A stretch of DNA of 64,000 bases from Bdellovibrionota bacterium (GCA_964202055.1 CAXNGS010000006.1:32426-96425); one strand, 5' to 3'. Counted from the first letter of the stretch, positions 1 to 64,000 are shown. The notes: generated by a model not told the origin, from the letters alone. Numbers and translations are program-made.

Positions 1-1
1 G

Positions 2-283
2 TCGAAGTCTTCTGAAAGCGGATCGAACATCTTAAACAAAGCTAAGGCTGACCTTGAGAAGAGCTTCTCAGTCGCCGGCAATCTTCGCGGAACTTTCTTG
101 GTTACTCAGCGCGCAGCTGAAGACCTCAAGAAAGCTTTGGAAGAACGCGCTCAAACTTCCGGCTTGAGCCGTGAAGCGATCAGCGCGACTCAAGTTCAAC
201 TTCAGAACTTGGGCAGCCAGCTGACGAATCTCGAAAAACTCATCGAAGTTTTCGAAGCTCGTTCTGCTGCAACTAACGCATAA
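2..283 (+). CDS. 3' end of a CDS entering from upstream of the window; coiled-coil-like C-terminus, function unknown
   Basis: Frame 2 is open from base 2 to TAA at 281-283. The track ORF 98..283 starts at an internal TTG. Leu/Glu/Lys/Gln-rich heptad-like sequence, followed by a strong hairpin terminator. Confidence 0.5.
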   Translation, partial: SKSSESGSNILNKAKADLEKSFSVAGNLRGTFLVTQRAAEDLKKALEERAQTSGLSREAISATQVQLQNLGSQLTNLEKLIEVFEARSAATNA

Positions 284-307
284 TTAGCGCTAGTAAAAAG
301 AAAGCTA

Positions 308-347
308 AAAGCCTCGGGTCCCGCAAAGGACTCGAGGCTTTTTTTAT
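308..347. terminator. Rho-independent terminator, bidirectional, between convergent genes
   Basis: AAAGCCTCGGGTCC / loop CGCAAA / GGACTCGAGGCTTT hairpin (about 11-13 bp including one G-U). A-run upstream and T-run 339-347 downstream. Confidence 0.8.
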
Positions 348-361
348 TACTGATTAAAAAA

Positions 362-934
362 TTAAACCGATTTTTCGGGATTCAAAGCGTCGAGCAAAAC
401 TTCTTGAGCCTTAGAAGGGTCTTTGGAGCTCAGGAGCTGGTGGGCCAAGGTGGTCTTCTGGCGCAAGACGTGGAGTTTTTGTTCCACGGTGTCCATCGCT
501 AAGTTGAAGGCTTCGGACAAATCTTGGAACTCGTCATCGGTTCGTAGTTTTAATCGAATGCCTTCGCGGCCAGTCGCGATTTCTTGAAGCCGACGTTTCA
601 GTGCGTAAAGCGGGCCCACGATTTTTCGCGACAAAAACAAAGAGGTAAAAAATAAAACAACGGTGAAAACGAAAAGCGCCAGGACCAACGAGTAGGAAAT
701 CATTTTGAATTCCCATTTCAATTGGTCGACCGCATCGGGCATTCGCACGATCGCGGCTTCGGTTAAAGTTTCGTAGCTCAATTTATTGAAGAACAAAGTT
801 AATCCCATGAAGACCGCGAAAATCAAAGTCGCCATCAAACACAGCGTCAGCGTGAAGCGGTATTGAAAGTCTTTGTCTAAAACTAATTTTACGCGGTTTC
901 GGCGGTTCGTTGGTGTTCTCATTATTTCGGGCAT
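362..934 (-). CDS. Small membrane protein: two TM helices plus a HAMP linker domain, no recognisable output domain
   Basis: TM1 LTLCLMATLIFAVFMGLTLFF, TM2 ISYSLVLALFVFTVVLFFTSLFL, then a HAMP-like segment RKIVGPLYALKRRLQEIATGREGIRLKLRTDDEFQDLSEAFNLAMDTV. The start overlaps the upstream stop. The alternative ATG at 922 gives a TAATG junction. Confidence 0.6.
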   Translation of the reverse strand: MPEIMRTPTNRRNRVKLVLDKDFQYRFTLTLCLMATLIFAVFMGLTLFFNKLSYETLTEAAIVRMPDAVDQLKWEFKMISYSLVLALFVFTVVLFFTSLFLSRKIVGPLYALKRRLQEIATGREGIRLKLRTDDEFQDLSEAFNLAMDTVEQKLHVLRQKTTLAHQLLSSKDPSKAQEVLLDALNPEKSV

Positions 935-2211
935 TCCTCGAGCCCCGCCGCAGTGGCGTGGAGCTTACATAGGAAATAATAAACACTTTTCGTTGTAATT
1001 TCATCTTTCGGGCAACGGTTTCTTGGCTTGGGGAAGGGGAACTGGCTACAAAGCGGCCCAATGACGTCTGAAATCGTCTCTAGGATCGATCCTGGTTGAT
1101 TTAGGTTTTGATACTCGGCCTCGGCACCAAGCTTTTCGTGGATGCGTAGGAAGCCGCCAATTGGCAATCCATTGACCAAGTAAATCGTGGGCTCGGCAGC
1201 GACTTTAGTTGTGGCATCGCCCGCAATTTTTTCAAAGACGAATGAAGTGGGCACCGTTTCTTGCAGCAAAATGTCGCTGATGCTGACCGATTCTTTGCCG
1301 GTCTTCATTTTATTTAAATCTGAGCGAGTTAATTCGATGAGTTCTTGGGGGCTTGAAATGCTGAGCACGCCAATTCCGTATGTTCCGGCGTTGTTTTTAA
1401 CGATCAAACGAGGAGGGGTTTTGATTTCGCGCTTTTCGTAATCACGTCGCAACTCGGCCAAAAATTCTTCGGCGTTTTTAGCTAAACGTTCGCGGTCTTC
1501 GGCTTTTGAAAAATCAATGCCGGTGATGTGGGCGCTTTTTGGCATGAAATAAAAAGGATCGAAGAAAGAAAATTCCTTCGCGATTTTATTCAGCAGTCCA
1601 TCGACGATTTCAAAGTGCTGAGATTTTCGGCGGCGATACCAACCAAGGCTGGGGCTCGGGAAACACGGTGTTTTAGTGCGGTCTAAAAATTCTTTGAGTG
1701 TGGGAATCATTCCGCCGCTCAAATCATGATTCAAAATAACCGCGTCGCAATTCTCGAGCGCAGCAGGCATCGGAATGTAAGTCAGGTGCTTGCCATTGGA
1801 GGCTTGAACGATCCAAGGACGCGGAATTGGCGCGCCCGACCAGGCTAATTGAACCTCGCAGTTAGCTAGCGAAAGCATATCGATAATGCCGGTCAGGTTT
1901 TCTAAATAACCTTTGTTGTTCGTGTGGGCTTCGGGAACCAATGCGACTTTCCAGGGACTTGGTTTTAAAAGTTTGGCGGATAAAAACTGTCGAAGTTTTT
2001 CGGCACCACGCTCGAGATCTTGGGGGTGCAGTCGATTGAAACCAGCAGGAAATAAATTGACGTCGACCACGCCGACTTTCCATCCGGCATCGCGGATGTC
2101 CATCGAAGTGTAAACCGGGTATCCGCAGCTCGAGGTGTAACGGGCCAAAAAGGCCGTTACTGCGTCGATCTCTTCATCGAGTTGTGCGAAAAAATTACGA
2201 CTGTTCGCCAT
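922..2211 (-). CDS. Glutamate--cysteine ligase-like protein (GshA, Acidithiobacillus-type family), assignment from memory of family motifs
   Basis: 429 aa. The N-terminal block YTSMDIRDAGWKVGVVDVNLFPAGFNRL resembles the GshA (PF08886-type) family as I recall it. Overlaps the upstream ATPase gene by 17 nt. Confidence 0.5.
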   Translation of the reverse strand: MANSRNFFAQLDEEIDAVTAFLARYTSSCGYPVYTSMDIRDAGWKVGVVDVNLFPAGFNRLHPQDLERGAEKLRQFLSAKLLKPSPWKVALVPEAHTNNKGYLENLTGIIDMLSLANCEVQLAWSGAPIPRPWIVQASNGKHLTYIPMPAALENCDAVILNHDLSGGMIPTLKEFLDRTKTPCFPSPSLGWYRRRKSQHFEIVDGLLNKIAKEFSFFDPFYFMPKSAHITGIDFSKAEDRERLAKNAEEFLAELRRDYEKREIKTPPRLIVKNNAGTYGIGVLSISSPQELIELTRSDLNKMKTGKESVSISDILLQETVPTSFVFEKIAGDATTKVAAEPTIYLVNGLPIGGFLRIHEKLGAEAEYQNLNQPGSILETISDVIGPLCSQFPFPKPRNRCPKDEITTKSVYYFLCKLHATAAGLEECPK

Positions 2212-3289
2212 CTGGTATTTTCTCTAATTCGACTCGAGGCCACTGGCTAAGGATTTCTCTTCCGGCTTTTTCCAGTTCCGAAATGTCTAGTTTTCTGGGA
2301 TTGACGACCGGATAGGTCATCACAAAAGGAATCCAGCGGCTCAAGCTTTTGATTTGCTCGAGTAAATTGTTTTGAGCTGTCCACCGAGCTTGGATCTGGT
2401 CGTAGAATTTCACGGAAAGCTGCTTAAAGCTCGCGGGAACTGGGCTTCGAGGCAAGCATCGATTGATCAGCAATCGATAGGGCCCCGGCAATTCACGGGC
2501 CCGTAAATCGATGGTCATCAGTTCGATTTCACGAAAACTTTTGCTATCAGGGGCACTGATCATCAAGACACTGGTGTCGCTCGATTGAATCCATTCATGT
2601 GCTCCGTTGGCGACTTGAAGAAGTCGCTGATGGAGCGGACGGCTCAGATTTAAGAGTTCGCTAAGTTCCGTGAAAAACGTGGAGCCAAAAACCCCACGGA
2701 ATATTCCAAAGGCTTTTTCTTGGCCGCTTTTAAGGAGCCCGCTCCAGAATCCTTTTTTGCTATCGGATGCGTCTTCGCTTTTTACAAAACGAGAAAGAAT
2801 TCCTTCATCGAAAAATTTGATCAAGTGTTTGGGGCTGTCGATGAAGTCTAAAGCATGGCGAGATGGTGCGGTGTCGAGCACGCAGAAATCAAAAAGTCCG
2901 CTCTCGCGAATCGATAAAAGTTTTTCTAAACTCAAATACTCTTCGATGCCGCCCAAGTGACCTTCGATGATTTCAAAAAAACGGTGTTCAATGATTTTTT
3001 TGGCTAAATCTTCGCGCTTGGTGGTGCGGCGAACTAATTCGGAAAGTGCGGTTTTTTGATCCAACCATTGGGCGTAAAATTCTCCGCCACTGGGGAATTT
3101 TTTTACCAACTGAGCTTCGTTGGAAAGTTTTTCGAGTCCTAAGGCTTGGGCGAGTCTTCGCGCAGGATCGATGGTGATGGTGACTGTTTTATATCCCGCT
3201 TCGGCGAGTGCGAGTCCAAAACTTGCAGCGGTGGTGGTTTTACCAACCCCGCCTGTACCTACAAAAATAACAAGCCGGGTTTTTTTCAT
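2195..3289 (-). CDS. ArsA/GET3-family P-loop ATPase (anion-transporting-ATPase-like)
   Basis: Deviant Walker A VGTGGVGKTT, the TIDPARRLAQALG block, and the VLDTAPSRHALDFI switch-like block typical of the ArsA family. ATGA overlap with the upstream paralog. Confidence 0.7.
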   Translation of the reverse strand: MKKTRLVIFVGTGGVGKTTTAASFGLALAEAGYKTVTITIDPARRLAQALGLEKLSNEAQLVKKFPSGGEFYAQWLDQKTALSELVRRTTKREDLAKKIIEHRFFEIIEGHLGGIEEYLSLEKLLSIRESGLFDFCVLDTAPSRHALDFIDSPKHLIKFFDEGILSRFVKSEDASDSKKGFWSGLLKSGQEKAFGIFRGVFGSTFFTELSELLNLSRPLHQRLLQVANGAHEWIQSSDTSVLMISAPDSKSFREIELMTIDLRARELPGPYRLLINRCLPRSPVPASFKQLSVKFYDQIQARWTAQNNLLEQIKSLSRWIPFVMTYPVVNPRKLDISELEKAGREILSQWPRVELEKIPDGEQS

Positions 3290-4230
3290 ATTAGAGCTTT
3301 CTCGATTTCATCAGAAAGTTGGACCAATGAGAGATCGGGCTCGGCTTGAATCTCTGCAAGTTTCATTAAGCGATCTGTAGGCGAAAGCTTGCTTTGCAGA
3401 TCAGCAATGACTTCTTGCTCTTCTGTAAAAATTTCTTTTTCAACCACTAAGAATTCATCCCAAGTGCTGCCTTCAGCTTGAGGGGCTCGTGAGTCCTCAA
3501 AGTTCGGGCGAATTCGGTTGACCACAATGTGTCTTGCGTTCATCCCGCGTTGTTTTAAATCAGCTTTAAGTTCGAGAGTTTCTTTGGCGGGCAATTCACT
3601 AGGCAAAGTCATCAAATAAATTTCGGTGTTATTCCCGTTTTTAACGAAATTAAATATTTCAGCGGATTGGCGCAAAATAATTCCTGCTGAAAAAACGCGG
3701 GTGAGCGCTTCAATGCTGGAAAAAAGCGCAAGAAAATGTCCGGTCGACGGAGCATCGACGATCACGTGCTTCCAGCGAGTGCTGGTTTCGGGGACGGATC
3801 CCTCGGTGCATTCAAAGTGAATTTTTCCGAGCATCGCCGAAGGTTCAAGTCCTGGGCAGACTTCGATAAAAGATTTCACGATCGAATTCGAAAAAACCCC
3901 ACTCACGATTTTTTCGCGAATTCCCGCGGTCGCTTCGCCTAACATCGAAGATCCTGATCCCGGAAAAAGCGCTCGGGTGAAGTATTCTTGAAAACTTTCT
4001 TGAGGCATGATTTTGCAGCCCCAAACTTGGTTGATTTTGATGCTAGGGCGAATTTGGTATTGTGGATTCTCAATGCCCAAAAGGCTGGCGCATTGGCCGC
4101 TGCCTTGAACGTCGATGGTCAAAATTGGCAAGTTCCGCGGATCTTTCGCGAGCGCCATGGTGAGCGCCGCTGCAAAGGTTGATTTTCCGGTGCCACCCTT
4201 GCCGGATACGAAGTGCAATTTTGCTGTCAT
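3286..4230 (-). CDS. ArsA/GET3-family P-loop ATPase, paralog of the downstream gene
   Basis: SGKGGTGKST Walker A and IVDAPSTGHFLALF block. The start is uncertain. ATG at 4230 (MTAKLHFVSGKGG) gives the usual spacing before the P-loop. The track ORF extends to a GTG at 4257. Confidence 0.65.
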   Translation of the reverse strand: MTAKLHFVSGKGGTGKSTFAAALTMALAKDPRNLPILTIDVQGSGQCASLLGIENPQYQIRPSIKINQVWGCKIMPQESFQEYFTRALFPGSGSSMLGEATAGIREKIVSGVFSNSIVKSFIEVCPGLEPSAMLGKIHFECTEGSVPETSTRWKHVIVDAPSTGHFLALFSSIEALTRVFSAGIILRQSAEIFNFVKNGNNTEIYLMTLPSELPAKETLELKADLKQRGMNARHIVVNRIRPNFEDSRAPQAEGSTWDEFLVVEKEIFTEEQEVIADLQSKLSPTDRLMKLAEIQAEPDLSLVQLSDEIEKALI

Positions 4231-4423
4231 ATGGATTCTATTGAGGAATCTTTGCACTTTTATGAGGGAGCTTCAATCAAAGAAGGGCGCTCGATGTGGT
4301 CAAATTTTTTCTGGCCGCGACCCGTCAAGCAACAGTCTAATGATACGGAACACTAGAAACTTTGTGACATTGTGGATTCAGCAGATGGGCTTTAGACTTT
4401 CTATGAAATTGGAGGTCTATATT

Positions 4424-5035
4424 ATGAATTTTTCAAAATTTGCAAAGAAGTTATTAGTCTTGGGGATTTTCTCGACAGTTACCATGTCGTGCGCTCCTCG
4501 CGAGTTCACTCAAGGTAAATACGACAACCCCGATGAAGCTCTGCTTTTAGATGACAAATTCAATGAATCCGATGCAAAAGCTCTGATCGAAGACATGATC
4601 ACATCATTGGCCGATCACCCAGTTTTTAAAGACGCACGAGTTCCGCCAATCGTTCAGGTCGAAACCGTTCGTAATAAAACTTCGGAACACGTCGACACCA
4701 AGGCCTTGACCGATTCTTTGCGCACACAACTCATTAAAACTGGTCGCGTTCGCTTCTCCAATAAAGAAGACCGAGACACCGTTTCTGAAGAATTGGATTA
4801 TCAAAACGATTCGGGTCGAGTTCGTGCAGACACTCGCAAACGTCGCGATGGATCGATTGGCACCGATTATGTGTTGACCGGTGATTTGATTTCTAACGTC
4901 CAGCAAGTTGGTGGTCGTAAGGCGATTTACTATCGACTGACTTTGAACTTGACCAATGTCACAACCAACTTGATTGAATGGTCTGATGAAAAACCCATTC
5001 GTAAAAAATATAAAAAACAATCGATCAGTATGTAA
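4424..5035 (+). CDS. lpoB: LpoB-like lipoprotein (penicillin-binding protein activator family, COG3417-like)
   Basis: GGAGG at 4411-4415, 8 nt before ATG 4424. Signal peptide with lipobox TMSC. Family-like blocks VETVRNKTSEHVDTKALTDSLRTQLIKTGRVRF and DYVLTGDL...YYRLTLNLTNVTTNLIEWSDEKPIRK. The track ORF 4115.. is an upstream read-through extension. Confidence 0.6.
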   Translation: MNFSKFAKKLLVLGIFSTVTMSCAPREFTQGKYDNPDEALLLDDKFNESDAKALIEDMITSLADHPVFKDARVPPIVQVETVRNKTSEHVDTKALTDSLRTQLIKTGRVRFSNKEDRDTVSEELDYQNDSGRVRADTRKRRDGSIGTDYVLTGDLISNVQQVGGRKAIYYRLTLNLTNVTTNLIEWSDEKPIRKKYKKQSISM

Positions 5036-5062
5036 TATTGGTGTGATATTGGCTGATTCTTG

Positions 5063-6283
5063 ATGAAAATCGCTCGTGCAGGACTGGTTGCAGCGCTGGT
5101 TCTTTTGGGGTCCTGTGCGAGCCAAAGTTACTACAATGATTCGGGTCACTATCTGATGACTCAACGGCGCTTTGCAGAGGCCGCCGCAGAATTCTCCAGC
5201 AAATCTCAAAAAGCCGGCAAGAACCAGCTGCTTTATTTGATGGATGCGGGAGTCGCGTATTTTGATTCACAAAACTATGAGGCCGCGATTGAGCATTTTT
5301 TGCGGGCTGAAAATCTTGCGGAAATTAAGGACTACACCAGTTTGTCGGAAGAGGCTGGAGCACTGCTAACCTCGGATTCCGCAAAATTGTATCGTGGCGA
5401 AGATTTTGAAAAAGTTTTGATCAATGTCTATTTGGCCTTGGCCTTTGCCGCGATTGGAAAACTAGAAGATGCGCAAGTCGAAGCTCGAAAAATTAATTTA
5501 ATTCTTTATCGAATGATCAATGAAGGCAAAAGAAATTATCAGGAATCACCTTTTGCTCGTTATTTATCGGGAATCATCTGGGAGGCTGGTGGCGATCTTA
5601 ATGCGGCTTACGTCGATTATCGTTACGTTCAACAACTCAACCCAAGCTTTCCGGGCATAGGTAGTGATTTGATTTATCTCGCCAATCGCTTGGGCTTTCG
5701 AGATCAAGAGCGCCAATGGCGCGAGCAATATCCCAACGTCGCACTGCGAGCGCGGCGCAGTGAGCGCAGTGAAATCGTGGTATTTTTTGAAAGGGGACAT
5801 GGTCCCCTAAAAGAACCACGCGATGGCGGAAATTCTTCGCTTCCTCGATTTGTGCCTCGCTACTCTAACGAAGCCGGGGCGCGAGTTCTGGTCAATGGAA
5901 TGGAGCAAGGCAAAATGCTGAGCGGAGTGGACATTGAAAACACCTCGGTTGATTTTTTGGAATCAAAAATGGGTAAACTCATTGCGCGAAAATTATTGAG
6001 CGCGACCGTTAAGGGCGCGGTGGCGGCCGGAGTTTCTTCGAAATCAGATGATGCGGGACTTGGTTTTTTGATTTTTCAATTGCTGATGGCCGTGGATCAA
6101 GCCGACTTGCGATGCTGGCGATCCTTGCCGGCAGAAATTCAAATGCTGCGAATTCCGGTCCAAGCCGGTGTTCATGAGGTGGTGGTGCAGGTCTTGGATT
6201 ACGGCGGGGCACCTCATCGAGAAATTCGGTTGGGACCTGTAAACGTCAAACGCAATGAGTTTAAATTTTTGCCCGTTCGCTAG
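5063..6283 (+). CDS. TPR-repeat lipoprotein, partner gene of the LpoB-like lipoprotein
   Basis: Signal peptide and lipobox LLGSCAS. TPR-like helical repeats (YFDSQNYEAAIEHFLRA, GDLNAAYVDYRYVQQLNP). 24-nt gap after the preceding gene. Confidence 0.55.
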   Translation: MKIARAGLVAALVLLGSCASQSYYNDSGHYLMTQRRFAEAAAEFSSKSQKAGKNQLLYLMDAGVAYFDSQNYEAAIEHFLRAENLAEIKDYTSLSEEAGALLTSDSAKLYRGEDFEKVLINVYLALAFAAIGKLEDAQVEARKINLILYRMINEGKRNYQESPFARYLSGIIWEAGGDLNAAYVDYRYVQQLNPSFPGIGSDLIYLANRLGFRDQERQWREQYPNVALRARRSERSEIVVFFERGHGPLKEPRDGGNSSLPRFVPRYSNEAGARVLVNGMEQGKMLSGVDIENTSVDFLESKMGKLIARKLLSATVKGAVAAGVSSKSDDAGLGFLIFQLLMAVDQADLRCWRSLPAEIQMLRIPVQAGVHEVVVQVLDYGGAPHREIRLGPVNVKRNEFKFLPVR

Positions 6284-6338
6284 CGTTCTTCATAGCTAAA
6301 ATAAAACTTGCGCGAGCTTAGCTGCGGCGATAAACCCT

Positions 6339-7067
6339 GTGAATATGTTTGGACCCATTCACTCCATTGCGTTTGATTTCGACGGCACTTTGGTGAACAC
6401 CATGAATTCGGTGGCGCTTGGAATGCAAAAAGCGATCGCGTCGGTCACTGGGAAAGAAGTTCCCGTCCCAGAATTATTTAAATCATTTGGCCCAGCTCCG
6501 CGTGGAGTTTTGGAAAAGTGGCTTCCGCTTGATCGAGTCGACGAAGCTCTTTTGGTTTGGCTGAAGTTTGATCAAGAACAGGGCCCGGATACTTACGTTC
6601 CTTTCGCCGGCGTTGAGGCCATGCTGATTGAATTGCAGGTCGCTAATTTGCCCTTTGGGATTTTTACCGGACGAGACCGAGCCGGAACACTTCATATTTT
6701 AAATAAACTAGGATGGTTTAATAAGTTCTTTTCTGAGAGCAACATTGTTTGCGGCGATGATGGATTTAAAGCGAAACCATCGGGCCAAGGCTTGAGCCAC
6801 CTGATCAGCACTCTTGGTTGGTCCAAAGAACACACCCTCATGGTCGGCGATCATGAACACGATTTAATGGCGGGTCGTGAAGCAGGGACTAAGACTGCAG
6901 TTGCGCTGTGGGACCAAACTTTTGTAGAAGGCCAAACCAATCGTGCACGCTTTCGTGAAAGCTGGGATCGCTGGCAAGGCAACGACCACATTGACTTGCG
7001 AGTCCCCAAACCAGAAAGCCTGAGCTATTGGATTTTTAAGGACCGCGAGCCTTCGTTAGAAGATTGA
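6339..7067 (+). CDS. HAD-superfamily hydrolase (phosphoglycolate phosphatase/PpaX-like)
   Basis: Motif I AFDFDGTLVNT, motif II FTGR, motif IV MVGDHEHDLMAG. The start is GTG 6339 or ATG 6345. Confidence 0.7.
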   Translation: MNMFGPIHSIAFDFDGTLVNTMNSVALGMQKAIASVTGKEVPVPELFKSFGPAPRGVLEKWLPLDRVDEALLVWLKFDQEQGPDTYVPFAGVEAMLIELQVANLPFGIFTGRDRAGTLHILNKLGWFNKFFSESNIVCGDDGFKAKPSGQGLSHLISTLGWSKEHTLMVGDHEHDLMAGREAGTKTAVALWDQTFVEGQTNRARFRESWDRWQGNDHIDLRVPKPESLSYWIFKDREPSLED

Positions 7068-7101
7068 TTAGAAATAGGGTCTTTTGTATACTCGGGCCCC
7101 T

Positions 7102-8007
7102 ATGAGAAAACTCAATACTTTGTTTCTGATGTTGCTGGTTAACTTTGGAATTTTGCTCACTCTTAGTTTTGTTCTACGAGTGACCGGATTGGAACGCTAC
7201 CTGGCGGCCAACGGAATGGGCTATCAGGGCTTGGCAATATTTTGCATGATTTTCGGAATGGGCGCTTCGTTCATTTCTCTTTTGCTTTCAAAGCGCTTGG
7301 TGAAGTGGCGAATGAAAATTCAATTAGTCGACAGCACCCACATAAATCCCGATGCTCGTCGCTTGTTTGAGATGGTTCGGCATTTGTCTTTGAAGGCGGG
7401 TTTGCCAAAAACTCCCGAAGTAGGAATTTATGAATCACCCGAAGTGAATGCTTTCGCAACAGGTGCCAGCAAGGACGATTCCCTGGTTGCGGTTTCCACG
7501 GGCTTGATTGCCGCGATGAAGTGGGAAGAGGTTGAAGGAGTCTTGGGCCATGAAATCGCGCACATCGCCAATGGCGATATGGTGCGAATGACTTTGTTGC
7601 AGGGGGTGATGAACGCTTTGGTGATGTTTGTTTCTCGAATTGCAGCGCAAATTGTGTTGTCCGCAATGCGCGGCGATCGCGACGAACGTCGAGGCGGAAA
7701 TTTTTTCATGCACTTCATGATCGTTCAGCTTTTTGAAGTTGTGCTGGGACTATTCGGGATGATCGTGGTCAATTCCTATAGCCGTTATCGCGAATTTCGG
7801 GCGGATCAAGGTGGCGCTGATTTAGCTGGTCGACAAAAAATGATCAGCGCTTTGCAAGCTCTTCAAACTCGTATTGAATTTGTGGACAAGGGGCGCCCTG
7901 ACTTGGCGACTATGAAAATTTCATCGGGACGCACCGGGGTTTTGAGTAAATTATTCTCAACCCATCCACCACTCTCCGAACGAATTGCGGCTCTGCAAAG
8001 CTCTTAA
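7102..8007 (+). CDS. htpX: Zinc metalloprotease HtpX (M48 family)
   Basis: N-terminal TM helices, HEIAHIANGD (HExxH), C-terminal HPPLSERI. ATG 7102 (MRKLNTLFLMLL) fits the usual HtpX N-terminus. The track ORF begins at TTG 7084. Confidence 0.85.
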   Translation: MRKLNTLFLMLLVNFGILLTLSFVLRVTGLERYLAANGMGYQGLAIFCMIFGMGASFISLLLSKRLVKWRMKIQLVDSTHINPDARRLFEMVRHLSLKAGLPKTPEVGIYESPEVNAFATGASKDDSLVAVSTGLIAAMKWEEVEGVLGHEIAHIANGDMVRMTLLQGVMNALVMFVSRIAAQIVLSAMRGDRDERRGGNFFMHFMIVQLFEVVLGLFGMIVVNSYSRYREFRADQGGADLAGRQKMISALQALQTRIEFVDKGRPDLATMKISSGRTGVLSKLFSTHPPLSERIAALQSS

Positions 8008-8038
8008 TTAGCGCTTAAATTGCGGTTAAATAAAAAAA

Positions 8039-8070
8039 GCTAGTCTGCTTCAAATGCAGACTAGCTTTTT
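8039..8070. terminator. Rho-independent terminator, bidirectional, between htpX and the convergent reductase gene
   Basis: GCTAGTCTGC / TTCAAAT / GCAGACTAGC perfect 10-bp stem. A-run upstream and T-run 8066-8070 downstream. Confidence 0.8.
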
Positions 8071-8094
8071 CGCGGGTTAAATTTTTTTAAAAAA

Positions 8095-8895
8095 TCAATC
8101 GACTACGTTTTCGCCGCCATCAACACGGATGGTGTTACCAGTGATGAAGTTGCAGTGAGGCAACGACAAAGCAACCAAGGCTTGGCCCACGTCTTCTGGG
8201 GTGGTCAATCGCTTGAACGGATTTCGGCTTCGCGCGGTTTCGATCATGCCTTCATTGCCAGGAATTTTTCGAAGCGCCGGAGTGTCGGTAACGCCCGCTA
8301 AGATCGCGTTGGCGGTGATTCCCATAGGAGCCAACTCGACTGCTAATTGTCGGCAATAGCTTTCTAGTGAAGCTTTGGCCGCACTGACCGCGCCATAGGA
8401 TTTCCATTGGCGACTCGAGCCCGCCGAAGTCATTGCGTAAATTCTCCCATTGCGAGCCATCAGTCCGGAGTTGACCAAATCTTGAGTCCAATAAATCAAG
8501 CTCGAGGCCATTACATCCAAAGTCATTTCGACTTGGGCTTTCGACAAACTAGTGGCGCTGTCTCCGCCCTCGGCGATGATTGGCTTTAAAGCACCGAATG
8601 CCAAGCTGTGTAACAAAACATGAACTTTGCCTTTGGCTTTTTCGCTCATCACCGCGATGGTTTCTTGACGTTTGGTTTCGTCGGCCGCGTTGATGTTAAA
8701 AAACAAACACTCGCGCTTTTTGCTCTTAATTTTTTCAACAATTTCATCAGCGTGGGCTTGGCCCGCTTTGCGGTCCATGTGCACGCCAAAAATATTGAGG
8801 CCTGCTTCAGCCAGCGCTAAACACGAGGCTTCACCGAAGCCGGAAGAAGAACCCAAAACTAAAGCCCATTTACCTTCAAATCCACTATGAATCAT
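8095..8895 (-). CDS. Enoyl-ACP reductase-like short-chain dehydrogenase (FabL/FabI-type)
   Basis: Rossmann motif LVLGSSSGFGEA. Active-site spacing is Y-x6-K (YGAVSAAK) rather than the classical SDR YxxxK, as in enoyl reductases. Confidence 0.6.
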   Translation of the reverse strand: MIHSGFEGKWALVLGSSSGFGEASCLALAEAGLNIFGVHMDRKAGQAHADEIVEKIKSKKRECLFFNINAADETKRQETIAVMSEKAKGKVHVLLHSLAFGALKPIIAEGGDSATSLSKAQVEMTLDVMASSLIYWTQDLVNSGLMARNGRIYAMTSAGSSRQWKSYGAVSAAKASLESYCRQLAVELAPMGITANAILAGVTDTPALRKIPGNEGMIETARSRNPFKRLTTPEDVGQALVALSLPHCNFITGNTIRVDGGENVVD

Positions 8896-8996
8896 AGGCT
8901 TCGCCTTATAGCGATGTCTTCGCTGCTCGTCAAAGTACTGGCTTTAACCTTCTGATTCAAAAGGGGATGATGATTAAGGGGGGCTAACGGCGCGCG

Positions 8997-10367
8997 ATGG
9001 AAATACCTGAACTGAACGTAAACAATCCGCAGTTAGCTAAAGCGTTTGATAAAATCGCGCGGCTTGAAAACACCAAGCTTAACAAATTTGATGAAAAAGT
9101 TTCCAAAGAAGATAACAAACTAAAGTTGGTTCAGGATCTAAAAAATAAATTCTCGAAGATCCGAGAGACCATGGTTCCCTTTCAAACCCCCGCTGATTTT
9201 CGAGATCTCAAGGGATCTTCGTCCAACGAAGATGTTCTAAAAGTTTCCGGCGTGGATAAGGCCATCGCTAAGCCCGGTTCATATGAAATCGAAGTGCTCA
9301 ATTTGGCGAATTCAAACTCAATCATGACTTATGGATTGCCTGATCGCGATCGCTCGGAAGTTGGGGTTGGTTATATTTCCTTCAAAGATTTTGAAGGTGA
9401 ATCCCACGAAGTTTACATCAATCACTCGAACAACACGCTCGATGGAGTGGCTCGCACGATCAACGACGCCAACATTGGAGTGAAAGCTTATGTGGTCAAT
9501 GATGGAACCGACGCCGACAATCCATGGCGAATCATTTTGAATGGCGATGGCACTGGCTGGAAAAAAGATTACGAGTGGCCCAATTTTTATTTTGTGGGCG
9601 GCGACTTTGATTTGGACGTTGATCGGATTCGCGAAGCTAAGAGTGCAACCATACGCTTCAACGGTCAACCCTTGATGGCCGATGAAAACACCCTGAAAAA
9701 TTTATTACCCGGCGTGAACATCGATTTGAAAAACGCACGGCCCGGCGAAATTATTAAAGTCGACGTGCAGCCTGACTTTGAAAAAATCGAAGCCAAAGCC
9801 AAATCTTTTGTTGATTCTACAAACGCAGTGCTCGATTTCATTCAGCAACAAAACAAGCTGACTAGTGACAGCAGCAAAGATCCCACCAAAGCGTTGGGCG
9901 GCGATGTTGGATTACAGACCATTGAAAGCCGTTTGCGATTTGTGCTGCAACAATCTGAAGAAAAACTAGGCAACACCAACATCCGGGGAATTCGCGATTT
10001 AGGAATTGTCTTCAATCGCAATGGAACCTTGGATTACGACCCCAAAAAATTCCAAAAGACCTTGCAAGATAATTTCGAAGAAGTTTCTACGCTTTTTGCG
10101 GGCGATGGCGAAATCGGCGGATTTTCTCAAGACATGGTGAAGTTAGTCGACGGGGTCACTCGTGGCGGTGACGGAATGTTGTCTTTACGCGAGGCCAATT
10201 CAAAAAGTAAAATTAAAAAACTGGAAACGGATAAAGAGCGAGCGACTCAATTGGCGGAAACTCGCCTGCAACGAGTGCGCGTTCAATTTGGCCGTGCCGA
10301 TCAAGCGTTTGAGCGAATGCAGCAAATGAAGGGTTCTCTGCCTGGCGGAATGCCGGGTGGCGCATAA
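8997..10367 (+). CDS. fliD: Flagellar filament cap protein FliD (hook-associated protein 2)
   Basis: 456 aa with coiled-coil N- and C-termini. Central block YEIEVLNLANSN...LDGVARTINDANIGVKAYVVNDG is typical of FliD. Immediately upstream of fliS. Confidence 0.8.
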   Translation: MEIPELNVNNPQLAKAFDKIARLENTKLNKFDEKVSKEDNKLKLVQDLKNKFSKIRETMVPFQTPADFRDLKGSSSNEDVLKVSGVDKAIAKPGSYEIEVLNLANSNSIMTYGLPDRDRSEVGVGYISFKDFEGESHEVYINHSNNTLDGVARTINDANIGVKAYVVNDGTDADNPWRIILNGDGTGWKKDYEWPNFYFVGGDFDLDVDRIREAKSATIRFNGQPLMADENTLKNLLPGVNIDLKNARPGEIIKVDVQPDFEKIEAKAKSFVDSTNAVLDFIQQQNKLTSDSSKDPTKALGGDVGLQTIESRLRFVLQQSEEKLGNTNIRGIRDLGIVFNRNGTLDYDPKKFQKTLQDNFEEVSTLFAGDGEIGGFSQDMVKLVDGVTRGGDGMLSLREANSKSKIKKLETDKERATQLAETRLQRVRVQFGRADQAFERMQQMKGSLPGGMPGGA

Positions 10368-10386
10368 GGGACTTTGGGGGGAATAA

Positions 10387-10788
10387 ATGAGTTACGGGGC
10401 AAAGACTTACAAAAAAACTTCAATCACAACCGCAAGCCGCGAGAAGATTCTGCTGATGCTCTATGAAGGCTGCATCAAGAATTTAAAAATGGCTAAGAAA
10501 GCGATTGAAGAAAAAAACATTCCTGAAAAATGCAAACACATCGTCAAAGCCCACGATATTATTTTGGAGCTCACCAATTCATTGGATCACTCCAAGGGCC
10601 CCGAAGTGGCCGAACAATTAGAATCACTTTATTCTTTTGCGATTTCGCAGCTTCTTCACGCCAATTTGCACAGCGATGCCAATGCGATCGATTCAGTTTT
10701 AAAAATCATGGGAACTTTGTACGAAGGCTGGATCGTCGCCGTTGAAGAGACCAAAAAACAGGGAGCTTCTAACAATGAAAATCGATAA
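10387..10788 (+). CDS. fliS: Flagellin-specific chaperone FliS
   Basis: 133 aa. YKKTSITTASREKILLMLYEGCIKNLKMAKKAIE...HIVKAHDIILELTNSLD matches the FliS four-helix pattern. Confidence 0.85.
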   Translation: MSYGAKTYKKTSITTASREKILLMLYEGCIKNLKMAKKAIEEKNIPEKCKHIVKAHDIILELTNSLDHSKGPEVAEQLESLYSFAISQLLHANLHSDANAIDSVLKIMGTLYEGWIVAVEETKKQGASNNENR

Positions 10789-11119
10789 AAATCATCTGCT
10801 CATTAAACTGGCTGACATCGATCATAAGTTGATGAATCTATGGATCAACGAAGACGTCGAAATTAACGACGACGATCGTTGGGAGATATTTGTGGTGCTG
10901 CTCGAAACTCGAGTAGAAATTTTGAGTGTCTTTAAAGATGCCGGAATTGCGCTGACGGCCGAGCAGTGTGTGCCCCAGTGGCTGGAAAAAATGACCAACC
11001 ATCGCAAAGAATTTCGACTTCGGGAACTGCGCCAAATGGGCGAGCGATTGCGCCGTAATAAGAAAAAATACGAGGCTTATGAGGACGTGTCGGACCTTAA
11101 GAACGAAGGAAAAAAATAA
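10775..11119 (+). CDS. Hypothetical small helical protein in the position often held by FliT
   Basis: ATG 10775 overlaps the fliS end by 14 nt. Charged helical sequence with a basic tail. No family motif recognised. Confidence 0.4.
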   Translation: MKIDKNHLLIKLADIDHKLMNLWINEDVEINDDDRWEIFVVLLETRVEILSVFKDAGIALTAEQCVPQWLEKMTNHRKEFRLRELRQMGERLRRNKKKYEAYEDVSDLKNEGKK

Positions 11120-11887
11120 GTGAAATTCGTTGAAGCCGCACGCTTGTTGTACGCCGAAGGTTCCGGCGGCGAAGCCGTAACCCTTTTAGAACACGCAAGA
11201 GATTCCTCAGCGCCTGAAGAGTATTTAGCTCTGCTCGCGCTTTTGGAAGTGGGCTGTCTCCATGATATGGCGGGAACTCATCAATACATTCAGCGAGATT
11301 TATTTCCAACTATTTTTACTTCGGAGTTTTGGACTCGAAGAAGCCTGGCTGAGCAGGGAAATTTTTTCGAATGGGCGGGATTGATTGCATTTGGTGCGGC
11401 TTCTTTTGAAGATTCCGCTGAATGTCTTTCGCGCGCTGCCAGTCTTGGTCGTGACAGTTCGCTATTGTGGCGAATGCTTGGAACTCTTTGTTTAGATCGC
11501 TCGGATTTTGATTTGGGCGTTCGCTATTTAAAAAGAAGTTTGCAGCTTTTGCGACAAACCGACCTTGGCCTTTTAGGAGGCCGCGAATTTCAAATCGGCT
11601 TTTTCACTAACCGCACATTCTTTTCGGAATCTTTGGATGTCGCCGAATACATGAGAATGCTTTTGACGGTTACCAAGGTCGCCAAAGGGCGAAAAAATCT
11701 GAAGATTGCCCGCGAATTACTGATTGAGATGATTCACCAATTTCCCACCGAACGTCGTTTGGGCCAGATTCGATTGATGGTTGAAAAGAACATCGTCGAA
11801 TCGAGCGTTTTAAATCTAGGAACCTCGAGGTCCGGCATTGAGGGGTCGCGAATTCCATTGATTAGCCGACGCTCGATCGATATTTAA
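11120..11887 (+). CDS. Hypothetical TPR-like helical-repeat protein
   Basis: GTG start directly abutting the previous stop. TPR-like segments (FEDSAECLSRAASLGRDSSLLWRMLGTLCLDRSDFDLGVRYLKRSLQL). Confidence 0.45.
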   Translation: MKFVEAARLLYAEGSGGEAVTLLEHARDSSAPEEYLALLALLEVGCLHDMAGTHQYIQRDLFPTIFTSEFWTRRSLAEQGNFFEWAGLIAFGAASFEDSAECLSRAASLGRDSSLLWRMLGTLCLDRSDFDLGVRYLKRSLQLLRQTDLGLLGGREFQIGFFTNRTFFSESLDVAEYMRMLLTVTKVAKGRKNLKIARELLIEMIHQFPTERRLGQIRLMVEKNIVESSVLNLGTSRSGIEGSRIPLISRRSIDI

Positions 11888-11892
11888 GGGGC

Positions 11893-12591
11893 ATGACCCT
11901 TTGGGTTCAAAACTTATTAGACGGGGTGACTCGAGCGAATCCCGATAGTTCGCTTGAGAGCTCTGGAGCCACTGCTTCTGATGCGATCATCGATTTAACG
12001 AATAGTGCTTTCCCTTTGCGTTGGCGCAGCCCCATTGAATGGGCACACAATGCAATCAAAGATTTACCGGCTTTTATGATCGATCACGCGGCCTGTGAAC
12101 GCAAAGTTTCAGCTACCTGCATGACCTTTGTCGTGAAGTATCCAGATCGTCCTGAATTTGTAGAGGCCATGATCCAAGTGGCTATCGAAGAAATGGAACA
12201 TTTTCAGCAGGTCTTTCGAATTTTGCGCTCTCGAAATTTGACCCTAGGGCCGGACACCAAGACTGAATATGTTAATCGCTTCTTGCAACTCAATCGCACG
12301 TCTCCAGAAGATCGATTTTTAGATCGAATGCTTTGCTTTGGAATCATTGAAGCTCGGGGCTGCGAGCGTTTTGCTTTGATCGGCGAGGCTTTGGCCCGAG
12401 AAAACCGTGAGCCGGAATTAAGCGCTTTCTACAAAGATTTGGCCCGCGAAGAAGCAAAGCATTTCGGTATATTTTTGCGATACGCCAAGACTTATTTTCC
12501 ATCGCCGGTTGTCGAGGCTCGGCTCCAAGAGTTGCTCGATCAAGAGTCTTTGATCATCAAAGAATTACCCTGGAGACATGCTCTACATTGA
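11893..12591 (+). CDS. miaE: tRNA-(ms2io6A)-hydroxylase MiaE (ferritin-like diiron)
   Basis: DHAACERKVSATCM, AIEEMEHFQQV, IIEARGCERFALI and LAREEAKHF give two ExxH diiron motifs in the MiaE arrangement. Confidence 0.8.
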   Translation: MTLWVQNLLDGVTRANPDSSLESSGATASDAIIDLTNSAFPLRWRSPIEWAHNAIKDLPAFMIDHAACERKVSATCMTFVVKYPDRPEFVEAMIQVAIEEMEHFQQVFRILRSRNLTLGPDTKTEYVNRFLQLNRTSPEDRFLDRMLCFGIIEARGCERFALIGEALARENREPELSAFYKDLAREEAKHFGIFLRYAKTYFPSPVVEARLQELLDQESLIIKELPWRHALH

Positions 12592-13825
12592 TTCGGGGAC
12601 GGCTGAGCGGCCGATTCCCATGGTCGGCGGCTCTAGGGCGTGGACTGATTCCAAATGGTCCAGCGCGATCGTGGTTCCTTTGCGGGCTGAAAATGGTGAG
12701 CGAGTCCTTCGGCTGATTTCGTCGCTTAGAGCCGCCCTTGAATTTCAAAAACCTGAGTTTCCCACTTTGTTAGTTTTGGTTTTAAATTCTTTGAAGTCAA
12801 AGCTTGAAGCTGAGGCTTTGCTTAATCAAGAATTGCGGCAAACGCTGAGCGGCTTGAAAGATTTGAACTTCGATATTGTTTTGTTGGATCACGCCCATGA
12901 GGGCCGCAGCTTCAATGAAAAATCCGGAGTTGGATTAGCTCGAAAAATTGGCTGCGATTTTGCGGCTGATTTAATCAAGAGTGGCCAGGTTCGAGATTCA
13001 TGGATTCGTTGCACCGATGCAGATGCTCAGGTGTCTCATAATTATCTCTCAGAAATTCCTGTCAAAAGTGGAGCTCTGATTTATCCCTTCCGCCATTCCT
13101 TTGATGCTCAGAATCCGGCTCAAGCTCGAGCCGCCCTTCTGTACGATGCCTATTTGCGATATCTGCGATTAGGAATGGTGGCCGCAAGATCCACGTTTGC
13201 CTATCACAGCATTGGGAGTTTGATTGCGGTTCACGCCGACAGTTATCGTGTGGCCCGCGGTTTCCCGGATTATCAGGCAGGGGAAGATTTTTACTTCTTA
13301 AATAAAATTCGCAAACTCGCACCGGTTCAATGGTGTGGTGATGTGGATCCGGTGATTCTTGAGGGACGGATTTCGAATCGTGTGCCCTTTGGAACCGGTC
13401 GATCGATTATAAAAATATTAAGCGAGGGTGAAAATTCTTGGAGTTTTTATCATCCCGAAAGTTTTCGTATCTTGGGCCAAGCTCTCGAGGCTCTCCAAGA
13501 AAGTCGTGGTGTTTTTAGCAGGGAAAAATCGCCTGAGTTCTATGATTTCTGTCAGTCCCGCAAGATGATCGAGAAGTTCGCCAACATTGCTCGACAGTGC
13601 AAAAGCCCAGCGCAATGGCAGTCGCGCTGCTTGGAATTGTTCGACGGCTTTGAACAGATGAAGTTCCTGCACTATTTACGCGACCACGGTCATCCTGCGC
13701 TCAATTGGGGCCAAGCGGCGAGTGAGTCTTGGTTTTTAGAATCAAAAATTCGTCAATTTTCTGGCGATTTAGCTGGGTGGCAGCAGTCTTTAGTCGCGCT
13801 CGATGAGTCGACGCCCTTCGTCTAA
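12578..13825 (+). CDS. GT-A fold (family 2-like) glycosyltransferase
   Basis: AIVVPLRAENGE, GVGLARKIGCDFA, DxD-type CTDADAQV, AGEDFYFLNKIR. Overlaps miaE by 14 nt. Confidence 0.55.
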   Translation: MLYIDSGTAERPIPMVGGSRAWTDSKWSSAIVVPLRAENGERVLRLISSLRAALEFQKPEFPTLLVLVLNSLKSKLEAEALLNQELRQTLSGLKDLNFDIVLLDHAHEGRSFNEKSGVGLARKIGCDFAADLIKSGQVRDSWIRCTDADAQVSHNYLSEIPVKSGALIYPFRHSFDAQNPAQARAALLYDAYLRYLRLGMVAARSTFAYHSIGSLIAVHADSYRVARGFPDYQAGEDFYFLNKIRKLAPVQWCGDVDPVILEGRISNRVPFGTGRSIIKILSEGENSWSFYHPESFRILGQALEALQESRGVFSREKSPEFYDFCQSRKMIEKFANIARQCKSPAQWQSRCLELFDGFEQMKFLHYLRDHGHPALNWGQAASESWFLESKIRQFSGDLAGWQQSLVALDESTPFV

Positions 13826-13908
13826 GAATTTTTTCATTTTCGACTCAACTTTATAAAAGCAACGTCCGATCTAACTCTAGAGCCAAAAGCTCATAAGGAG
13901 AGACAAGG

Positions 13909-14148
13909 ATGCTCGTTTTAACTAGAAAGATCGGTGAGTCGATATCGATTGATGACAATATCAAGATCACCGTTGTCCAAATCAAGGGCAAGCAGGTTCG
14001 GATTGGCATCGACGCTCCCAAAGAAACCAAAATTTATCGCGAAGAAGTTTACACCGCGATTCAAGACGAAAACCGCGCAGCGGTTGAATCGATGAAAACA
14101 GACTTTAAGAAAATTAAATCGGACAAATTCGGCAACACAGGAACTTAG
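13909..14148 (+). CDS. csrA: Carbon storage regulator CsrA (flagellar-type)
   Basis: MLVLTRKIGESISIDDNIKITVVQIKGKQVRIGIDAPKETKIYREEVY is near-canonical CsrA. SD AAGGAG lies upstream. Confidence 0.95.
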   Translation: MLVLTRKIGESISIDDNIKITVVQIKGKQVRIGIDAPKETKIYREEVYTAIQDENRAAVESMKTDFKKIKSDKFGNTGT

Positions 14149-14157
14149 ATCAAGAGC

Positions 14158-14204
14158 GATCCGCATGATGCGGATCCACTAACGGCACTAGGAAGGAGCC
14201 AGGT
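14158..14204 (+). promoter_or_regulatory. csrA-fliW intergenic hairpin plus GGA-GGA Shine-Dalgarno region (candidate CsrA binding/processing site)
   Basis: GATCCGCA-TGA-TGCGGATC perfect 8-bp stem (14158-14176). It is followed by ACTAGGAAGGAGCC, with GGA at 14191-14193 and 14195-14197, just upstream of fliW ATG 14205. Confidence 0.35.
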
Positions 14205-14753
14205 ATGCAGATCGAGACACTTAGATTTGGAACCATTAACTACTCACAAGAACATTTGATTCATTTTCGAGACGGAATGATTGGTCTCGCGAAGATGAAA
14301 GATTATCTGATTGTTGAATCGGCAAACTCGCCACTCATTCTATGGCTGCAATCGATTCAAGATGCCAAAGTCGCCTTTCCACTAGTCGAGCCCTATTTTT
14401 TCGGGCGAGATTACAAAATCACCATGAACGATGCTGAACGTTTGTCGCTAGGTTTAAATCCCGGCGAACGCAGCAAAGTGATGGTGATCCTGACGATCCC
14501 TAATCAAATTGAAAACATGACGGTCAACATGAAAGCACCGATTGTTTTCAACGTTGAAAAATCGGTGGGCACTCAGGTGGTGTTGCAAGATAAAAATTTC
14601 CAAGTCCGAACACCGGCCTACGAAATTTTTGCACGCGCCACTAACGCGATTGCTACCAATCACACTGATTCGGCCGCCCAAGAAGAATGGTTGCCGATTC
14701 GTTTGGGAGGAAGGGAACAGTCTGCTGAAAATTCAGCGGCCGTTGCCATCTAA
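14205..14753 (+). CDS. fliW: Flagellar assembly factor FliW (CsrA antagonist)
   Basis: FGTINYSQEHLIHFRDGMIGLAKMKDYLIVE...LILWLQSIQDAKVAFPLVEP and NMKAPIVFN are typical FliW blocks. Adjacent to csrA. Confidence 0.85.
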   Translation: MQIETLRFGTINYSQEHLIHFRDGMIGLAKMKDYLIVESANSPLILWLQSIQDAKVAFPLVEPYFFGRDYKITMNDAERLSLGLNPGERSKVMVILTIPNQIENMTVNMKAPIVFNVEKSVGTQVVLQDKNFQVRTPAYEIFARATNAIATNHTDSAAQEEWLPIRLGGREQSAENSAAVAI

Positions 14754-14757
14754 TCAC

Positions 14758-15270
14758 ATGAAAAACTTTGGGCGTGTATTTACGGTTCTGATCAGCCTTA
14801 GCGCAATGAACTCATTGGCTACGGGCATCAGCCGCGAGTATCGGGCCCTTGGCTTAGAATTGCACTCAGAAAACACATCTTTTGAAGCCATGGTCCAACA
14901 GCGGCAAAACGTCTCTCGCGGACCGGCATCGGTTGCCGGTAAATTTCGGGTCATTAGTGTTCGCCGAGAATTGGGATTAACTCGTCGAGCTGCGGAAGCG
15001 GCTCCCGTCGATATCATCATCAATGCAGGGGATGAAGCTGGATTGGATCCCGGAACGGTTTTGCGAGTCTTCCGAAAAATTTCAGTGATCGATCCCTATC
15101 AAGATAATTTGCAGCGAGAAATCGACATTCCTTTTGCGATTGTGAAAATAAAGCACTCGGACTCTGGAATTGCGATCGCGCGCATTGAGAAAATCGACAC
15201 AATTTCACAAGGGGTTTCTCTTGGCGTTCGCGGCGTGCTGATCGGCGATTTCGTCGGATTTCAGGAATAG
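14758..15270 (+). CDS. Hypothetical secreted protein
   Basis: ATG 14758, 5 nt after the fliW stop. Signal peptide MKNFGRVFTVLISLSAMNSLATG. The track ORF 14542.. is an extension overlapping fliW. Confidence 0.5.
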   Translation: MKNFGRVFTVLISLSAMNSLATGISREYRALGLELHSENTSFEAMVQQRQNVSRGPASVAGKFRVISVRRELGLTRRAAEAAPVDIIINAGDEAGLDPGTVLRVFRKISVIDPYQDNLQREIDIPFAIVKIKHSDSGIAIARIEKIDTISQGVSLGVRGVLIGDFVGFQE

Positions 15271-15280
15271 CGACAATAAA

Positions 15281-16012
15281 TTAATTTACGTCTTTGCTGC
15301 CCTTAAGCGTTGGAATGAATTTCAGCTCAATGTCGGACGCAGGAACAAAAACCGGCGGTGAAAAGTTTTCAGCCAAATCTTCTTCGGTGATCATCACTTC
15401 GTCTCGAAGTGGACCTAAGATATCAGTGATTCGATTGATAATGGTCTCGACCGCGGTCAGCGGGTCTTTGTCGGCAAAATTTGAGTAAAACGAATCACAA
15501 ACTTCTCGAATTTTCGCGGGCGATAATTGTTGGATCATGTCAGGCGTGCGCAAAATCTCAATTTTTCGCTCGGATTCAGAAATGTAAACCAAGATCATCG
15601 GAATGGTGGGATTGGAGTGGTATTCGTAAAAATAAGCTCGAGCCTTTTGTTGGACGCGTGTTTCTGCCAAATTTTTAAATAACTTTCGGAGCCACAATGA
15701 TTTACGGGTGTGAAACAATCCAAATCCCGTGAATCCCAAAAGTGGAAAAACGTAGAGGTCGATTCCGATGTCTAAATTAAAAACTTTTAAAAAGAGTCCG
15801 AAAAAAGAGCCAACGCTGACCCCTACAAAGGAAAACAAAAAAAGCAGCTCCGAATAGGGATCACTTTCCTCAGCCACCACGAAAACCAAGTTTAGTTTAA
15901 GCCGGGTGGACGCTGCTTCGAGTAAAATGGAAAGCTTGTCTTGCCATTCTTTGCGCCACTGGTGTTTTCGAAGTTTTTTACGAAAGAGCATCAAGTGTAT
16001 GAAATTAGTCAT
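15281..16012 (-). CDS. Hypothetical membrane protein with a TPM-like C-terminal domain
   Basis: Two or three TM helices in the middle. The C-terminal ILVYISESERKIEILRTPD resembles the TPM/repair-domain pattern. Weak assignment. Confidence 0.4.
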   Translation of the reverse strand: MTNFIHLMLFRKKLRKHQWRKEWQDKLSILLEAASTRLKLNLVFVVAEESDPYSELLFLFSFVGVSVGSFFGLFLKVFNLDIGIDLYVFPLLGFTGFGLFHTRKSLWLRKLFKNLAETRVQQKARAYFYEYHSNPTIPMILVYISESERKIEILRTPDMIQQLSPAKIREVCDSFYSNFADKDPLTAVETIINRITDILGPLRDEVMITEEDLAENFSPPVFVPASDIELKFIPTLKGSKDVN

Positions 16013-16164
16013 AAATATCTAATTAGTAAAAGAATTGGGGGGCCAAGAATTTGGACTCTTTCTGCCAAGTCCCAAGACTGGTCAAAAGTTCTCAAGATCG
16101 ACGCGCTAATTTCTTGTTGAGAGGGGGCCTTCTTGATAGACACCCGAACTGGCGGAGGCATTTG

Positions 16165-17091
16165 ATGAATTCCTTAAGCAATTCAAACCTTAAACGGCTG
16201 GTCGGTTCTTTTTTATGGGGCCTGATTTTCATGGTCGGGTGCTCTAAAAACAGTGCACCACTGGGCAGTGCTGATAATCCGGTAAAATTCTTTTTTGTCC
16301 CTTCGATTGATGCTCAAAGATTGGCCGACAAAGGACACTTGGTTGAGAAATACCTGAACGCTAACACTCCCTATGTTTATAAAATTGGAGTGCCGTCGAG
16401 TTACATCGCAGTCGTGGAATCATTCGGAACCAAGCGCGCTGACATTGCGACCCTCAACCCCTTTACTTATATATTGGCCAACGAAAAATACGGCGCCCAT
16501 GCCGTGATCACGCCCATTCGAGCGGGATCGGAAACCTATTCTGGGCAAATTGTGGTTCGCGCCGATAGTGGGATTAAAACGATTAAAGATCTGCAAGGAA
16601 AAAAATTCGCCTTTGTGGATCCCGTTTCAACCAGTGGATTTCTACTTCCTGGAAAATTAATCAAAGACGCTAATGTAACCTTGGGTGAAACCGTTTTTGC
16701 TCAACGCCACGACAATGTCATCAGCATGGTTTACCAAAAACAAGTCGACGCCGGTGCTACTTTTTACTCGCCGCCCGAGGATGGGAAAATTCAAGACGCT
16801 CGTCGCTTGGTTGTGACCCAATATCCGGACATCGAAAAGAAAGTTGTGGTTTTAACTCTGACTGATTCGATTCCTAATGATCCAATCGTGGTTCGCAAGG
16901 ACTTGCCTGTTGAAATTCGCGACACCACAGTCAAAGCGCTTCTGGCTTATATGCAAACTGAAGAGGGCAAGGCTGTTTTCTACGATCTTTATGGAATGAC
17001 CGGAATGGTGGCAAGTTCCGACGCTCGTTACGATGCGATCCGTAATGTGTTGACCGCTATGGGGAAATCCGCAGCGGAATTGGTTAAGTAA
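16165..17091 (+). CDS. phnD: Phosphonate/phosphite ABC transporter substrate-binding lipoprotein PhnD
   Basis: GGAGG at 16154 before ATG 16165. Lipobox MVGCSKN. FAFVDPVSTSGFLLP is a PhnD-type block. Followed by phnC and phnE. Confidence 0.8.
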   Translation: MNSLSNSNLKRLVGSFLWGLIFMVGCSKNSAPLGSADNPVKFFFVPSIDAQRLADKGHLVEKYLNANTPYVYKIGVPSSYIAVVESFGTKRADIATLNPFTYILANEKYGAHAVITPIRAGSETYSGQIVVRADSGIKTIKDLQGKKFAFVDPVSTSGFLLPGKLIKDANVTLGETVFAQRHDNVISMVYQKQVDAGATFYSPPEDGKIQDARRLVVTQYPDIEKKVVVLTLTDSIPNDPIVVRKDLPVEIRDTTVKALLAYMQTEEGKAVFYDLYGMTGMVASSDARYDAIRNVLTAMGKSAAELVK

Positions 17092-17118
17092 GCACTGATT
17101 TAAAAGGAATTCATAACA

Positions 17119-17907
17119 ATGGCTCAACAGGAAAATCTTTTAGAAGTTGTTGGTTTGAAGAAAACCTATCCTAATGGGGTGAAGGCGCTCAAAGGCGTTT
17201 CCTTCAACGTGAAAAAAGGCGAATTTTTGGTGATCATCGGGCTGAGTGGTTCGGGAAAATCAACGATGCTTCGCTGTTTGAATCGGCTCAACGATCCGGA
17301 CTTGGACACCGTCAAGATTCAATTTGAAGGCGTTAACTACGCGGCCGCTGATATCACTTCGGCTCAAGTCATGGGACTCAGGGCTCGAATTGGGATGGTG
17401 TTTCAGCACTTCAATTTAATTGATCGTCACAGCGTTTTGAGCAACGTTTTGATGGGCGGGTTGTCACGCAATTCGATTTTGAAAAGTCTTTTTGGAATTT
17501 GGAGCGCGGAAGAAAAAAACCGAGCGCTGCAACTTTTAGATTTGGTCGGTATCCGCGAAAAGGCCTACATTCGCGCGGGGCAACTTTCCGGCGGCCAACA
17601 GCAGCGAGTCGCGATAGCGCGGGCCTTGAATCAAAATCCGAAATTATTATTAGCCGACGAGCCGGTGGCAAGCTTGGATCCCGCGACTTGTCACACGGTC
17701 ATGGATTATTTGCAAAAAGTGAATCGAGAATTGGGCGTCACGATCATTTGCAATCTGCACTTTTTAAGTTTGGTTCGCCAATACGCCTCTCGAGTGATTG
17801 CTTTGAAGGCGGGAGAAATCATCTATGACGGGTCCCCCGATCAAATTGATGATCAGTGGTTTAAAAAGATCTTTGGCGAAAGCGCTAAAGACGTTCACAT
17901 TCGATAG
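17119..17907 (+). CDS. phnC: Phosphonate ABC transporter ATP-binding protein PhnC
   Basis: Walker A GLSGSGKST, signature LSGGQQQRVAIARAL, Walker B LLLADEP. Confidence 0.85.
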   Translation: MAQQENLLEVVGLKKTYPNGVKALKGVSFNVKKGEFLVIIGLSGSGKSTMLRCLNRLNDPDLDTVKIQFEGVNYAAADITSAQVMGLRARIGMVFQHFNLIDRHSVLSNVLMGGLSRNSILKSLFGIWSAEEKNRALQLLDLVGIREKAYIRAGQLSGGQQQRVAIARALNQNPKLLLADEPVASLDPATCHTVMDYLQKVNRELGVTIICNLHFLSLVRQYASRVIALKAGEIIYDGSPDQIDDQWFKKIFGESAKDVHIR

Positions 17908-17922
17908 GTTGGGAATGAAAAA

Positions 17923-18957
17923 ATGAAAAACTTTAATATTCGAAAACGTCTACTCGACGGTCTGAGTTTTGGATTTTTACTGGCCACTGCATATTTTTCC
18001 ATCTTCATGAAAACCCGCCAAGAACTTGAGGCTGGAATTTTCGAAGCTAGCTTAATGGCATTTTTGTTTTTTGCGATGGGAGCTTTGGCTAGCCTTTTAT
18101 TGGATCGCTCGGGTGTTCAAACTTTGGGCGGCCAAATTTTTCGCAGTTCACAAATCAGAGACCCTCAAGAGGCGACGCCATGGCACACCACTTTTTGGGG
18201 CCTTCAGTTAATTGTTACTTTTGCGGTTTTAGTAGCATCCGGAATTTTTGTGACCGAAGTTTCCATTCGCGAATTGATGTCGGAAGACGGATTCCAGGGC
18301 GCGGTGCGAATTTTCAAGGGCATCACTAGCCCCAATTTTGAAATTTTGCCCAAAGGAATTCTGGCGATCATTGAAACCATTTTCATTGCGTTGATCTCCA
18401 CCGTTTTTGCCGTGCCGGTAGCTTTTTTGCTGGCATTTTTCTCGGCAAAAAACCTGACTCGTGGAAGTTTCAAGGGTGCGGCTGTTTACACGTTGCTTCG
18501 CTCGCTTTCCAATATGACTCGCTCGATTGAGCCGATTATTTGGGCAATTATTTTTTCGGTTTGGGTTGGAATCGGACCCTTTGCGGGGGCGCTATCGCTC
18601 ATGCTTCATTCGATCGCTTCGCTCACCAAGCAATATTCAGAAATCATTGAGTGTGTGGACGATGGTCCGATCGAAGGCATTCGCTCGACCGGTGCCGGAA
18701 CTGTTCAAGTGGTTTGGTTTGCGGTCGTTCCGCAAATCATTTTGCCCTACGTATCGTTCACGATTTATCGCTGGGACATCAACGTTCGAATGGCCACAGT
18801 CATCGGATTGGTGGGCGGCGGCGGCATTGGCCAGTTGTTGATGCAATATCAGGGCTTGGCTAAGTGGCCCGAAGTCGGATGCTTGGTGTTATTGATCACG
18901 ATCGTGGTGTGGTCGATGGATGCGGCATCGTCTTACATTCGCGAGGCTTTGAAGTGA
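17923..18957 (+). CDS. phnE: Phosphonate ABC transporter permease PhnE (with N-terminal extension)
   Basis: YRWDINVRMATVIGLVGGGGIGQLL is the characteristic PhnE C-terminal block. Multiple TM helices. Confidence 0.8.
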   Translation: MKNFNIRKRLLDGLSFGFLLATAYFSIFMKTRQELEAGIFEASLMAFLFFAMGALASLLLDRSGVQTLGGQIFRSSQIRDPQEATPWHTTFWGLQLIVTFAVLVASGIFVTEVSIRELMSEDGFQGAVRIFKGITSPNFEILPKGILAIIETIFIALISTVFAVPVAFLLAFFSAKNLTRGSFKGAAVYTLLRSLSNMTRSIEPIIWAIIFSVWVGIGPFAGALSLMLHSIASLTKQYSEIIECVDDGPIEGIRSTGAGTVQVVWFAVVPQIILPYVSFTIYRWDINVRMATVIGLVGGGGIGQLLMQYQGLAKWPEVGCLVLLITIVVWSMDAASSYIREALK

Positions 18958-19808
18958 GCCATCGCCCGATCAAGAATTTTTTCCAAGAAACCCATCATCC
19001 CTTGCTAAAAAGTTCGGAGCTGAATTGGATTTCTTCTGGGGATTTACTCAGCAAAATCGCGGCTCGATCTGAAACTTCTTTGAATGCCCAAAAGCCCAAA
19101 GCTATTATTTTTGATTTGGATTCAACGCTTTTTTGCACGGCCACTCGTCTTAAATCAATTTTGATTAGATACATTGCGTCTCATTCTACTGATCATGCCG
19201 CTATGGATCCTGCATGGATTAAGTTGGCGCATCAATTGGAGTCGATACATCAAAATTATAGTGTGCCTGCTACATTGTTTCAGATGATGAAGCGGTTTCA
19301 CCCAGAAGATCAGGCCAAATCATTGGTTAAGGAATTTTGGCCAGGCTTCGAAGAGTATTGGAAAGAAGAGTTTTTCTTAAGTCGCAATATGACGGTGGAT
19401 CCGCCTTATGAAGGCTCGGTTGAATTTGTGAAAAAAACCGTGGAGATGGGTTATTCACCGATTTATTTAACCGGCAGAGACTACGGGCGAGGGATGGATG
19501 GAACCAAACACGCTTTGCGGCGTTGGGATTATCCATTGGGCAGCCATTCCCACACTATTTTGAAACCCGATCGAGCGATGAAGGACATGGACTTTAAACA
19601 AGGGGTGGCCCAAGTTTTAAACTCCCGCTTTGACGTACATTTTGTGATCGATAACGAACCAGAAAATTTGGCGATGTTCGCCGTGAAAATTCCTAGTTCA
19701 GAAATTGTTTTCTTTCATTCGATCATGAGCCATCGATGGTCAGCTCCAGATTTGAAGGCTGATTTAAGTGGCCGAAAAATTCTAGGGCTCAAGTCTTTTG
19801 CTGACTAA
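18954..19808 (+). CDS. HAD-superfamily phosphatase-like protein, translationally coupled to phnE
   Basis: In-frame GTG at 18954 overlaps the phnE stop (GTGA). Motif I IIFDLDSTLF, motif II LTGR, acidic motif VIDNEPEN. The track ORF 18864.. is an upstream extension inside phnE. Confidence 0.55.
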   Translation: MSHRPIKNFFQETHHPLLKSSELNWISSGDLLSKIAARSETSLNAQKPKAIIFDLDSTLFCTATRLKSILIRYIASHSTDHAAMDPAWIKLAHQLESIHQNYSVPATLFQMMKRFHPEDQAKSLVKEFWPGFEEYWKEEFFLSRNMTVDPPYEGSVEFVKKTVEMGYSPIYLTGRDYGRGMDGTKHALRRWDYPLGSHSHTILKPDRAMKDMDFKQGVAQVLNSRFDVHFVIDNEPENLAMFAVKIPSSEIVFFHSIMSHRWSAPDLKADLSGRKILGLKSFAD

Positions 19809-19813
19809 ATTTT

Positions 19814-20155
19814 TTATTGAATCTTCGGACAGCAATAACTGTTTTCGCCATAACCCAAGCGTGGATCTAATTTCTTACAGCCACTTAGTTTGGCTTGCTT
19901 CATTCGCGCCGGGGAAACCACTTCGCAATCATCAGTGAGCGTGGCTTCGGGTGCCGTGGGCCCATCGATCGGAGTCGTCAACTTTTCGTCTGCGCGGACC
20001 TGGCGAATTTTTTCATAATCCCATTTTTTTTCGGGACTGGCGGGCGGCGGCGCTTCTTTTTCTGCTTCTGCGGAAACTTTTTTGTTCGCACAGGCCGACA
20101 AAAAGCTGACCGTTAGAATCATCCCTAACAAAGCGAGTGACGATTTTCGTTTCAT
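19814..20155 (-). CDS. Small lipoprotein, Cys-containing C-terminus
   Basis: ATG 20155 gives MKRKSSLALLGMILTVSFLSAC (lipobox). Pro/Glu/Lys-rich linker. Four further Cys. Confidence 0.5.
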   Translation of the reverse strand: MKRKSSLALLGMILTVSFLSACANKKVSAEAEKEAPPPASPEKKWDYEKIRQVRADEKLTTPIDGPTAPEATLTDDCEVVSPARMKQAKLSGCKKLDPRLGYGENSYCCPKIQ

Positions 20156-20215
20156 CGAATTCTTTTTCAAAAGCTGTTACTCCCTAGGAGACGATGTTAA
20201 ATTAGAGCTGCTCGT

Positions 20216-22645
20216 ATGTCATTGATTCAAGCCGTCAGACTCTTGGACTTACAAAAAGTAATGGAGATCAATGCTCCTGGTGACCCGCGCCTTTGGGATG
20301 TCTTGAACGATACTTTGGGTGGAATCACAGTTCAGTTGATGAGTTTGATTGGGCTCGAGTGGGAGCAAGTCCCCGATCGAGTTCCCGGAATTGATGATTG
20401 GACTGATTGGCTTTCGCTAGAAGGCAATTTGGGAATCTCGGTTTCGCAAAGCGTGGATGCTTATTGTTTGCAAAAACGTCGCCGTGGATTCAAAAATCAT
20501 CCGCTTGAACATTTGATTTATGATTGGATGAAAATCCAGGGTTTCCCTCTGCCAAAGCGACTTTGGGTTGCTGATCATTACGTGATCACCGGGGGCGGCG
20601 ACACGGCGCGGGCTTTTGAAAGTATGCGCGGACTCATGGCTTTGGGATCTAAATCCGGAATTTGGGATGAAAACACCGAAGACTGTCGTTTGATGACTCC
20701 CTCTGATCCGCTTTCCTGGCCCTATCATTACGAAGCTAAACTCGAAGGGCTTTCGCTGAATAAAAAGTATTTTATTTCCTGTTTAAATTCCGAGCCAAAT
20801 ATTTTTACATCCCGATACGCGCTTTCGGAAAATAATGGACGAAGCACTCCGTCTTCTACAGTCACCGAATCAGTTTATGATTTGTGGCAATCTTTTCATC
20901 AGCCGCTAATTTTCGAAGAAAATCCCATGGCGCTGTTAGGCCCAGAGCATTTTGTGGTGGCACTTCCAAAATCAGCTCAGTTTGAGAAAATTGGCGCGGA
21001 CTTGCGTGATTTTGTTCAAGAAGGCGCAGCACTGATGGATCGATACCCCGGGATCATCCGCTATCGTGAAGCCGCGGCGACTTTATTGCATCTCGAAAAT
21101 TTCCCGGATTTTTGCTCGAGCTTGACTCCGATAGAGATGGGAAGCCGTGGCGATAAAAAACTTTATGCCCTAAGCCCATGGAGTTTGACGAATCCGGTCG
21201 CCACTCGTCGGGTGGAGCATTTTTGTGCGCAACACAAAGGCCGCGATATATTCGCACCAACATTTTTGCCGGGCTCCGCCGACTGGATTTCTTTATTGCT
21301 TAAAGCGCTATCGTCGACCGCAGGGTGGACCATGGGCGAATTGGCGGCTTTTGAATTGATCAAATGGAATGCCTCGCGCTTGGCTTCAAGTTCACTGCTT
21401 TTGTTTTGGAGTGAGCTAGATTTATCGGCCATCAAAAATATTTGTGAACAATGTGGTTTGGATGTTTTGGCTCTTGGATCTTCAAATAATTCTGGAAATT
21501 TTAACGTAGGCGAGCAAACAATTCCGGTGGTTCAAATCCCATTCGAGGAAGTGCGCGCCGAATTTGGAAAAAGCAATTTGGTCAACGCTTCTTGGTTTTA
21601 CAAGGATCAGAAATCTCCGACCTACGGATTTGAAAAAGCGGGAATTTTTCCGGATCGCTTTTTAAAGCGAATGACTCAAGTGGGTGTGAAGGTAGAAATT
21701 CAGAAAGAAATATCTTGGGGTTTGAGCTCATCTCCGGTTCATCGAGATCACATGATGAAATACAAAGTCAATCAACCGATTTCCTATATCCGTTGGAGCG
21801 AGGGTGAAAATCATTGGATCGATGCGGTGGCTTCAGTCGATGGGGTGGGTGAATTTGATCCAAAAGCTTTGGGTGAGTGGGCTTGTGATTTGGCCTTGCG
21901 CGGATTGATTTGTCGCGGAGTGGATCCTCACTCGGCCATTTCGGCTCAGGCCTGGTTCAATGATCCTAATTCGACCGATTTGCCCGATCCTGCCGAGCGC
22001 TTTGGAGCTTTTTACTTGGCCAATCTTGGATTGAAGGAAGCGTTTCAATCATATGGCCTTCATTTTTCAGGAGCGTCTTTTTCAGGAAGCTTCTCTAAAT
22101 CGCGGCCCTTTCAGCAAGAGCTGATTGTTCGGCTTCGCGCTAAAATTCCAGCCAGCACCACCAGTGTTTTTCCAGGATTTCGAATGGCTGGGGAAATTCT
22201 TTATGTCTTGGGTCCCAAGCCCGCATTTATGGACGCAGGAACTCGATTGCTTCCCCACTTTAAAGTGGTCAGCAATCATGTCAGTCGTTTGAATCTTGAA
22301 CTGCAAAAAGAACTCTACACTTCGATTTATAATTTTGTGCGTGAAGGGGTCGTGACGGTGGCTCGGCCGGTTGGACAAAGCGGAGCTTTAGGCGCGATTT
22401 TGGAAATGAGTTTGTGGGGAAATATCGGTGCCACCATCAAACCCGGAGTGAACACCATGGAGCTTTTTAGTGGAGCGCCCGGTCGAGTTGTGGTGGGTGT
22501 TTTGCCCCAAGAAGCCAAAAAATTTGAAGGAGCCATTCGCCAAGAAATGGTGGCTCACGTCGGGGAATCGGCAGGCGATCGAATCTTTGGCCAGCCCATG
22601 AATTTTTATCGAAATTCAGAGGGGGCGAAAAATGTCGGCCCCTAA
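20216..22645 (+). CDS. PurL-like (FGAM synthase II / AIR-synthase-fold) protein with divergent active-site motifs
   Basis: The C-terminal half is collinear with PurL. FDPKALGEWACDLALRGLICRGVDPHSAISAQAWFNDPN aligns with the DPYxGAxxAVAEAxRNLxxxGAxPLAxTDxLNFGxP block. GASFSGSF aligns with GNVSxYNE. VTVARPVGQSGALGAILEM aligns with AHDxSDGGLxVALAEM. Confidence 0.5.
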   Translation: MSLIQAVRLLDLQKVMEINAPGDPRLWDVLNDTLGGITVQLMSLIGLEWEQVPDRVPGIDDWTDWLSLEGNLGISVSQSVDAYCLQKRRRGFKNHPLEHLIYDWMKIQGFPLPKRLWVADHYVITGGGDTARAFESMRGLMALGSKSGIWDENTEDCRLMTPSDPLSWPYHYEAKLEGLSLNKKYFISCLNSEPNIFTSRYALSENNGRSTPSSTVTESVYDLWQSFHQPLIFEENPMALLGPEHFVVALPKSAQFEKIGADLRDFVQEGAALMDRYPGIIRYREAAATLLHLENFPDFCSSLTPIEMGSRGDKKLYALSPWSLTNPVATRRVEHFCAQHKGRDIFAPTFLPGSADWISLLLKALSSTAGWTMGELAAFELIKWNASRLASSSLLLFWSELDLSAIKNICEQCGLDVLALGSSNNSGNFNVGEQTIPVVQIPFEEVRAEFGKSNLVNASWFYKDQKSPTYGFEKAGIFPDRFLKRMTQVGVKVEIQKEISWGLSSSPVHRDHMMKYKVNQPISYIRWSEGENHWIDAVASVDGVGEFDPKALGEWACDLALRGLICRGVDPHSAISAQAWFNDPNSTDLPDPAERFGAFYLANLGLKEAFQSYGLHFSGASFSGSFSKSRPFQQELIVRLRAKIPASTTSVFPGFRMAGEILYVLGPKPAFMDAGTRLLPHFKVVSNHVSRLNLELQKELYTSIYNFVREGVVTVARPVGQSGALGAILEMSLWGNIGATIKPGVNTMELFSGAPGRVVVGVLPQEAKKFEGAIRQEMVAHVGESAGDRIFGQPMNFYRNSEGAKNVGP

Positions 22646-23285
22646 AATTGCCTACATCGCTCAAGGTCCAGGTTTTTCAGGAGAGCACGATTTAGTCGGG
22701 CTCTTAGAAGCCCGCGGTTTTTCGGTTGAATTTTTTTCACTCAATCATGGCTTTAATAAAGTTGATCCGGGGCGATTAGCCGCGGCTGATTTGGTTTTGC
22801 TTCGTGGACCCTGGCGATTGTCATTAGAAGAAGCGGTGCTTTCGCGGATGCTGGCTCATCAACTGAAAAAAATCATCGGCGGTCGCGATGTTAACGATCG
22901 CCAGAGAATGGTGGGAATCGGACGGGGCGCGATGGTTTTAATCAAATCATTGCCCGGTAGATTTCCCTCGGATTTGACCTTCACTTGGTCAGAAGCTTTT
23001 AAAGACAAGGTGCCTTGGATTCGAACTTATTTGCGCGGCACAGACTCAAATTTTTCATACACCTTGTCAGAATCGTTGCCAGTTTTTGATGATCCTTCCG
23101 AACGTTTACAGCCCTGGATCGGCTCCGAGCATGGAACTTGCGGATGGCACGTGGACAGCCGCATTTTCTTTTCTTTCTTAGATCCCTTTGGATTTCGAGA
23201 TCCTCGGCAATTGCGCTCATATGGTTTTGAAGATCTTTCGACCGCGGTAAAAATCGATAAAGTTTTGGACTCGGTGCTGGTGTGA
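22632..23285 (+). CDS. PurQ-like class I glutamine-amidotransferase-fold protein lacking the Cys-His-Glu triad
   Basis: Collinear with PurQ: KIAYIAQGPGFSGEHD, ADLVLLRGPW. The nucleophile position reads GIGRGAM instead of G-x-C-N-G-F-Q. The HPE position reads LDPFGF. Overlaps the upstream gene by 14 nt. Confidence 0.5.
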   Translation: MSAPKIAYIAQGPGFSGEHDLVGLLEARGFSVEFFSLNHGFNKVDPGRLAAADLVLLRGPWRLSLEEAVLSRMLAHQLKKIIGGRDVNDRQRMVGIGRGAMVLIKSLPGRFPSDLTFTWSEAFKDKVPWIRTYLRGTDSNFSYTLSESLPVFDDPSERLQPWIGSEHGTCGWHVDSRIFFSFLDPFGFRDPRQLRSYGFEDLSTAVKIDKVLDSVLV

Positions 23286-23291
23286 TTTGGT

Positions 23292-24857
23292 GTGAAGAAG
23301 AATGTGCAGATGAGTGAGCAGATGAGTAGCGAAGAAAATCATCGAAGTGACCAAGCCAATAAATTTCAGATCGAAATTCTGACTTTGCTCAACGAAGGTG
23401 TTTTGGGTAACGAAGACTTGATCGAGGATTACGTAGAAATTTATTCAAGTCTACGCGAAGAGTTATCGAAAACAGAGAATCAAAACGATTCACTTTCGCA
23501 GCGTCGGATTTATCATCGATTTTTAAAAGACTGGCATCGGCGCATGAAGATTCCTGGGTCGGAATGGTCAAAGCTTTTGGTCCCCCGGGCCTTGTTTTCT
23601 TTGGGGTGGAATTATGAAAAGAGCGCCACTGCCTTGGGGTTGAGTGATTCAAAAGTTCGCTTTTGGGCCCTTCGCGCGATCCAAGATAAAGTTGGAAACT
23701 TCCCCGCTCACTTGGATAAGGGCTGCGCTCGCAATGACTTGTACATGGTCGATGTTTTGATGGGCCAACAGTGGGGCGACTCACTAAAAATTTATCGGCC
23801 TCAAGATTTTCAAGAGCATCTTAAACTTTGCTCGCGCTGTTCTGGGATTTTCAAATCCGCCAAAGAAGCCGTTTTGTTTTGGAAAAATGCGGCCATTCGC
23901 ACTGTGCCTGCTGAAGTTGAAATGATTTTGAAATCGCAACCCACCACTTATGGGCGTGGGATGTCGGCTTTTTATCACCGCTTGGGTTGGTTTAATAAAT
24001 TAGGACTTCAAATTTTTGCATCAGCCGCGGTGTTGGCTGCGGTTTTGTTAGTGCCTTTTTATCAAAAAATAGACGTTGGAAGCTTTTTTAGAAAAAGCGG
24101 GCCAATGACTCTGGCCCAAAACAACACAGAACATTTGCCAGAATCCGACGAGCCCGTTTCAACGGAATACGCTGCCAAGAAATCTGGAGATCCTCTGGAA
24201 GGAATGATCGCGGCTAACGATGCGGGAAATGACGAAGTCAATTCAGAGGCAGCAGACACTTCAACTGAATTCAAGGCGCCCTTAATCCCAGAAAGTCCCA
24301 CGACTCCGCTCGTTGCGGAGAATAAAAAACCAACGCTTCCCTTGCTTACGGTACCGGAAGTGAAGGCTCCCCTTGTTGTTCCCGCACCGACTGTTGTGCC
24401 GGTGCCGGTTGTGGTTGCCAAAATTCCAGTGACGCCAACGAAGCCTAAGCCCCCTGAAGTTGCGGTGGCGTCAAAACCGGAGCCGACATTGCTCCCGCCT
24501 AATCCATTGGATCTTGAAAAACCCGCCCGTGGAAGCGAGGCGGTGGCTTTAAGCGGTAAACATTATTTCTATCGATGGGGCGCGCGGTCAGATGATCCTG
24601 ATGTGGTGTCGCCGACCATTAAAAAGATTTTAGAAAAATACAAAGCCATGAAAGCCGGAGAGTTGGATTTAGGCGCGGAATATCGGGGCGGCCGTTATTT
24701 TCACTTTAACGTCACTCAAGCAGATTACGAAGCCGTAGTTTCCGAAGTACGCGAAGTTCAATTGGTTGATTTTAGTGCCACTCGCACGCTGTCGGACCGC
24801 AAAGACGAAAACGGAAAAATCCGCATCGTCTTTTGGGTCGGTCCGACTAAATTATAA
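23292..24857 (+). CDS. Single-pass membrane protein: sigma-70 region-4-like HTH + zf-HC2 anti-sigma motif + TM + Pro-rich linker + C-terminal domain
   Basis: LFSLGWNYEKSATALGLSDSKVRFWALRAIQDKV (region-4-like HTH). HLKLCSRC (H-x3-C-x2-C). TM LGLQIFASAAVLAAVLLVPFY. Pro/Val/Ala-rich stretch of about 110 aa. The start may be ATG 23310. Confidence 0.5.
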   Translation: MKKNVQMSEQMSSEENHRSDQANKFQIEILTLLNEGVLGNEDLIEDYVEIYSSLREELSKTENQNDSLSQRRIYHRFLKDWHRRMKIPGSEWSKLLVPRALFSLGWNYEKSATALGLSDSKVRFWALRAIQDKVGNFPAHLDKGCARNDLYMVDVLMGQQWGDSLKIYRPQDFQEHLKLCSRCSGIFKSAKEAVLFWKNAAIRTVPAEVEMILKSQPTTYGRGMSAFYHRLGWFNKLGLQIFASAAVLAAVLLVPFYQKIDVGSFFRKSGPMTLAQNNTEHLPESDEPVSTEYAAKKSGDPLEGMIAANDAGNDEVNSEAADTSTEFKAPLIPESPTTPLVAENKKPTLPLLTVPEVKAPLVVPAPTVVPVPVVVAKIPVTPTKPKPPEVAVASKPEPTLLPPNPLDLEKPARGSEAVALSGKHYFYRWGARSDDPDVVSPTIKKILEKYKAMKAGELDLGAEYRGGRYFHFNVTQADYEAVVSEVREVQLVDFSATRTLSDRKDENGKIRIVFWVGPTKL

Positions 24858-24877
24858 GTTCACAAATTATTTACAGA

Positions 24878-26707
24878 TTAAACAGTCTTCACGATGCTTA
24901 AGCGTAGTTCCGCTAGCTGTTCGGCGCTGACGGTTGATGGCGAATCGCTCATTGGGTCAATGGCTCGCGCAGTTTTGGGGAAGGCGATCACATCGCGAAT
25001 CGATTCCGATCCGGTTAAAAGCATCACAATTCGGTCAATGCCGAAAGCCAATCCGCCGTGCGGAGGTGTGCCGAATTTCAGCGCGTCGAGGAAAAACCCA
25101 AACTGTTTTTGAGCTTCTTCAGCGCTAAATCCAATGGCCTTAAACATCGCGGCTTGAACCGCGGAATCGTAAATTCGTAGGCTGCCACCAGCAACTTCAA
25201 TTCCATTGAGTGCCAAATCATAGGCTTCAGCGCGGACTTTGCGCATTGCTACCGGATCTCCGGCCATCAAAATTTGCAAGTCAGCATCAATGGGTCGAGT
25301 GAAAGGATGGTGAGCTGCGGCCAAGCGATTGGCTTGAGCGTCGAATTCGAAAAGTGGGAATTCAGTGACCCATAAAAATTTCCAGTCCGTGGTATTGCCC
25401 AGTTTAATTAAGCCCAATTCGAGAGCTAATTTTAAGCGCAAAGTTCCCATCGCGGTTTCGACAGTCGGCGAAGCTTCGGCACCCAAGAATAAATAATCGC
25501 CTTCTTCAAGCTGGCATTGCTTCATCAACGATTGGAGCTCTTCTTTAGTTAAAAACTTTCCAATCGAAGATTGAGTGGCTTCGGGGCTGATTTCGGCCGC
25601 ATTTTTTTGAAAACGGATATAAGCCACGCCCTTGAGTCCATGGGGAGCCACGATCGCGTTCAAAGTGTCGTAAAACTTTCGCGACCACTCAGGATGAGCC
25701 AATTTGCTTTGGGCTAATTCAGCTTTGCGCACTGGCAGTCCAATGATTTTTCCGCCCGCACCGACAATGCTCGAGAAAACTTTGAATCCGGTTTTGGCAA
25801 AACTGGGCGATACGTCGACCAGTTTTAAGCCAAAGCGAATGTCGGGTTTGTCGCTGCCATAATTCGCCATCGCGTCCGCGTAAGAAATCTTGGGAAAGGG
25901 TATCGCTAGATCAACCTGTAAGCAGTCTTTCCAGATTTTCTTCACGTATTTTTCGATTATAGCCAGAAAGTCATCTTTGTTGAGAAAGCTAACTTCGATG
26001 TCGACTTGGGAAAACTCGGGCTGACGGTCGGCGCGCAAGTCTTCGTCACGGAAACAACGAGCGATTTGGAAGTAGCGCTCAAAGCCCGCGATCATCAAAA
26101 GCTGTTTCAAAGTTTGCGGCGATTGCGGCAAAGCAAAGAATTGGCCGGGGTGCACCCGTGAGGGCACTAAATAATCACGAGCTCCTTCGGGCGTGCTCTT
26201 ATAAAGAATCGGAGTTTCCACTTCGATAAAGCCATGTTCGTCGAAAAAGCTGCGAGTGCTTTGCAAAAAGCGGTGGCGCAACATGATGTTTTTTTGCAAT
26301 TCCGGGCGCCGCAAATCCAAGTAGCGATACTTGAGCCGAGTGGCTTCACTGACCTTGTCGTTTTCAGTTTCCGGCGTGAAGGGCGGAACATCGGCTTTCG
26401 ACAAAACTTTTAAAGAGGTGCCTTGAACTTCGATGTCGCCGCTTTTGATTTTTTTATTAATCATTCCTTCAGGGCGTTTTTTAATGGTGCCGGTGATGGT
26501 GACCACAAACTCCGAGCGAATTTCAGTTAATTCAGGCAAAGCTTGGTCAAACACAACTTGGCAAATTCCGGATCGATCGCGCAAATCGATGAAATAAACG
26601 CCGCCGTGATCGCGGACTCGTTGGACCCAACCCGACAAGACGACGGTTTGGCCGGCTAAGCTTGATTGAAGTTCTGCGCAGTTGTGTGTTCGGTATTGAT
26701 GAGACAT
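24878..26707 (-). CDS. aspS: Aspartate--tRNA ligase
   Basis: [14 protein letters not shown]-terminus (ATG 26707), class II motifs FFALPQSPQ and GGLAFGIDR, about 609 aa. The track ORF adds 9 upstream codons. Confidence 0.95.
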
Positions 26708-26819
26708 AGCGAGCGATTCTAAAGCGCCTTTCAAGGCTAGTCATCCACAAATCTTTGAACAGCGGCGTACATTCTCACGGAGTTTACCCCCGGCGAAAAG
26801 CAGACTAAAAGTGATTTCC

Positions 26820-28154
26820 ATGGCCGAAAAACTTTCCACCAGTCCCTATAAAGGGAGTCGCGATTTTTATCCGGAAGAAATGGCCCTACGAAAATGGATG
26901 TTTTCCAAAGTTCGCGGTGTTTTAGAGTCCTTTGCATTCCAAGAATACGATGGACCCTTATTGGAACCGTTCGAGTTGTACGCTGCTAAAACCGGCGACG
27001 AAATTGTGAATCAACAACTGTATTCATTTACCGATCGTGGCGATCGAAAAATGGCGATCCGTCCGGAAATGACTCCGACCTTGGCACGGATGGTGGCGGC
27101 CAAGGTTCAAGAACTACCAAAACCAATACGCTGGTATTCGATTCCTAATTTGTGGCGTTATGAACGCCCCCAGCGCGGACGACTTCGTGAACATTGGCAA
27201 ATCAACGTCGACTTATTGGGCGGCAACGTCGAACAATCCAATGCCGAAGTCTTGGCCATTGCTGGTGCGATCTTTAAATCGTTTGGCGGCGAGCAGTTTG
27301 TCGAAATTCGCTTCAACAATCGACGCTTGATGGACGCTTTTTTTGCCCATTTAGAATTGGGCGCAGAAGGCTCCTATGCATTGGGAAAATTGATCGATGC
27401 CAAAGCAAAAATGAACCCGGAAGCCTTTGCTGTAGAACTCCAAAAAATCTTGGAAGCTAATTCCAAGCAAGCGAGCGATGTGCCCGCGAAGACCTTGATT
27501 TTCCAAAGTTTTTTAGCGAGTGATTTAGCAGGTCTTAGCAAAATTGCGGGTCTCAAAGACTCAGCAGAATTTATCAAAGCCACTCAAGAATTGCTGGATT
27601 TCGAAAAGCAACTTTCGAATCGCAAGCTTCCGGTAAAAACCAAGTTTGATCCTTCGATTATGCGCGGGCTTGATTACTACACGGGAATTGTTTTCGAGGC
27701 CTATGACTTGTCGCCCGAAAATAACCGCGCTCTTTTCGGTGGCGGTCGTTATGACAACTTGATCGGATTGTTTTCTAAAAGCGAATTAAGTGGCATTGGT
27801 TTTGGTTTGGGCGATGTGACCTTGATGCATTTCTTGGAAACCCACAAATTATTGCCCGTAAACCAAGACTCGCAGTTGATTTACATTGGCTGTGCCGATG
27901 AAGCCTTGATCCCCCATTCTTTTGATCTTGAAAGCCAACTTCGCGGTCAACAACGCGCGGTCGTCAGTGGTCAGGGCTTTGATTCGCTAAAGAGTCACTT
28001 AAAAGCCGCTTCTCGCGTGCAGGCCCGATATTTCATTGGCCTCTTGGGCGATGAGTGGGCCCGCGGAAAAGTGATCTTAAAAGATTTAAAAACCGGACAG
28101 CAATCCGAACTTTCCGTTAAAGACGAACTCGCTAAATTTTTAGCTGCTACTTAA
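26820..28154 (+). CDS. hisS: Histidine--tRNA ligase
   Basis: KGSRDFYPEEM, RYERPQRGRLREHWQ (motif 2), GGGRYDNL (motif 3). Divergent from aspS. Start is ATG 26820 or GTG 26811. Confidence 0.9.
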   Translation: MAEKLSTSPYKGSRDFYPEEMALRKWMFSKVRGVLESFAFQEYDGPLLEPFELYAAKTGDEIVNQQLYSFTDRGDRKMAIRPEMTPTLARMVAAKVQELPKPIRWYSIPNLWRYERPQRGRLREHWQINVDLLGGNVEQSNAEVLAIAGAIFKSFGGEQFVEIRFNNRRLMDAFFAHLELGAEGSYALGKLIDAKAKMNPEAFAVELQKILEANSKQASDVPAKTLIFQSFLASDLAGLSKIAGLKDSAEFIKATQELLDFEKQLSNRKLPVKTKFDPSIMRGLDYYTGIVFEAYDLSPENNRALFGGGRYDNLIGLFSKSELSGIGFGLGDVTLMHFLETHKLLPVNQDSQLIYIGCADEALIPHSFDLESQLRGQQRAVVSGQGFDSLKSHLKAASRVQARYFIGLLGDEWARGKVILKDLKTGQQSELSVKDELAKFLAAT

Positions 28155-28232
28155 CCAATAACTAGAAATCAATTGGCCTAAAAAATGGCTGAGTCCTCAA
28201 GGATTTGATGGCATTTCTGTTATTTTAAATTG

Positions 28233-29273
28233 ATGCCCACCAAAACGAAGAGCGACTATGAAAGAATCCTCTTTTTGGTGATTTCTCCCATCCTGGCTTT
28301 GCTCATAATCGCGGCGGGTGCCGGCGAAATCACCCGGGAAGCTGGTTTTGATTTTTTAGGAGTTCAACTGCATCGTGCGCCACTTGTAATCTTCTTAATC
28401 TTCCTCACACAAGGTCACGTATTCCTGATTTTTCAGCGATCGATGGCGAACCGCGAAGTTTTTAATAGATTTAAAATGAAAATTTTAATTGGCACTGCGA
28501 CGGTAATGAGTCTGGCAATTTTCAGCAATTTTTTTTTCTTGCTCTTCACTTTCGTAAATATTTTTTGGCTCCAACATCATTTCATGATGCAGAACTTTGG
28601 AGTCAATCGTCTGCTCGGGAAAAGCGAGTTGCTCCAATCTCGGGGTCGGCGATGGATGGATCTTGTCTTTGTTTTTGTGACTTTTTTCGCGCCAGTGCTC
28701 AATTCTGCCCCTCAGATAATGTTTGATCCGCAGTCGATCAGCTCCATTCTTTTAAAAATTAACGGAATTTCCTATATTCATGGGGTTATGGTTTTTTTGG
28801 AATTCGCGATAAAAACCGCGATTGCGCTAGAAACACCAATCCTAATTCTTTCCTTTGCGTACATTGGCTATCTCTTCAAAAATGAAACTCGGCTGAAGGC
28901 CGTATTTGCGCTTTCGCTGATGTTAGGAAGTTGGCTGCCGTGGCTTTACTTCGATCCCCAATTAGCTATAGGGGTCTACATTCTCCTGCACAGCATCCAA
29001 TATTATTATTTGGTCGCCAAGACTTCCGATGTTGGGGCTAGCAAAAAAAATAGCTTCATTTTTTTAGGATGGGTCGCTGCGGCCCTGCTTTTCGGATCTC
29101 TGTATCCGTTCTTTGCTTCAAAAGAAGAAATCACGATGGACTCCAATTTTAACGTCCGTGCCCTTAACGGATTCCTGGCCGCGGGGAATCTGCTGCACTT
29201 TTGGATGGATGGCTTTGTTTGGAAGCGAATATCGATGCCAGTTGTCCAAGAACAGGTCGAGTCTGCGATATAG
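28233..29273 (+). CDS. Polytopic membrane protein with conserved-looking His motifs, unknown function
   Basis: About 9 hydrophobic helices. His-containing motifs TQGHVFLIFQRS, WLQHHFMMQNFG, LLHSIQYYYL, LLHFWMDGFVWK. Confidence 0.5.
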   Translation: MPTKTKSDYERILFLVISPILALLIIAAGAGEITREAGFDFLGVQLHRAPLVIFLIFLTQGHVFLIFQRSMANREVFNRFKMKILIGTATVMSLAIFSNFFFLLFTFVNIFWLQHHFMMQNFGVNRLLGKSELLQSRGRRWMDLVFVFVTFFAPVLNSAPQIMFDPQSISSILLKINGISYIHGVMVFLEFAIKTAIALETPILILSFAYIGYLFKNETRLKAVFALSLMLGSWLPWLYFDPQLAIGVYILLHSIQYYYLVAKTSDVGASKKNSFIFLGWVAAALLFGSLYPFFASKEEITMDSNFNVRALNGFLAAGNLLHFWMDGFVWKRISMPVVQEQVESAI

Positions 29274-29316
29274 ACCCTCAACGTCGATTAATGATCGGCC
29301 GATTTACGGATCAATT

Positions 29317-30234
29317 TTAAGGATCAATGTGCAGACGGCCGATTTCTAGGCGCTCGAGTTGATTGCTGCTGTTTAAAAACTCGATGGTGCCGTGAATTTG
29401 GCGGGTGGTGCTGACCACGATGCTTTCGTTCACGCGGGCGGTTTTCGTCAGATGACTAATCGCGATTTGATCGATTTCAATGATTCCATCGGTGCCGGTT
29501 CGAAAAGTTGACATTAAAGACGGCGGAATGGAAATGTTGCTGCCAGCCGGTGCGTAACAAAGAACGTCGCCCGATGCGCGGTTGCTGCCGTCGCGAATGC
29601 GCACGCGTAGATAAGAAGTTCCAGCCGACGGCGTGATTTTTACGATGAAGGGCTCGGCTCTTGATAAATGCAAATCAAAGTCGGCGTTGCCGCTGGTCGG
29701 AATGGTGGGCGAGGGAACTTTGAAAGACGGGGCTTGTAAGTTTCCAATGTAGGTCAAAATCGAAGTCGAGGCGGCCACGATGCTGAAGGTTTGGGTGAAG
29801 CTTGCTGTGCCATTCACTCCTTGAGGATGCAAATCATAATCCGCGGGGGGAAGTGATCCGGTGAAACCCCAAGAGTAATCGCTTTGCGAGGCCGGGATGC
29901 TTACGGTGTTTTCGCCGTGGCTCACGATCAAAGATCCCAGGTAAAGTGGCCGTTTTGGAATCACATCGACGCCGAAAGTGTTGCCATAATCACAGGTCAT
30001 GCGCGGACTGACCCATTTAGAAAAATTTGAAACGGGATCGGCGCTGATTCCGGCGCCGAAAAATTCTGAAAGTTGCGAGGCGATGTTGTCGTCACTCATC
30101 GGATATTGATTGCTCACGAAGTAAGTCATGATGATGTTCTTCGACGGTTCTTCCTTGGTGGGTTGTCTTTGAGACATCAACTCGCAGGAAGCTAGAATGA
30201 AAAAACTCAAAATTCCGAAGCAACGTGAATACAT
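29317..30234 (-). CDS. Hypothetical lipoprotein
   Basis: MYSRCFGILSFFILASCEL lipobox. Beta-rich Ser/Thr/Gly composition. No family motif recognised. Confidence 0.5.
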   Translation of the reverse strand: MYSRCFGILSFFILASCELMSQRQPTKEEPSKNIIMTYFVSNQYPMSDDNIASQLSEFFGAGISADPVSNFSKWVSPRMTCDYGNTFGVDVIPKRPLYLGSLIVSHGENTVSIPASQSDYSWGFTGSLPPADYDLHPQGVNGTASFTQTFSIVAASTSILTYIGNLQAPSFKVPSPTIPTSGNADFDLHLSRAEPFIVKITPSAGTSYLRVRIRDGSNRASGDVLCYAPAGSNISIPPSLMSTFRTGTDGIIEIDQIAISHLTKTARVNESIVVSTTRQIHGTIEFLNSSNQLERLEIGRLHIDP

Positions 30235-30428
30235 TTTTCCTATTCTAATCTTTTGTTTTGTGTCTCCGCTTAACTTTCGTTGACACGAAATTGACGCAAC
30301 ACGCGAGTAATTTCTTTTAACAATGCAGAAAAATGAATGTCGCTATTGCGCATTAGCTACTTGACGCTTACAGTTAACTTACATGGTCACGAAAAGTGAT
30401 CAGAGTTTTAATAGGAGGCAACAAATTT

Positions 30429-30521
30429 ATGGCAGCCAAGAAAAAAGCCAAGAAGAAAACCGCAAAAAAAGCTACTAAGAAGAAAGCTACTAAGAAGAAA
30501 GCTTCTAAAAAGAAGAAGTAA
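30429..30521 (+). CDS. 30-aa polybasic Lys/Ala-rich microprotein (histone H1-tail-like)
   Basis: GGAGG at 30414-30418, then ATG 30429. MAAKKKAKKKTAKKATKKKATKKKASKKKK then TAA 30519-30521. A strong terminator lies 45 nt downstream. Below the 60-aa ORF-track cutoff. Confidence 0.6.
   Translation: MAAKKKAKKKTAKKATKKKATKKKASKKKK
30471..30515 (+). repeat. 15-nt tandem repeat (2 exact + 1 degenerate copy) inside the micro-ORF
   Basis: GCTACTAAGAAGAAA at 30471-30485 and 30486-30500, then GCTTCTAAAAAGAAG at 30501-30515. Each unit encodes A-T/S-K-K-K. Confidence 0.9.
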
Positions 30522-30566
30522 GTCGGTTCGGTTGATCGTCTCTAACGAGACGGTCGCTGTAAAAAA

Positions 30567-30603
30567 AGCCTGGTCTTCCGCAAGGAAGATCAGGCTTTTT
30601 TTT
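30567..30603 (+). terminator. Rho-independent terminator of the micro-ORF transcript
   Basis: AGCCTGGTCTTCC / GCAA / GGAAGATCAGGCT 13-bp stem (one G-U) followed by T-run 30597-30603. The A-run upstream makes it potentially bidirectional. Confidence 0.85.
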
Positions 30604-30650
30604 GACGTTTATTTACCAAGTAAGTTTCCCCGTTAATTTATACTGTCTGG

Positions 30651-31616
30651 ATGGGCCCGGATTTTCCAGAACAGACTCGACTTGAACTGCTTGCCGATGT
30701 CGGCCGGCCCTATGCCCAAGTCGAAGTGTTGGGCCGCACTCTGGCGGGCAACCGTGAATTTCCAATTTATTCTTTTAAAATCGGTTCCGATAATCCCGAG
30801 CATCCAACCTTTGGACTTTTTGGTGGGGTGCATGGATTGGAACGAGTCGGCACCCATGTGGCGCTCGCTTATTTAGAAAGCATCGTGGCTCAGCTTCGAT
30901 GGGACCAAGATTTAAAAGAAAGATTCAAACACATTCGGCTCGTTTCGATTCCCTTGATCAATCCCGGCGGAATGTATTTGGGGACTCGCTGCAATCCTAA
31001 TGGCGTGGACATCATGAGAAATTCGCCGGTCGAAGCGATGGGCGACACGCAACCGCTTTTAGCCGGTCATCGCATTTCGCCCAAACTTCCGTGGTATCGC
31101 GGTGCCGAAGGTCGCGAAATGGAATTGGAATCGAAAATATTAGCGGATTTTGTCGAAAAAGAAATGTTTCAAGCCCAGTCATCATTGGCCTTAGACATTC
31201 ATTCCGGCTTTGGGTTCCAAGACCGGCTTTGGTATCCCTATGCGAAAACCAAAGCGCCTTTTCCAAGGCTTAGCGAAGTTGAGAATCTTAAGCGACTTCT
31301 AGATTCCAGTTATCCCAATCATATTTATCGAGTGGAGCCGCAATCGATCAACTACACCACTCACGGCGATATGTGGGATTATTTGTTTGATCAACACTTA
31401 GCGAAAAACGGGGTGGGCGATAAAGTATTCATTCCGTGGACGCTCGAGATTGGAAGTTGGCTGTGGATCCGAAAAAATCCGCGTCAGCTGTTTTCCGCAT
31501 TGGGTCCCTTTAACCCCATCAAAGTTCATCGCCGCCGAAGAACCATGCGCCGCCATTTGCCGCTCTTGGATTTCATGCTTCGAGCTGTTAACAACTACCC
31601 GGCATGGAAGAGATAA
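30651..31616 (+). CDS. M14-family zinc carboxypeptidase-like protein
   Basis: GGVHGLERVG contains the HxxE zinc motif. LALDIHSG supplies the distal His. NPNGVD is typical of the M14 core. Confidence 0.6.
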   Translation: MGPDFPEQTRLELLADVGRPYAQVEVLGRTLAGNREFPIYSFKIGSDNPEHPTFGLFGGVHGLERVGTHVALAYLESIVAQLRWDQDLKERFKHIRLVSIPLINPGGMYLGTRCNPNGVDIMRNSPVEAMGDTQPLLAGHRISPKLPWYRGAEGREMELESKILADFVEKEMFQAQSSLALDIHSGFGFQDRLWYPYAKTKAPFPRLSEVENLKRLLDSSYPNHIYRVEPQSINYTTHGDMWDYLFDQHLAKNGVGDKVFIPWTLEIGSWLWIRKNPRQLFSALGPFNPIKVHRRRRTMRRHLPLLDFMLRAVNNYPAWKR

Positions 31617-32374
31617 AAAACTGGGTTCTCCTTCGTGGACTGGCTCGCGATGCTCGGCATTGGGGTGATTTTGTTGAGCGCTTTGCGACTCAGATGAATG
31701 TCACAGCCGACCGGCTAGTGACTTTGGATTTGCCGGGCTTTGGCAGCAACACAAATGTGGATTCAGCACTTTCGGTCACCGACATGGCCGAAGACATTCG
31801 CTCGCAGTGGATTTCCAAAAAAGGCAACGTCGACGGAGCTTGGGGATGTGTGGCGATGTCGTTGGGCGCAATGTGTGAATTGGAATGGTCGCGATTGTTT
31901 CCAGCCGACTTAAGAGCTTTAGTTTTAATCAACGCCAGCGCTAGTGATTTAAGCAAACCGTGGGAGCGCTTTTCATTCCGACAATTACCGCGGGCTCTTC
32001 GCATCAGTTTCAGTCGCGATCCCAAGGTCCGTGAATCCGAAATTTACCAACTGACTTCGAATGGTTCAGAAGCGGAAGCCAAATCCGAAGAGTGGAAAAA
32101 TTATGCGCCCGAGCAGCGCGATTTTTTAAACGCGGGTTTACGCCAATTGTTAGCGGCGGCTCGTTATAAAAGTCCGGCCACCATTGAAGCGCCACTCCTG
32201 GTGCTAACTTCGCAAGCCGATGGATTTGTCGATTATCGATGCTCGGAAGCTTTGGCCGCAAAATACCGCGCGCCATTAATGGTTCATTTAAAAGCCGGAC
32301 ACGATCTGTGTTTGGACGATCCCGAATGGGTGATTCAGCAGATTAAGAATTGGACGAATAAGTCATACAAATGA
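31604..32374 (+). CDS. Alpha/beta-fold hydrolase
   Basis: LDLPGFG oxyanion-region motif, nucleophile elbow VAMSLGA (G/A-x-S-x-G), C-terminal GHDL His. Overlaps the upstream gene by 13 nt. Confidence 0.65.
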   Translation: MEEIKNWVLLRGLARDARHWGDFVERFATQMNVTADRLVTLDLPGFGSNTNVDSALSVTDMAEDIRSQWISKKGNVDGAWGCVAMSLGAMCELEWSRLFPADLRALVLINASASDLSKPWERFSFRQLPRALRISFSRDPKVRESEIYQLTSNGSEAEAKSEEWKNYAPEQRDFLNAGLRQLLAAARYKSPATIEAPLLVLTSQADGFVDYRCSEALAAKYRAPLMVHLKAGHDLCLDDPEWVIQQIKNWTNKSYK

Positions 32375-32422
32375 CACCTATAGCTCTTCTTTTTTGGTAG
32401 TTGTTTTGCCAAACTAGCTCTC

Positions 32423-33457
32423 ATGAAATTTAAAAATATTCTGCCAATTATATTTCCAGTTCTCTTAAGTGCCTGTGGTTCAGGCTCTTCTGGGGGGGGC
32501 AGTAGCTATGACTTCACGGCAGCGGCCGAAGCAGTGTTTACAGACACCGCACGAGCTTTGCGAGTCTTTGCCGACTCGATGAACGGATCTTTGGGGACCG
32601 CTGATTTAATGGGTTTGTTCACCAAAGGCTTTGCTTCAATTAAAACTCCGGTTAGCGCGCGGGCCGTTAGCTGTAACAGTACGGTTTGCATGGATGCGAC
32701 GGCTGTTGAAGGCAAGTACTACGGAGTTGGTTTGCTGATTCAATCCAATAATAACGGATTGTCGGCTTACTTTGGCATTGAAGCATGGTCTGACATCGTT
32801 GGAACTTCGGACAAATATGATTTTGATATCGCAAGTCCCATTACCAATTCGGGAAATCTTTTTTGCTGCAATGGCGAAGGTGATCTTGCCAACGGTAGCA
32901 GCTACATTAGTAACGTCTCGATGATGTTGGCCTATGCAGACGTCACTTTTTCTTACACTGGATCGGGTGGAGGAGCCGTGGACGGCGCCCACACTGTTCG
33001 CTTTGTTTTCGCCGATGATGCCATTACCGACGGGCAACGTGGCGACTTGCTCTATAACGACGCGGGAACCTATAAGTGGGTAGATTCCAGAGACGGCTCA
33101 TTGGATGTTGCAAGACCTGCTACTCCCGTGCAGATGGATTCGGCCGTAACAGATTGGACTAACGAAAGCGAAAAGGGAAATCAGAATATTCCGGTTATCT
33201 ACACGGGTGTGTTGCCGGCGGTTGGTACGGACCCCATTGTGGTTAGTGAAGATGATATGCGTGCTGATGCAAATTATTCCTTCAAATTTCCCACGGAGAA
33301 GTTAGTTATCTTTCCGACTTTAATTGATGGTTCCGATGAAGGCATGGTTACGGACGTAAAAACACTGTTGCAAAGAATTCATCTGCAAGGCATGCCTCAT
33401 AGCACCGCGACACTCGGTGATGCGGGAGACACGATACTCACCATCACGGCGCTTTAA
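32423..33457 (+). CDS. Hypothetical lipoprotein
   Basis: Lipobox LLSACGSGSSGGG. Gly/Ser/Asp/Thr-rich beta-type composition. No family motif recognised. Confidence 0.5.
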   Translation: MKFKNILPIIFPVLLSACGSGSSGGGSSYDFTAAAEAVFTDTARALRVFADSMNGSLGTADLMGLFTKGFASIKTPVSARAVSCNSTVCMDATAVEGKYYGVGLLIQSNNNGLSAYFGIEAWSDIVGTSDKYDFDIASPITNSGNLFCCNGEGDLANGSSYISNVSMMLAYADVTFSYTGSGGGAVDGAHTVRFVFADDAITDGQRGDLLYNDAGTYKWVDSRDGSLDVARPATPVQMDSAVTDWTNESEKGNQNIPVIYTGVLPAVGTDPIVVSEDDMRADANYSFKFPTEKLVIFPTLIDGSDEGMVTDVKTLLQRIHLQGMPHSTATLGDAGDTILTITAL

Positions 33458-33555
33458 TTTAAAATGATTTGAAATATGGGGGAATGACCCCATGCCCTTG
33501 ATCCGTCAAATTTTTTATGCTTGTTAATGGCTAGATTGATTTAAAGTTGCTCCAT

Positions 33556-33996
33556 ATGAATAAAATCACAGCTTTTACCTTTGGAGTTTTAATTTCTACT
33601 TTGGCTTTTTCGGCCGAGGTCGCGAAGCTGACCGATGCTGCCCCAAAATCTGGAATCAGTCGCGATCCTGCGTCTGGCGAATGTCTCCTGAATTCAAGAG
33701 GCAAGGTCGCGCAAATTGTTTCTGGTTCGGCAGTTTCCGCCAAGGACAAACGCACCGTCGTTTTTTATGTCGATGAGGACAAGCTCACGCGAAGCATTCA
33801 TTTGGATTCCTCGGATCCTTTTCATCGGGAATTACTAGAGAACGTTCGCTTAGCGGTGATTCTAAAAAAACCTATTACGGTTTACTACAAGGGTGACGTA
33901 GAAGATTGTGATAAAGGCGGGATTAAATTCATTACGGACTTGGGGTCTAAACCCGTTCGGAACGTTGCCGTTCATATCGAAGAGTTGCCTCGTTAG
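33556..33996 (+). CDS. Hypothetical small secreted protein
   Basis: ATG 33556 gives the signal peptide MNKITAFTFGVLISTLAFSAEV. The track ORF begins at TTG 33547. Confidence 0.5.
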   Translation: MNKITAFTFGVLISTLAFSAEVAKLTDAAPKSGISRDPASGECLLNSRGKVAQIVSGSAVSAKDKRTVVFYVDEDKLTRSIHLDSSDPFHRELLENVRLAVILKKPITVYYKGDVEDCDKGGIKFITDLGSKPVRNVAVHIEELPR

Positions 33997-34029
33997 TAAT
34001 TTTTGAGGAGGCGCTGTTAGTTTTAGCGA

Positions 34030-35001
34030 TTAACTTTTAGCAGTCCGCTCGGACACTTTTTTAAGCAATTTTCGAGCGGCAAGCTTGGGTCCCAAAGACA
34101 ACGCCACCATATAAAAAGTCTTCAAATGTTTATCGGTGACATCGAGGTTGCTGCCTTCGCCGAGGCGGATATTCAAAGAGCCCAGAGTTTCGCTGCGATG
34201 GCGAATTGGGAAAACTAAAATCGAGTTGATGGAAATCGATTTGACTTGGCTTTTGATGTCTTTAGTCAGCGGATTTTGAGTGATGTCTTTGATGTAAACG
34301 ATGTTGCCGTTTAATAAAACTTCGCGGACTTCGGGATATTTATCGAGGTCAACGGGCAAATCGTGCAAATCGGGATCGTCTGAAGAACTCGTTACCGAGC
34401 CTTTGTTGCCTTCTAAATCGCCTTCCATCACGTTGACCCGAGTTGATTGGGCCAGGTCTGCTACGCGTTTCAGAACTTCAAATATAGAACGGTTGTGGTC
34501 TTTGACTTCGCTAAGGGTGCGCAGAACTTCGTAGACCAAAGTGAATCCAGCCAAAACTTGGGTGGATTCTGCGTTCAAATCATCGGGCGAATAAAGTTCG
34601 CGCTCTTGCAGTTGATAGCGAATTCGTTGAAGCACCAATCGAGCATCAAAGGGCTCCAGGATGAAGTCATCGGCACCGGCTTTGATCGACTCGCGGATGT
34701 TGTTAATCGATTGATGGCCGGTGATGACTAAAACTTTGGTGTTGGTTCGTTCCAAAGCTGTTTTGATTTGTTTAATCGCGGGCAGCGACGAAGAATTGTT
34801 CATGAACAAATTAATGATGACGAGTTCGGGTTTTAAATCGATGACTCGTTCGACGTAATTGCTTTTGGCTTCAATGAACTCCATCGTGAAAGAGCTTTCT
34901 TTCAGGAGTTTACCCAAATCTTGAAATCGATGTTTGCTGGGGTCGACGATGGCGATGACCCTACTTCCGGCGGATAGGGAGTTTGTTTCTTTAGCTGACA
35001 T
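34030..35001 (-). CDS. Atypical (probably non-phosphorylatable) receiver domain fused to a GAF-like domain
   Basis: CheY-like fold, but D13->P (IVDPS), D57->N (ELVIINLFM) and K109->E (FILEPF). T87 is retained (VITGH). The C-terminal half is GAF-like (NSILVFPIRHRSETLGSLNI). Confidence 0.6.
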   Translation of the reverse strand: MSAKETNSLSAGSRVIAIVDPSKHRFQDLGKLLKESSFTMEFIEAKSNYVERVIDLKPELVIINLFMNNSSSLPAIKQIKTALERTNTKVLVITGHQSINNIRESIKAGADDFILEPFDARLVLQRIRYQLQERELYSPDDLNAESTQVLAGFTLVYEVLRTLSEVKDHNRSIFEVLKRVADLAQSTRVNVMEGDLEGNKGSVTSSSDDPDLHDLPVDLDKYPEVREVLLNGNIVYIKDITQNPLTKDIKSQVKSISINSILVFPIRHRSETLGSLNIRLGEGSNLDVTDKHLKTFYMVALSLGPKLAARKLLKKVSERTAKS

Positions 35002-35020
35002 GGTTTAACTCCAATATACG

Positions 35021-35503
35021 GTGAATATTGAATTTCTTCTACCCTGGGGCGCTAAGAAGGGAACTTGGACCCGCGCTTTTAAGCATTCGCCGCTAGCTGA
35101 AATGGTTGAAGAGTATCGCCAGCGAATGGATCACTTCGTGAAAACTGATTTGGTGGTGGGCGAATCGTTGGATGGACTTTTGAACAGGCCTGCCGACAAG
35201 AAAAGTCCCGCTATCCATTGGGTCTGTGACCTACCGCGAAACCGGGCTGCCAAAGTTTTGAGTTCGGAAGATTTAGCCATTCGATTGCAAGAGGTCTTGA
35301 ACCGCAGCTCTTCGAATTTGCGAATTTTTATTGGTGGGCCAGATGGTTGGTCGGCTGATGATTTGCAAAAAATTAAGCCCCAAGTGACTTGGAGCTTTGG
35401 GCCGATGACATTGACTCATGAAATGGCGGCCTTGATTGCCACCGAACAAATGTATCGAGCTTTTACGATCCTAAAAGGATTGCCCTATCACCAGGGCCAT
35501 TGA
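35021..35503 (+). CDS. rlmH: 23S rRNA (pseudouridine1915-N3)-methyltransferase RlmH
   Basis: 160 aa SPOUT protein. IFIGGPDGWSADDL and SFGPMTLTHEMAALIATEQMYRAFTILKGLPYH match RlmH. GTG start. Confidence 0.85.
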   Translation: MNIEFLLPWGAKKGTWTRAFKHSPLAEMVEEYRQRMDHFVKTDLVVGESLDGLLNRPADKKSPAIHWVCDLPRNRAAKVLSSEDLAIRLQEVLNRSSSNLRIFIGGPDGWSADDLQKIKPQVTWSFGPMTLTHEMAALIATEQMYRAFTILKGLPYHQGH

Positions 35504-35529
35504 GAACTAATTACCTAGCTGAAGCTACA

Positions 35530-36033
35530 TCACTGCTTTGCAACAGTATTGGCTTCCATGGGTATTTTGCGAAGTGAATAAACAATGGCTGGGCTGTCTT
35601 CACTTCCTGGAACCGAGCACTGATAGCTGCGGTTATAGCTGTCGACCGCTTTAGAAACTTGCGCGCATCTTAAAATCACTGATTTCAAAAGTCCGTGTTT
35701 AACGAGTTCAAGTTTGAATTCCAGGTTGCCGTCAACGATCCATTTGGGATCGATCACCACGCGAGAGTTTAATTTAATTTCTTCACCGGCTGCTAAGTGC
35801 AAGCGGGGAGTCAGGTCGAAAGTGTGTTTGCGATTGATGGTGACGTTTAAGATCACGGCGTCGCTTTTTGCGATTTTCAAATGCGGAGTGACTCGCAGTG
35901 ATTGAACTTCCAGGGTTAGTTTTTCATCAGCCGATGCCGGGCTTCGAGACCATTGCTGGCCCGTGAAACTCAAGCTGGCGATGAAGAAAACGCTTAACAA
36001 GATGCTGCTGGAATAAAATGTTTTGTTGTTCAC
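35530..36033 (-). CDS. Hypothetical secreted protein
   Basis: Signal peptide MNNKTFYSSSILLSVFFIASLSF. Beta-sandwich-like composition. Confidence 0.45.
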   Translation of the reverse strand: MNNKTFYSSSILLSVFFIASLSFTGQQWSRSPASADEKLTLEVQSLRVTPHLKIAKSDAVILNVTINRKHTFDLTPRLHLAAGEEIKLNSRVVIDPKWIVDGNLEFKLELVKHGLLKSVILRCAQVSKAVDSYNRSYQCSVPGSEDSPAIVYSLRKIPMEANTVAKQ

Positions 36034-36164
36034 AAATAAGTCCTCTTTCCCTAATTAAGTGCAAATTCGATGCCATTCTAAGTAGCTAATTCGCTTGGAG
36101 CTCAAGTCCGCTGCCTGAAAATTGCACAGTCGGCTGTCTAAACTTTGATCAGATTGATTTGATA

Positions 36165-36443
36165 TCAGCTAACGTTGCCGAGTGCTTTTTTAATCGCTTG
36201 TTGGATTGAATTGATCGAGTGCGCGTCTTCTTTTTCGATCACGTTGTTAGGTTCTTCGAGTTGCTGCAGTTGGCTTTCGTGAAGCTTGGCCTGGTTGCGC
36301 GCGCCTTGGTCGATTGAGATCGATCCCGAATATTTGAAAGACATCGCGATGGCGACACCGAAGAAAAGCAGGCCGATTCTTGATCCGATTTTCGAGCTGC
36401 TGCGAACTAAAGTGATTTCGTTTTTAATCTTTTCCATATGCAA
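36165..36443 (-). CDS. Hypothetical small single-TM protein
   Basis: One TM helix (IGLLFFGVAIAMSF). The start may be the internal ATG at 36437. Confidence 0.35.
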   Translation of the reverse strand: MHMEKIKNEITLVRSSSKIGSRIGLLFFGVAIAMSFKYSGSISIDQGARNQAKLHESQLQQLEEPNNVIEKEDAHSINSIQQAIKKALGNVS

Positions 36444-36485
36444 TCCCCCTCAAAATTCTCAGATCCCCATCTGCTTTGAAGCAGC

Positions 36486-37673
36486 TTATTTTGCTTGGTA
36501 AGTGACTTGAACGATCGCGCCATCAGCCGGTTTGTAAGAACCAGTGAAGAGCAGTTGCTTCTTAGTTTCGTTGAAGCTCCAACCTTCAGATGCGCTCTTA
36601 GCCACTTCAGTTCCGTCGACGGTCACAACTATGGTGGAGACGTCGGGCTTGTTGCTCAAAACTAAGAGCGGCGAGTAAGACAATTCTAATTCGCTGCCAG
36701 CCGAAGGCTCGTGGCCATTGCGGAAGACAACTTCGTGAGTGGCAGAAACGTAATCCCAATCGGTGCCTTCAACTCGGGCAACGTTGTTTTCTTTAACTTC
36801 GATGGTTCCAGCAACCGGAGTGGCGCGCAGTTTGAATCGCTTGGTCGGACGAGTGACGTTTCGAGCCAAGTCTTCTAACGATGCAGCCATGCTGTTGCCA
36901 TCATTTAAGCATTGCACAGCTTCGGAGGTGCCAGCGTTCAAGGCGCGTGCCGCAGTGGCTAGGCGAGTGCCTGCGCCGTTGCCGAATTCAGTGCCGATTG
37001 CGCAACCAGTAGAAGCGCCAGTCACCCATGCTCGAGCGTTGATGTAGCTATTGTCTGATTTAACACGTAGCGATTCGACGTAAGAACTTAAAGTTCGTGA
37101 ACCTAAGTTCGAGTCGTTGACGCTGACGTCGTCGTTGTCGCTGATGAAGATGTAAACGAGTTGCGAGCGATCGCGGATGAAAGAAAGCTTCGAGTTAGTG
37201 GCCACTCGTCGAGCGGATTCTAACAAGAATCGTCCGTTAGCAGCGTTGGCTTGAGCGAATCCATCCAATTGAAGGTTGATCAAAGATTGAAGATTCAAAA
37301 CGCTCGGAGTGATCGCAGGGCCGACCAATGTCTTTGGAATGTATCTATAGGTGTCTCCGTTTGTAGAGGTGGTGCCGCGGACGAAGCCGATGCGGTAGTC
37401 GATGTCTTTGTCTTCTAAGTCTTGAGCAAAGATATCCATGGAGTTAACGAGGTCTTCGACCTTGTCGTGCATCGAATAGGAATAGTCGGCTACGAATAAG
37501 TAGTCGGCTTGGAGTACGACGTTGGCTTGGTTATACAAATCTTGGTCGTAGTATGAGAACTCGTCGGAGTTCGTTGGAACGAAGGTCGTAGGATCTTCGC
37601 ATCCAGTTAATACCAATAGACCAAGGCCTAGAGCCAAAGTGTTGCTTGAAAAAGTTTTCCCCAGAACTCTCAT
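36486..37673 (-). CDS. vWA-like lipoprotein with a C-terminal beta-sandwich domain
   Basis: GGAGGA, then 4 nt, then ATG 37673. Lipobox LVLTGCEDP. Degenerate MIDAS FVADYSYSM. The C-terminal block IVVTVDGTEV...GWSFNETKKQLLFTG...GAIVQVTY is shared with ORF 55161..57137. Confidence 0.55.
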   Translation of the reverse strand: MRVLGKTFSSNTLALGLGLLVLTGCEDPTTFVPTNSDEFSYYDQDLYNQANVVLQADYLFVADYSYSMHDKVEDLVNSMDIFAQDLEDKDIDYRIGFVRGTTSTNGDTYRYIPKTLVGPAITPSVLNLQSLINLQLDGFAQANAANGRFLLESARRVATNSKLSFIRDRSQLVYIFISDNDDVSVNDSNLGSRTLSSYVESLRVKSDNSYINARAWVTGASTGCAIGTEFGNGAGTRLATAARALNAGTSEAVQCLNDGNSMAASLEDLARNVTRPTKRFKLRATPVAGTIEVKENNVARVEGTDWDYVSATHEVVFRNGHEPSAGSELELSYSPLLVLSNKPDVSTIVVTVDGTEVAKSASEGWSFNETKKQLLFTGSYKPADGAIVQVTYQAK

Positions 37674-37714
37674 AGATTCCTCCAACCCAAAGGTTGCAAG
37701 AGCCGGGCCACTGT

Positions 37715-38701
37715 CTAAATTTGTTGCAGATAGCTCCGCGAAAACTCGATATCTGATTGAATTTGTTTCACAAGCTCGTTAATCGAGGAAAAGCGAATTT
37801 CGTCACGGATTCTGTATAAAAATTCGACACTCATCATTTTTCCATACAAATCACCAACCGGGTTTAGTGAGTCCGGCAGTATATGGGTTTCAATAGAAGA
37901 GATGCTTGAGTTGGGATCAACGGTGGGCCGAACGCCGATGTTGGTGACCGATGGCGCCGCGTTCAATCCTTTGGGGCCTTCAACTGAAGTGCGCGTAACG
38001 TAAACTCCGGATTTTGGAACTAATGATTTTTTGCAGGCCGAGGTGGTTTTTAAATTCGCAGTGGGCACCCCGATTTGGGAGCCGCGTTTAGCTCCGTGAA
38101 CAACGGTGCCTAATAATTGATGTGGGCGTCCCATTAAACGCTCGGCAAGTGGCAAGTCGCCATTGCTTAAAGCTTTGCGAATGCGCGAGCTTGATACCGG
38201 CTCGCCATCCATTAGTAATCGCGGGACTACGTGAATTTGAACACCGGCAGCCTGGCCCAAGGTTTGTAAGGTAGCGACATCACCGGCTTGAGATTTTCCA
38301 AACTTAAAATTCTCGCCAACCACGATGTGATGGGCGTTGTATTTTTCGATCAGTATTTTGTGGAAGAAATTTTCGGGGCTCATCGCCGCAAGATCCAGGT
38401 CGAAGTTTTCGGCAAAGACATTGTCGATGCCGCACTCCAATAATATAGAGGTCTTCATTCCTGGAGGGGTTAGTCTTTCGACTTCAATGCCGGGGCGCAG
38501 GACTTCGATCGGATGGGGTTCAAAAGTTAAAACGCTGAGCATGGCCGGCCCGCTTTTGGAGTTATGAATGGACTCATGAATGGATTTCAATTTTGAAATC
38601 AATTTTTGATGGCCGAAATGAATCCCATCAAAATTTCCAATCGTCAGCAAGTTAGTGAGCGGCACGAGGAGTTTTCTAAAGCCGAGGAATCGCGAAAGCA
38701 A
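37715..38701 (-). CDS. ribF: Bifunctional riboflavin kinase / FMN adenylyltransferase RibF
   Basis: GNFDGIHFGHQKL, GENFKFG, GVPTANL, IETHILP...LYG...VEF...IRDEIRFSSINELVKQIQSDI. The start is uncertain: TTG 38701 or GTG 38665. The track ATG 38839 would overlap the upstream gene by 116 nt. Confidence 0.85.
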   Translation of the reverse strand: MLSRFLGFRKLLVPLTNLLTIGNFDGIHFGHQKLISKLKSIHESIHNSKSGPAMLSVLTFEPHPIEVLRPGIEVERLTPPGMKTSILLECGIDNVFAENFDLDLAAMSPENFFHKILIEKYNAHHIVVGENFKFGKSQAGDVATLQTLGQAAGVQIHVVPRLLMDGEPVSSSRIRKALSNGDLPLAERLMGRPHQLLGTVVHGAKRGSQIGVPTANLKTTSACKKSLVPKSGVYVTRTSVEGPKGLNAAPSVTNIGVRPTVDPNSSISSIETHILPDSLNPVGDLYGKMMSVEFLYRIRDEIRFSSINELVKQIQSDIEFSRSYLQQI

Positions 38702-38723
38702 GTTGGAAAAACTCTGGAAAGAG

Positions 38724-39686
38724 TTAAGGAAATTCGACTCGACGAAGCACAGCGGAATCTTCGCCTTTGCCGCCACTGGCGCGCACCGAGAGTCCCGAAT
38801 TGCCAGGCGTCCACAGCCGTTCTCCTTTGCGAACCTCAAAGGTCGAGTATTGAGTCCCGGTGACTAAGTCGATTTTGGCCACGCCATCGGTGACTTCATA
38901 TAAAACGGGTCGCGGTTGCAGATGAAGTCCGATGCCGGATTCTTGGCTATTTTTTTTGATCTGCCACAAATCAATGCGAATTGGCGAATACTGAAGTTCG
39001 CTGAAGGGATTCTTATAATTGTCTTTGTTGTAAACAATGGTTTGAGCCAAGGTTCCACCAGGTTTGTCGCCATGAGCTGAATAAAACATATTGGCTTGGG
39101 GCATCGATCCGGCAGGAATTTTTTCCAAGTGCCCCGGCTCGAGAGCTATTTTCCATTGGCGTTTTTCAAAGCCCCGCATCGAAGAAAAAACTGACACGAT
39201 TTGTTTGCTACCAAATTGATATTTGAAATCTTCCCATTTTCCGGAGCATTGTTTTTTGCGCGAATCACAGGTCATGTCGATCGCGACGCGGCTGCCGCCG
39301 GGAAGTTGCGCCCAAAAAAATCCGGTGCCGTCAGACGGGTCGTTGATCGGGCTGATCCGACTCATGTCCAAAATTTCCATGTTGGAATTTTTAGAGTTCA
39401 AAACAAATTCTAAAAAATACCGAGTGCCGACTTCCCAGAGCCGAAGCTCAAGGTCCGGTAATGCATTGGCTAATTTTAAAGTTTGACTGCCAGGCCACTC
39501 CTCATTTTTTTTGCTTTCTTCGACCCAGCCCGTTTCGCCTCGAAGAATTCTTGAGAGCCGTGGGCCTTGGGAAGTGACGGTGACAGTGTTGGCGGCCCAA
39601 GCCGAGGACATCAGCGCAAGGCTCAAGGCTAATAGCACTGCATGCACTTTTGCCTGAAACAATGACTTAAGCTTTGCTTGAAACAC
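38724..39686 (-). CDS. Hypothetical secreted protein
   Basis: Signal peptide ending SSAWA-AN. No family motif recognised. Confidence 0.5.
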   Translation of the reverse strand: MFQAKLKSLFQAKVHAVLLALSLALMSSAWAANTVTVTSQGPRLSRILRGETGWVEESKKNEEWPGSQTLKLANALPDLELRLWEVGTRYFLEFVLNSKNSNMEILDMSRISPINDPSDGTGFFWAQLPGGSRVAIDMTCDSRKKQCSGKWEDFKYQFGSKQIVSVFSSMRGFEKRQWKIALEPGHLEKIPAGSMPQANMFYSAHGDKPGGTLAQTIVYNKDNYKNPFSELQYSPIRIDLWQIKKNSQESGIGLHLQPRPVLYEVTDGVAKIDLVTGTQYSTFEVRKGERLWTPGNSGLSVRASGGKGEDSAVLRRVEFP

Positions 39687-39833
39687 TTTGTCCCTTTCTT
39701 CTGCTTTTACTGATTAGGTCTTAACCAAATCTTAATCGTTCAACTAAACAACGAGCCTTGATCATGCTCGCTCATGTTAAATTATCGTTAATTCCCTCCA
39801 TTTGCCACCCTCCAGGTTCGATAAAGAAATAGA

Positions 39834-42512
39834 ATGAAATTAATGACAAAGACCTTTTGGTATTTGCTCTCGCTCACATTTCTTTTTGTGACGAGTCCGG
39901 CGCGCGCCCAGAACGGCGTTGCGAATGCGGCAATCGAACAAAAATTAAATTCAGCTTCTCAAGCCAACTGGGCCGAAGGTCGTCGAGAAAACTTAGCCCG
40001 TTACCAAGAGTTGATTTACGCATTTTTAGACCCCCAGATTTTGGATTCAATGGTCGGCGGGACTTTGCCGGCTCCTTTAACTTCGAGCACTCTTGACCCC
40101 TTTTCCCGCTACCAGGCTCTTGTTTCTCAAATTGTAAAAGACAAAGGCCAACTCCAAAGCCACTTGGCCGAGGTTTCTCGAAAAATTGATGCCGAGAAAA
40201 ATTTGGCGCCGAGCAAACGAACTTTCACGACTTTCTTTTTAGGAAGTCTCCAAAAAATTGAATATCAACTTGAGCAAAAGAAATCTCCAGATGCCGCGAC
40301 TAAGGAATTAAAAGGGCTCTTTATGGATTTAGAATCCAAAGCCCCGAGCCTTCGGAGATCGGCTGATGCCGCCTCCGGTTCCGATGTTTTGTTTGAAGGA
40401 AAATTAATTCCTTATTCGATTCGAAATCCGAGTGGAAATGGAAGTGATTCTTCATTCAACGCTTCGGGGTCTCAGCGAATTGCCAGTCTTGATTTGCCGA
40501 ATTCTCCAAACTCACAAGGCTATGCTTCGAGTTCTAATGGGCGAATTTATAATTCCAGTGCTGAGTCGAGCGACTCTGGCGTTGTGAACACGGTTGCTAT
40601 TAATGAGACGAATCGTGGCTCAGCAGTCAGCGTTGCGGAAGAAGCAGGTTTGCGTTCTTCAGCTGCGGTGGGGACAAATGATGATCCATCGCGACTCTAT
40701 ATAACTGAGTCTAAACTTCAAGAGACTAAGCCCGCTTCTGAGCGAGGATTTTTGTCGGCAAATTCCACCGCTGGTGAAATGACGTCCACCAACAGCGCGG
40801 TGGCAAGCCTTAATCAAAGTGCTGCAGAATTAGCTCAGCGTTTTAAAAATGGAGTGAGAGCTCCAGGTGCGCCGTTAGTCCCGGTGAATTTTGCGGGTGG
40901 TGTAAATCCTGCCAATGCTGGAGCCGTGGCTGTAGAAAGTGCTGCAGCTCCCGGTCACTCGGGTTCAAACAATGCGAATATTGGCGAATCGTCTCCACAA
41001 GTGGCAGCAAGCGGAGCGCCATTGGTTAATGTGAATGTCACCCCGCCAACACCGACCGTGGCCATTGCTGAAATTTCAAAAAAAGAATCCGCACCTACTA
41101 AAGCTGAGGTTTCTACAAAGAGTGCGGATGTTAATTTGACCGCGGCAAGTGCCGATCATCCGGTGGCTTCTAGTGGCCCAGAAGTGTTGGGTCCTTTTTT
41201 GCCGGGTGCCGAGGGAAAAACGGTTGGGGGTCCTGCACTCTTGGCCCCGATCACCGCGCCACCTCTTAAGTATGAATTAGAGCCAGCCAATAAAGTCCCC
41301 TTTTTTCTGGCTAAAGAACCATATAAGCCTTCAGTCGCTTTTGAATTGGCCAGCAATCAATTGTTTGAAAAGCCGATAGGCATCTCTTATTCGGGATCGA
41401 ATTTAACAGATCAAACCACAGACCTTGGATCTTCAGAGGAGAGCAAGGCTTGTCGTGCTGCATTTTCATCTCAGCTTAAGAAAATTTTAGATTCGAATTT
41501 TTCTTCGACCGCTCGAGAGTGGATGGGAACTAAATTTTCTGACATCGTTGCGGGAATTCCCGGCGGCATCGATGAAATCATCGAAGAGTCATTTGATAGT
41601 TTTCAACACAATCCTAAGGCGAAAGATCGATGTGCCTCTAACTTTAAAACTCCAGACGATCAATTTGCTATGGTTGATTCATTTATGAGCACGACGGAGC
41701 GTTTGGTTCGTCGAAAATTTAAATTGGATTTAAAGGGCGGTTGCCCTGATCTGACAAACCCGACTCCTGATCAACGAAGGGCTTATGGGGATTTAATTGA
41801 TTTGTTTGGCAGATTGAACGGCTCCGTTTCTTTGACCGAGCAAGAAGTTAACAAGTCAGGAGGCTCTAAGCACCTCCCGCTAATGATTGGCGCCCGAATT
41901 CTTCCTGATAAAATTGAATCATCTCCGCTGGTGGATTCCTTTTCGGGTCGATTGGCGCAATGCCGCAGCAGTGGCTTGGCGCAAATTTTTTGGAGAAAAG
42001 AATCCATGATGCGACTTTCTCTGAATACATCTGTTTCGAAAGAAAGTGTTTGCGCTCCTAGCTTTGAATATCGAATGATGACGAGTGCCGATGGAGCCAC
42101 CGGAACCCGTCTTTCGGAATACTCAAAATTAATCGCCACAAATAAAGATCTTGGCGCTTCGACTAAGAATGTGATCAACTTTGCAAAGAGCTTTAAAACT
42201 TTTCCGGCCAAAGATCCTGACTATTTGGGTGGGGGCGATCGATTTTTGTTGGGTGCGGCTGATCTTGTGGGCTTGGGCGCGAATGCTGGGGCGATAAATC
42301 GTTACTATACTGAATATGCTCCGGATCAGATCTACACACCACAAGAAATAGAAGTTAAAAAATGCACTTCAAAACTTCAATTGCTCCGCGAGCAACATCG
42401 GATTTTGGTGCAATATGCAGCTTTGCCTGGCTCTACTTTGGTGGAGTCCTTCCGGGCCGAGGCCCCAGTCGAACGAGGAACTGCTTCGGCTGATCACACC
42501 AAGAAAGATTAG
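39834..42512 (+). CDS. Large (892 aa) secreted protein: helical N-terminus, Ser/Ala/Pro/Asn low-complexity centre, Cys-containing C-terminal domain
   Basis: Signal peptide LLSLTFLFVTSPARA-Q. A disordered-type stretch of about 300 aa. C-terminal domain of about 400 aa with 8 Cys. No family motif recognised. Confidence 0.55.
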   Translation: MKLMTKTFWYLLSLTFLFVTSPARAQNGVANAAIEQKLNSASQANWAEGRRENLARYQELIYAFLDPQILDSMVGGTLPAPLTSSTLDPFSRYQALVSQIVKDKGQLQSHLAEVSRKIDAEKNLAPSKRTFTTFFLGSLQKIEYQLEQKKSPDAATKELKGLFMDLESKAPSLRRSADAASGSDVLFEGKLIPYSIRNPSGNGSDSSFNASGSQRIASLDLPNSPNSQGYASSSNGRIYNSSAESSDSGVVNTVAINETNRGSAVSVAEEAGLRSSAAVGTNDDPSRLYITESKLQETKPASERGFLSANSTAGEMTSTNSAVASLNQSAAELAQRFKNGVRAPGAPLVPVNFAGGVNPANAGAVAVESAAAPGHSGSNNANIGESSPQVAASGAPLVNVNVTPPTPTVAIAEISKKESAPTKAEVSTKSADVNLTAASADHPVASSGPEVLGPFLPGAEGKTVGGPALLAPITAPPLKYELEPANKVPFFLAKEPYKPSVAFELASNQLFEKPIGISYSGSNLTDQTTDLGSSEESKACRAAFSSQLKKILDSNFSSTAREWMGTKFSDIVAGIPGGIDEIIEESFDSFQHNPKAKDRCASNFKTPDDQFAMVDSFMSTTERLVRRKFKLDLKGGCPDLTNPTPDQRRAYGDLIDLFGRLNGSVSLTEQEVNKSGGSKHLPLMIGARILPDKIESSPLVDSFSGRLAQCRSSGLAQIFWRKESMMRLSLNTSVSKESVCAPSFEYRMMTSADGATGTRLSEYSKLIATNKDLGASTKNVINFAKSFKTFPAKDPDYLGGGDRFLLGAADLVGLGANAGAINRYYTEYAPDQIYTPQEIEVKKCTSKLQLLREQHRILVQYAALPGSTLVESFRAEAPVERGTASADHTKKD

Positions 42513-44065
42513 AGCTTTCGCCGCTGCTTTTCTAAATCAATTTCATCGCTTGAATATTGAGGTTTTTTTCGAGCCTCGTTTAACAATTCTTTAGCTCGAC
42601 TATTTTTTCCGGCTCCTATAAAAATATCGGCACAGTTAAACAATTCAGTTTTATTGTTGAGCATGGGAAAATCGTTGAAAAGTCTTTCGCAAAAACCTTC
42701 GCCCATCGAATAATTTTTCGCCAGGTAGGCGGCCTTGACTGTAATTCTTAGGATTTCGGGGTCGGGATTTTTTTCTTTAAGAATGGGGCTTAGCAATTTG
42801 ACCACTTCTTTCATGTCGACCAATGCGGCTTCTTTGCGGGAAAAATTATCAGCTTTGTGATTTTCAAAAATGATCAAAGCGATTTTGCGCTGAATTCGAT
42901 AGAGATTGTGGCTATTGGATCCCAAAAGTTTAGTCGCCGATTGATAAGAAGCCAGCGCATTGCCGGGCAATCCGCGAGAATTGAAATCATCGCCGGAGTT
43001 CTCAATCTTTAAAGCATCCACTTCTTGTAAAAATTCAGAGCGGGGGTTCACTTTTCGGATTTGTCGAATCACTTCTGCGAGCTCTAATTTTTTGCCCAGC
43101 TCTTGAAGCGCCAGGGCTTTGTATTCCAGGGCGTCTTTATCAGTGGATTTCTTTTCTAGAATGGTTTCCGAAAAATTTAGTAGTGCGACAAAGTTTTTTT
43201 GTTCGATAAAAGTTTTGGCAGTCACGGCTTGATCACTTTCAGAAGCGGCGCCCAGGTTCTGAAGTCGAGCCAGGTAAGAGGTGGCTTGAGTTTTTAATCC
43301 CTTTTTTAAATAATAGTCTGCCAAGGTGCGAAGGGCCCGCTCATTATTCGGCTCAAAGCTTAGCAAGCTTTCATAGCAGTTGATGAGTTTGTCGGTGTTG
43401 CTGAAGACCACCCCTAATTCTCGGTAGAGATCACAAAGGGCCGAAGTGGCTTCGATTTTAACTTCACGACCTGAATCGCGAATTCCCACGATTCTTTTTA
43501 ATTTTACTTCCGAGTCCAAAACAAAACGGCGAATTTCGTCGTTGTTGATTTGCTGCTGGCCCAAATTAATTCGTTTTCTTTCGTGGGCGTCCCAAATTTT
43601 AAAATACTTAAGCTGCACTTCCGAGTTGTTGACTTCCTTTTCAGCAGCCATCGCGTAACGTTTCATGGCTTCTTTTTCAAGCCCAGCGGCTTCTTCAAGT
43701 TCCGCGGTTTGCCATCGGATTTTGAAGTTCGATTGAAAGGTTTCGTCGCCGTTAGCGAGCGCGGTTAAATAGGCATTCCACTTGGTTTGCGTGCAAGAAA
43801 TTCGCAAACTCTTGGGAAGGCCACTTTGCGATTTTGCTTTTTCTTGGAATAGCGGCATCAAATCAATGTAGAGATCGTAGAGCAGCCGCTCGCGAGTGGA
43901 TCGATTGAGCGCGTCGCCGGCTTGGGCTAATTGCTTAGTGGCTTCGTTGCATCTCGAGAATTTGGCAAAGTCTTGGGCTTGGGCCATGGGGTTAAAATTC
44001 ACGAGACCTAAAATCAGTCCCCAAAATACCAGCACGCTTCGAGATCCGGCCCCATACATTTGCAT
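42509..44065 (-). CDS. Secreted TPR-repeat protein
   Basis: Signal peptide VLVFWGLILGLVNFNPMAQA-Q. Repeated TPR-like units throughout (for example ALRTLADYYLKKGLKTQATSYLARL). Its stop codon overlaps the stop of the convergent gene. Confidence 0.6.
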   Translation of the reverse strand: MQMYGAGSRSVLVFWGLILGLVNFNPMAQAQDFAKFSRCNEATKQLAQAGDALNRSTRERLLYDLYIDLMPLFQEKAKSQSGLPKSLRISCTQTKWNAYLTALANGDETFQSNFKIRWQTAELEEAAGLEKEAMKRYAMAAEKEVNNSEVQLKYFKIWDAHERKRINLGQQQINNDEIRRFVLDSEVKLKRIVGIRDSGREVKIEATSALCDLYRELGVVFSNTDKLINCYESLLSFEPNNERALRTLADYYLKKGLKTQATSYLARLQNLGAASESDQAVTAKTFIEQKNFVALLNFSETILEKKSTDKDALEYKALALQELGKKLELAEVIRQIRKVNPRSEFLQEVDALKIENSGDDFNSRGLPGNALASYQSATKLLGSNSHNLYRIQRKIALIIFENHKADNFSRKEAALVDMKEVVKLLSPILKEKNPDPEILRITVKAAYLAKNYSMGEGFCERLFNDFPMLNNKTELFNCADIFIGAGKNSRAKELLNEARKKPQYSSDEIDLEKQRRKL

Positions 44066-44126
44066 ATGGAAAGTTTAAGGCCAGTTCTCAGGAACCGCAA
44101 TTGGGGCGGCTGTTCATCTTCAGCAA

Positions 44127-45479
44127 TTATTTAAATTTTGAGTCGAGTTCAGGAAAGCTGGCAAAGAGCCCTAGTTGCAACCAGCGATGCAGAGTCACTC
44201 GTGCCAAATCTAAGTCGCGACCCGCTTCAATGTTCTTAAGAGCAGATTGTTGCATGCTCAGCCGTGCGTTGAGCACGTCTTGAAAGGATGCGCCGGCGCC
44301 CAGGTTATAGCGCTGCAATTGAGTTTGAAAGTTGCTGATGATTAAGGATTCAGCCTCTTCAGCCAGAGCTTTTCGCTCTTGGAGGCTTGGCAGATTTTCA
44401 ACGAATTTCTCGACGCCAAAGCTGAGCTCATCTTTTAATTCGTCGATCATCAAGTCGATAGACTCAAGTTGATTGTTGGCGAGTCGAAGCGCGGGCACTT
44501 GCGAATAGCTGAGTGTGAAGTCAGCTTGGGCCGACATGTTTTTTGTGGAAAGTCTGGGGTAGCTTTCTAAATCAAGGGTGTGGGCGGTGATTGAGGCTCC
44601 GCCAAAAAAAGCAAAAACTTTAGACCATCCATCGCTCTCAGCGCTTTTTCGAAGCGCCAGAAGTTGTTCTCTTGAGCTGTTCTTTTCCCAGCTTTCGTCG
44701 GTGATTTTTTCGGACGTCCACTGCTCGGATGGATCGCTTGGCATTTGGTATTCGTCCAAAACGATTGGGCGCTTGGGCTCGACGCCGATGGCGCGTTTCA
44801 TTTCAAGATATTGCTGATTTAAAAACTGTTGGGTCTCTAAAACGCGGACTTGGGCCAATACTCGCTGGCTGCGAGTGATGCTTAACTCCGTATCGTTGGC
44901 GGCGCCAAATTCGTAGCGATTTTCAATCGAGTCTTCAAGCATGCGCAGATCTTCGAGATCTTGCTGAAATTGGCGTAGTAATTTTTGATCTCGCAAAATC
45001 GACAAATAAAGCGACAGAGAAGAAGCCAAAATGTCTTTTTGCAAAATGCGAAAAGCGGTTTTATCAGCCTGATATTGGCGCTTGGCCGAAGCGGTGTGAA
45101 ACCAGTTAGAAGGAACCAGAAAGGGCAGCAAGGCTTGAACCGAAGGAATCAAAAAACTTGGATTTGCTAGTGATGCCGCGACCGTTGAAAAATTGAGCGA
45201 GGGATAGAGTCGGGCACGAGCGGCCGAGTAATTTAGTTTACTTTTTTGCACTTCATTTAGGCCCACGAGAATGCTGTGGCTAGTGGTTGCACTCAACACC
45301 AAGCCTTTGAGGCTTTCAGGATTTAATCGAAGTTCACTGTTGTTGGGCGGGGTGCTTTCGTTGGCAGTGGCTTCAGCCGGTTTTTTGGAACCAAAAGCGA
45401 ATGCTTGGCCCGAAGAAAGCAATATGAATAGGAATAAAAAAGTTTGTGTTTTATCTGCAAACGATTTTCGAAATTTCAT
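44127..45479 (-). CDS. TolC/OEP-family outer membrane channel protein (paralog B)
   Basis: 450 aa, signal peptide. Two repeats of the OEP pattern (LNYSAARARLYPSLNFS..., TELSITRSQRVLAQVRVLETQQ, LNARLSMQQSALKNIEAGRDLDLARVTLHRWL). ATGA overlap with the upstream gene. Confidence 0.7.
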   Translation of the reverse strand: MKFRKSFADKTQTFLFLFILLSSGQAFAFGSKKPAEATANESTPPNNSELRLNPESLKGLVLSATTSHSILVGLNEVQKSKLNYSAARARLYPSLNFSTVAASLANPSFLIPSVQALLPFLVPSNWFHTASAKRQYQADKTAFRILQKDILASSLSLYLSILRDQKLLRQFQQDLEDLRMLEDSIENRYEFGAANDTELSITRSQRVLAQVRVLETQQFLNQQYLEMKRAIGVEPKRPIVLDEYQMPSDPSEQWTSEKITDESWEKNSSREQLLALRKSAESDGWSKVFAFFGGASITAHTLDLESYPRLSTKNMSAQADFTLSYSQVPALRLANNQLESIDLMIDELKDELSFGVEKFVENLPSLQERKALAEEAESLIISNFQTQLQRYNLGAGASFQDVLNARLSMQQSALKNIEAGRDLDLARVTLHRWLQLGLFASFPELDSKFK

Positions 45480-46453
45480 GGCTTGGCCAGCTCTTCAACA
45501 AGTTTAAGATCACGAGTGATCGCGCGTTCACTGCTTTGATATCGACAGTTCAGCTTGGTTGGGTGGCTTGCTTTTGCAGTGGCCAGTCCAGAACAGCGCA
45601 AAGAGAGATGACTTCGGTCTGCTGAACCAATCGAGCGGTAATCGGCCACTAAGGTTCCAATCAGGGGTTCCCAAGTCGCGTTGTTAAAGGGCAGGCTAAA
45701 ACCATTGCTACCTTCGTGAGATTCCCCTCGACGCGCTCGGCTGATGGTTAAAACTGCGCGCACTGATTTTTGCGGAGAGAAAATCTCAGCAAATCGCAAA
45801 GCCGGATCGGTATCAGAGTTGCTAATGAGAAGTGAGACTCTCGATGCGTTTTTAGTAGAGTCGCTCTCTTCGTTATTGGCGGTCATTTCTCCGGTATAAG
45901 TTAAGTTCACTTCATCCTGCCCCAGCAGTCGGTTGGCGATTTGTCCCGAGCGGAAAAAACTTTCAGCACTGCTTCTTTTTTGCATTCGATCCAAAACAAA
46001 TTCGCCACCGTGACTGTCGTAACCAGCCACTTTGAATTCACCTTTCAGTCGATTGCCGTAAATTGCGCCGTCCATTTTGAGGGTTAGTTTTTTGCCAGTG
46101 GATTGCAACATTGAGAATTCAGAATTCACTCGGCCACTCTTCCAGTCATAATAGGTGTGCCCTGAAGAAATATAGATCGGAGATCTGCCCGAAAAAAACA
46201 CCGAAGTTTCTAGTGTGGTTTTTTCCAAACTCAAAGAATCGACTTTGCGATTGGTGCTGAGGTCGATTTGCAAGACTCCCAAAATTTCGTTGTTGCGAGT
46301 GGAGCGCAATTCTCCGCGATAGGTTCCGACCGCCGATTCGATTTTATTTTCGTCTTCGCGGGCTTTGTCACGGTTGTAGTCTTCAAGGCTGCGATCGTTG
46401 CCGCAGGCGGCGAGAGTCAAAGTTAAAAGAAGAAATTTTAAATTATTTTTCAT
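45476..46453 (-). CDS. Hypothetical lipoprotein inside the TolC-paralog operon
   Basis: ATG 46453 (ATGA overlap with the upstream stop) gives MKNNLKFLLLTLTLAACGN (lipobox). Two internally similar beta-rich halves (GTYRGELRS... / LTYTGEMTA...). Confidence 0.55.
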   Translation of the reverse strand: MKNNLKFLLLTLTLAACGNDRSLEDYNRDKAREDENKIESAVGTYRGELRSTRNNEILGVLQIDLSTNRKVDSLSLEKTTLETSVFFSGRSPIYISSGHTYYDWKSGRVNSEFSMLQSTGKKLTLKMDGAIYGNRLKGEFKVAGYDSHGGEFVLDRMQKRSSAESFFRSGQIANRLLGQDEVNLTYTGEMTANNEESDSTKNASRVSLLISNSDTDPALRFAEIFSPQKSVRAVLTISRARRGESHEGSNGFSLPFNNATWEPLIGTLVADYRSIGSADRSHLSLRCSGLATAKASHPTKLNCRYQSSERAITRDLKLVEELAKP

Positions 46454-47094
46454 AGGAGAAATCCCCATCCCATTCGAATCCCAATCGATCGGTCTGAATT
46501 CTTGCCGCGCGCTTCGCGCAGAATCACCGCGGATAAAGAGGCGGTGGATAGTTTGTAGGGAACTTCAAGACCCATGCTGGCTTCAAAGCCGCGCCCCCAT
46601 CCGCTAACGCTAGAAAATTCGGTCGAATGATTGGTCCAGTAAAGCGAAGATCGAAGTCCCATTCGCGAAACAGCGTTCAGGTGTTTTCCAATCGCCATTT
46701 CCGAACGCAAATAAAATTCTGCGGGCACTTCATAAAAACTTTGAGTGGGCGCCGACCAGGTGGATAGCCCTAGGCTGGCCCCGGTTCCGATGCGGGCATC
46801 ACCAAGCTTCCATAGTTTCGGTTGCTCCAGGCTCACTTCAAAACTGGGGACTTGAGTGGCTTCAAATTTTTGGCTGCGTGCAAAAGAATCTGCAAAAGTT
46901 AAATCAGGTCGCGTGAAAAAAGATGTGCTCAATGACAATCGGCTGCTGTTGCGAAGTTTAAAGGCATCGCGGGTCGCGAGGCTGTCCATTTCAAGAGTGC
47001 TCACTTCTTGGGGCAATGGAACGCTAATGGTTTTGCTGTGATCGACAGACGTAAAGGCTGGTTTCAGCAAAGCAGCCGCTAAAAGTAAAAGCAC
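46450..47094 (-). CDS. Small beta-barrel-like outer-membrane protein candidate
   Basis: GTG start after GAGAGAGAGG. Short hydrophobic N-terminus. Alternating hydrophobic beta-strand pattern ending in an aromatic-rich C-terminus (IRMGWGFLL). Confidence 0.4.
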   Translation of the reverse strand: MLLLLAAALLKPAFTSVDHSKTISVPLPQEVSTLEMDSLATRDAFKLRNSSRLSLSTSFFTRPDLTFADSFARSQKFEATQVPSFEVSLEQPKLWKLGDARIGTGASLGLSTWSAPTQSFYEVPAEFYLRSEMAIGKHLNAVSRMGLRSSLYWTNHSTEFSSVSGWGRGFEASMGLEVPYKLSTASLSAVILREARGKNSDRSIGIRMGWGFLL

Positions 47095-47121
47095 GGTACC
47101 CTCTCTCTCAAATTCAGGCCC

Positions 47122-48486
47122 CTATTGGGCCTTTCCCGACTCTTTCCCCATTTCCCTAATCAACGCGGATTCAATCGTTTTGGGAAGATCAGAAACGTTC
47201 CAACCATTAGCTACATAACATTGAGTAAAAGCTTCTAACACCTGAAACTGTGAGCGAGCAAAAGAGCGATCGGCATCGGCTAATTGCTTTTGAGTTTCAG
47301 ACACTTGTTGATAGTCGCTTGTGCCGATTTGATAATTCTTTTGAGCCACGGACACCGCTTCTTGAGCTTGCTTGTAGGCGGTGAGCGATGCGCTTTCTAC
47401 ATCGCGGGCATTTTCGAATTCTTGAATCGCCCGAACGCGGCTGAGTTCCAAATTTTTAGCCATGTTTTGAGCCAGGTATTCCAGCTGTAATTCTCGTGAG
47501 CGAAGTTCTCGGCGCTCGTAGACCGACTCCAATCCAGAAAAAAGCGGAACGGTTAATCGCACGCCGGCATTCCAAGCGGTGTTGTCGGAGTTTCCTAAAT
47601 TTGTAAATTCGTAACCATAACGACTGATGTTGGCAAAGCCAGCTAGTTGCGGAAAATGTTTGGCCAAAATCACCGATCGCTCATCACTCACTCGTGCAAG
47701 ATTCAGTTGCAGTGATTTCCACTCGGGGCGCTCTTCGGCTTTTTTGTTAATCGGAAGCTGAAAAGACCAGGGGCCAAGACGGCCTTTGATCACGAGTTCG
47801 TGTAGGTCATCCATTCCCGCCAAATCCGCTAATTCCGAAGCCAAAATCGAAAGCTCGTTTCGACCTTGGGTAAGTTGCGGGGCAAGCAACGCTAATTGAG
47901 TTTTAATCTGAAGCACCGAAAGCTTTGATTCGTTGCCGACTTGGTATCGGCGTTGAGCGGTGCTTAGTAATTTCTCTTGAATGACTTTTAGCCGCTCGAC
48001 GGTTTCCATTGATCGCTGCGCTAATAAAATTCGATGAAAGAGTTGAATGCCTTCGACGGTTAAATCGCGTTCGGTTTTTTCGATATTAAGTTTCTGCAAT
48101 TTTTCATCTTTGTCCGCGGCTCGGCGCGCGGCACTGAGTTTGCCGCCGGAATAAATGGGAGCCACCACTTCGATCAATCCTGAATAGGTGTTGTAGGAGT
48201 CGCCATTGAACAAAGCCGCTGAACTACTAAGCGCGTCTTCTTTTCGGGCCCAGGTAAGCGACGAGGAAACAGAGGGCAAAGCACCGGCCACTACGGTTCG
48301 TTGATGGGCGTCGATTTGAGTGAGTTTTTCTTTTTCGAGCTTTAATCGCGGTTGTGATTGCAGAATTTTTTCAATCGTTGCACTCAAAGTGAGGGTCTCA
48401 GCATTGGCTGAAATCGGAGGAGTCAGAAGAATGAAGCCAAGAATGCTCAGGACGAATGGAAGGTGTTTTAGTTTCATTTTTTCCAT
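47122..48486 (-). CDS. TolC/OEP-family outer membrane channel protein (paralog A)
   Basis: 454 aa, signal peptide ending ISANA-E. OEP repeats (LSATIEKILQSQPRLKLEK..., RRYQVGNESKLSVLQIKTQLALLAPQL, YQIGTSDYQQVSETQKQLADADRSFARSQFQ). Confidence 0.75.
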   Translation of the reverse strand: MEKMKLKHLPFVLSILGFILLTPPISANAETLTLSATIEKILQSQPRLKLEKEKLTQIDAHQRTVVAGALPSVSSSLTWARKEDALSSSAALFNGDSYNTYSGLIEVVAPIYSGGKLSAARRAADKDEKLQKLNIEKTERDLTVEGIQLFHRILLAQRSMETVERLKVIQEKLLSTAQRRYQVGNESKLSVLQIKTQLALLAPQLTQGRNELSILASELADLAGMDDLHELVIKGRLGPWSFQLPINKKAEERPEWKSLQLNLARVSDERSVILAKHFPQLAGFANISRYGYEFTNLGNSDNTAWNAGVRLTVPLFSGLESVYERRELRSRELQLEYLAQNMAKNLELSRVRAIQEFENARDVESASLTAYKQAQEAVSVAQKNYQIGTSDYQQVSETQKQLADADRSFARSQFQVLEAFTQCYVANGWNVSDLPKTIESALIREMGKESGKAQ

Positions 48487-48606
48487 GGCAAATAAGTGCT
48501 AACACTCGGAATTCTCACTGTTAACTACTCTCGAAGGAAAGCTTTACCTGGAGGCCTAGTCTTTGGTTGACTCATTGCGTTAGACTGTGAAATAACAATG
48601 GGCTAG

Positions 48607-51423
48607 ATGAAGTACTTGGTGGGCGCAATCAGACATAAATATCTGAAATTATTGTCTTTAACTTTGGCGCTAGGCTCTCAAATAAGCCTAGCCGTTGGTG
48701 AAAAAGTTCAACCACTTCCGCCTTCGACCGTGATCAAAGGCAGCGCCGCATCGGTCAACGACGCGGTTGAAAAAATGTGGGGCACCGAAGCCTATGAGTC
48801 TCCCGATCCCTCTCACTATCAAACAGGAGTCGGAAACGTCACCAGCATCGAGAAGACCGCGATCAAAGAATTCATCGCCAAAAATTCTAGCGGACACATC
48901 TACATTGCGCGCTACGGAATGTCGGATCCAGAATTAGTGCAAATATTAAAATCAGCGATCAAAAAAGGCTTAAGCATTTCTTTGATCGTGGATTTGAACC
49001 GCGCATTGGAAGCGGGCTCGGATGCCAAGGCTCCTCGAAGTGACTTCGAGAATATGGCGAGAATGCGAAATGAAATGGCCAAAGGCATCGAAGAATTGCT
49101 AGCGGCTGGGTGCAAGTTCAACACTGGTAAATGCCGAATTTTGAGCCAACCAGTTTTCCCGCGAGCCAATGACGAGATGATCGATATCCTTCATGACAAG
49201 GCATTGCTGTTGGTTTCTAACGAAGGCGCGACTAACGAGCACATCGAATTTTTCCACGGCACCGCAAATTTTTCTGACCTTACTCGAATCAACACATTGA
49301 TGAAGGTTCGCGACCAAACAGCCGCTAAACATTATCTAACGGTGCTTAAAGCTTTGGCCTCCACTTTTGAAAAAGGTGGAACCATCCGCGATATCCCCCC
49401 CATGGCTCCGTTGAAAGTCGAATATGCTGATGGATCCTTTATGGAGTTGGCTTCGACTTTCGGTCGTTACAACACCAACGATCGCATTCAGCAGCTTTTT
49501 ACCCGAGCGACTCAAGACCCGACTTTAAAAATCGAAGCAGTTTATATGAATCACTTTGTGGTGACTCATCGTCCAACAGTCGAAGCCTTGGTCGAGGCCA
49601 TGAAGGCGCAAAAAGAATTCCGCGTTCGGGGATTGGTCGATGATCAATTCATTGAACAAGGCAGCCAAGGTTTGGCGGGAACATTGGAAGGTTTTGATGT
49701 CTTTCGTAAATGGGGCGGACCGGTTGTGGGACACGGATTTGAAATCAACTCGCGAGTTGATTTGTTTGCCTACCAAGCCCAAGGCATGAATTTGATCACG
49801 GGAAAAGTCTTGGATGAAACCGATCCCGAAGAATCGCATGCCCAGAAAAAATTGCAGCACAATAAAACCACTGTGGTTTTCGTCAATGAAGGCGGCAAGC
49901 AATGGGCTTATGTGTTTTTCGGAAGTTTCAATTTAAGTGGCCACTTCCAAAATTCCGAATTCCAAATGATGTTGAAAGTCCCGGCTGATTCCTACATCGC
50001 GCTTCATGCGAAGTGGGATTTCGATAATATCACCCGCACCCAGCCAGAAAATGCGCTGCCGATGGGCAAAGCGGTCGTTCGAAATTTGATTGCTGATTAC
50101 TCCGACCAATCAGACCAAGTGGTTAGCTTAGTGGACATCAAGCGCGCCGAAGACGCTATTTTAAAGCGAAATTATGCAGAGCTCTTTAGTTTGATCCGCG
50201 AGGTTCACGCCCGCAAGAGCACGATGGTTAAACGTAAAACATCGGCAGAGCTGAACGCGGCTATTCAAGACATGGAAGAGTACCTGCGCTGGTACGCGGC
50301 CAATACCACGCCATCTGAATTAGGCGATTACTATCGTTTGCGAAAATTCGTTTCCTTAATGTACGTCAAAGAAAACAGTCATCTGGATGCCTGGAACTTA
50401 GAAAAAGCTTTGCGTGGCGCGCTCTGGCGTCCCCAAATCGATCAAGCAGAATTAGATCGATTGGTTTCTGAGTCTTGGAGAATTTTAAAATTCCCCGGAA
50501 TCCCAAGCTACGAATCACGCCGAGCCCGAGACGCGGCGACTGCCGTGACACTACCCGCACTGAGCGTGGGCATGAGCTGGATTTTTGATTGGGACGACAA
50601 CATCGCTTTCATGCCGACTAAAGTTTACGTCTATCACAAAACTACCGGAGCTGAAGTCGCAATCACCACTCAGCAATTCGCTGAAATTCGTGACTCGATC
50701 AAAAGCGGCACCGGCGAGTGGGGCCAGTTTGAACTGCGCAAAGATAAAGTCACCGGAAGTTTCCGTCGTTTTGAATCGGGCATAGACGGCAATTTCTTTT
50801 TAGAAGATTTAGCGTCGATGGTTGAAGGACCGGAATTTGAAAAACGCAAAGGTCCAGCATGGAATCGAATGGTCGAAGCCTTGAGCACCGAATATTCCGC
50901 CAAGCAGTTTTTCATTTTGACCGCCCGCTCGAATTTACCGGAAGAAATTTTTGAAGGTTTACAATATTTGCATAAAAAAGGATTCATCAAATTCTTGCCG
51001 CCCAAAGCTAACATTTATTCGGCTCAAGACCCGGCCAATCCGTCGGCCGCTAAGGCCGCTAAATTTGTCGAGCATTTGGACCGTCAATCACGCACGGTGG
51101 TTTCGGCCAGCGCGCCTAAAGTTTTAGATCGCGATGGCGTGAATCAAGCTCAAACTCACTTGGTTGGTTATTCTGATGATGACTGGGGAAATTTTGAGGC
51201 GGTGATGAACGCGGCGGTTGCCGGCGTTAAATCCAACAAATGGCGCAACATCAAAATCGTTTTGAAATACACCGGTCGTGACGCTCGTGGTGCGAACATG
51301 CGCTCGGTTGTGATCAAGTCGGATGGTTCTTTACGTCCTTCGATTGAATGCGAGAACTCCGCGTTCCGAATTCATTTGATGGGTTGCGAAGCGCCGCTTT
51401 CAACTCCGAAGACTGCGGCTTAA
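48607..51423 (+). CDS. Secreted fusion protein: tandem PLD-superfamily (variant HxK) domains + C-terminal HAD-type phosphatase domain
   Basis: Signal peptide LSLTLALGSQISLAVG. ILHDKALLLVSNEG...FFHGTANFS and LQHNKTTVVFVNEGG...FFGSFNLS (HxK...G-S/T-x-N, Asp absent). HAD motifs FDWDDNI, ILTARS, GYSDDDWGN. Confidence 0.55.
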   Translation: MKYLVGAIRHKYLKLLSLTLALGSQISLAVGEKVQPLPPSTVIKGSAASVNDAVEKMWGTEAYESPDPSHYQTGVGNVTSIEKTAIKEFIAKNSSGHIYIARYGMSDPELVQILKSAIKKGLSISLIVDLNRALEAGSDAKAPRSDFENMARMRNEMAKGIEELLAAGCKFNTGKCRILSQPVFPRANDEMIDILHDKALLLVSNEGATNEHIEFFHGTANFSDLTRINTLMKVRDQTAAKHYLTVLKALASTFEKGGTIRDIPPMAPLKVEYADGSFMELASTFGRYNTNDRIQQLFTRATQDPTLKIEAVYMNHFVVTHRPTVEALVEAMKAQKEFRVRGLVDDQFIEQGSQGLAGTLEGFDVFRKWGGPVVGHGFEINSRVDLFAYQAQGMNLITGKVLDETDPEESHAQKKLQHNKTTVVFVNEGGKQWAYVFFGSFNLSGHFQNSEFQMMLKVPADSYIALHAKWDFDNITRTQPENALPMGKAVVRNLIADYSDQSDQVVSLVDIKRAEDAILKRNYAELFSLIREVHARKSTMVKRKTSAELNAAIQDMEEYLRWYAANTTPSELGDYYRLRKFVSLMYVKENSHLDAWNLEKALRGALWRPQIDQAELDRLVSESWRILKFPGIPSYESRRARDAATAVTLPALSVGMSWIFDWDDNIAFMPTKVYVYHKTTGAEVAITTQQFAEIRDSIKSGTGEWGQFELRKDKVTGSFRRFESGIDGNFFLEDLASMVEGPEFEKRKGPAWNRMVEALSTEYSAKQFFILTARSNLPEEIFEGLQYLHKKGFIKFLPPKANIYSAQDPANPSAAKAAKFVEHLDRQSRTVVSASAPKVLDRDGVNQAQTHLVGYSDDDWGNFEAVMNAAVAGVKSNKWRNIKIVLKYTGRDARGANMRSVVIKSDGSLRPSIECENSAFRIHLMGCEAPLSTPKTAA

Positions 51424-51429
51424 TTTTTT

Positions 51430-52608
51430 ATGAAACCGGATGCTTGGTATAAGGGTACGGTTTCGCTGGCTCGCGAAAATATTGAACTCACTTTTAACGT
51501 GCCTCACGATGTTTTCTCGACGCTTCAAATTGACGAGGGAACGCTTGCGCTTTTGGATCATTTGCCGACTTCTAAACCTTCGCTCATCCTAGATATGGGT
51601 TGCGGGTATGGCGCGCTAGGATTGCCGGTAGCCGCGTTAAATATGGAAGCCGAAGTTCACATGGTCGATCGGGATTTGCTGGCGGTGGAGTGGGCGGGGC
51701 GCAACGCTGAAAATAATGTGTTGGCCAACACCGAGATCTACGGAAGCTTGGGTTTTCGAGATCTTCGCCACGGCAAACGCTTATTTGATTGGATTCTCTG
51801 CAATGTCCCAGCTCGGATCGGCGATCGTTTTATTGAAGATTTGTTTGTTAGTGGAAATGCGCTGCTGGCTTCGGGTGGCGAAATTCGAGTGGTGGTGATT
51901 CGCGATTTGGGCCCGACGGTTGAAAAAATTGGCGAAGAAAATAAATTGCCGATTGAGCTAATTCATCGAGGGCCCCGTCACATTGTTTATGCTCTGAAAA
52001 AATCGGGCGTCGCGAAAGCTTCGGCCGATGCTGATTCACAAAGACTTTATCAGCGTGATCGAATTTCCGTGGGTGGAGTGGAATTTGATCGACCCTATGA
52101 CATTTCGGGGGATTCCATTCGGGTCGAGAAGGCCTTGCCGATTTTGATCGATGGAATGCCCAAACGAGAACAGGGCGATGTTTTGTGCGTGCGATCTTCG
52201 TATGGGATTTTGCCGATTTTGTCGCGGGTTCGATGGCCGGGATCCCGCGTGAAAACTTTCGATCGAGATTTGTTGGCGACGACTTTCACACGAGAAAACG
52301 CCGCGCGACTTGATTTGATGAATCCGCAATTAGAAATCGAAGATGCCGTTGATTTACATTTATATGCAGCTAATAAAAAAACGCGCTTTGATTTGATCAC
52401 AGTCGAAGTCTCGGCATCCGTAGGCCGCGCAGTGGTCGAGGACGAGCTGGCTTTAGTGATGGAGTTATTGAAGCCCGGTGCCCAAGCATTGCTTTTGTGT
52501 GGTGATCGTTTGGCGAAGGAAGTTTTAGAACCTTTTGCCAAGCGCAAAAAAGTATCGCTCTATACGCTGATCACGCGAAATTCGATGAGCTTATTGCGAA
52601 TGTCGTAA
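51430..52608 (+). CDS. Class I SAM-dependent methyltransferase, tandem-domain (RsmC/RlmG-like architecture)
   Basis: N-domain motif I ILDMGCGYGALGL and motif IV-like ILCNVPARIG. The second domain has degenerate equivalents (VLCVRSSYGILPIL, DLITVEVSASVG). 6-nt gap after the upstream gene. Confidence 0.6.
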   Translation: MKPDAWYKGTVSLARENIELTFNVPHDVFSTLQIDEGTLALLDHLPTSKPSLILDMGCGYGALGLPVAALNMEAEVHMVDRDLLAVEWAGRNAENNVLANTEIYGSLGFRDLRHGKRLFDWILCNVPARIGDRFIEDLFVSGNALLASGGEIRVVVIRDLGPTVEKIGEENKLPIELIHRGPRHIVYALKKSGVAKASADADSQRLYQRDRISVGGVEFDRPYDISGDSIRVEKALPILIDGMPKREQGDVLCVRSSYGILPILSRVRWPGSRVKTFDRDLLATTFTRENAARLDLMNPQLEIEDAVDLHLYAANKKTRFDLITVEVSASVGRAVVEDELALVMELLKPGAQALLLCGDRLAKEVLEPFAKRKKVSLYTLITRNSMSLLRMS

Positions 52609-52784
52609 CGGGAAATAGTTTTAACCTTACCTAGGGCCAACGTTGCGGCGCGGATCACCGCGGGCTCGGTGCGCGCTGCGCGCTGCGACAGCATTATTAT
52701 TTGAGCCAAGTCCCTTTAGAAAGAATCCAGATTTGACGGAATTACTCTTGCCCATCTATCAATTCACCAGAGCGGGGTTTCATT

Positions 52785-55097
52785 TTGGCTTTATTAAATA
52801 AGCACAAGCGTTGGGCTTGTCCTTTCATTCTTGCACTTGCCGTAGGAAATCCTATGACTGGCTTTGGCCTTTCAGGAATTTCTACGCCGCCCAGTGGCAG
52901 TCTCGACAATGCAAAGCAACTCACCGATGCCTTTGGACGAATGTGCCCGAGTCAAAGTGTCTGGACTCAAAACGCGGTGAATGCGGCTCGAAGTCTTGAG
53001 GCGATGCTGGATGGCATCAAAGACGATCCAAACTGTAAATCATTGTCCTCGGCATTGACGAGCGTGCGCACTCTTCAAACGGCTCTTGATCGCCATGCTC
53101 AAAATCAAAATGCGATTGCTTATGTTGGAATGCGCCGAGAGCGCCACGAGCTACTTTTGCAACTTCAAGAAACTACCGACCCAGATGTCCGGAACACTTT
53201 GGCCAATCGACTTCGGGACACAGAAATTCAACTCGGATCGATTGAAGAAACAAATCATTATAGCGATTCACGATTAACCGAAGCGCTCGTTACCAAACAG
53301 GTCGTGTCATCCATGCAAGCGGTGTTGTCGCAATCGCTGGCCCAAGAAAAATGTTTTCTTGGCAAGCCGCAGATATTTACTGATTTGGCGGCGGTGTCCG
53401 GTTCGATCGGCGCCGTTGTGCTTTCTGGGGGAATCAGCCTAGCGGTTGCGGCGGGAGTCGAGCTCATCGGCTCTGGAGTTGAATATGCAAGAAAAGCTTC
53501 GCTCTCTAGAAAGATCGCCAAAATCAATCAAGCGGCGATTCATTCGTCATTCACTTGCGCGCTTGAAGCGCTTTCCAACCAGTGGTGTTCTGCTCAAGAA
53601 ACGACGTCACTCATTCGTAGTCGTACTGAATCACGTCGCTTAGAAGACGATTTCAGTCTTGGACTCAATCTTCTCAGTCGGGAAATGCCGATTTTAATGG
53701 AATGGCTAGACCAGGTACAATCGGGGACCCGCCCAACGAATTCAGCCGAAGCAGAGCGACAAAAAGATTTCTATAAAAAAGAACAAGCCCTCAAATCATT
53801 TGAAGCTTCGGTCTATGCGATTCTAGGAGAATATAAATTTCGACTGCCCCCAGAAGGGGATCTCGAAGGCCGTTTCAAGACCCTTCGAAACGCGATCCAA
53901 AATCTCTTTGAAAATGTCATCTCTAGGGGCCCGGACCACCCGATTTTTGAGGTCATCGACGCTGCCGAATTCGGATGGCGAATCGCAGGCATTGATAAGC
54001 CGCCGGAGTATTCAGCTGACTCTGGACAGTCCGGTTATAAAGATTTTTTTAGTTATCCAATCGAAGCTTTTAAAAAAGAATTCCCTGATGTTTATCCACT
54101 CGAAATTGATCGCATTCGAGAAAATGCCGAAAAGCTGATCACCGCATCTCGCACTCGCTTGGCCTCAGAGCGGGCGCGAATTTTTCAACCCAATCCACGT
54201 TTAATCTTGTGGGACGTAGAAACTCCTACTCATTCAGGGATGATTCGCAACGTTACACCGCTCAGTGCCCTGCGCGCCATTAAGTCCTATCTTTCAGCTG
54301 CCATCGAAGGCAACTTAAAGGCGTACTCGGAATTAAGCGGCAACCGAAAAATTGTCTATGAAGACACGGTAACCCGACTTGATGAAATTGAAAAAGCCAT
54401 TAGCGCCGCGCTGGTTTCAGTTCCGCGAAGCACTCCGCCTTTTAATTCATCTCCCATGTTGGATGCTTCGAAAAATAACACAATCGATCAAAGTAAAGCT
54501 CTTGCAACCATTTCCTATATTTATGAAATTGCTCAACTCGAACATGGCCGCACGGTCATGGAAGGAACTCTTCGACGAATTCTTCGCGATCGTTTGAGCA
54601 AATGGATTTTGGATCCCAGCCATCAATTCGCAGACACAAGTCGTTCAGCGCAATTGCTTGCAGCTCAAGACATCATTGATGAGTATCGCGACCTTGGACA
54701 AAATTCGCTGATCAATATGCAATATGACTTATCAAACGCTTCTTTGATCACAAAAAATACAACTCAAGGATTTGCAGAAGTGTTTTCCGAAAATCTGGCC
54801 AAAGCTTTGGAATTTTATCGCGTGAATTCAACCGCAACAGACACTCGATTGCTTACAAAAATGTGTCTGCTCTTGTTGGCGGTTCCCGATTGGCAATCGA
54901 AGGAACTTTCACGCGTTCCCATTAAGTATTGCACGGGTTTAACTCAGCCTTCGATTTTCCAAGGTGGTAAGCCTTCCTTAACCATCCAAGAGTCTCACTA
55001 CAAATTTACCGATTATTCCGATCGAGCTTGTCAGTATCGAAGATTTCTACGATCCGAGCGTCTTGAAGAAAGCTTTGATCGTCAGCCAGCACCCTAA
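52785..55097 (+). CDS. Large (about 770 aa) predicted exported, mostly helical protein of unknown function
   Basis: Long ORF starting at TTG 52785 (alternative ATG about 52853). N-terminal hydrophobic segment WACPFILALAVGNPMTGFG. No family motif recognised. Confidence 0.5.
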   Translation: MALLNKHKRWACPFILALAVGNPMTGFGLSGISTPPSGSLDNAKQLTDAFGRMCPSQSVWTQNAVNAARSLEAMLDGIKDDPNCKSLSSALTSVRTLQTALDRHAQNQNAIAYVGMRRERHELLLQLQETTDPDVRNTLANRLRDTEIQLGSIEETNHYSDSRLTEALVTKQVVSSMQAVLSQSLAQEKCFLGKPQIFTDLAAVSGSIGAVVLSGGISLAVAAGVELIGSGVEYARKASLSRKIAKINQAAIHSSFTCALEALSNQWCSAQETTSLIRSRTESRRLEDDFSLGLNLLSREMPILMEWLDQVQSGTRPTNSAEAERQKDFYKKEQALKSFEASVYAILGEYKFRLPPEGDLEGRFKTLRNAIQNLFENVISRGPDHPIFEVIDAAEFGWRIAGIDKPPEYSADSGQSGYKDFFSYPIEAFKKEFPDVYPLEIDRIRENAEKLITASRTRLASERARIFQPNPRLILWDVETPTHSGMIRNVTPLSALRAIKSYLSAAIEGNLKAYSELSGNRKIVYEDTVTRLDEIEKAISAALVSVPRSTPPFNSSPMLDASKNNTIDQSKALATISYIYEIAQLEHGRTVMEGTLRRILRDRLSKWILDPSHQFADTSRSAQLLAAQDIIDEYRDLGQNSLINMQYDLSNASLITKNTTQGFAEVFSENLAKALEFYRVNSTATDTRLLTKMCLLLLAVPDWQSKELSRVPIKYCTGLTQPSIFQGGKPSLTIQESHYKFTDYSDRACQYRRFLRSERLEESFDRQPAP

Positions 55098-55106
55098 AAT
55101 AAAAAA

Positions 55107-55140
55107 GGGCTTCATCGGGCTTAGTTGCCCGATGAAGCCC
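55107..55140 (-). terminator. Rho-independent terminator of the minus-strand vWA gene (hairpin shared with the convergent plus-strand gene)
   Basis: GGGCTTCATCGGGC / TTAGTT / GCCCGATGAAGCCC perfect 14-bp stem. The T-run follows on the minus strand (A-run 55101-55106 on plus). Confidence 0.85.
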
Positions 55141-55160
55141 TCGTTGCGAGCCGCTAAAAA

Positions 55161-57137
55161 TTACGATTCTTCTTTAGCTTCAACCAGGTAATCGAACTTG
55201 ATTTGAACTTTTCCGCCGACGCTGTCCTTGAGTGCAGTGCCGTGCAGTTTTAAGCTGTGTGTTGTTTCGTCATAGCTAAAACCATTGCCGGTGGCTTGGT
55301 CGCGAACTTCAGAAACTTCTTGGCCGTTGATGCGAACCACGATCGAATCTTTGATGGTCGAATCTTTAAGCGCAAAGCTGCGGCTAGCGATTGAGGAAAC
55401 TTCTTCGGCGATTTTCATCAAGTCGCCCGAGAAATCTTTGCTCAAGCTGAAATTGGCGCCCTTGAATTTTTCAGACGCCTTGGCAAAGCCTTTGCCTTTC
55501 TCGTCAGTTACCGAATACATTCGGTAACGACCTGATTCGCCGTTTTTCAAAGCCTTCAAGCGTTCTTCTACTTTAGCGATTCGTTGATCCAAAACCGAAG
55601 CGCTGCCGTCTTTAGACGGAGCATCGTTGATCACGTAACTGTCTTTGCCCATCATGAATCCGTAAGTGTTTCGGCTTTCGTCTTCGTCAGAAATGATGAT
55701 GATCGAGAGCAAAGCGTCTTTGCGTAGGAAACCGCTGTTGATCCCGGCTAAGTTTTCATCGCTCAAGGCTGCGGCCAAAGGAAGCAATGCAGTTTCTGAG
55801 CCGTCGCCACTTGTTCCAACCATTGCCATTGAGGTGAATTGAGCGCCGATCGAGGGAGAGTCCTTTTTCAAAAAGCGTTCGGAATAAACTTTGTCAGAAT
55901 CTTTTAAGCGCATTTTTGAACCAATGAAAGCGCCGTAGGGCAAGTCCTTGCGGCTCTTCTTGTCGAACTCAGGACCGTTGGTGGTCAAAACTGCGATGTT
56001 GACGTCGAGCTTTTTACTGGCGAATTTTGCCATGAAATTTTCAAACGAATCTAAAAGATTTCGTTGAATGGATTCCATCGATCCCGAGCTGTCGACGATG
56101 AACAATAAGTCGACTTGGCGTTCTTTGCTCAAATCAAGATCATTTACTTGCGAAATTCGTGAAGGAGCCGGTTTCGGCGGTTTAACGACGGAGACTTTGA
56201 CTTTGGCCATGTTGGATTCCGACGAAGAATCCATCGCGACGTAGCTAAAGGAAATTTCGCCAGTGTAACCCTTCGCGGCTTTCAAGCTGAAAAGTCCGGA
56301 ACGGTTATCAAAGCTAAAGCTCTCGGTGTTTTCCGGAGCGTTGACGACTTTGTAGTTCAGGTTACGAGGATCGGAATCCACGTCTAAATCAGTAGCCACG
56401 ACCCCGCTGCTAATTTCTTGATTGCGCATAATTTGCAACGTCATGTCTTGAGCCATCGGTGCAATGTTGAGGGCCTCTTGCTTGGTGTCAGTCACCGAGA
56501 AAGTTTCCAAAACGATGACTTCTTCTTCAGCTTTCTTTTCGCGAGCGGCTTTCTCAGCTAAGCGATCTTCTTCGGCGCTTTTTCTTTCGTCTTCTTCGTC
56601 ACGGTAAAATCGAGTTCGCACCGGAGCGACTTCTTCAATTTTTTTCTCTTCAACTTTGACTTCAGCAACCGGGGCGACTGCAGCGACGGTGGCCGCGGCC
56701 TTAGCTTCTTCGATTAGGCGGTCGATGTTTTGTACGATTTCTTCAACGGTGGATTTTCCAGCCAAGGTGATGCCTTTTTTAGATCGGCCAAAGGACCCCG
56801 AGGTGATGAAAACTTTTTTAAAGCTCGATTCGCGAAGCTGGGCATGGCGTTGGCGGATGGCTTGTGTGGCGTTTTGGATCTCTTCGCTGCTAACTCGCCC
56901 CGTAACGGACAAACTTCCGTCTTCGGCTTGGCTGATGGCGTTCAAGATTTCAATCTTCTTGCCTAGCATCGCCTCCGTACCGCTGATGGCTTGACGATCC
57001 CCGAGCATTGCAGTGCTGAGGGCCATGTTGCCTTGAGGTAAATTAAGCTGAGTTAAATTGTTCTGGGGTGGGCTCTGCGCGAATGCAGAGGCGCTAAATA
57101 ATAAGAACCCACTTTTAATCCATTTGCTGTAAGACAT
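55161..57137 (-). CDS. Secreted multidomain vWA protein (N-terminal domain, Glu/Lys-rich linker, Ig/cadherin-like domain, vWA, C-terminal beta-sandwich)
   Basis: GGAG, then 6 nt, then ATG 57137. Signal peptide FLLFSASAFA-Q. MIDAS DLLFIVDSSGSM. Linker AEEDRLAEKAAREKKAEEE. C-terminal IVVRINGQEV...GFSYDETTHSLKLHG...GKVQIKFDY. Confidence 0.65.
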   Translation of the reverse strand: MSYSKWIKSGFLLFSASAFAQSPPQNNLTQLNLPQGNMALSTAMLGDRQAISGTEAMLGKKIEILNAISQAEDGSLSVTGRVSSEEIQNATQAIRQRHAQLRESSFKKVFITSGSFGRSKKGITLAGKSTVEEIVQNIDRLIEEAKAAATVAAVAPVAEVKVEEKKIEEVAPVRTRFYRDEEDERKSAEEDRLAEKAAREKKAEEEVIVLETFSVTDTKQEALNIAPMAQDMTLQIMRNQEISSGVVATDLDVDSDPRNLNYKVVNAPENTESFSFDNRSGLFSLKAAKGYTGEISFSYVAMDSSSESNMAKVKVSVVKPPKPAPSRISQVNDLDLSKERQVDLLFIVDSSGSMESIQRNLLDSFENFMAKFASKKLDVNIAVLTTNGPEFDKKSRKDLPYGAFIGSKMRLKDSDKVYSERFLKKDSPSIGAQFTSMAMVGTSGDGSETALLPLAAALSDENLAGINSGFLRKDALLSIIIISDEDESRNTYGFMMGKDSYVINDAPSKDGSASVLDQRIAKVEERLKALKNGESGRYRMYSVTDEKGKGFAKASEKFKGANFSLSKDFSGDLMKIAEEVSSIASRSFALKDSTIKDSIVVRINGQEVSEVRDQATGNGFSYDETTHSLKLHGTALKDSVGGKVQIKFDYLVEAKEES

Positions 57138-57353
57138 CGAAAACTCCAATCCTTTAGGTTTTGATAGCGATTCATCTAAGCAATTTTTGGGCCAGCCTTA
57201 TGAATCTTGGACTTAGCTAGTTTTTTTAGGCGGAAGTCTGTAGAAGTTTTATGCAGACTGTGACGAAATTTGACAGTTATTATGGGGTTTCGAGATTTCT
57301 GGCGCTCGTAAGACCTGTCATTTGCGTTCAGAACGCTCTAAATTGGAGACTTC

Positions 57354-58445
57354 ATGAAACCTGAAAATCCTTGGACGACGGAACAGCTTTTTCCGGAAAC
57401 CTTGGCTTTTTTAGATGCCTTAATCCTTGAGATTAATCGAGCCGAAAAATCAATCGACATTGAAATGTACATTTTTCAGTACGATTACACCGGTAAAAAA
57501 ATCATTCAAAGTCTGCAAGCAGCGGCTGGCCGTGGCGTTCAAATTCGAGTGTTGGTAGATGCGGTTGGATCGGCATCTTTTAGCAACATTTTGGCCAAAG
57601 AATTACTTCGAAAAGGCATCGAGTTTAGGACCTACCATTCCTTCACAGGGGGAAAGATCTTGAGCTTTTTCAGGGTGGTGAACCGCCGAAATCATCGCAA
57701 ATCTTGGATCATCGATTCTAAAATGGCTTTTATTAGCAGTGCCAACGTAATGGATTCAAATTGGAAAGAAGTCGGGGTATCTGTTGCCGGAGGTGAGATC
57801 AGTCTGCTTATCGAGGCATTTCAGCAAGCTTGGGTGCAAAAAAAAGCATTTAAGCCAGGCATCAATATAAAGAAGCTTTTTTCTCGGATCAAAGAAAACC
57901 GCGTTAGACACACTTTGCGACTGAATAATTCTTTGGTTTTGCGCTTTGGAAATTATCGCGACTTTCTCCGTCGAACCAAGCGCGCCCAATCGCGAATTTG
58001 GTTTGGCAATGCATACTTCGTGCCTCGTTATGGATTGGTACGGGCCATGGTCAGCTCGGCGCGCCGGGGGGTGGACGTACGGCTGCTTTTGTCGCATCGG
58101 TCGGACGTTTTTTTTATGCCTTGGCTGGCCACCACTTATTATTACACGCTACTTAAAGCTGGAGTGAAGATTTATGAATACTTGCCTGCGTTTTATCATG
58201 CGAAAATTCGAGTGGTCGATGATTGGATGATTGTTGGATCCACCAATTTGAATCATCGTTCGCTACTTCATGATTTAGAAGTGGACGTTCAGCTGACCCA
58301 TCCCGAATCCTGTCGAGCCTTACTAATTGACATGAATGCTGATTTTTCTAAATCCAATTTGGTGAAGCTCGACGACCTTCGTAAAATTTCAATTTTTCAA
58401 AAGCTGGCGGCTCGCTTTGTTTTATTATTCAGGAACTGGCTATGA
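57354..58445 (+). CDS. clsB: Cardiolipin synthase B-type phospholipase D family protein
   Basis: Two canonical HKD motifs: NHRKSWIIDSKMAFISSANV and YHAKIRVVDDWMIVGSTNLNHRS. No N-terminal TM helices. Followed by an EEP gene, as in the E. coli ybhP-clsB locus. Confidence 0.7.
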   Translation: MKPENPWTTEQLFPETLAFLDALILEINRAEKSIDIEMYIFQYDYTGKKIIQSLQAAAGRGVQIRVLVDAVGSASFSNILAKELLRKGIEFRTYHSFTGGKILSFFRVVNRRNHRKSWIIDSKMAFISSANVMDSNWKEVGVSVAGGEISLLIEAFQQAWVQKKAFKPGINIKKLFSRIKENRVRHTLRLNNSLVLRFGNYRDFLRRTKRAQSRIWFGNAYFVPRYGLVRAMVSSARRGVDVRLLLSHRSDVFFMPWLATTYYYTLLKAGVKIYEYLPAFYHAKIRVVDDWMIVGSTNLNHRSLLHDLEVDVQLTHPESCRALLIDMNADFSKSNLVKLDDLRKISIFQKLAARFVLLFRNWL

Positions 58446-59197
58446 ATAATCCGAGTCAAAGCCTTCGGGTGCTTTCTTATAATATTCACAAGGGCTTTAA
58501 TTTCGGCAACCGAAAGTTTCTTTTGAATGAAATGCGCGCCAGCATTCGAGAATTACAACCCGACCTAGTTTGCCTCCAAGAAGTTAGCGGCGAAAATATA
58601 CGGCATAAAAAAAACTTGAAAGAATATCCATTGGAAAGTCAGTTTGAATATTTGGCCGATGAGGTCTGGCCCCACTTTGCTTATGGAAAAAACGCGGTTT
58701 ATCAGCATGGGCATCACGGCAACGCTATTTTAAGTCGCTTCCCCATTGCACGGTGGGAAAACATCGACATGAGCACCAATCGATTTGAAGCCCGCGGCTT
58801 GTTGCACGCTGAGATTTCTTTGCCAAACCAGTCCAAACTTCATGTTTTAACCACGCACTTGAATTTGTTAGAGGGAGGACGAACCCTGCAACTTGCTAAA
58901 ATGTGTGAGCACCTAAAGAAAAAATTAGACCCCAGTGATCAAGTTATTTTGGCCGGTGACTTTAATGACTGGCTAGAGACTGTAGGCTCGCGATTAAAAA
59001 GCGAGTTAAATTTCGAGGAAGCTTTTTTAAAACTCGAGGGAAAACATCCCAAAACTTTTCCAAGCTTTCTGCCAAAACTTAGTTTGGATCGTATTTATTT
59101 CAGACACTTGCAGCTCTCCGAAGTGAGCGTCTTGTCTGGTGGTCATTGGAAAAATTTATCAGATCACTTGCCGCTTACGGCACTCTTTAAAGTTTAA
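58442..59197 (+). CDS. Endonuclease/exonuclease/phosphatase (EEP) family protein, YbhP-like
   Basis: LRVLSYNIHKGF, DLVCLQEV, ILAGDFND, SDHLPL. ATGA overlap with clsB. Confidence 0.7.
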   Translation: MNNPSQSLRVLSYNIHKGFNFGNRKFLLNEMRASIRELQPDLVCLQEVSGENIRHKKNLKEYPLESQFEYLADEVWPHFAYGKNAVYQHGHHGNAILSRFPIARWENIDMSTNRFEARGLLHAEISLPNQSKLHVLTTHLNLLEGGRTLQLAKMCEHLKKKLDPSDQVILAGDFNDWLETVGSRLKSELNFEEAFLKLEGKHPKTFPSFLPKLSLDRIYFRHLQLSEVSVLSGGHWKNLSDHLPLTALFKV

Positions 59198-59259
59198 GGC
59201 CTCAAAATTAAAGCGCTGCGCCTATATAAAGTGATCAACTCGCACTATCATCGCCCCCA

Positions 59260-59826
59260 GTGGTGATTGGGAATAAACAACCCTTTGTCTTGTGGTTAAC
59301 GGGCCTGTCGGGCGCCGGAAAATCGACGCTTGCCCAGTCCATGTTAGAGTCCGGAATTTTTTCAAGTCAGCCAGTGGAGTATTTAGACGGCGATGAATTG
59401 CGAAGCTTATTGCAGTTTCAAAAATTCGATGCTGGTTCGCGAGATTTATACATTCGCTCGGTGGCATTAATGGCTTCGAAATTAGAAGCTAACGGAATTT
59501 CTTCGATCGTTACTTTAATTTCGCCTTTTGAATCGACTCGAAATTTTGCGCGCAGTCTTTGCAAAAATTTTAAGCTGGTGCATTTGTCGACCTCGCTTGA
59601 GGTTTGTGAATTTCGTGATCCCAAGGGCCTGTATAAAAAGGCACGACTCGGGCAAATTGCCGAATTCACCGGTTTGAGTTCGCCTTATGAAATTCCAAAA
59701 AATCCTGATCTTAGACTCGACACCGAAAAACTTTCTATTGAACAATGCGTTGGCCAAATTTGTGATTTGGTAATCCAGCAGAATGATTCAGAAGGAATTC
59801 AAGATGAAATCATCGCGACTCCTTGA
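59260..59826 (+). CDS. cysC: Adenylylsulfate (APS) kinase
   Basis: GTG start. FVLWLTGLSGAGKSTLA P-loop, LDGDELR, CEFRDPKGLYKKAR, FTGLSSPYEIP. Confidence 0.85.
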   Translation: MVIGNKQPFVLWLTGLSGAGKSTLAQSMLESGIFSSQPVEYLDGDELRSLLQFQKFDAGSRDLYIRSVALMASKLEANGISSIVTLISPFESTRNFARSLCKNFKLVHLSTSLEVCEFRDPKGLYKKARLGQIAEFTGLSSPYEIPKNPDLRLDTEKLSIEQCVGQICDLVIQQNDSEGIQDEIIATP

Positions 59827-60703
59827 GCTTGAAGCTGAATCGGTTTTCGTGTTTCGCGAAATTGCCGCGCTTTTTAAAAAACCAATGCTTTTGTTTTCCG
59901 GTGGCAAGGATTCGGCAGTGGCTCTCCATTTAGCCAAGAAGTCCATTTATCCCGGTAAAACGCCCTTTGGATTGCTGCACATTGATAGTGGCCGCGATTT
60001 TTTAGAAACGCGTGATTTTATTTTGCAGACTGCCCGCCAAAATGATCTAGCGCTGACAACGGTGTCGGTGCCTGATTATTTAGAGCGTCATCGAGATCAG
60101 CTGAGCGAAGATTTGAAAAGCAACATCAACCGCTTGCAAAGTTTTGCCCTAAAAGAAATCATCCACTCTCAGCAATATGATTTACTGGTGGGCGGAGCGC
60201 GACGCGATGAAGAAAAAGCTCGGGCCAAAGAGCGATTTTTTTCTCATCGAGGAGTCGACGGTGGGTGGGATCCTGAATCGCAGCGCAGTGAAATTTGGAA
60301 TCTTTTTAATTTTCACCTGCACCCCGGCGAGCATATGCGATCCTTTCCCTTGAACAATTGGACCGAAGAAGACATCTGGAATTACATTGCGGCTGAAAAA
60401 ATTGCTCTGCCGCCCATTTATTTTTCGCACGCGCGCAAATGCTGGATCAATACCGCGGGACAGTTGGTCGCTGATTCAATACAGCTCAACAAAGACGGTT
60501 GGGCTGATGCTGGAACTCGATTGGTGCGTTGTCGCACTGTCGGCGACATGACTTGCACGGGCTTGGTCGAATCGACTGCCAGCAATTTGTTCGAAGTCAT
60601 CGCGGAACTTAAAGAGTCGAAAGTTTCTGAGCGCAGTTCACGCATTGACGATGCTTTTTCTCGCGCAGCCATGGAAGAGCGAAAACTCGAGGGCTATTTC
60701 TGA
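59804..60703 (+). CDS. cysD: Sulfate adenylyltransferase subunit 2
   Basis: LEAESVFVFREI, PP-loop LFSGGKDSAV, C-terminal RIDDAFSRAAMEERKLEGYF. ATG 59804 overlaps the cysC end. The track ORF starts at 59783. Confidence 0.85.
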   Translation: MKSSRLLELEAESVFVFREIAALFKKPMLLFSGGKDSAVALHLAKKSIYPGKTPFGLLHIDSGRDFLETRDFILQTARQNDLALTTVSVPDYLERHRDQLSEDLKSNINRLQSFALKEIIHSQQYDLLVGGARRDEEKARAKERFFSHRGVDGGWDPESQRSEIWNLFNFHLHPGEHMRSFPLNNWTEEDIWNYIAAEKIALPPIYFSHARKCWINTAGQLVADSIQLNKDGWADAGTRLVRCRTVGDMTCTGLVESTASNLFEVIAELKESKVSERSSRIDDAFSRAAMEERKLEGYF

Positions 60704-62028
60704 TGTCCTTTATTCGTTTGGCGGTCGTGGGCAGTCCTGATGATGGCAAAAGCACTTTGCTGGGGCGACTCTTTGTCGATGGAAAAATGCTTAAGTCTGA
60801 TCAGCTTCGAGATTTGACGGATACTAAAACCCAAAAAATTAATTTAGCATTTGTGTCCGACGGTTTGCGAAGTGAGCGCGAAAAGTCGATCACCATAGAT
60901 GCCGCCTATAAGCACTTAAGACTCGCGGGCCAGGATTTTTTAATTGCTGATTGTCCGGGTCATTTCGAATTTATGAAGAACGCGGTTTCCGCGGTTTCTC
61001 AATCGCAAGCCCTGCTTTTGTTGATTGATGCCGAGCTCGGAATTCGAGATCAAACTTTAAGACACTTATCATTAGCCTCGTTTTTCGGGCTTTCGAAAAC
61101 CATTGTTTGCGTAAATAAAATGGACGCGGTGAATTTTGATGAAGTGGTTTTTAGTCGCATTCAAAAGCAATTATCAGAAAATGAGATTTTTGGAGTTAAA
61201 CCCGCTATTGAGGTGATCCCAATCTCGGCGCTTCAGGGTGAAAATCTTTTTCAAGCATCTGAAAAAATGAAGTGGTATCAGGGACCAACTTTACTGCAGT
61301 CCTTGATAAAAATTAAAAGTGAAGGGGTTAAGCGAAGCCCAAAGCTTCGAGTTTTTGTTCAAACTTCAGTCAGCGCGCCCGATGACACTCAACACTGTTT
61401 AGTTCAAAGCAACGGAGCAGAAATTTGCATGGGTGATTCTTTGGTGACCGAGAGTGGCCAGATTTTGCCACCCATCGATAAAATTTATTCGATCGACAAT
61501 GAAAATCTAGCCAGTGGAAAGGGTCGATCGGCGCTTCGCTTGAGCTTCAAAGAACCAATAACTCTCAAACGCTCAACCATTCTCTGTGCTTCGGATTCTC
61601 AACCCCGATTGAGCCGCGATTTTAGCGCTAAAATTTTGTGGATTTCAGACAAGAATCCATCTTCATTGAGCGAGAAAGATTTCATCCGCGTTCCTGGGCG
61701 AGAAGTTTTTTTAAAGAGTTTCCATTGGAAAAACTCTTCACCGATCGGATTGTCGTTAGATTTGAGTGGTCGGCATCAAAATTCGCTTTTTGATGCGGCG
61801 ATTTCATTGGCTGAAGAAGTGGCTGTTGATGCTTTGGATCCTGAGTATTTTTCTAATGAAGTGACTTTGAATTCTTTTTTAATTTTTAGCCATCAAGATT
61901 TTGAATGTTTGGCAGTTGGCCGAATTCTTGAGAACTCGAATGACGCCAAAATTTGCCCTGACTTTGCCAAAGTTGAAAAAACGGGCCTCGCTGCCGAATT
62001 AAGTCCGCAGGCTTGCCCTGTTCAATGA
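60703..62028 (+). CDS. cysN: Sulfate adenylyltransferase subunit 1 (GTPase), no fused APS-kinase domain
   Basis: G1 GSPDDGKSTLLGRL, DGLRSEREKSITID, G3 DCPGH, G4 NKMD. TGATG junction with cysD. The last roughly 35 codons extend past the conserved core and overlap the convergent ABC gene. Confidence 0.8.
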   Translation: MSFIRLAVVGSPDDGKSTLLGRLFVDGKMLKSDQLRDLTDTKTQKINLAFVSDGLRSEREKSITIDAAYKHLRLAGQDFLIADCPGHFEFMKNAVSAVSQSQALLLLIDAELGIRDQTLRHLSLASFFGLSKTIVCVNKMDAVNFDEVVFSRIQKQLSENEIFGVKPAIEVIPISALQGENLFQASEKMKWYQGPTLLQSLIKIKSEGVKRSPKLRVFVQTSVSAPDDTQHCLVQSNGAEICMGDSLVTESGQILPPIDKIYSIDNENLASGKGRSALRLSFKEPITLKRSTILCASDSQPRLSRDFSAKILWISDKNPSSLSEKDFIRVPGREVFLKSFHWKNSSPIGLSLDLSGRHQNSLFDAAISLAEEVAVDALDPEYFSNEVTLNSFLIFSHQDFECLAVGRILENSNDAKICPDFAKVEKTGLAAELSPQACPVQ

Positions 62029-63835
62029 TTCGACCTTCATCAAGAACTAAAATTTGATGGGCCCCTAAAATGGTAGAAAGTCGATGGGCAACCACGATGA
62101 CGGTTTTGTCTTTTTTTAACTTTTCTAAATGACCTAAGACTCTAGCTTCGCTGAGGGCGTCTAAACCACTGGTGGGCTCGTCTAAGATCATGATCGGAGA
62201 GTCTTTTAAAAGGGCACGCGCAATCGCCAGGCATTGCTGCTGGCCCTGCGAAAAGGGTGATCCGTCTTGATTCATTTGAGTGTTGAATTGTTCGGGAAGC
62301 GATTCAATCTTTTCAAGGATCCCTAATTCGGCGCAGACCCGACGAAGTTCTTCGTCGGAAATTTCACGTCGGCTGCCGTAACGTAAATTTTCTTGCAAGG
62401 GTCGTTCCATCCAGACAGGTACTTGGGGAACGATTGAAAAAAGATCACGAAGAGTGTCGGTTTGTAAATCACAAGCATCGATCCCATCAACCAGATAGGT
62501 CCCTCGCGGCACATTGTAGAGGCGTAGTAAAACTTTGGAGATTGTGCTTTTACCTGAGCCGGTGGCCCCGACAATGGCGGTGACGCTGCCCGGAGTGATT
62601 TTCAAGTTCAAATCATTGAGTGCGGGTTTCCCGGAGCCATAGCAAAAATCTAAATTCTTGATTTCAATTTGCTCGCGAAAACTGGCAAGGTTGCTGCCTT
62701 CTATTATGTAATGATTTAAAATCTCTGGACCTAGAAACGTTTTCAACATGACTTCTAAATTTTTAAAACCAGTCAACATCAAGGCCCCAAGGTCAACGCG
62801 ATCGAATTGAGTTTCAATTTGGCGGAGCAACATGATTCCAATAAAAGTCGAGGGCAATTGATCGATGGAATTCAAATAAGGGATCAGTGGGGCCAGGCAT
62901 AAAACAATGGCAGTGCTCAATAATTTTCGAGTTTCCCCCAGGGGTTTTTGCATCACTTCTAGTCGTGAAATTTCATTTTTACTTTCGATGTTCTTGGCTA
63001 AAACTTGTTCGTGGCGAATAAATTCATAAGACTCTTGGTTGAATGCCTTAATCAACGGAAAAGCCCGCACTAAAGATTCGTAGCGTTCTTCGGTGTTGAG
63101 TTTTTCTTGGCGCTTGAAATGGCGCAATCGGCGGCCAATCGAGGTGGTGTGATTGGAAATCCACCGAGTGAGGGGGCTGATCAGGGCAAGGACCAGCACT
63201 AATACCGGGCTGATAAATCCGCAGACCGTTATAAACAAAACTAGATTAATCATTCCCAAGATCACATGATAAGTTCCATCGAGTAGCAGGGAATAGCGCT
63301 CGCAACGATCCCCAACCACTGCGGGTAGGTCGTCAAGCGTCATTCGATCGTTCCGGGTCTTCTGGTGGAAAAAGGAATGGCCAACCTCTAATGATCGCTT
63401 AAGCACGGTCGAGCAAAGTTTGGCAGTCAATTCAGTTTTACTTTTAAGTAGAAATTGATTGGCGCGGTAATTGGAAAATATTTCCAAGCCTTTGGCCAGG
63501 GCGGCTAAAGCCAAAAGATAGGCCCAAACCCAATCGCTGCCTTGCATGCTTTGGGGCATTAATGCTTTCATCCAATAGCCGGCGGGACCATTGAGCAAAA
63601 TTCCTGGGCGGTGTTGTACGATTGCATCGATTAACCGGAAGACGATTCCAAGTTGCAGAATTTCCAGCAGGCAAGCAAATGTTCCAAAGACCAGGGCTAC
63701 TTTAAAGCCCCGTCTACTAAGTCCAAACTTTGAAAATTCATCGAGGGTCTTAAATGCAGTTTTTAATCCCGATCGATACTCACGATAGGTCTCAGCCAAG
63801 GCCCCCGTAGAGTTTTTTTTCGGAATGGCAGGCAT
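61886..63835 (-). CDS. ABC exporter, fused permease + ATPase (MsbA/type I exporter-like)
   Basis: Six-TM N-terminal half. Walker A GATGSGKST, signature FSQGQQQCLAIARAL, Walker B IMILDEPTSGLD, H-loop VVAHRLST. Confidence 0.8.
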   Translation of the reverse strand: MPAIPKKNSTGALAETYREYRSGLKTAFKTLDEFSKFGLSRRGFKVALVFGTFACLLEILQLGIVFRLIDAIVQHRPGILLNGPAGYWMKALMPQSMQGSDWVWAYLLALAALAKGLEIFSNYRANQFLLKSKTELTAKLCSTVLKRSLEVGHSFFHQKTRNDRMTLDDLPAVVGDRCERYSLLLDGTYHVILGMINLVLFITVCGFISPVLVLVLALISPLTRWISNHTTSIGRRLRHFKRQEKLNTEERYESLVRAFPLIKAFNQESYEFIRHEQVLAKNIESKNEISRLEVMQKPLGETRKLLSTAIVLCLAPLIPYLNSIDQLPSTFIGIMLLRQIETQFDRVDLGALMLTGFKNLEVMLKTFLGPEILNHYIIEGSNLASFREQIEIKNLDFCYGSGKPALNDLNLKITPGSVTAIVGATGSGKSTISKVLLRLYNVPRGTYLVDGIDACDLQTDTLRDLFSIVPQVPVWMERPLQENLRYGSRREISDEELRRVCAELGILEKIESLPEQFNTQMNQDGSPFSQGQQQCLAIARALLKDSPIMILDEPTSGLDALSEARVLGHLEKLKKDKTVIVVAHRLSTILGAHQILVLDEGRIIEQGKPADLIRQRGPFFQLWQSQGKFWRHSSSQEFGQLPNIQNLDG

Positions 63836-64000
63836 GGGTGTCGATTATAGCCGTAAATTTGGATTTTGAATCTGGCTTTAAGCTCGGTTACGTCCGTCGC
63901 ATGGCGTAATAGGGCGGGCAAACTTAGGCCCATTCTTTCTGGCTCTGAGGTCCCGTGGTAAAACCGCGTTTGGCATGATTTTTCTCTATGAAATTGAAGA

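What the first reader, a model, noticed from the sequence alone, without database searches (positions are those of the whole stretch)
20216..23285. Coupled PurL-like / PurQ-like pair in which the alignable catalytic residues are replaced (candidate pseudoenzyme module)
The 809-aa ORF keeps PurL block order in its C-terminal half. The acidic/Gly-rich nucleotide- and metal-binding blocks are altered, however: AHDxSDGGL becomes ARPVGQSGAL, and GNVSxYNE becomes GASFSGSF. The N-terminal half is barely recognisable. The downstream ORF overlaps it by 14 nt and is collinear with the glutaminase PurQ. Its nucleophile elbow reads GIGRGAM (no Cys) and the His-Pro-Glu block reads LDPFGF. All three residues of the class I amidotransferase triad therefore appear lost. 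No purS or other pur gene is adjacent. The pair is followed 7 nt later by a membrane sigma/anti-sigma-like protein. A retained two-subunit scaffold without glutaminase chemistry suggests a new binding, sensing or regulatory role. A non-glutamine-dependent reaction is an alternative.
Basis: partly seen in the sequence, partly recalled or inferred. Interest (0 to 1): 0.7.

Follow-up and report, generated by a model that had tools for sequence, protein, structure and literature searches.

The report
Catalytically dead PurL/PurQ-like gene pair
Two overlapping genes in a predatory-type bacterium (Bdellovibrionota) descend from the purine-synthesis enzyme FGAR amidotransferase but have lost its catalytic residues; they are conserved with a membrane signalling-type protein, so they look like a bacterial pseudoenzyme module of unknown role.

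Summary
ORFs 20216-22645 (809 aa) and 22632-23285 (217 aa) overlap by 14 nt, and the quoted motifs are present.

The large protein is a true PurL homologue. Profile-profile E is 3e-34 over about 800 columns against large/PurSL-type PurL. Domains B1, A2 and B2 are each significant on their own. The A1 catalytic subdomain is unrecognisable and about 125 aa short. The catalytic loop and both catalytic His motifs are missing. The Mg/nucleotide ligands of both sites are replaced family-wide.

The small protein has no conserved Cys or His, so no triad is possible in any register. Its PurQ ancestry is only suggestive (hhalign P 0.006; N-half 6e-4; position after PurL, as in large PurL).

About 22 clusters of full-length relatives exist, all unnamed and all named ones from Bdellovibrionota MAGs. 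In 15 related loci the arrangement is the same wherever the contig extends far enough: intact HAD phosphatase, large, small (start/stop coupled), ZAS-like membrane protein, aspS. Conservation is concentrated in B2.

Best reading: a non-catalytic PurSL/PurQ-derived complex with a new binding or signalling role. I could not test whether a canonical purL exists elsewhere in the genome, and structure prediction failed.

The parts
20216..22645 (+). 809-aa PurSL-like protein (degenerate large-type FGAM synthetase lacking a glutaminase domain)
   Evidence: ORF. NCBIfam PurL E 1.1e-11, far below the curated cut-off. hhalign of the family against lgPurL/PurSL: E 3e-34 over 798 columns. About 22 full-length family clusters exist.
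20216..20647 (+). aa 1-144: possible PurS-like N-terminal domain
   Evidence: aa 80-136 align to E. coli PurL 70-126 with mean confidence 7.3 in the full-length alignment. Tested alone, P is 1.1e-3 in the same register, which is marginal.
20648..21181 (+). aa 145-322: linker plus eroded A1 remnant. SEHCxHK and ETHNHP motifs are absent and the catalytic C-loop is deleted
   Evidence: About 90 aa stand opposite about 220 aa of A1, with alignment confidence <=3.7, and E. coli 448-469 is skipped. Only 2 of 44 canonical near-invariant A1 columns are kept and 19 fall in deletions. A1 tested alone is not significant, P 0.013.
21182..21616 (+). aa 323-467: B1 (AIRS_C-like) domain with the Asp/GAGG nucleotide motif lost
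   Evidence: hhalign on B1 alone: E 9e-10. Canonical (H/T)D-x-GAGG aligns to (V/L)-x-G-x-(Q/E)-D-W at confidence 8-9.
21632..22099 (+). aa 473-628: A2 domain with the auxiliary-site ligands lost
   Evidence: hhalign on A2 alone: E 1.4e-14. E718 and N722 become variable and SGKDSM is deleted or variable, while the structural D717/R721 pair is kept as D558/R562.
22100..22642 (+). aa 629-809: B2 domain, the most conserved part of the family. Canonical HD becomes RP
   Evidence: hhalign on B2 alone: E 1.9e-26. H883-D884 become R717-P718 in 20 of 22 members. 44 positions are >=85% conserved (24%), against 3-6% in the other domains. Pfam AIRS_C matches 17 of 22 members.
22619..22634 (+). GAGGGGG Shine-Dalgarno-like site plus the ATG of the small ORF, inside the 3' end of the large ORF (translational coupling)
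   Evidence: Sequence read directly. Start/stop overlap or a gap of <=3 nt is kept in all 15 related loci that contain the junction.
22632..23285 (+). 217-aa probable PurQ-derived (class I amidotransferase-like) protein without a catalytic triad
   Evidence: The 19-member family has only G12, G97, R98, W119, W172, D184, Q193 and G198 invariant, with no Cys or His. hhalign against 115 PurQ sequences: P 0.0064. Score 25.4 against column shuffles 14.0+-2.5, with 0 of 200 reaching it. N-half P 6e-4, with GRGA opposite CNGF. The rank-1 Foldseek hit is PurQ 3d54_D, but E is 0.06 and the model is poor. No Pfam, NCBIfam or PDB sequence hit.
23292..24857 (+). 521-aa membrane protein: HTH-like segment, ZAS-type C-x30-H-x3-C-x2-C, one TM helix, Pro-rich linker and a conserved ~100-aa C-terminal (presumably periplasmic) domain
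   Evidence: Alignment A6 has C145, H176, C180 and C183 invariant, plus a conserved C-terminal block. Weak PDB hit to anti-sigma RsiW, E 0.011, over the HxxxCxxC region. No Pfam family. It follows the small ORF in the 9 related loci where a full-length copy could be read; a truncated 253-aa ORF holds that position in L010 and none was identified in high-GC L008.
18864..19808 (+). HAD-superfamily phosphatase (class IIIB-like) with intact catalytic motifs, conserved immediately upstream of the pair. True start is probably downstream of 18864
   Evidence: Pfam Acid_phosphat_B E 3.9e-8. DxDxT, YLTGR, K and DNEPEN are invariant in 12 loci. It is present upstream in every locus that has upstream sequence.
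19814..20170 (-). 118-aa predicted lipoprotein between the HAD gene and the pair
   Evidence: ORF with an LSAC lipobox. A minus-strand gene of similar size sits at the same place in L001 and on the JGI contig.

Best explanation
The two ORFs are the products of an ancient split large-type FGAR amidotransferase. One gene is a PurSL-type gene (PurS-like N-domain, linker, A1-B1-A2-B2 synthetase). It is followed by a PurQ-type gene in the position that the glutaminase domain occupies in large PurL.

In this Bdellovibrionota family both proteins have lost the chemistry.
- The A1 subdomain with both catalytic His motifs and the catalytic loop is eroded or deleted.
- The Asp/Gly-rich Mg-nucleotide ligands of both the active and the auxiliary site are replaced.
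- The small protein has neither the Cys-His-Glu triad nor the oxyanion motif.

What selection keeps is the fold of B1-A2-B2, an unusually conserved B2 surface rich in invariant charged residues, and strict co-translation of the two proteins.

Inference: they still form a PurL-PurQ-like heterocomplex that acts as a non-catalytic binding, sensing or scaffold module. It probably works with the co-transcribed ZAS-type transmembrane protein, and possibly with the neighbouring intact HAD phosphatase.

Shown: homology, loss of catalytic columns, conservation, synteny and start/stop coupling. Inferred: complex formation, absence of any enzymatic activity, and a signalling role.
For: Homology.
- NCBIfam PurL E 1.1e-11.
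- hhalign E 3e-34 over 798 columns and E 2.3e-33 with E. coli PurL included.
- B1, A2 and B2 tested separately: 9e-10, 1.4e-14 and 1.9e-26.
- The nearest canonical hits are PurSL-type proteins of ~950-1030 aa.

Loss of chemistry.
- The H216 column is variable, ETHNHP (H296) is deleted and C-loop 448-469 is absent.
- D502/GAGG, E718, N722, K776/D777 and H883/D884 are all replaced.
- Only 2/44, 0/3, 5/31 and 6/22 canonical near-invariant columns are kept in A1, C-loop, B1 and A2.
- No H, D, E or K is >=90% conserved in aa 1-465.
- The small family has no conserved Cys or His.

Selection and function.
- About 22 full-length 50%-identity clusters.
- Intact ORFs in 15 loci spanning GC 0.41-0.63.
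- 24% of B2 positions are >=85% conserved.
- The pair evolves about twice as fast as the adjacent AspRS (26-32% against 55-65% identity), as expected after release from catalytic constraint.

Coupling and context.
- A 14-, 4- or 1-nt overlap, or a gap of <=3 nt, in every locus.
- HAD upstream and ZAS-like membrane protein then aspS downstream, conserved.

PurQ ancestry of the small ORF.
Against: - No structure. Both AlphaFold2 models were unusable (pLDDT 41.6 and 31.6), so fold retention of A1 and of the small protein is not shown.
- PurQ homology rests on P values of about 1e-3 to 1e-2 and on context. HMMER-level searches find nothing.
- The many invariant polar residues in B2 (R656, E660, D673, S686, N687, R717, E730, E749, R757, E771) could equally mark a new catalytic site.
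- It is not known whether these genomes carry a canonical purL/purQ.
- No ECF sigma gene lies next to the ZAS-like gene. Its partnership with the pair is inferred from operon structure only.
Confidence: 0.6

Rival explanations
1. Neo-enzyme. The PurM-type fold is kept and a new active site, built from the invariant B2/A2 residues, catalyses a different, glutamine-independent reaction. This could lie in a short pathway with the adjacent intact HAD phosphatase and the PhnD-type ABC importer.
For: - B2 carries 44 positions that are >=85% conserved, including many invariant charged or polar residues. That is more than canonical PurL keeps there, 10 columns.
- The HAD phosphatase with intact DxDxT, T, K and DNEPEN motifs is always upstream.
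- PurM-superfamily members catalyse diverse ATP-dependent reactions (established knowledge).
Against: - Every Asp/Glu/Asn ligand that binds Mg-ATP or Mg-ADP in PurL is replaced in both sites.
- The Gly-rich GAGG loop is lost in B1.
- The central A1/A2 barrel that forms the substrate cleft is half eroded.
- The pair evolves fast outside B2.
Confidence: 0.22
2. The small ORF is not PurQ-derived. It is an unrelated alpha/beta protein that happens to be coupled to the degenerate PurL homologue, and the collinearity with PurQ is fold-level analogy or chance.
For: - No Pfam, NCBIfam or PDB sequence hit for any of the 19 members.
- hhalign probability is only 5.9% for the full length and 28.6% for the N-half.
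- The C-terminal half is not significant, P 0.12.
- As single sequences most members score no better than decoy ORFs from the window.
- The Foldseek hit has TM 0.27 on a poor model.
Against: - For one comparison specified in advance, P is 0.006 (full length) and 6e-4 (N-half), end to end and in the expected register. GPGF lies opposite GxGxN, RGPW opposite PGGF, and GRGA opposite CNGF.
- W119...P128-W129 lies opposite the canonical RW...SPW.
- 0 of 200 column shuffles reach the real score.
- PurQ of the T. maritima PurLQS complex is the rank-1 Foldseek hit among 350,542 chains.
- The gene sits exactly where the glutaminase domain follows the synthetase in large PurL, which the large ORF aligns to as far as residue ~991.
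Confidence: 0.2
3. Divergent but functional housekeeping FGAR amidotransferase: the organism's only purL/purQ.
For: - No other PurL or PurQ homologue in the 64-kb window, its 20 kb of flanks, or 232 kb of related loci.
- The rest of the genome could not be searched.
Against: - The NCBIfam PurL score is 43.7 bits against a cut-off of 648.
- Catalytic His motifs, the C-loop, Mg ligands and the triad are all missing family-wide.
- The family is confined to one phylum and annotated only as hypothetical.
- Its identity is about half that of the adjacent AspRS, whereas real PurL is highly conserved.
- B. bacteriovorus, from the same phylum, is reported to have complete de novo nucleotide synthesis (PMC7529429). 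That implies canonical enzymes exist in the phylum.
Confidence: 0.04
4. Decaying pseudogenes or mis-called ORFs.
For: None beyond the loss of catalytic residues.
Against: Full-length intact ORFs of constant size occur in 15 loci and about 22 clusters, down to 19-26% identity, with invariant motifs and preserved start/stop coupling.
Confidence: 0.01

Closest known systems
Large-type / PurSL-type FGAR amidotransferase (PurL; E. coli/Salmonella lgPurL, PDB 1T3T; PurSL + PurQ split forms, e.g. in Patescibacteria)
   Same: - Same domain order: N-domain, linker, A1-B1-A2-B2, then the glutaminase as the next polypeptide.
- B1, A2 and B2 are each significantly homologous.
- The nearest canonical hits are PurSL-type proteins.
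   Different: - A1 is about 125 aa shorter and unrecognisable.
- The C-loop, SEHCxHK, ETHNHP, D502/GAGG, E718, N722, GKDSM and H883-D884 are lost.
- The score is far below the family cut-off.
- Conservation has shifted to B2.
- It lies in an operon with a membrane ZAS-like protein instead of pur genes.
PurQ / glutaminase domain of PurL (Pfam GATase_5; T. maritima PurLQS, PDB 3D54)
   Same: - Similar size, and a position directly after the synthetase.
- Collinear N-terminal beta-alpha-beta pattern and an elbow-like G-x-G-R-G-A motif.
- Weak profile and Foldseek similarity.
   Different: - Cys becomes Gly and Asn becomes Arg at the elbow.
- PGGFSYGD becomes RGPW.
- HGEG, NPNGS and MPHPE are absent.
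- No conserved Cys or His anywhere.
- Not detected by the Pfam model.
Gammaherpesvirus vGAT / ORF75 / BNRF1 tegument proteins (pseudo-FGARAT; NCBIfam TIGR01739)
   Same: These are PurL/PFAS homologues that have lost the catalytic residues and act as pseudoenzymes through protein-protein interactions (PMC7605207). TIGR01739 gives a weak hit, E 4e-4.
   Different: - They are viral, single-chain, about 1,200-1,300 aa and eukaryote-derived.
- The family here is bacterial, split into two chains, has a different erosion pattern and a different genomic context.
- There is no evidence here of recruitment of a canonical PFAS.
Zinc-binding anti-sigma factors (ZAS: RsrA, RsiW, ChrR)
   Same: The third gene carries an invariant C-x30-H-x3-C-x2-C followed by a single TM helix and an extracytoplasmic domain. 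It has a weak hit to RsiW.
   Different: - There is no adjacent ECF sigma gene.
- An extra ~140-aa N-terminal region contains an HTH-like segment.
- The Pfam zf-HC2 model is not matched.
- The operon partners are PurL/PurQ-derived proteins.

Membership tests
PurL, FGAM synthase subunit II (NCBIfam PRK01213 / TIGR01736) | Whole-protein score above the curated equivalog cut-off | tested here: not met
   43.7 bits against a cut-off of 648, and 38 against 525.75.
PurL, FGAM synthase subunit II (NCBIfam PRK01213 / TIGR01736) | Internally duplicated PurM-type A1-B1-A2-B2 architecture | tested here: inconclusive
   B1 (9e-10), A2 (1.4e-14) and B2 (1.9e-26) are present. A1 is not recognisable (P 0.013) and is about half the normal length.
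PurL, FGAM synthase subunit II (NCBIfam PRK01213 / TIGR01736) | Catalytic His residues (St/Ec H216 in SEHCxHK; H296 in ETHNHP) and the catalytic C-loop (448-469) | tested here: not met
   The H216 column is variable, ETHNHP falls in a deletion and the C-loop is skipped. No His is >=90% conserved in aa 1-465. Alignment confidence is low in A1, but the absence of any conserved His does not depend on register.
PurL, FGAM synthase subunit II (NCBIfam PRK01213 / TIGR01736) | Mg-nucleotide ligands of the active site (B1 Asp plus GAGG) and of the auxiliary site (E718, N722, K776/D777, D884) | tested here: not met
   All are replaced at alignment confidence 8-9.
PurM superfamily / AIRS_C domain (Pfam PF02769) | Match to the AIRS_C model | tested here: inconclusive
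   The window protein scores 19.3 bits against a gathering score of 23.1. 17 of 22 family members match at E<=0.01, best 1.3e-8. hhalign on B2 gives E 1.9e-26. Homology is clear, but this protein is below the formal Pfam threshold.
PurQ / class I (triad) glutamine amidotransferase (Pfam GATase_5) | Match to the family model | tested here: not met
   No hit at E<=10 for any of the 19 members. My own PurQ HMM finds nothing in the window or the loci.
PurQ / class I (triad) glutamine amidotransferase (Pfam GATase_5) | Remote homology of the fold and sequence profile | tested here: inconclusive
   hhalign P 0.0064 for the full length and 6e-4 for the N-half. 0 of 200 shuffles reach the score. The top Foldseek hit is PurQ 3d54_D at E 0.06 on a model with pLDDT 41.6.
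PurQ / class I (triad) glutamine amidotransferase (Pfam GATase_5) | Cys-His-Glu triad and the oxyanion PGGF(S)YGD motif | tested here: not met
   The only invariant residues are G12, G97, R98, W119, W172, D184, Q193 and G198. The elbow reads G-R-G-A and the oxyanion motif reads R-G-P-W.
Herpesvirus v-FGAM-synthase / vGAT (TIGR01739) | Score above the family cut-off | tested here: not met
   18.4 bits against 716.1. This is an analogue, not a family member.
ZAS-type anti-sigma factor (third gene) | C...H-x3-C-x2-C zinc motif upstream of a TM helix | tested here: met
   C145, H176, C180 and C183 are invariant in 10 sequences, followed by a hydrophobic segment.
ZAS-type anti-sigma factor (third gene) | Model match (zf-HC2) and a cognate ECF sigma gene adjacent | tested here: not met
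   zf-HC2 matches 1 of 10 members, at E 0.29. RsiW gives E 0.011. No sigma gene is adjacent in the window or the related loci.
HAD-superfamily phosphatase (upstream gene) | Motifs I-IV (DxDxT, S/T, K, acidic pair) | tested here: met
   FDLDSTL, YLTGR, KP and DNEPEN are invariant in 12 loci. Pfam Acid_phosphat_B E 3.9e-8.

The most novel reading that the evidence does not exclude
This would be a Bdellovibrionota-wide signalling device. A catalytically dead PurSL/PurQ complex serves as the cytoplasmic ligand receptor (for a purine intermediate or nucleotide) or as an adaptor of a ZAS-type transmembrane protein. The device would couple the supply of prey-derived phosphorylated nucleosides to gene expression. 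The PhnD-type ABC importer and the intact class-IIIB HAD phosphatase next door would handle those nucleosides. It would be a bacterial counterpart of the herpesviral vGAT pseudoenzymes.
Probability: 0.15. Interest if true: 0.8.

Novelty: new variant of a known kind. Interest (0 to 1): 0.62.

Why it matters
Pseudoenzymes derived from FGAR amidotransferase are so far described only in gammaherpesviruses (PMC7605207). A text search of the held library for bacterial PurL-like or PurQ-like pseudoenzymes found nothing relevant. All database members of this family are 'hypothetical protein'.

Here all three parts of a central purine enzyme complex (PurS-like domain, PurL, probable PurQ) appear to have been kept as a scaffold while the chemistry was discarded. 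The constraint has moved to one domain, B2. The genes have become wired to a membrane-spanning anti-sigma-like protein in a whole phylum of mostly predatory bacteria.

If confirmed, this would give a tractable bacterial model for how a multi-subunit metabolic enzyme is turned into a binding or signalling module. It would also give a new phylum-specific marker operon for Bdellovibrionota physiology.

Tried and rejected
- AlphaFold2 on both proteins, using the shallow alignments available at that stage (3 and 6 sequences), gave unusable models: pLDDT 31.6 and 41.6. I ran Foldseek on the small model anyway and treat the result only as a weak hint.
- Pfam, NCBIfam and PDB sequence/profile searches with the small protein, its 6- and 19-member alignments, and each member individually gave no amidotransferase hit.
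- The first word-indexed homologue searches found only 3 and 6 relatives. The exhaustive HMMER representative search was needed to reveal the ~22-cluster family.
- The genome-contig scan found one species representative, an uncultured Bacteriovoracaceae MAG. Its search patterns came from the N-terminus of the close relatives, so distant members were probably missed.
- I looked for canonical purL/purQ in the window, in 10-kb flanks on each side and in 232 kb of related loci.
- PADLOC defence models gave no hit for any of the five genes, so I rejected a defence-system reading.
- Single-sequence hhalign of small-family members against PurQ, compared with 54 decoy ORFs from the window, separates only a few members (L011 at P 0.0012, L016 at 0.0069). 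I therefore do not claim proven homology.
- I considered other PurM-superfamily members (PurM, HypE, SelD, ThiL) and rejected them. The match covers two tandem PurM-like units plus the PurL-specific order, and the best named hits are all PurL.

Full report
**1. Observation**

The window contains the ORFs as described: 20216-22645 (+, 809 aa), 22632-23285 (+, 217 aa) and 23292-24857 (+, 521 aa).
- The first two overlap by 14 nt. A GAGGGGG Shine-Dalgarno-like site lies 6 nt before the second ATG, inside the end of the first ORF.
- The third ORF starts 6 nt after the second stop.
- Base composition is uniform across the region, GC 0.45-0.49, so there is no sign of a foreign island.

**2. The large protein is a real but degenerate PurL homologue**

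Standard libraries see it only weakly.
- Pfam AIRS_C: E 1.4e-3, below the gathering score.
- NCBIfam PurL PRK01213: E 1.1e-11, but 43.7 bits against a cut-off of 648.
- Word-indexed searches found only two relatives at 58% identity.

The exhaustive HMMER search of 1.84 billion representatives showed a wider family.
- About 22 full-length clusters of 790-843 aa, with E from 1e-160 to 1e-54.
- Then a sharp drop to canonical PurL proteins (E >= 6e-14) that match only aa ~553-800.

I compared a 22-member family alignment (A3) with alignments of those canonical proteins.
- hhalign probability 99.9%, E 3e-34 over 798 columns against large/PurSL-type PurL.
- E 2e-27 over 633 columns against small PurL.
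- E 2.3e-33 when E. coli PurL is included for numbering.

Tested domain by domain:

| Domain | hhalign result |
|---|---|
| B1 | 9e-10 |
| A2 | 1.4e-14 |
| B2 | 1.9e-26 |
| N-terminal (PurS-like) domain | P 1.1e-3 (marginal) |
| A1 | P 0.013 (not recognisable) |

Residue mapping onto E. coli PurL:

| Window protein (aa) | E. coli PurL | Region |
|---|---|---|
| 80-136 | 70-126 | N-domain |
| 234-322 | 280-442 | A1; about 90 aa where ~160-220 are expected |
| (none) | 448-469 | catalytic C-loop, skipped |
| 323-467 | 471-625 | B1 |
| 473-628 | 627-785 | A2 |
| 629-808 | 793-991 | B2 |

The protein therefore ends where the glutaminase domain of large PurL would begin. The nearest canonical relatives are PurSL-type proteins of ~950-1030 aa, for example from Patescibacteria, which pair with separate ~266-aa PurQ proteins.

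**3. Catalytic columns of the large protein**

I used E. coli/Salmonella numbering. I verified it on the E. coli sequence: H216 in SEHCRHK, H296 in ETHNHP, D884 in HDRSDGG, then C1135, H1260 and E1262.
- The H216 column is variable in the family.
- The ETHNHP block lies in a deletion.
- R317-D318 is not kept.
- The B1 motif (H/T)D-x-GAGG becomes (V/L)-x-G-x-(Q/E)-D-W.
- In the auxiliary site, E718 and N722 are variable and SGKDSM is deleted or variable.
- H883-D884 become R717-P718 in 20 of 22 members.

Canonical columns that are >=85% conserved, and how many the family keeps:

| Domain | Kept / canonical |
|---|---|
| A1 | 2 of 44 (19 fall in deletions) |
| C-loop | 0 of 3 |
| B1 | 5 of 31 |
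| A2 | 6 of 22 |
| B2 | 7 of 10 (mostly Gly) |

Independently of any register, no His, Asp, Glu or Lys is >=90% conserved in aa 1-465 of the family.

However, they belong to the A2/B2 auxiliary (structural-ADP) site described for Salmonella PurL (PMC3815217; PMC7124931). The conclusion that the enzyme is dead is still right, because the true active site is lost even more thoroughly.

**4. Where the selective constraint lies**

Conservation within the family is concentrated in B2. There, 44 positions (24%) are >=85% conserved, against 3-6% in the other domains. They include R656, E660, D673, S686, N687, Q697, Y701, R717, E730, E749, R757, K768, E771 and E777. The short B1-A2 connector (KSPTYGFEKAxxFPD) is also conserved.

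At divergences where the neighbouring AspRS is 55-65% identical, the other genes are much less conserved:

| Protein | Identity to the window copy |
|---|---|
| AspRS | 55-65% |
| HAD | 32-41% |
| Large protein | 26-32% |
| Third protein | 24-30% (full-length matches) |
| Small protein | 21-32% |

The genes are therefore maintained but evolve fast outside one domain. That is what one expects of a scaffold or binding protein rather than a housekeeping enzyme.

**5. The small protein**

No library recognises it. I collected 19 diverse members from the related loci.
- The family keeps GPGF, (L)RGPW-S-x-EE, G-R-G-A, W119, P128-W129, G-W172, S-x-V-D184 and Q193-L-x-x-(F/Y)-G-Y-E-D-L.
- The only invariant residues are G12, G97, R98, W119, W172, D184, Q193 and G198.
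- No Cys or His is conserved. The GTCGWH of the window protein is confined to its close relatives. A Cys-His-Glu triad is therefore excluded in any alignment.

Evidence on PurQ ancestry:
- Against an alignment of 115 canonical PurQ and glutaminase domains, hhalign gives P 0.0064 and probability 5.9%.
- The real score of 25.4 exceeds all 200 column shuffles (14.0 +- 2.5). The reversed alignment scores 10.7.
- The N-terminal half alone gives P 6e-4, end to end. GPGF lies opposite GxGxN, RGPW opposite PGGF, and G97-R98 opposite the Cys-Asn of the nucleophile elbow.
- The C-terminal half is not significant, but W119...PW129 falls opposite the canonical RW...SPW.
- As single sequences only a few members beat the best of 54 decoy ORFs.
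- Pfam finds no amidotransferase in any member.
- Foldseek with the low-confidence model ranks PurQ of the T. maritima PurLQS complex (3d54_D) first of 350,542 chains, followed by other class I amidotransferase-like folds. However, E is 0.06 and TM is 0.27.

I also weigh its position directly after a protein that aligns with large PurL up to the start of the glutaminase domain. Taking all this together, I rate PurQ ancestry at about 0.8, not proven.

**6. Family, distribution and context**

- Named members are all 'hypothetical protein' from Bdellovibrionota or Bdellovibrionales MAGs. Some fragments are called 'FGAM synthase-like enzyme'.
- The one GTDB species representative found is an uncultured Bacteriovoracaceae MAG.
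- The window itself is part of a 506-kb ENA metagenome contig.

In the 15 related loci (GC 0.41-0.63) the arrangement is the same wherever sequence is available:
- HAD-type phosphatase;
- in the close relatives, a small minus-strand lipoprotein gene;
- large gene;
- small gene;
- third gene;
- aspS on the opposite strand.

The large/small junction, counting the window with the 15 loci, is a 4-nt overlap in 10 cases, a 14-nt overlap in 2, a 1-nt overlap in 2, and a 2-3-nt gap in 2.

The HAD protein keeps all four catalytic motifs. In the window and its close relatives it ends a PhnD/PhnC/PhnE-like ABC transporter operon.

The third protein has, in order:
- a helix-turn-helix-like segment;
- an invariant C145-x30-H176-x3-C180-x2-C183, the spacing of zinc-binding anti-sigma factors, with a weak RsiW hit at E 0.011;
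- one TM helix;
- a Pro-rich linker;
- a conserved ~100-aa C-terminal domain with no known relatives.

No ECF sigma gene is adjacent. No PADLOC defence model matches any of these genes.

**7. How it most likely works**

Shown:
- descent from a PurSL + (probable) PurQ enzyme;
- loss of the catalytic apparatus;
- purifying selection focused on B2;
- strict start/stop coupling;
- conserved operon partners.

Inferred:
- the two proteins still assemble like PurL and PurQ;
- the complex has no FGAR-amidotransferase, glutaminase or ATP-dependent activity;
- it acts through binding, of a ligand in the remodelled A2/B2 cleft or of a protein on the B2 surface;
- it acts together with the ZAS-like transmembrane protein.

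I put 0.6 on this pseudoenzyme-complex reading. The rivals are:
- about 0.2 on a neo-enzyme with a new B2-centred active site;
- 0.04 on a divergent housekeeping enzyme;
- about 0.01 on decay or artefact.

The possibility that the small protein is unrelated to PurQ (about 0.2) is partly independent of these.

**8. Comparison with what is known**

The pair works like, and descends from, FGAR amidotransferase, but fails every catalytic membership criterion (see the membership table).

The closest functional analogue is the gammaherpesvirus vGAT/ORF75 family. These are PFAS homologues without catalytic residues that act by protein-protein interaction (PMC7605207). They are unrelated in lineage and architecture.

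A text search of the held library for PurL-like or PurQ-like homologues, paralogues or pseudo-glutaminases returned one unrelated paper. A comparative-genomics paper on Bdellovibrionota lineage-specific families does not mention purine or amidotransferase terms.

B. bacteriovorus is reported to have complete de novo nucleotide synthesis (PMC7529429). Canonical enzymes therefore exist in the phylum. I could not check this for the genomes that carry this family.

**9. Limits**

- There are no usable structure models.
- The alignment in A1 is of low confidence.
- PurQ homology is suggestive only.
- There was no whole-genome check for canonical pur genes.
- There are no expression or interaction data.

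**10. Verdict**

It is a new variant of a known kind: a bacterial, two-chain, PurSL/PurQ-derived pseudoenzyme operon. Interest is about 0.6.

Noticed in passing
window 23292-24857: The third gene of the operon encodes a membrane protein. It has an invariant ZAS-type C-x30-H-x3-C-x2-C motif, an upstream HTH-like segment, one TM helix, a Pro-rich linker and a conserved ~100-aa C-terminal domain (FYRWGA...GGRYFHF...RIVFWVGP) with no Pfam or PDB relatives. No ECF sigma gene is adjacent.
   Followed up: partly
window 18864-19808: A HAD-superfamily (class IIIB acid-phosphatase-like) gene with all catalytic motifs intact lies directly upstream of the pair in every related locus that has upstream sequence. 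It may be a functional partner of the module.
   Followed up: partly
window 16051-18957: A PhnD-like binding protein, an ABC ATPase and a PhnE-like permease (phosphonate/NMT1-type ABC importer) run into the HAD gene. The same order occurs in close relatives. In distant loci the transporter genes are rearranged but still nearby.
   Followed up: partly
L010 6257-7018: In one distant locus the ORF in the third-gene position is only 253 aa and runs into aspS, so it is too short to hold the whole protein. I did not check which domains it keeps.
   Followed up: no
window 39834-42512, 42509-44065, 52785-55097: Three long ORFs (892, 518 and 770 aa) have no Pfam match at E<=1e-5.
   Followed up: no
window 57354-63835 and L018: This is a sulfate-activation and sulfotransfer neighbourhood. 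It holds CysN-like GTPase, PAPS-reductase-family and APS-kinase genes, two PLD/endonuclease-phosphatase-type genes and an ABC exporter. Sulfotransferase and glycosyltransferase genes lie just beyond the window end.
   Followed up: no
window 8997-15270 and L019: A flagellar/CsrA-FliW block (FliD, FliS, FliW) lies within the window. A type IV pilus assembly cluster (PilM, PilN, PilO, PilP, secretin, prepilin peptidase) lies just beyond the window's low-coordinate end. This fits a motile Bdellovibrionota-type organism.
   Followed up: no
proteins P0038, P0042, P0293 (not in the window): The closest canonical relatives are PurSL-type proteins (~950-1030 aa; PurS-like domain fused to PurL, no glutaminase), for example in Patescibacteria. 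They pair with unusually long (~266 aa) stand-alone PurQ proteins, which makes them a split form of large PurL.
   Followed up: partly
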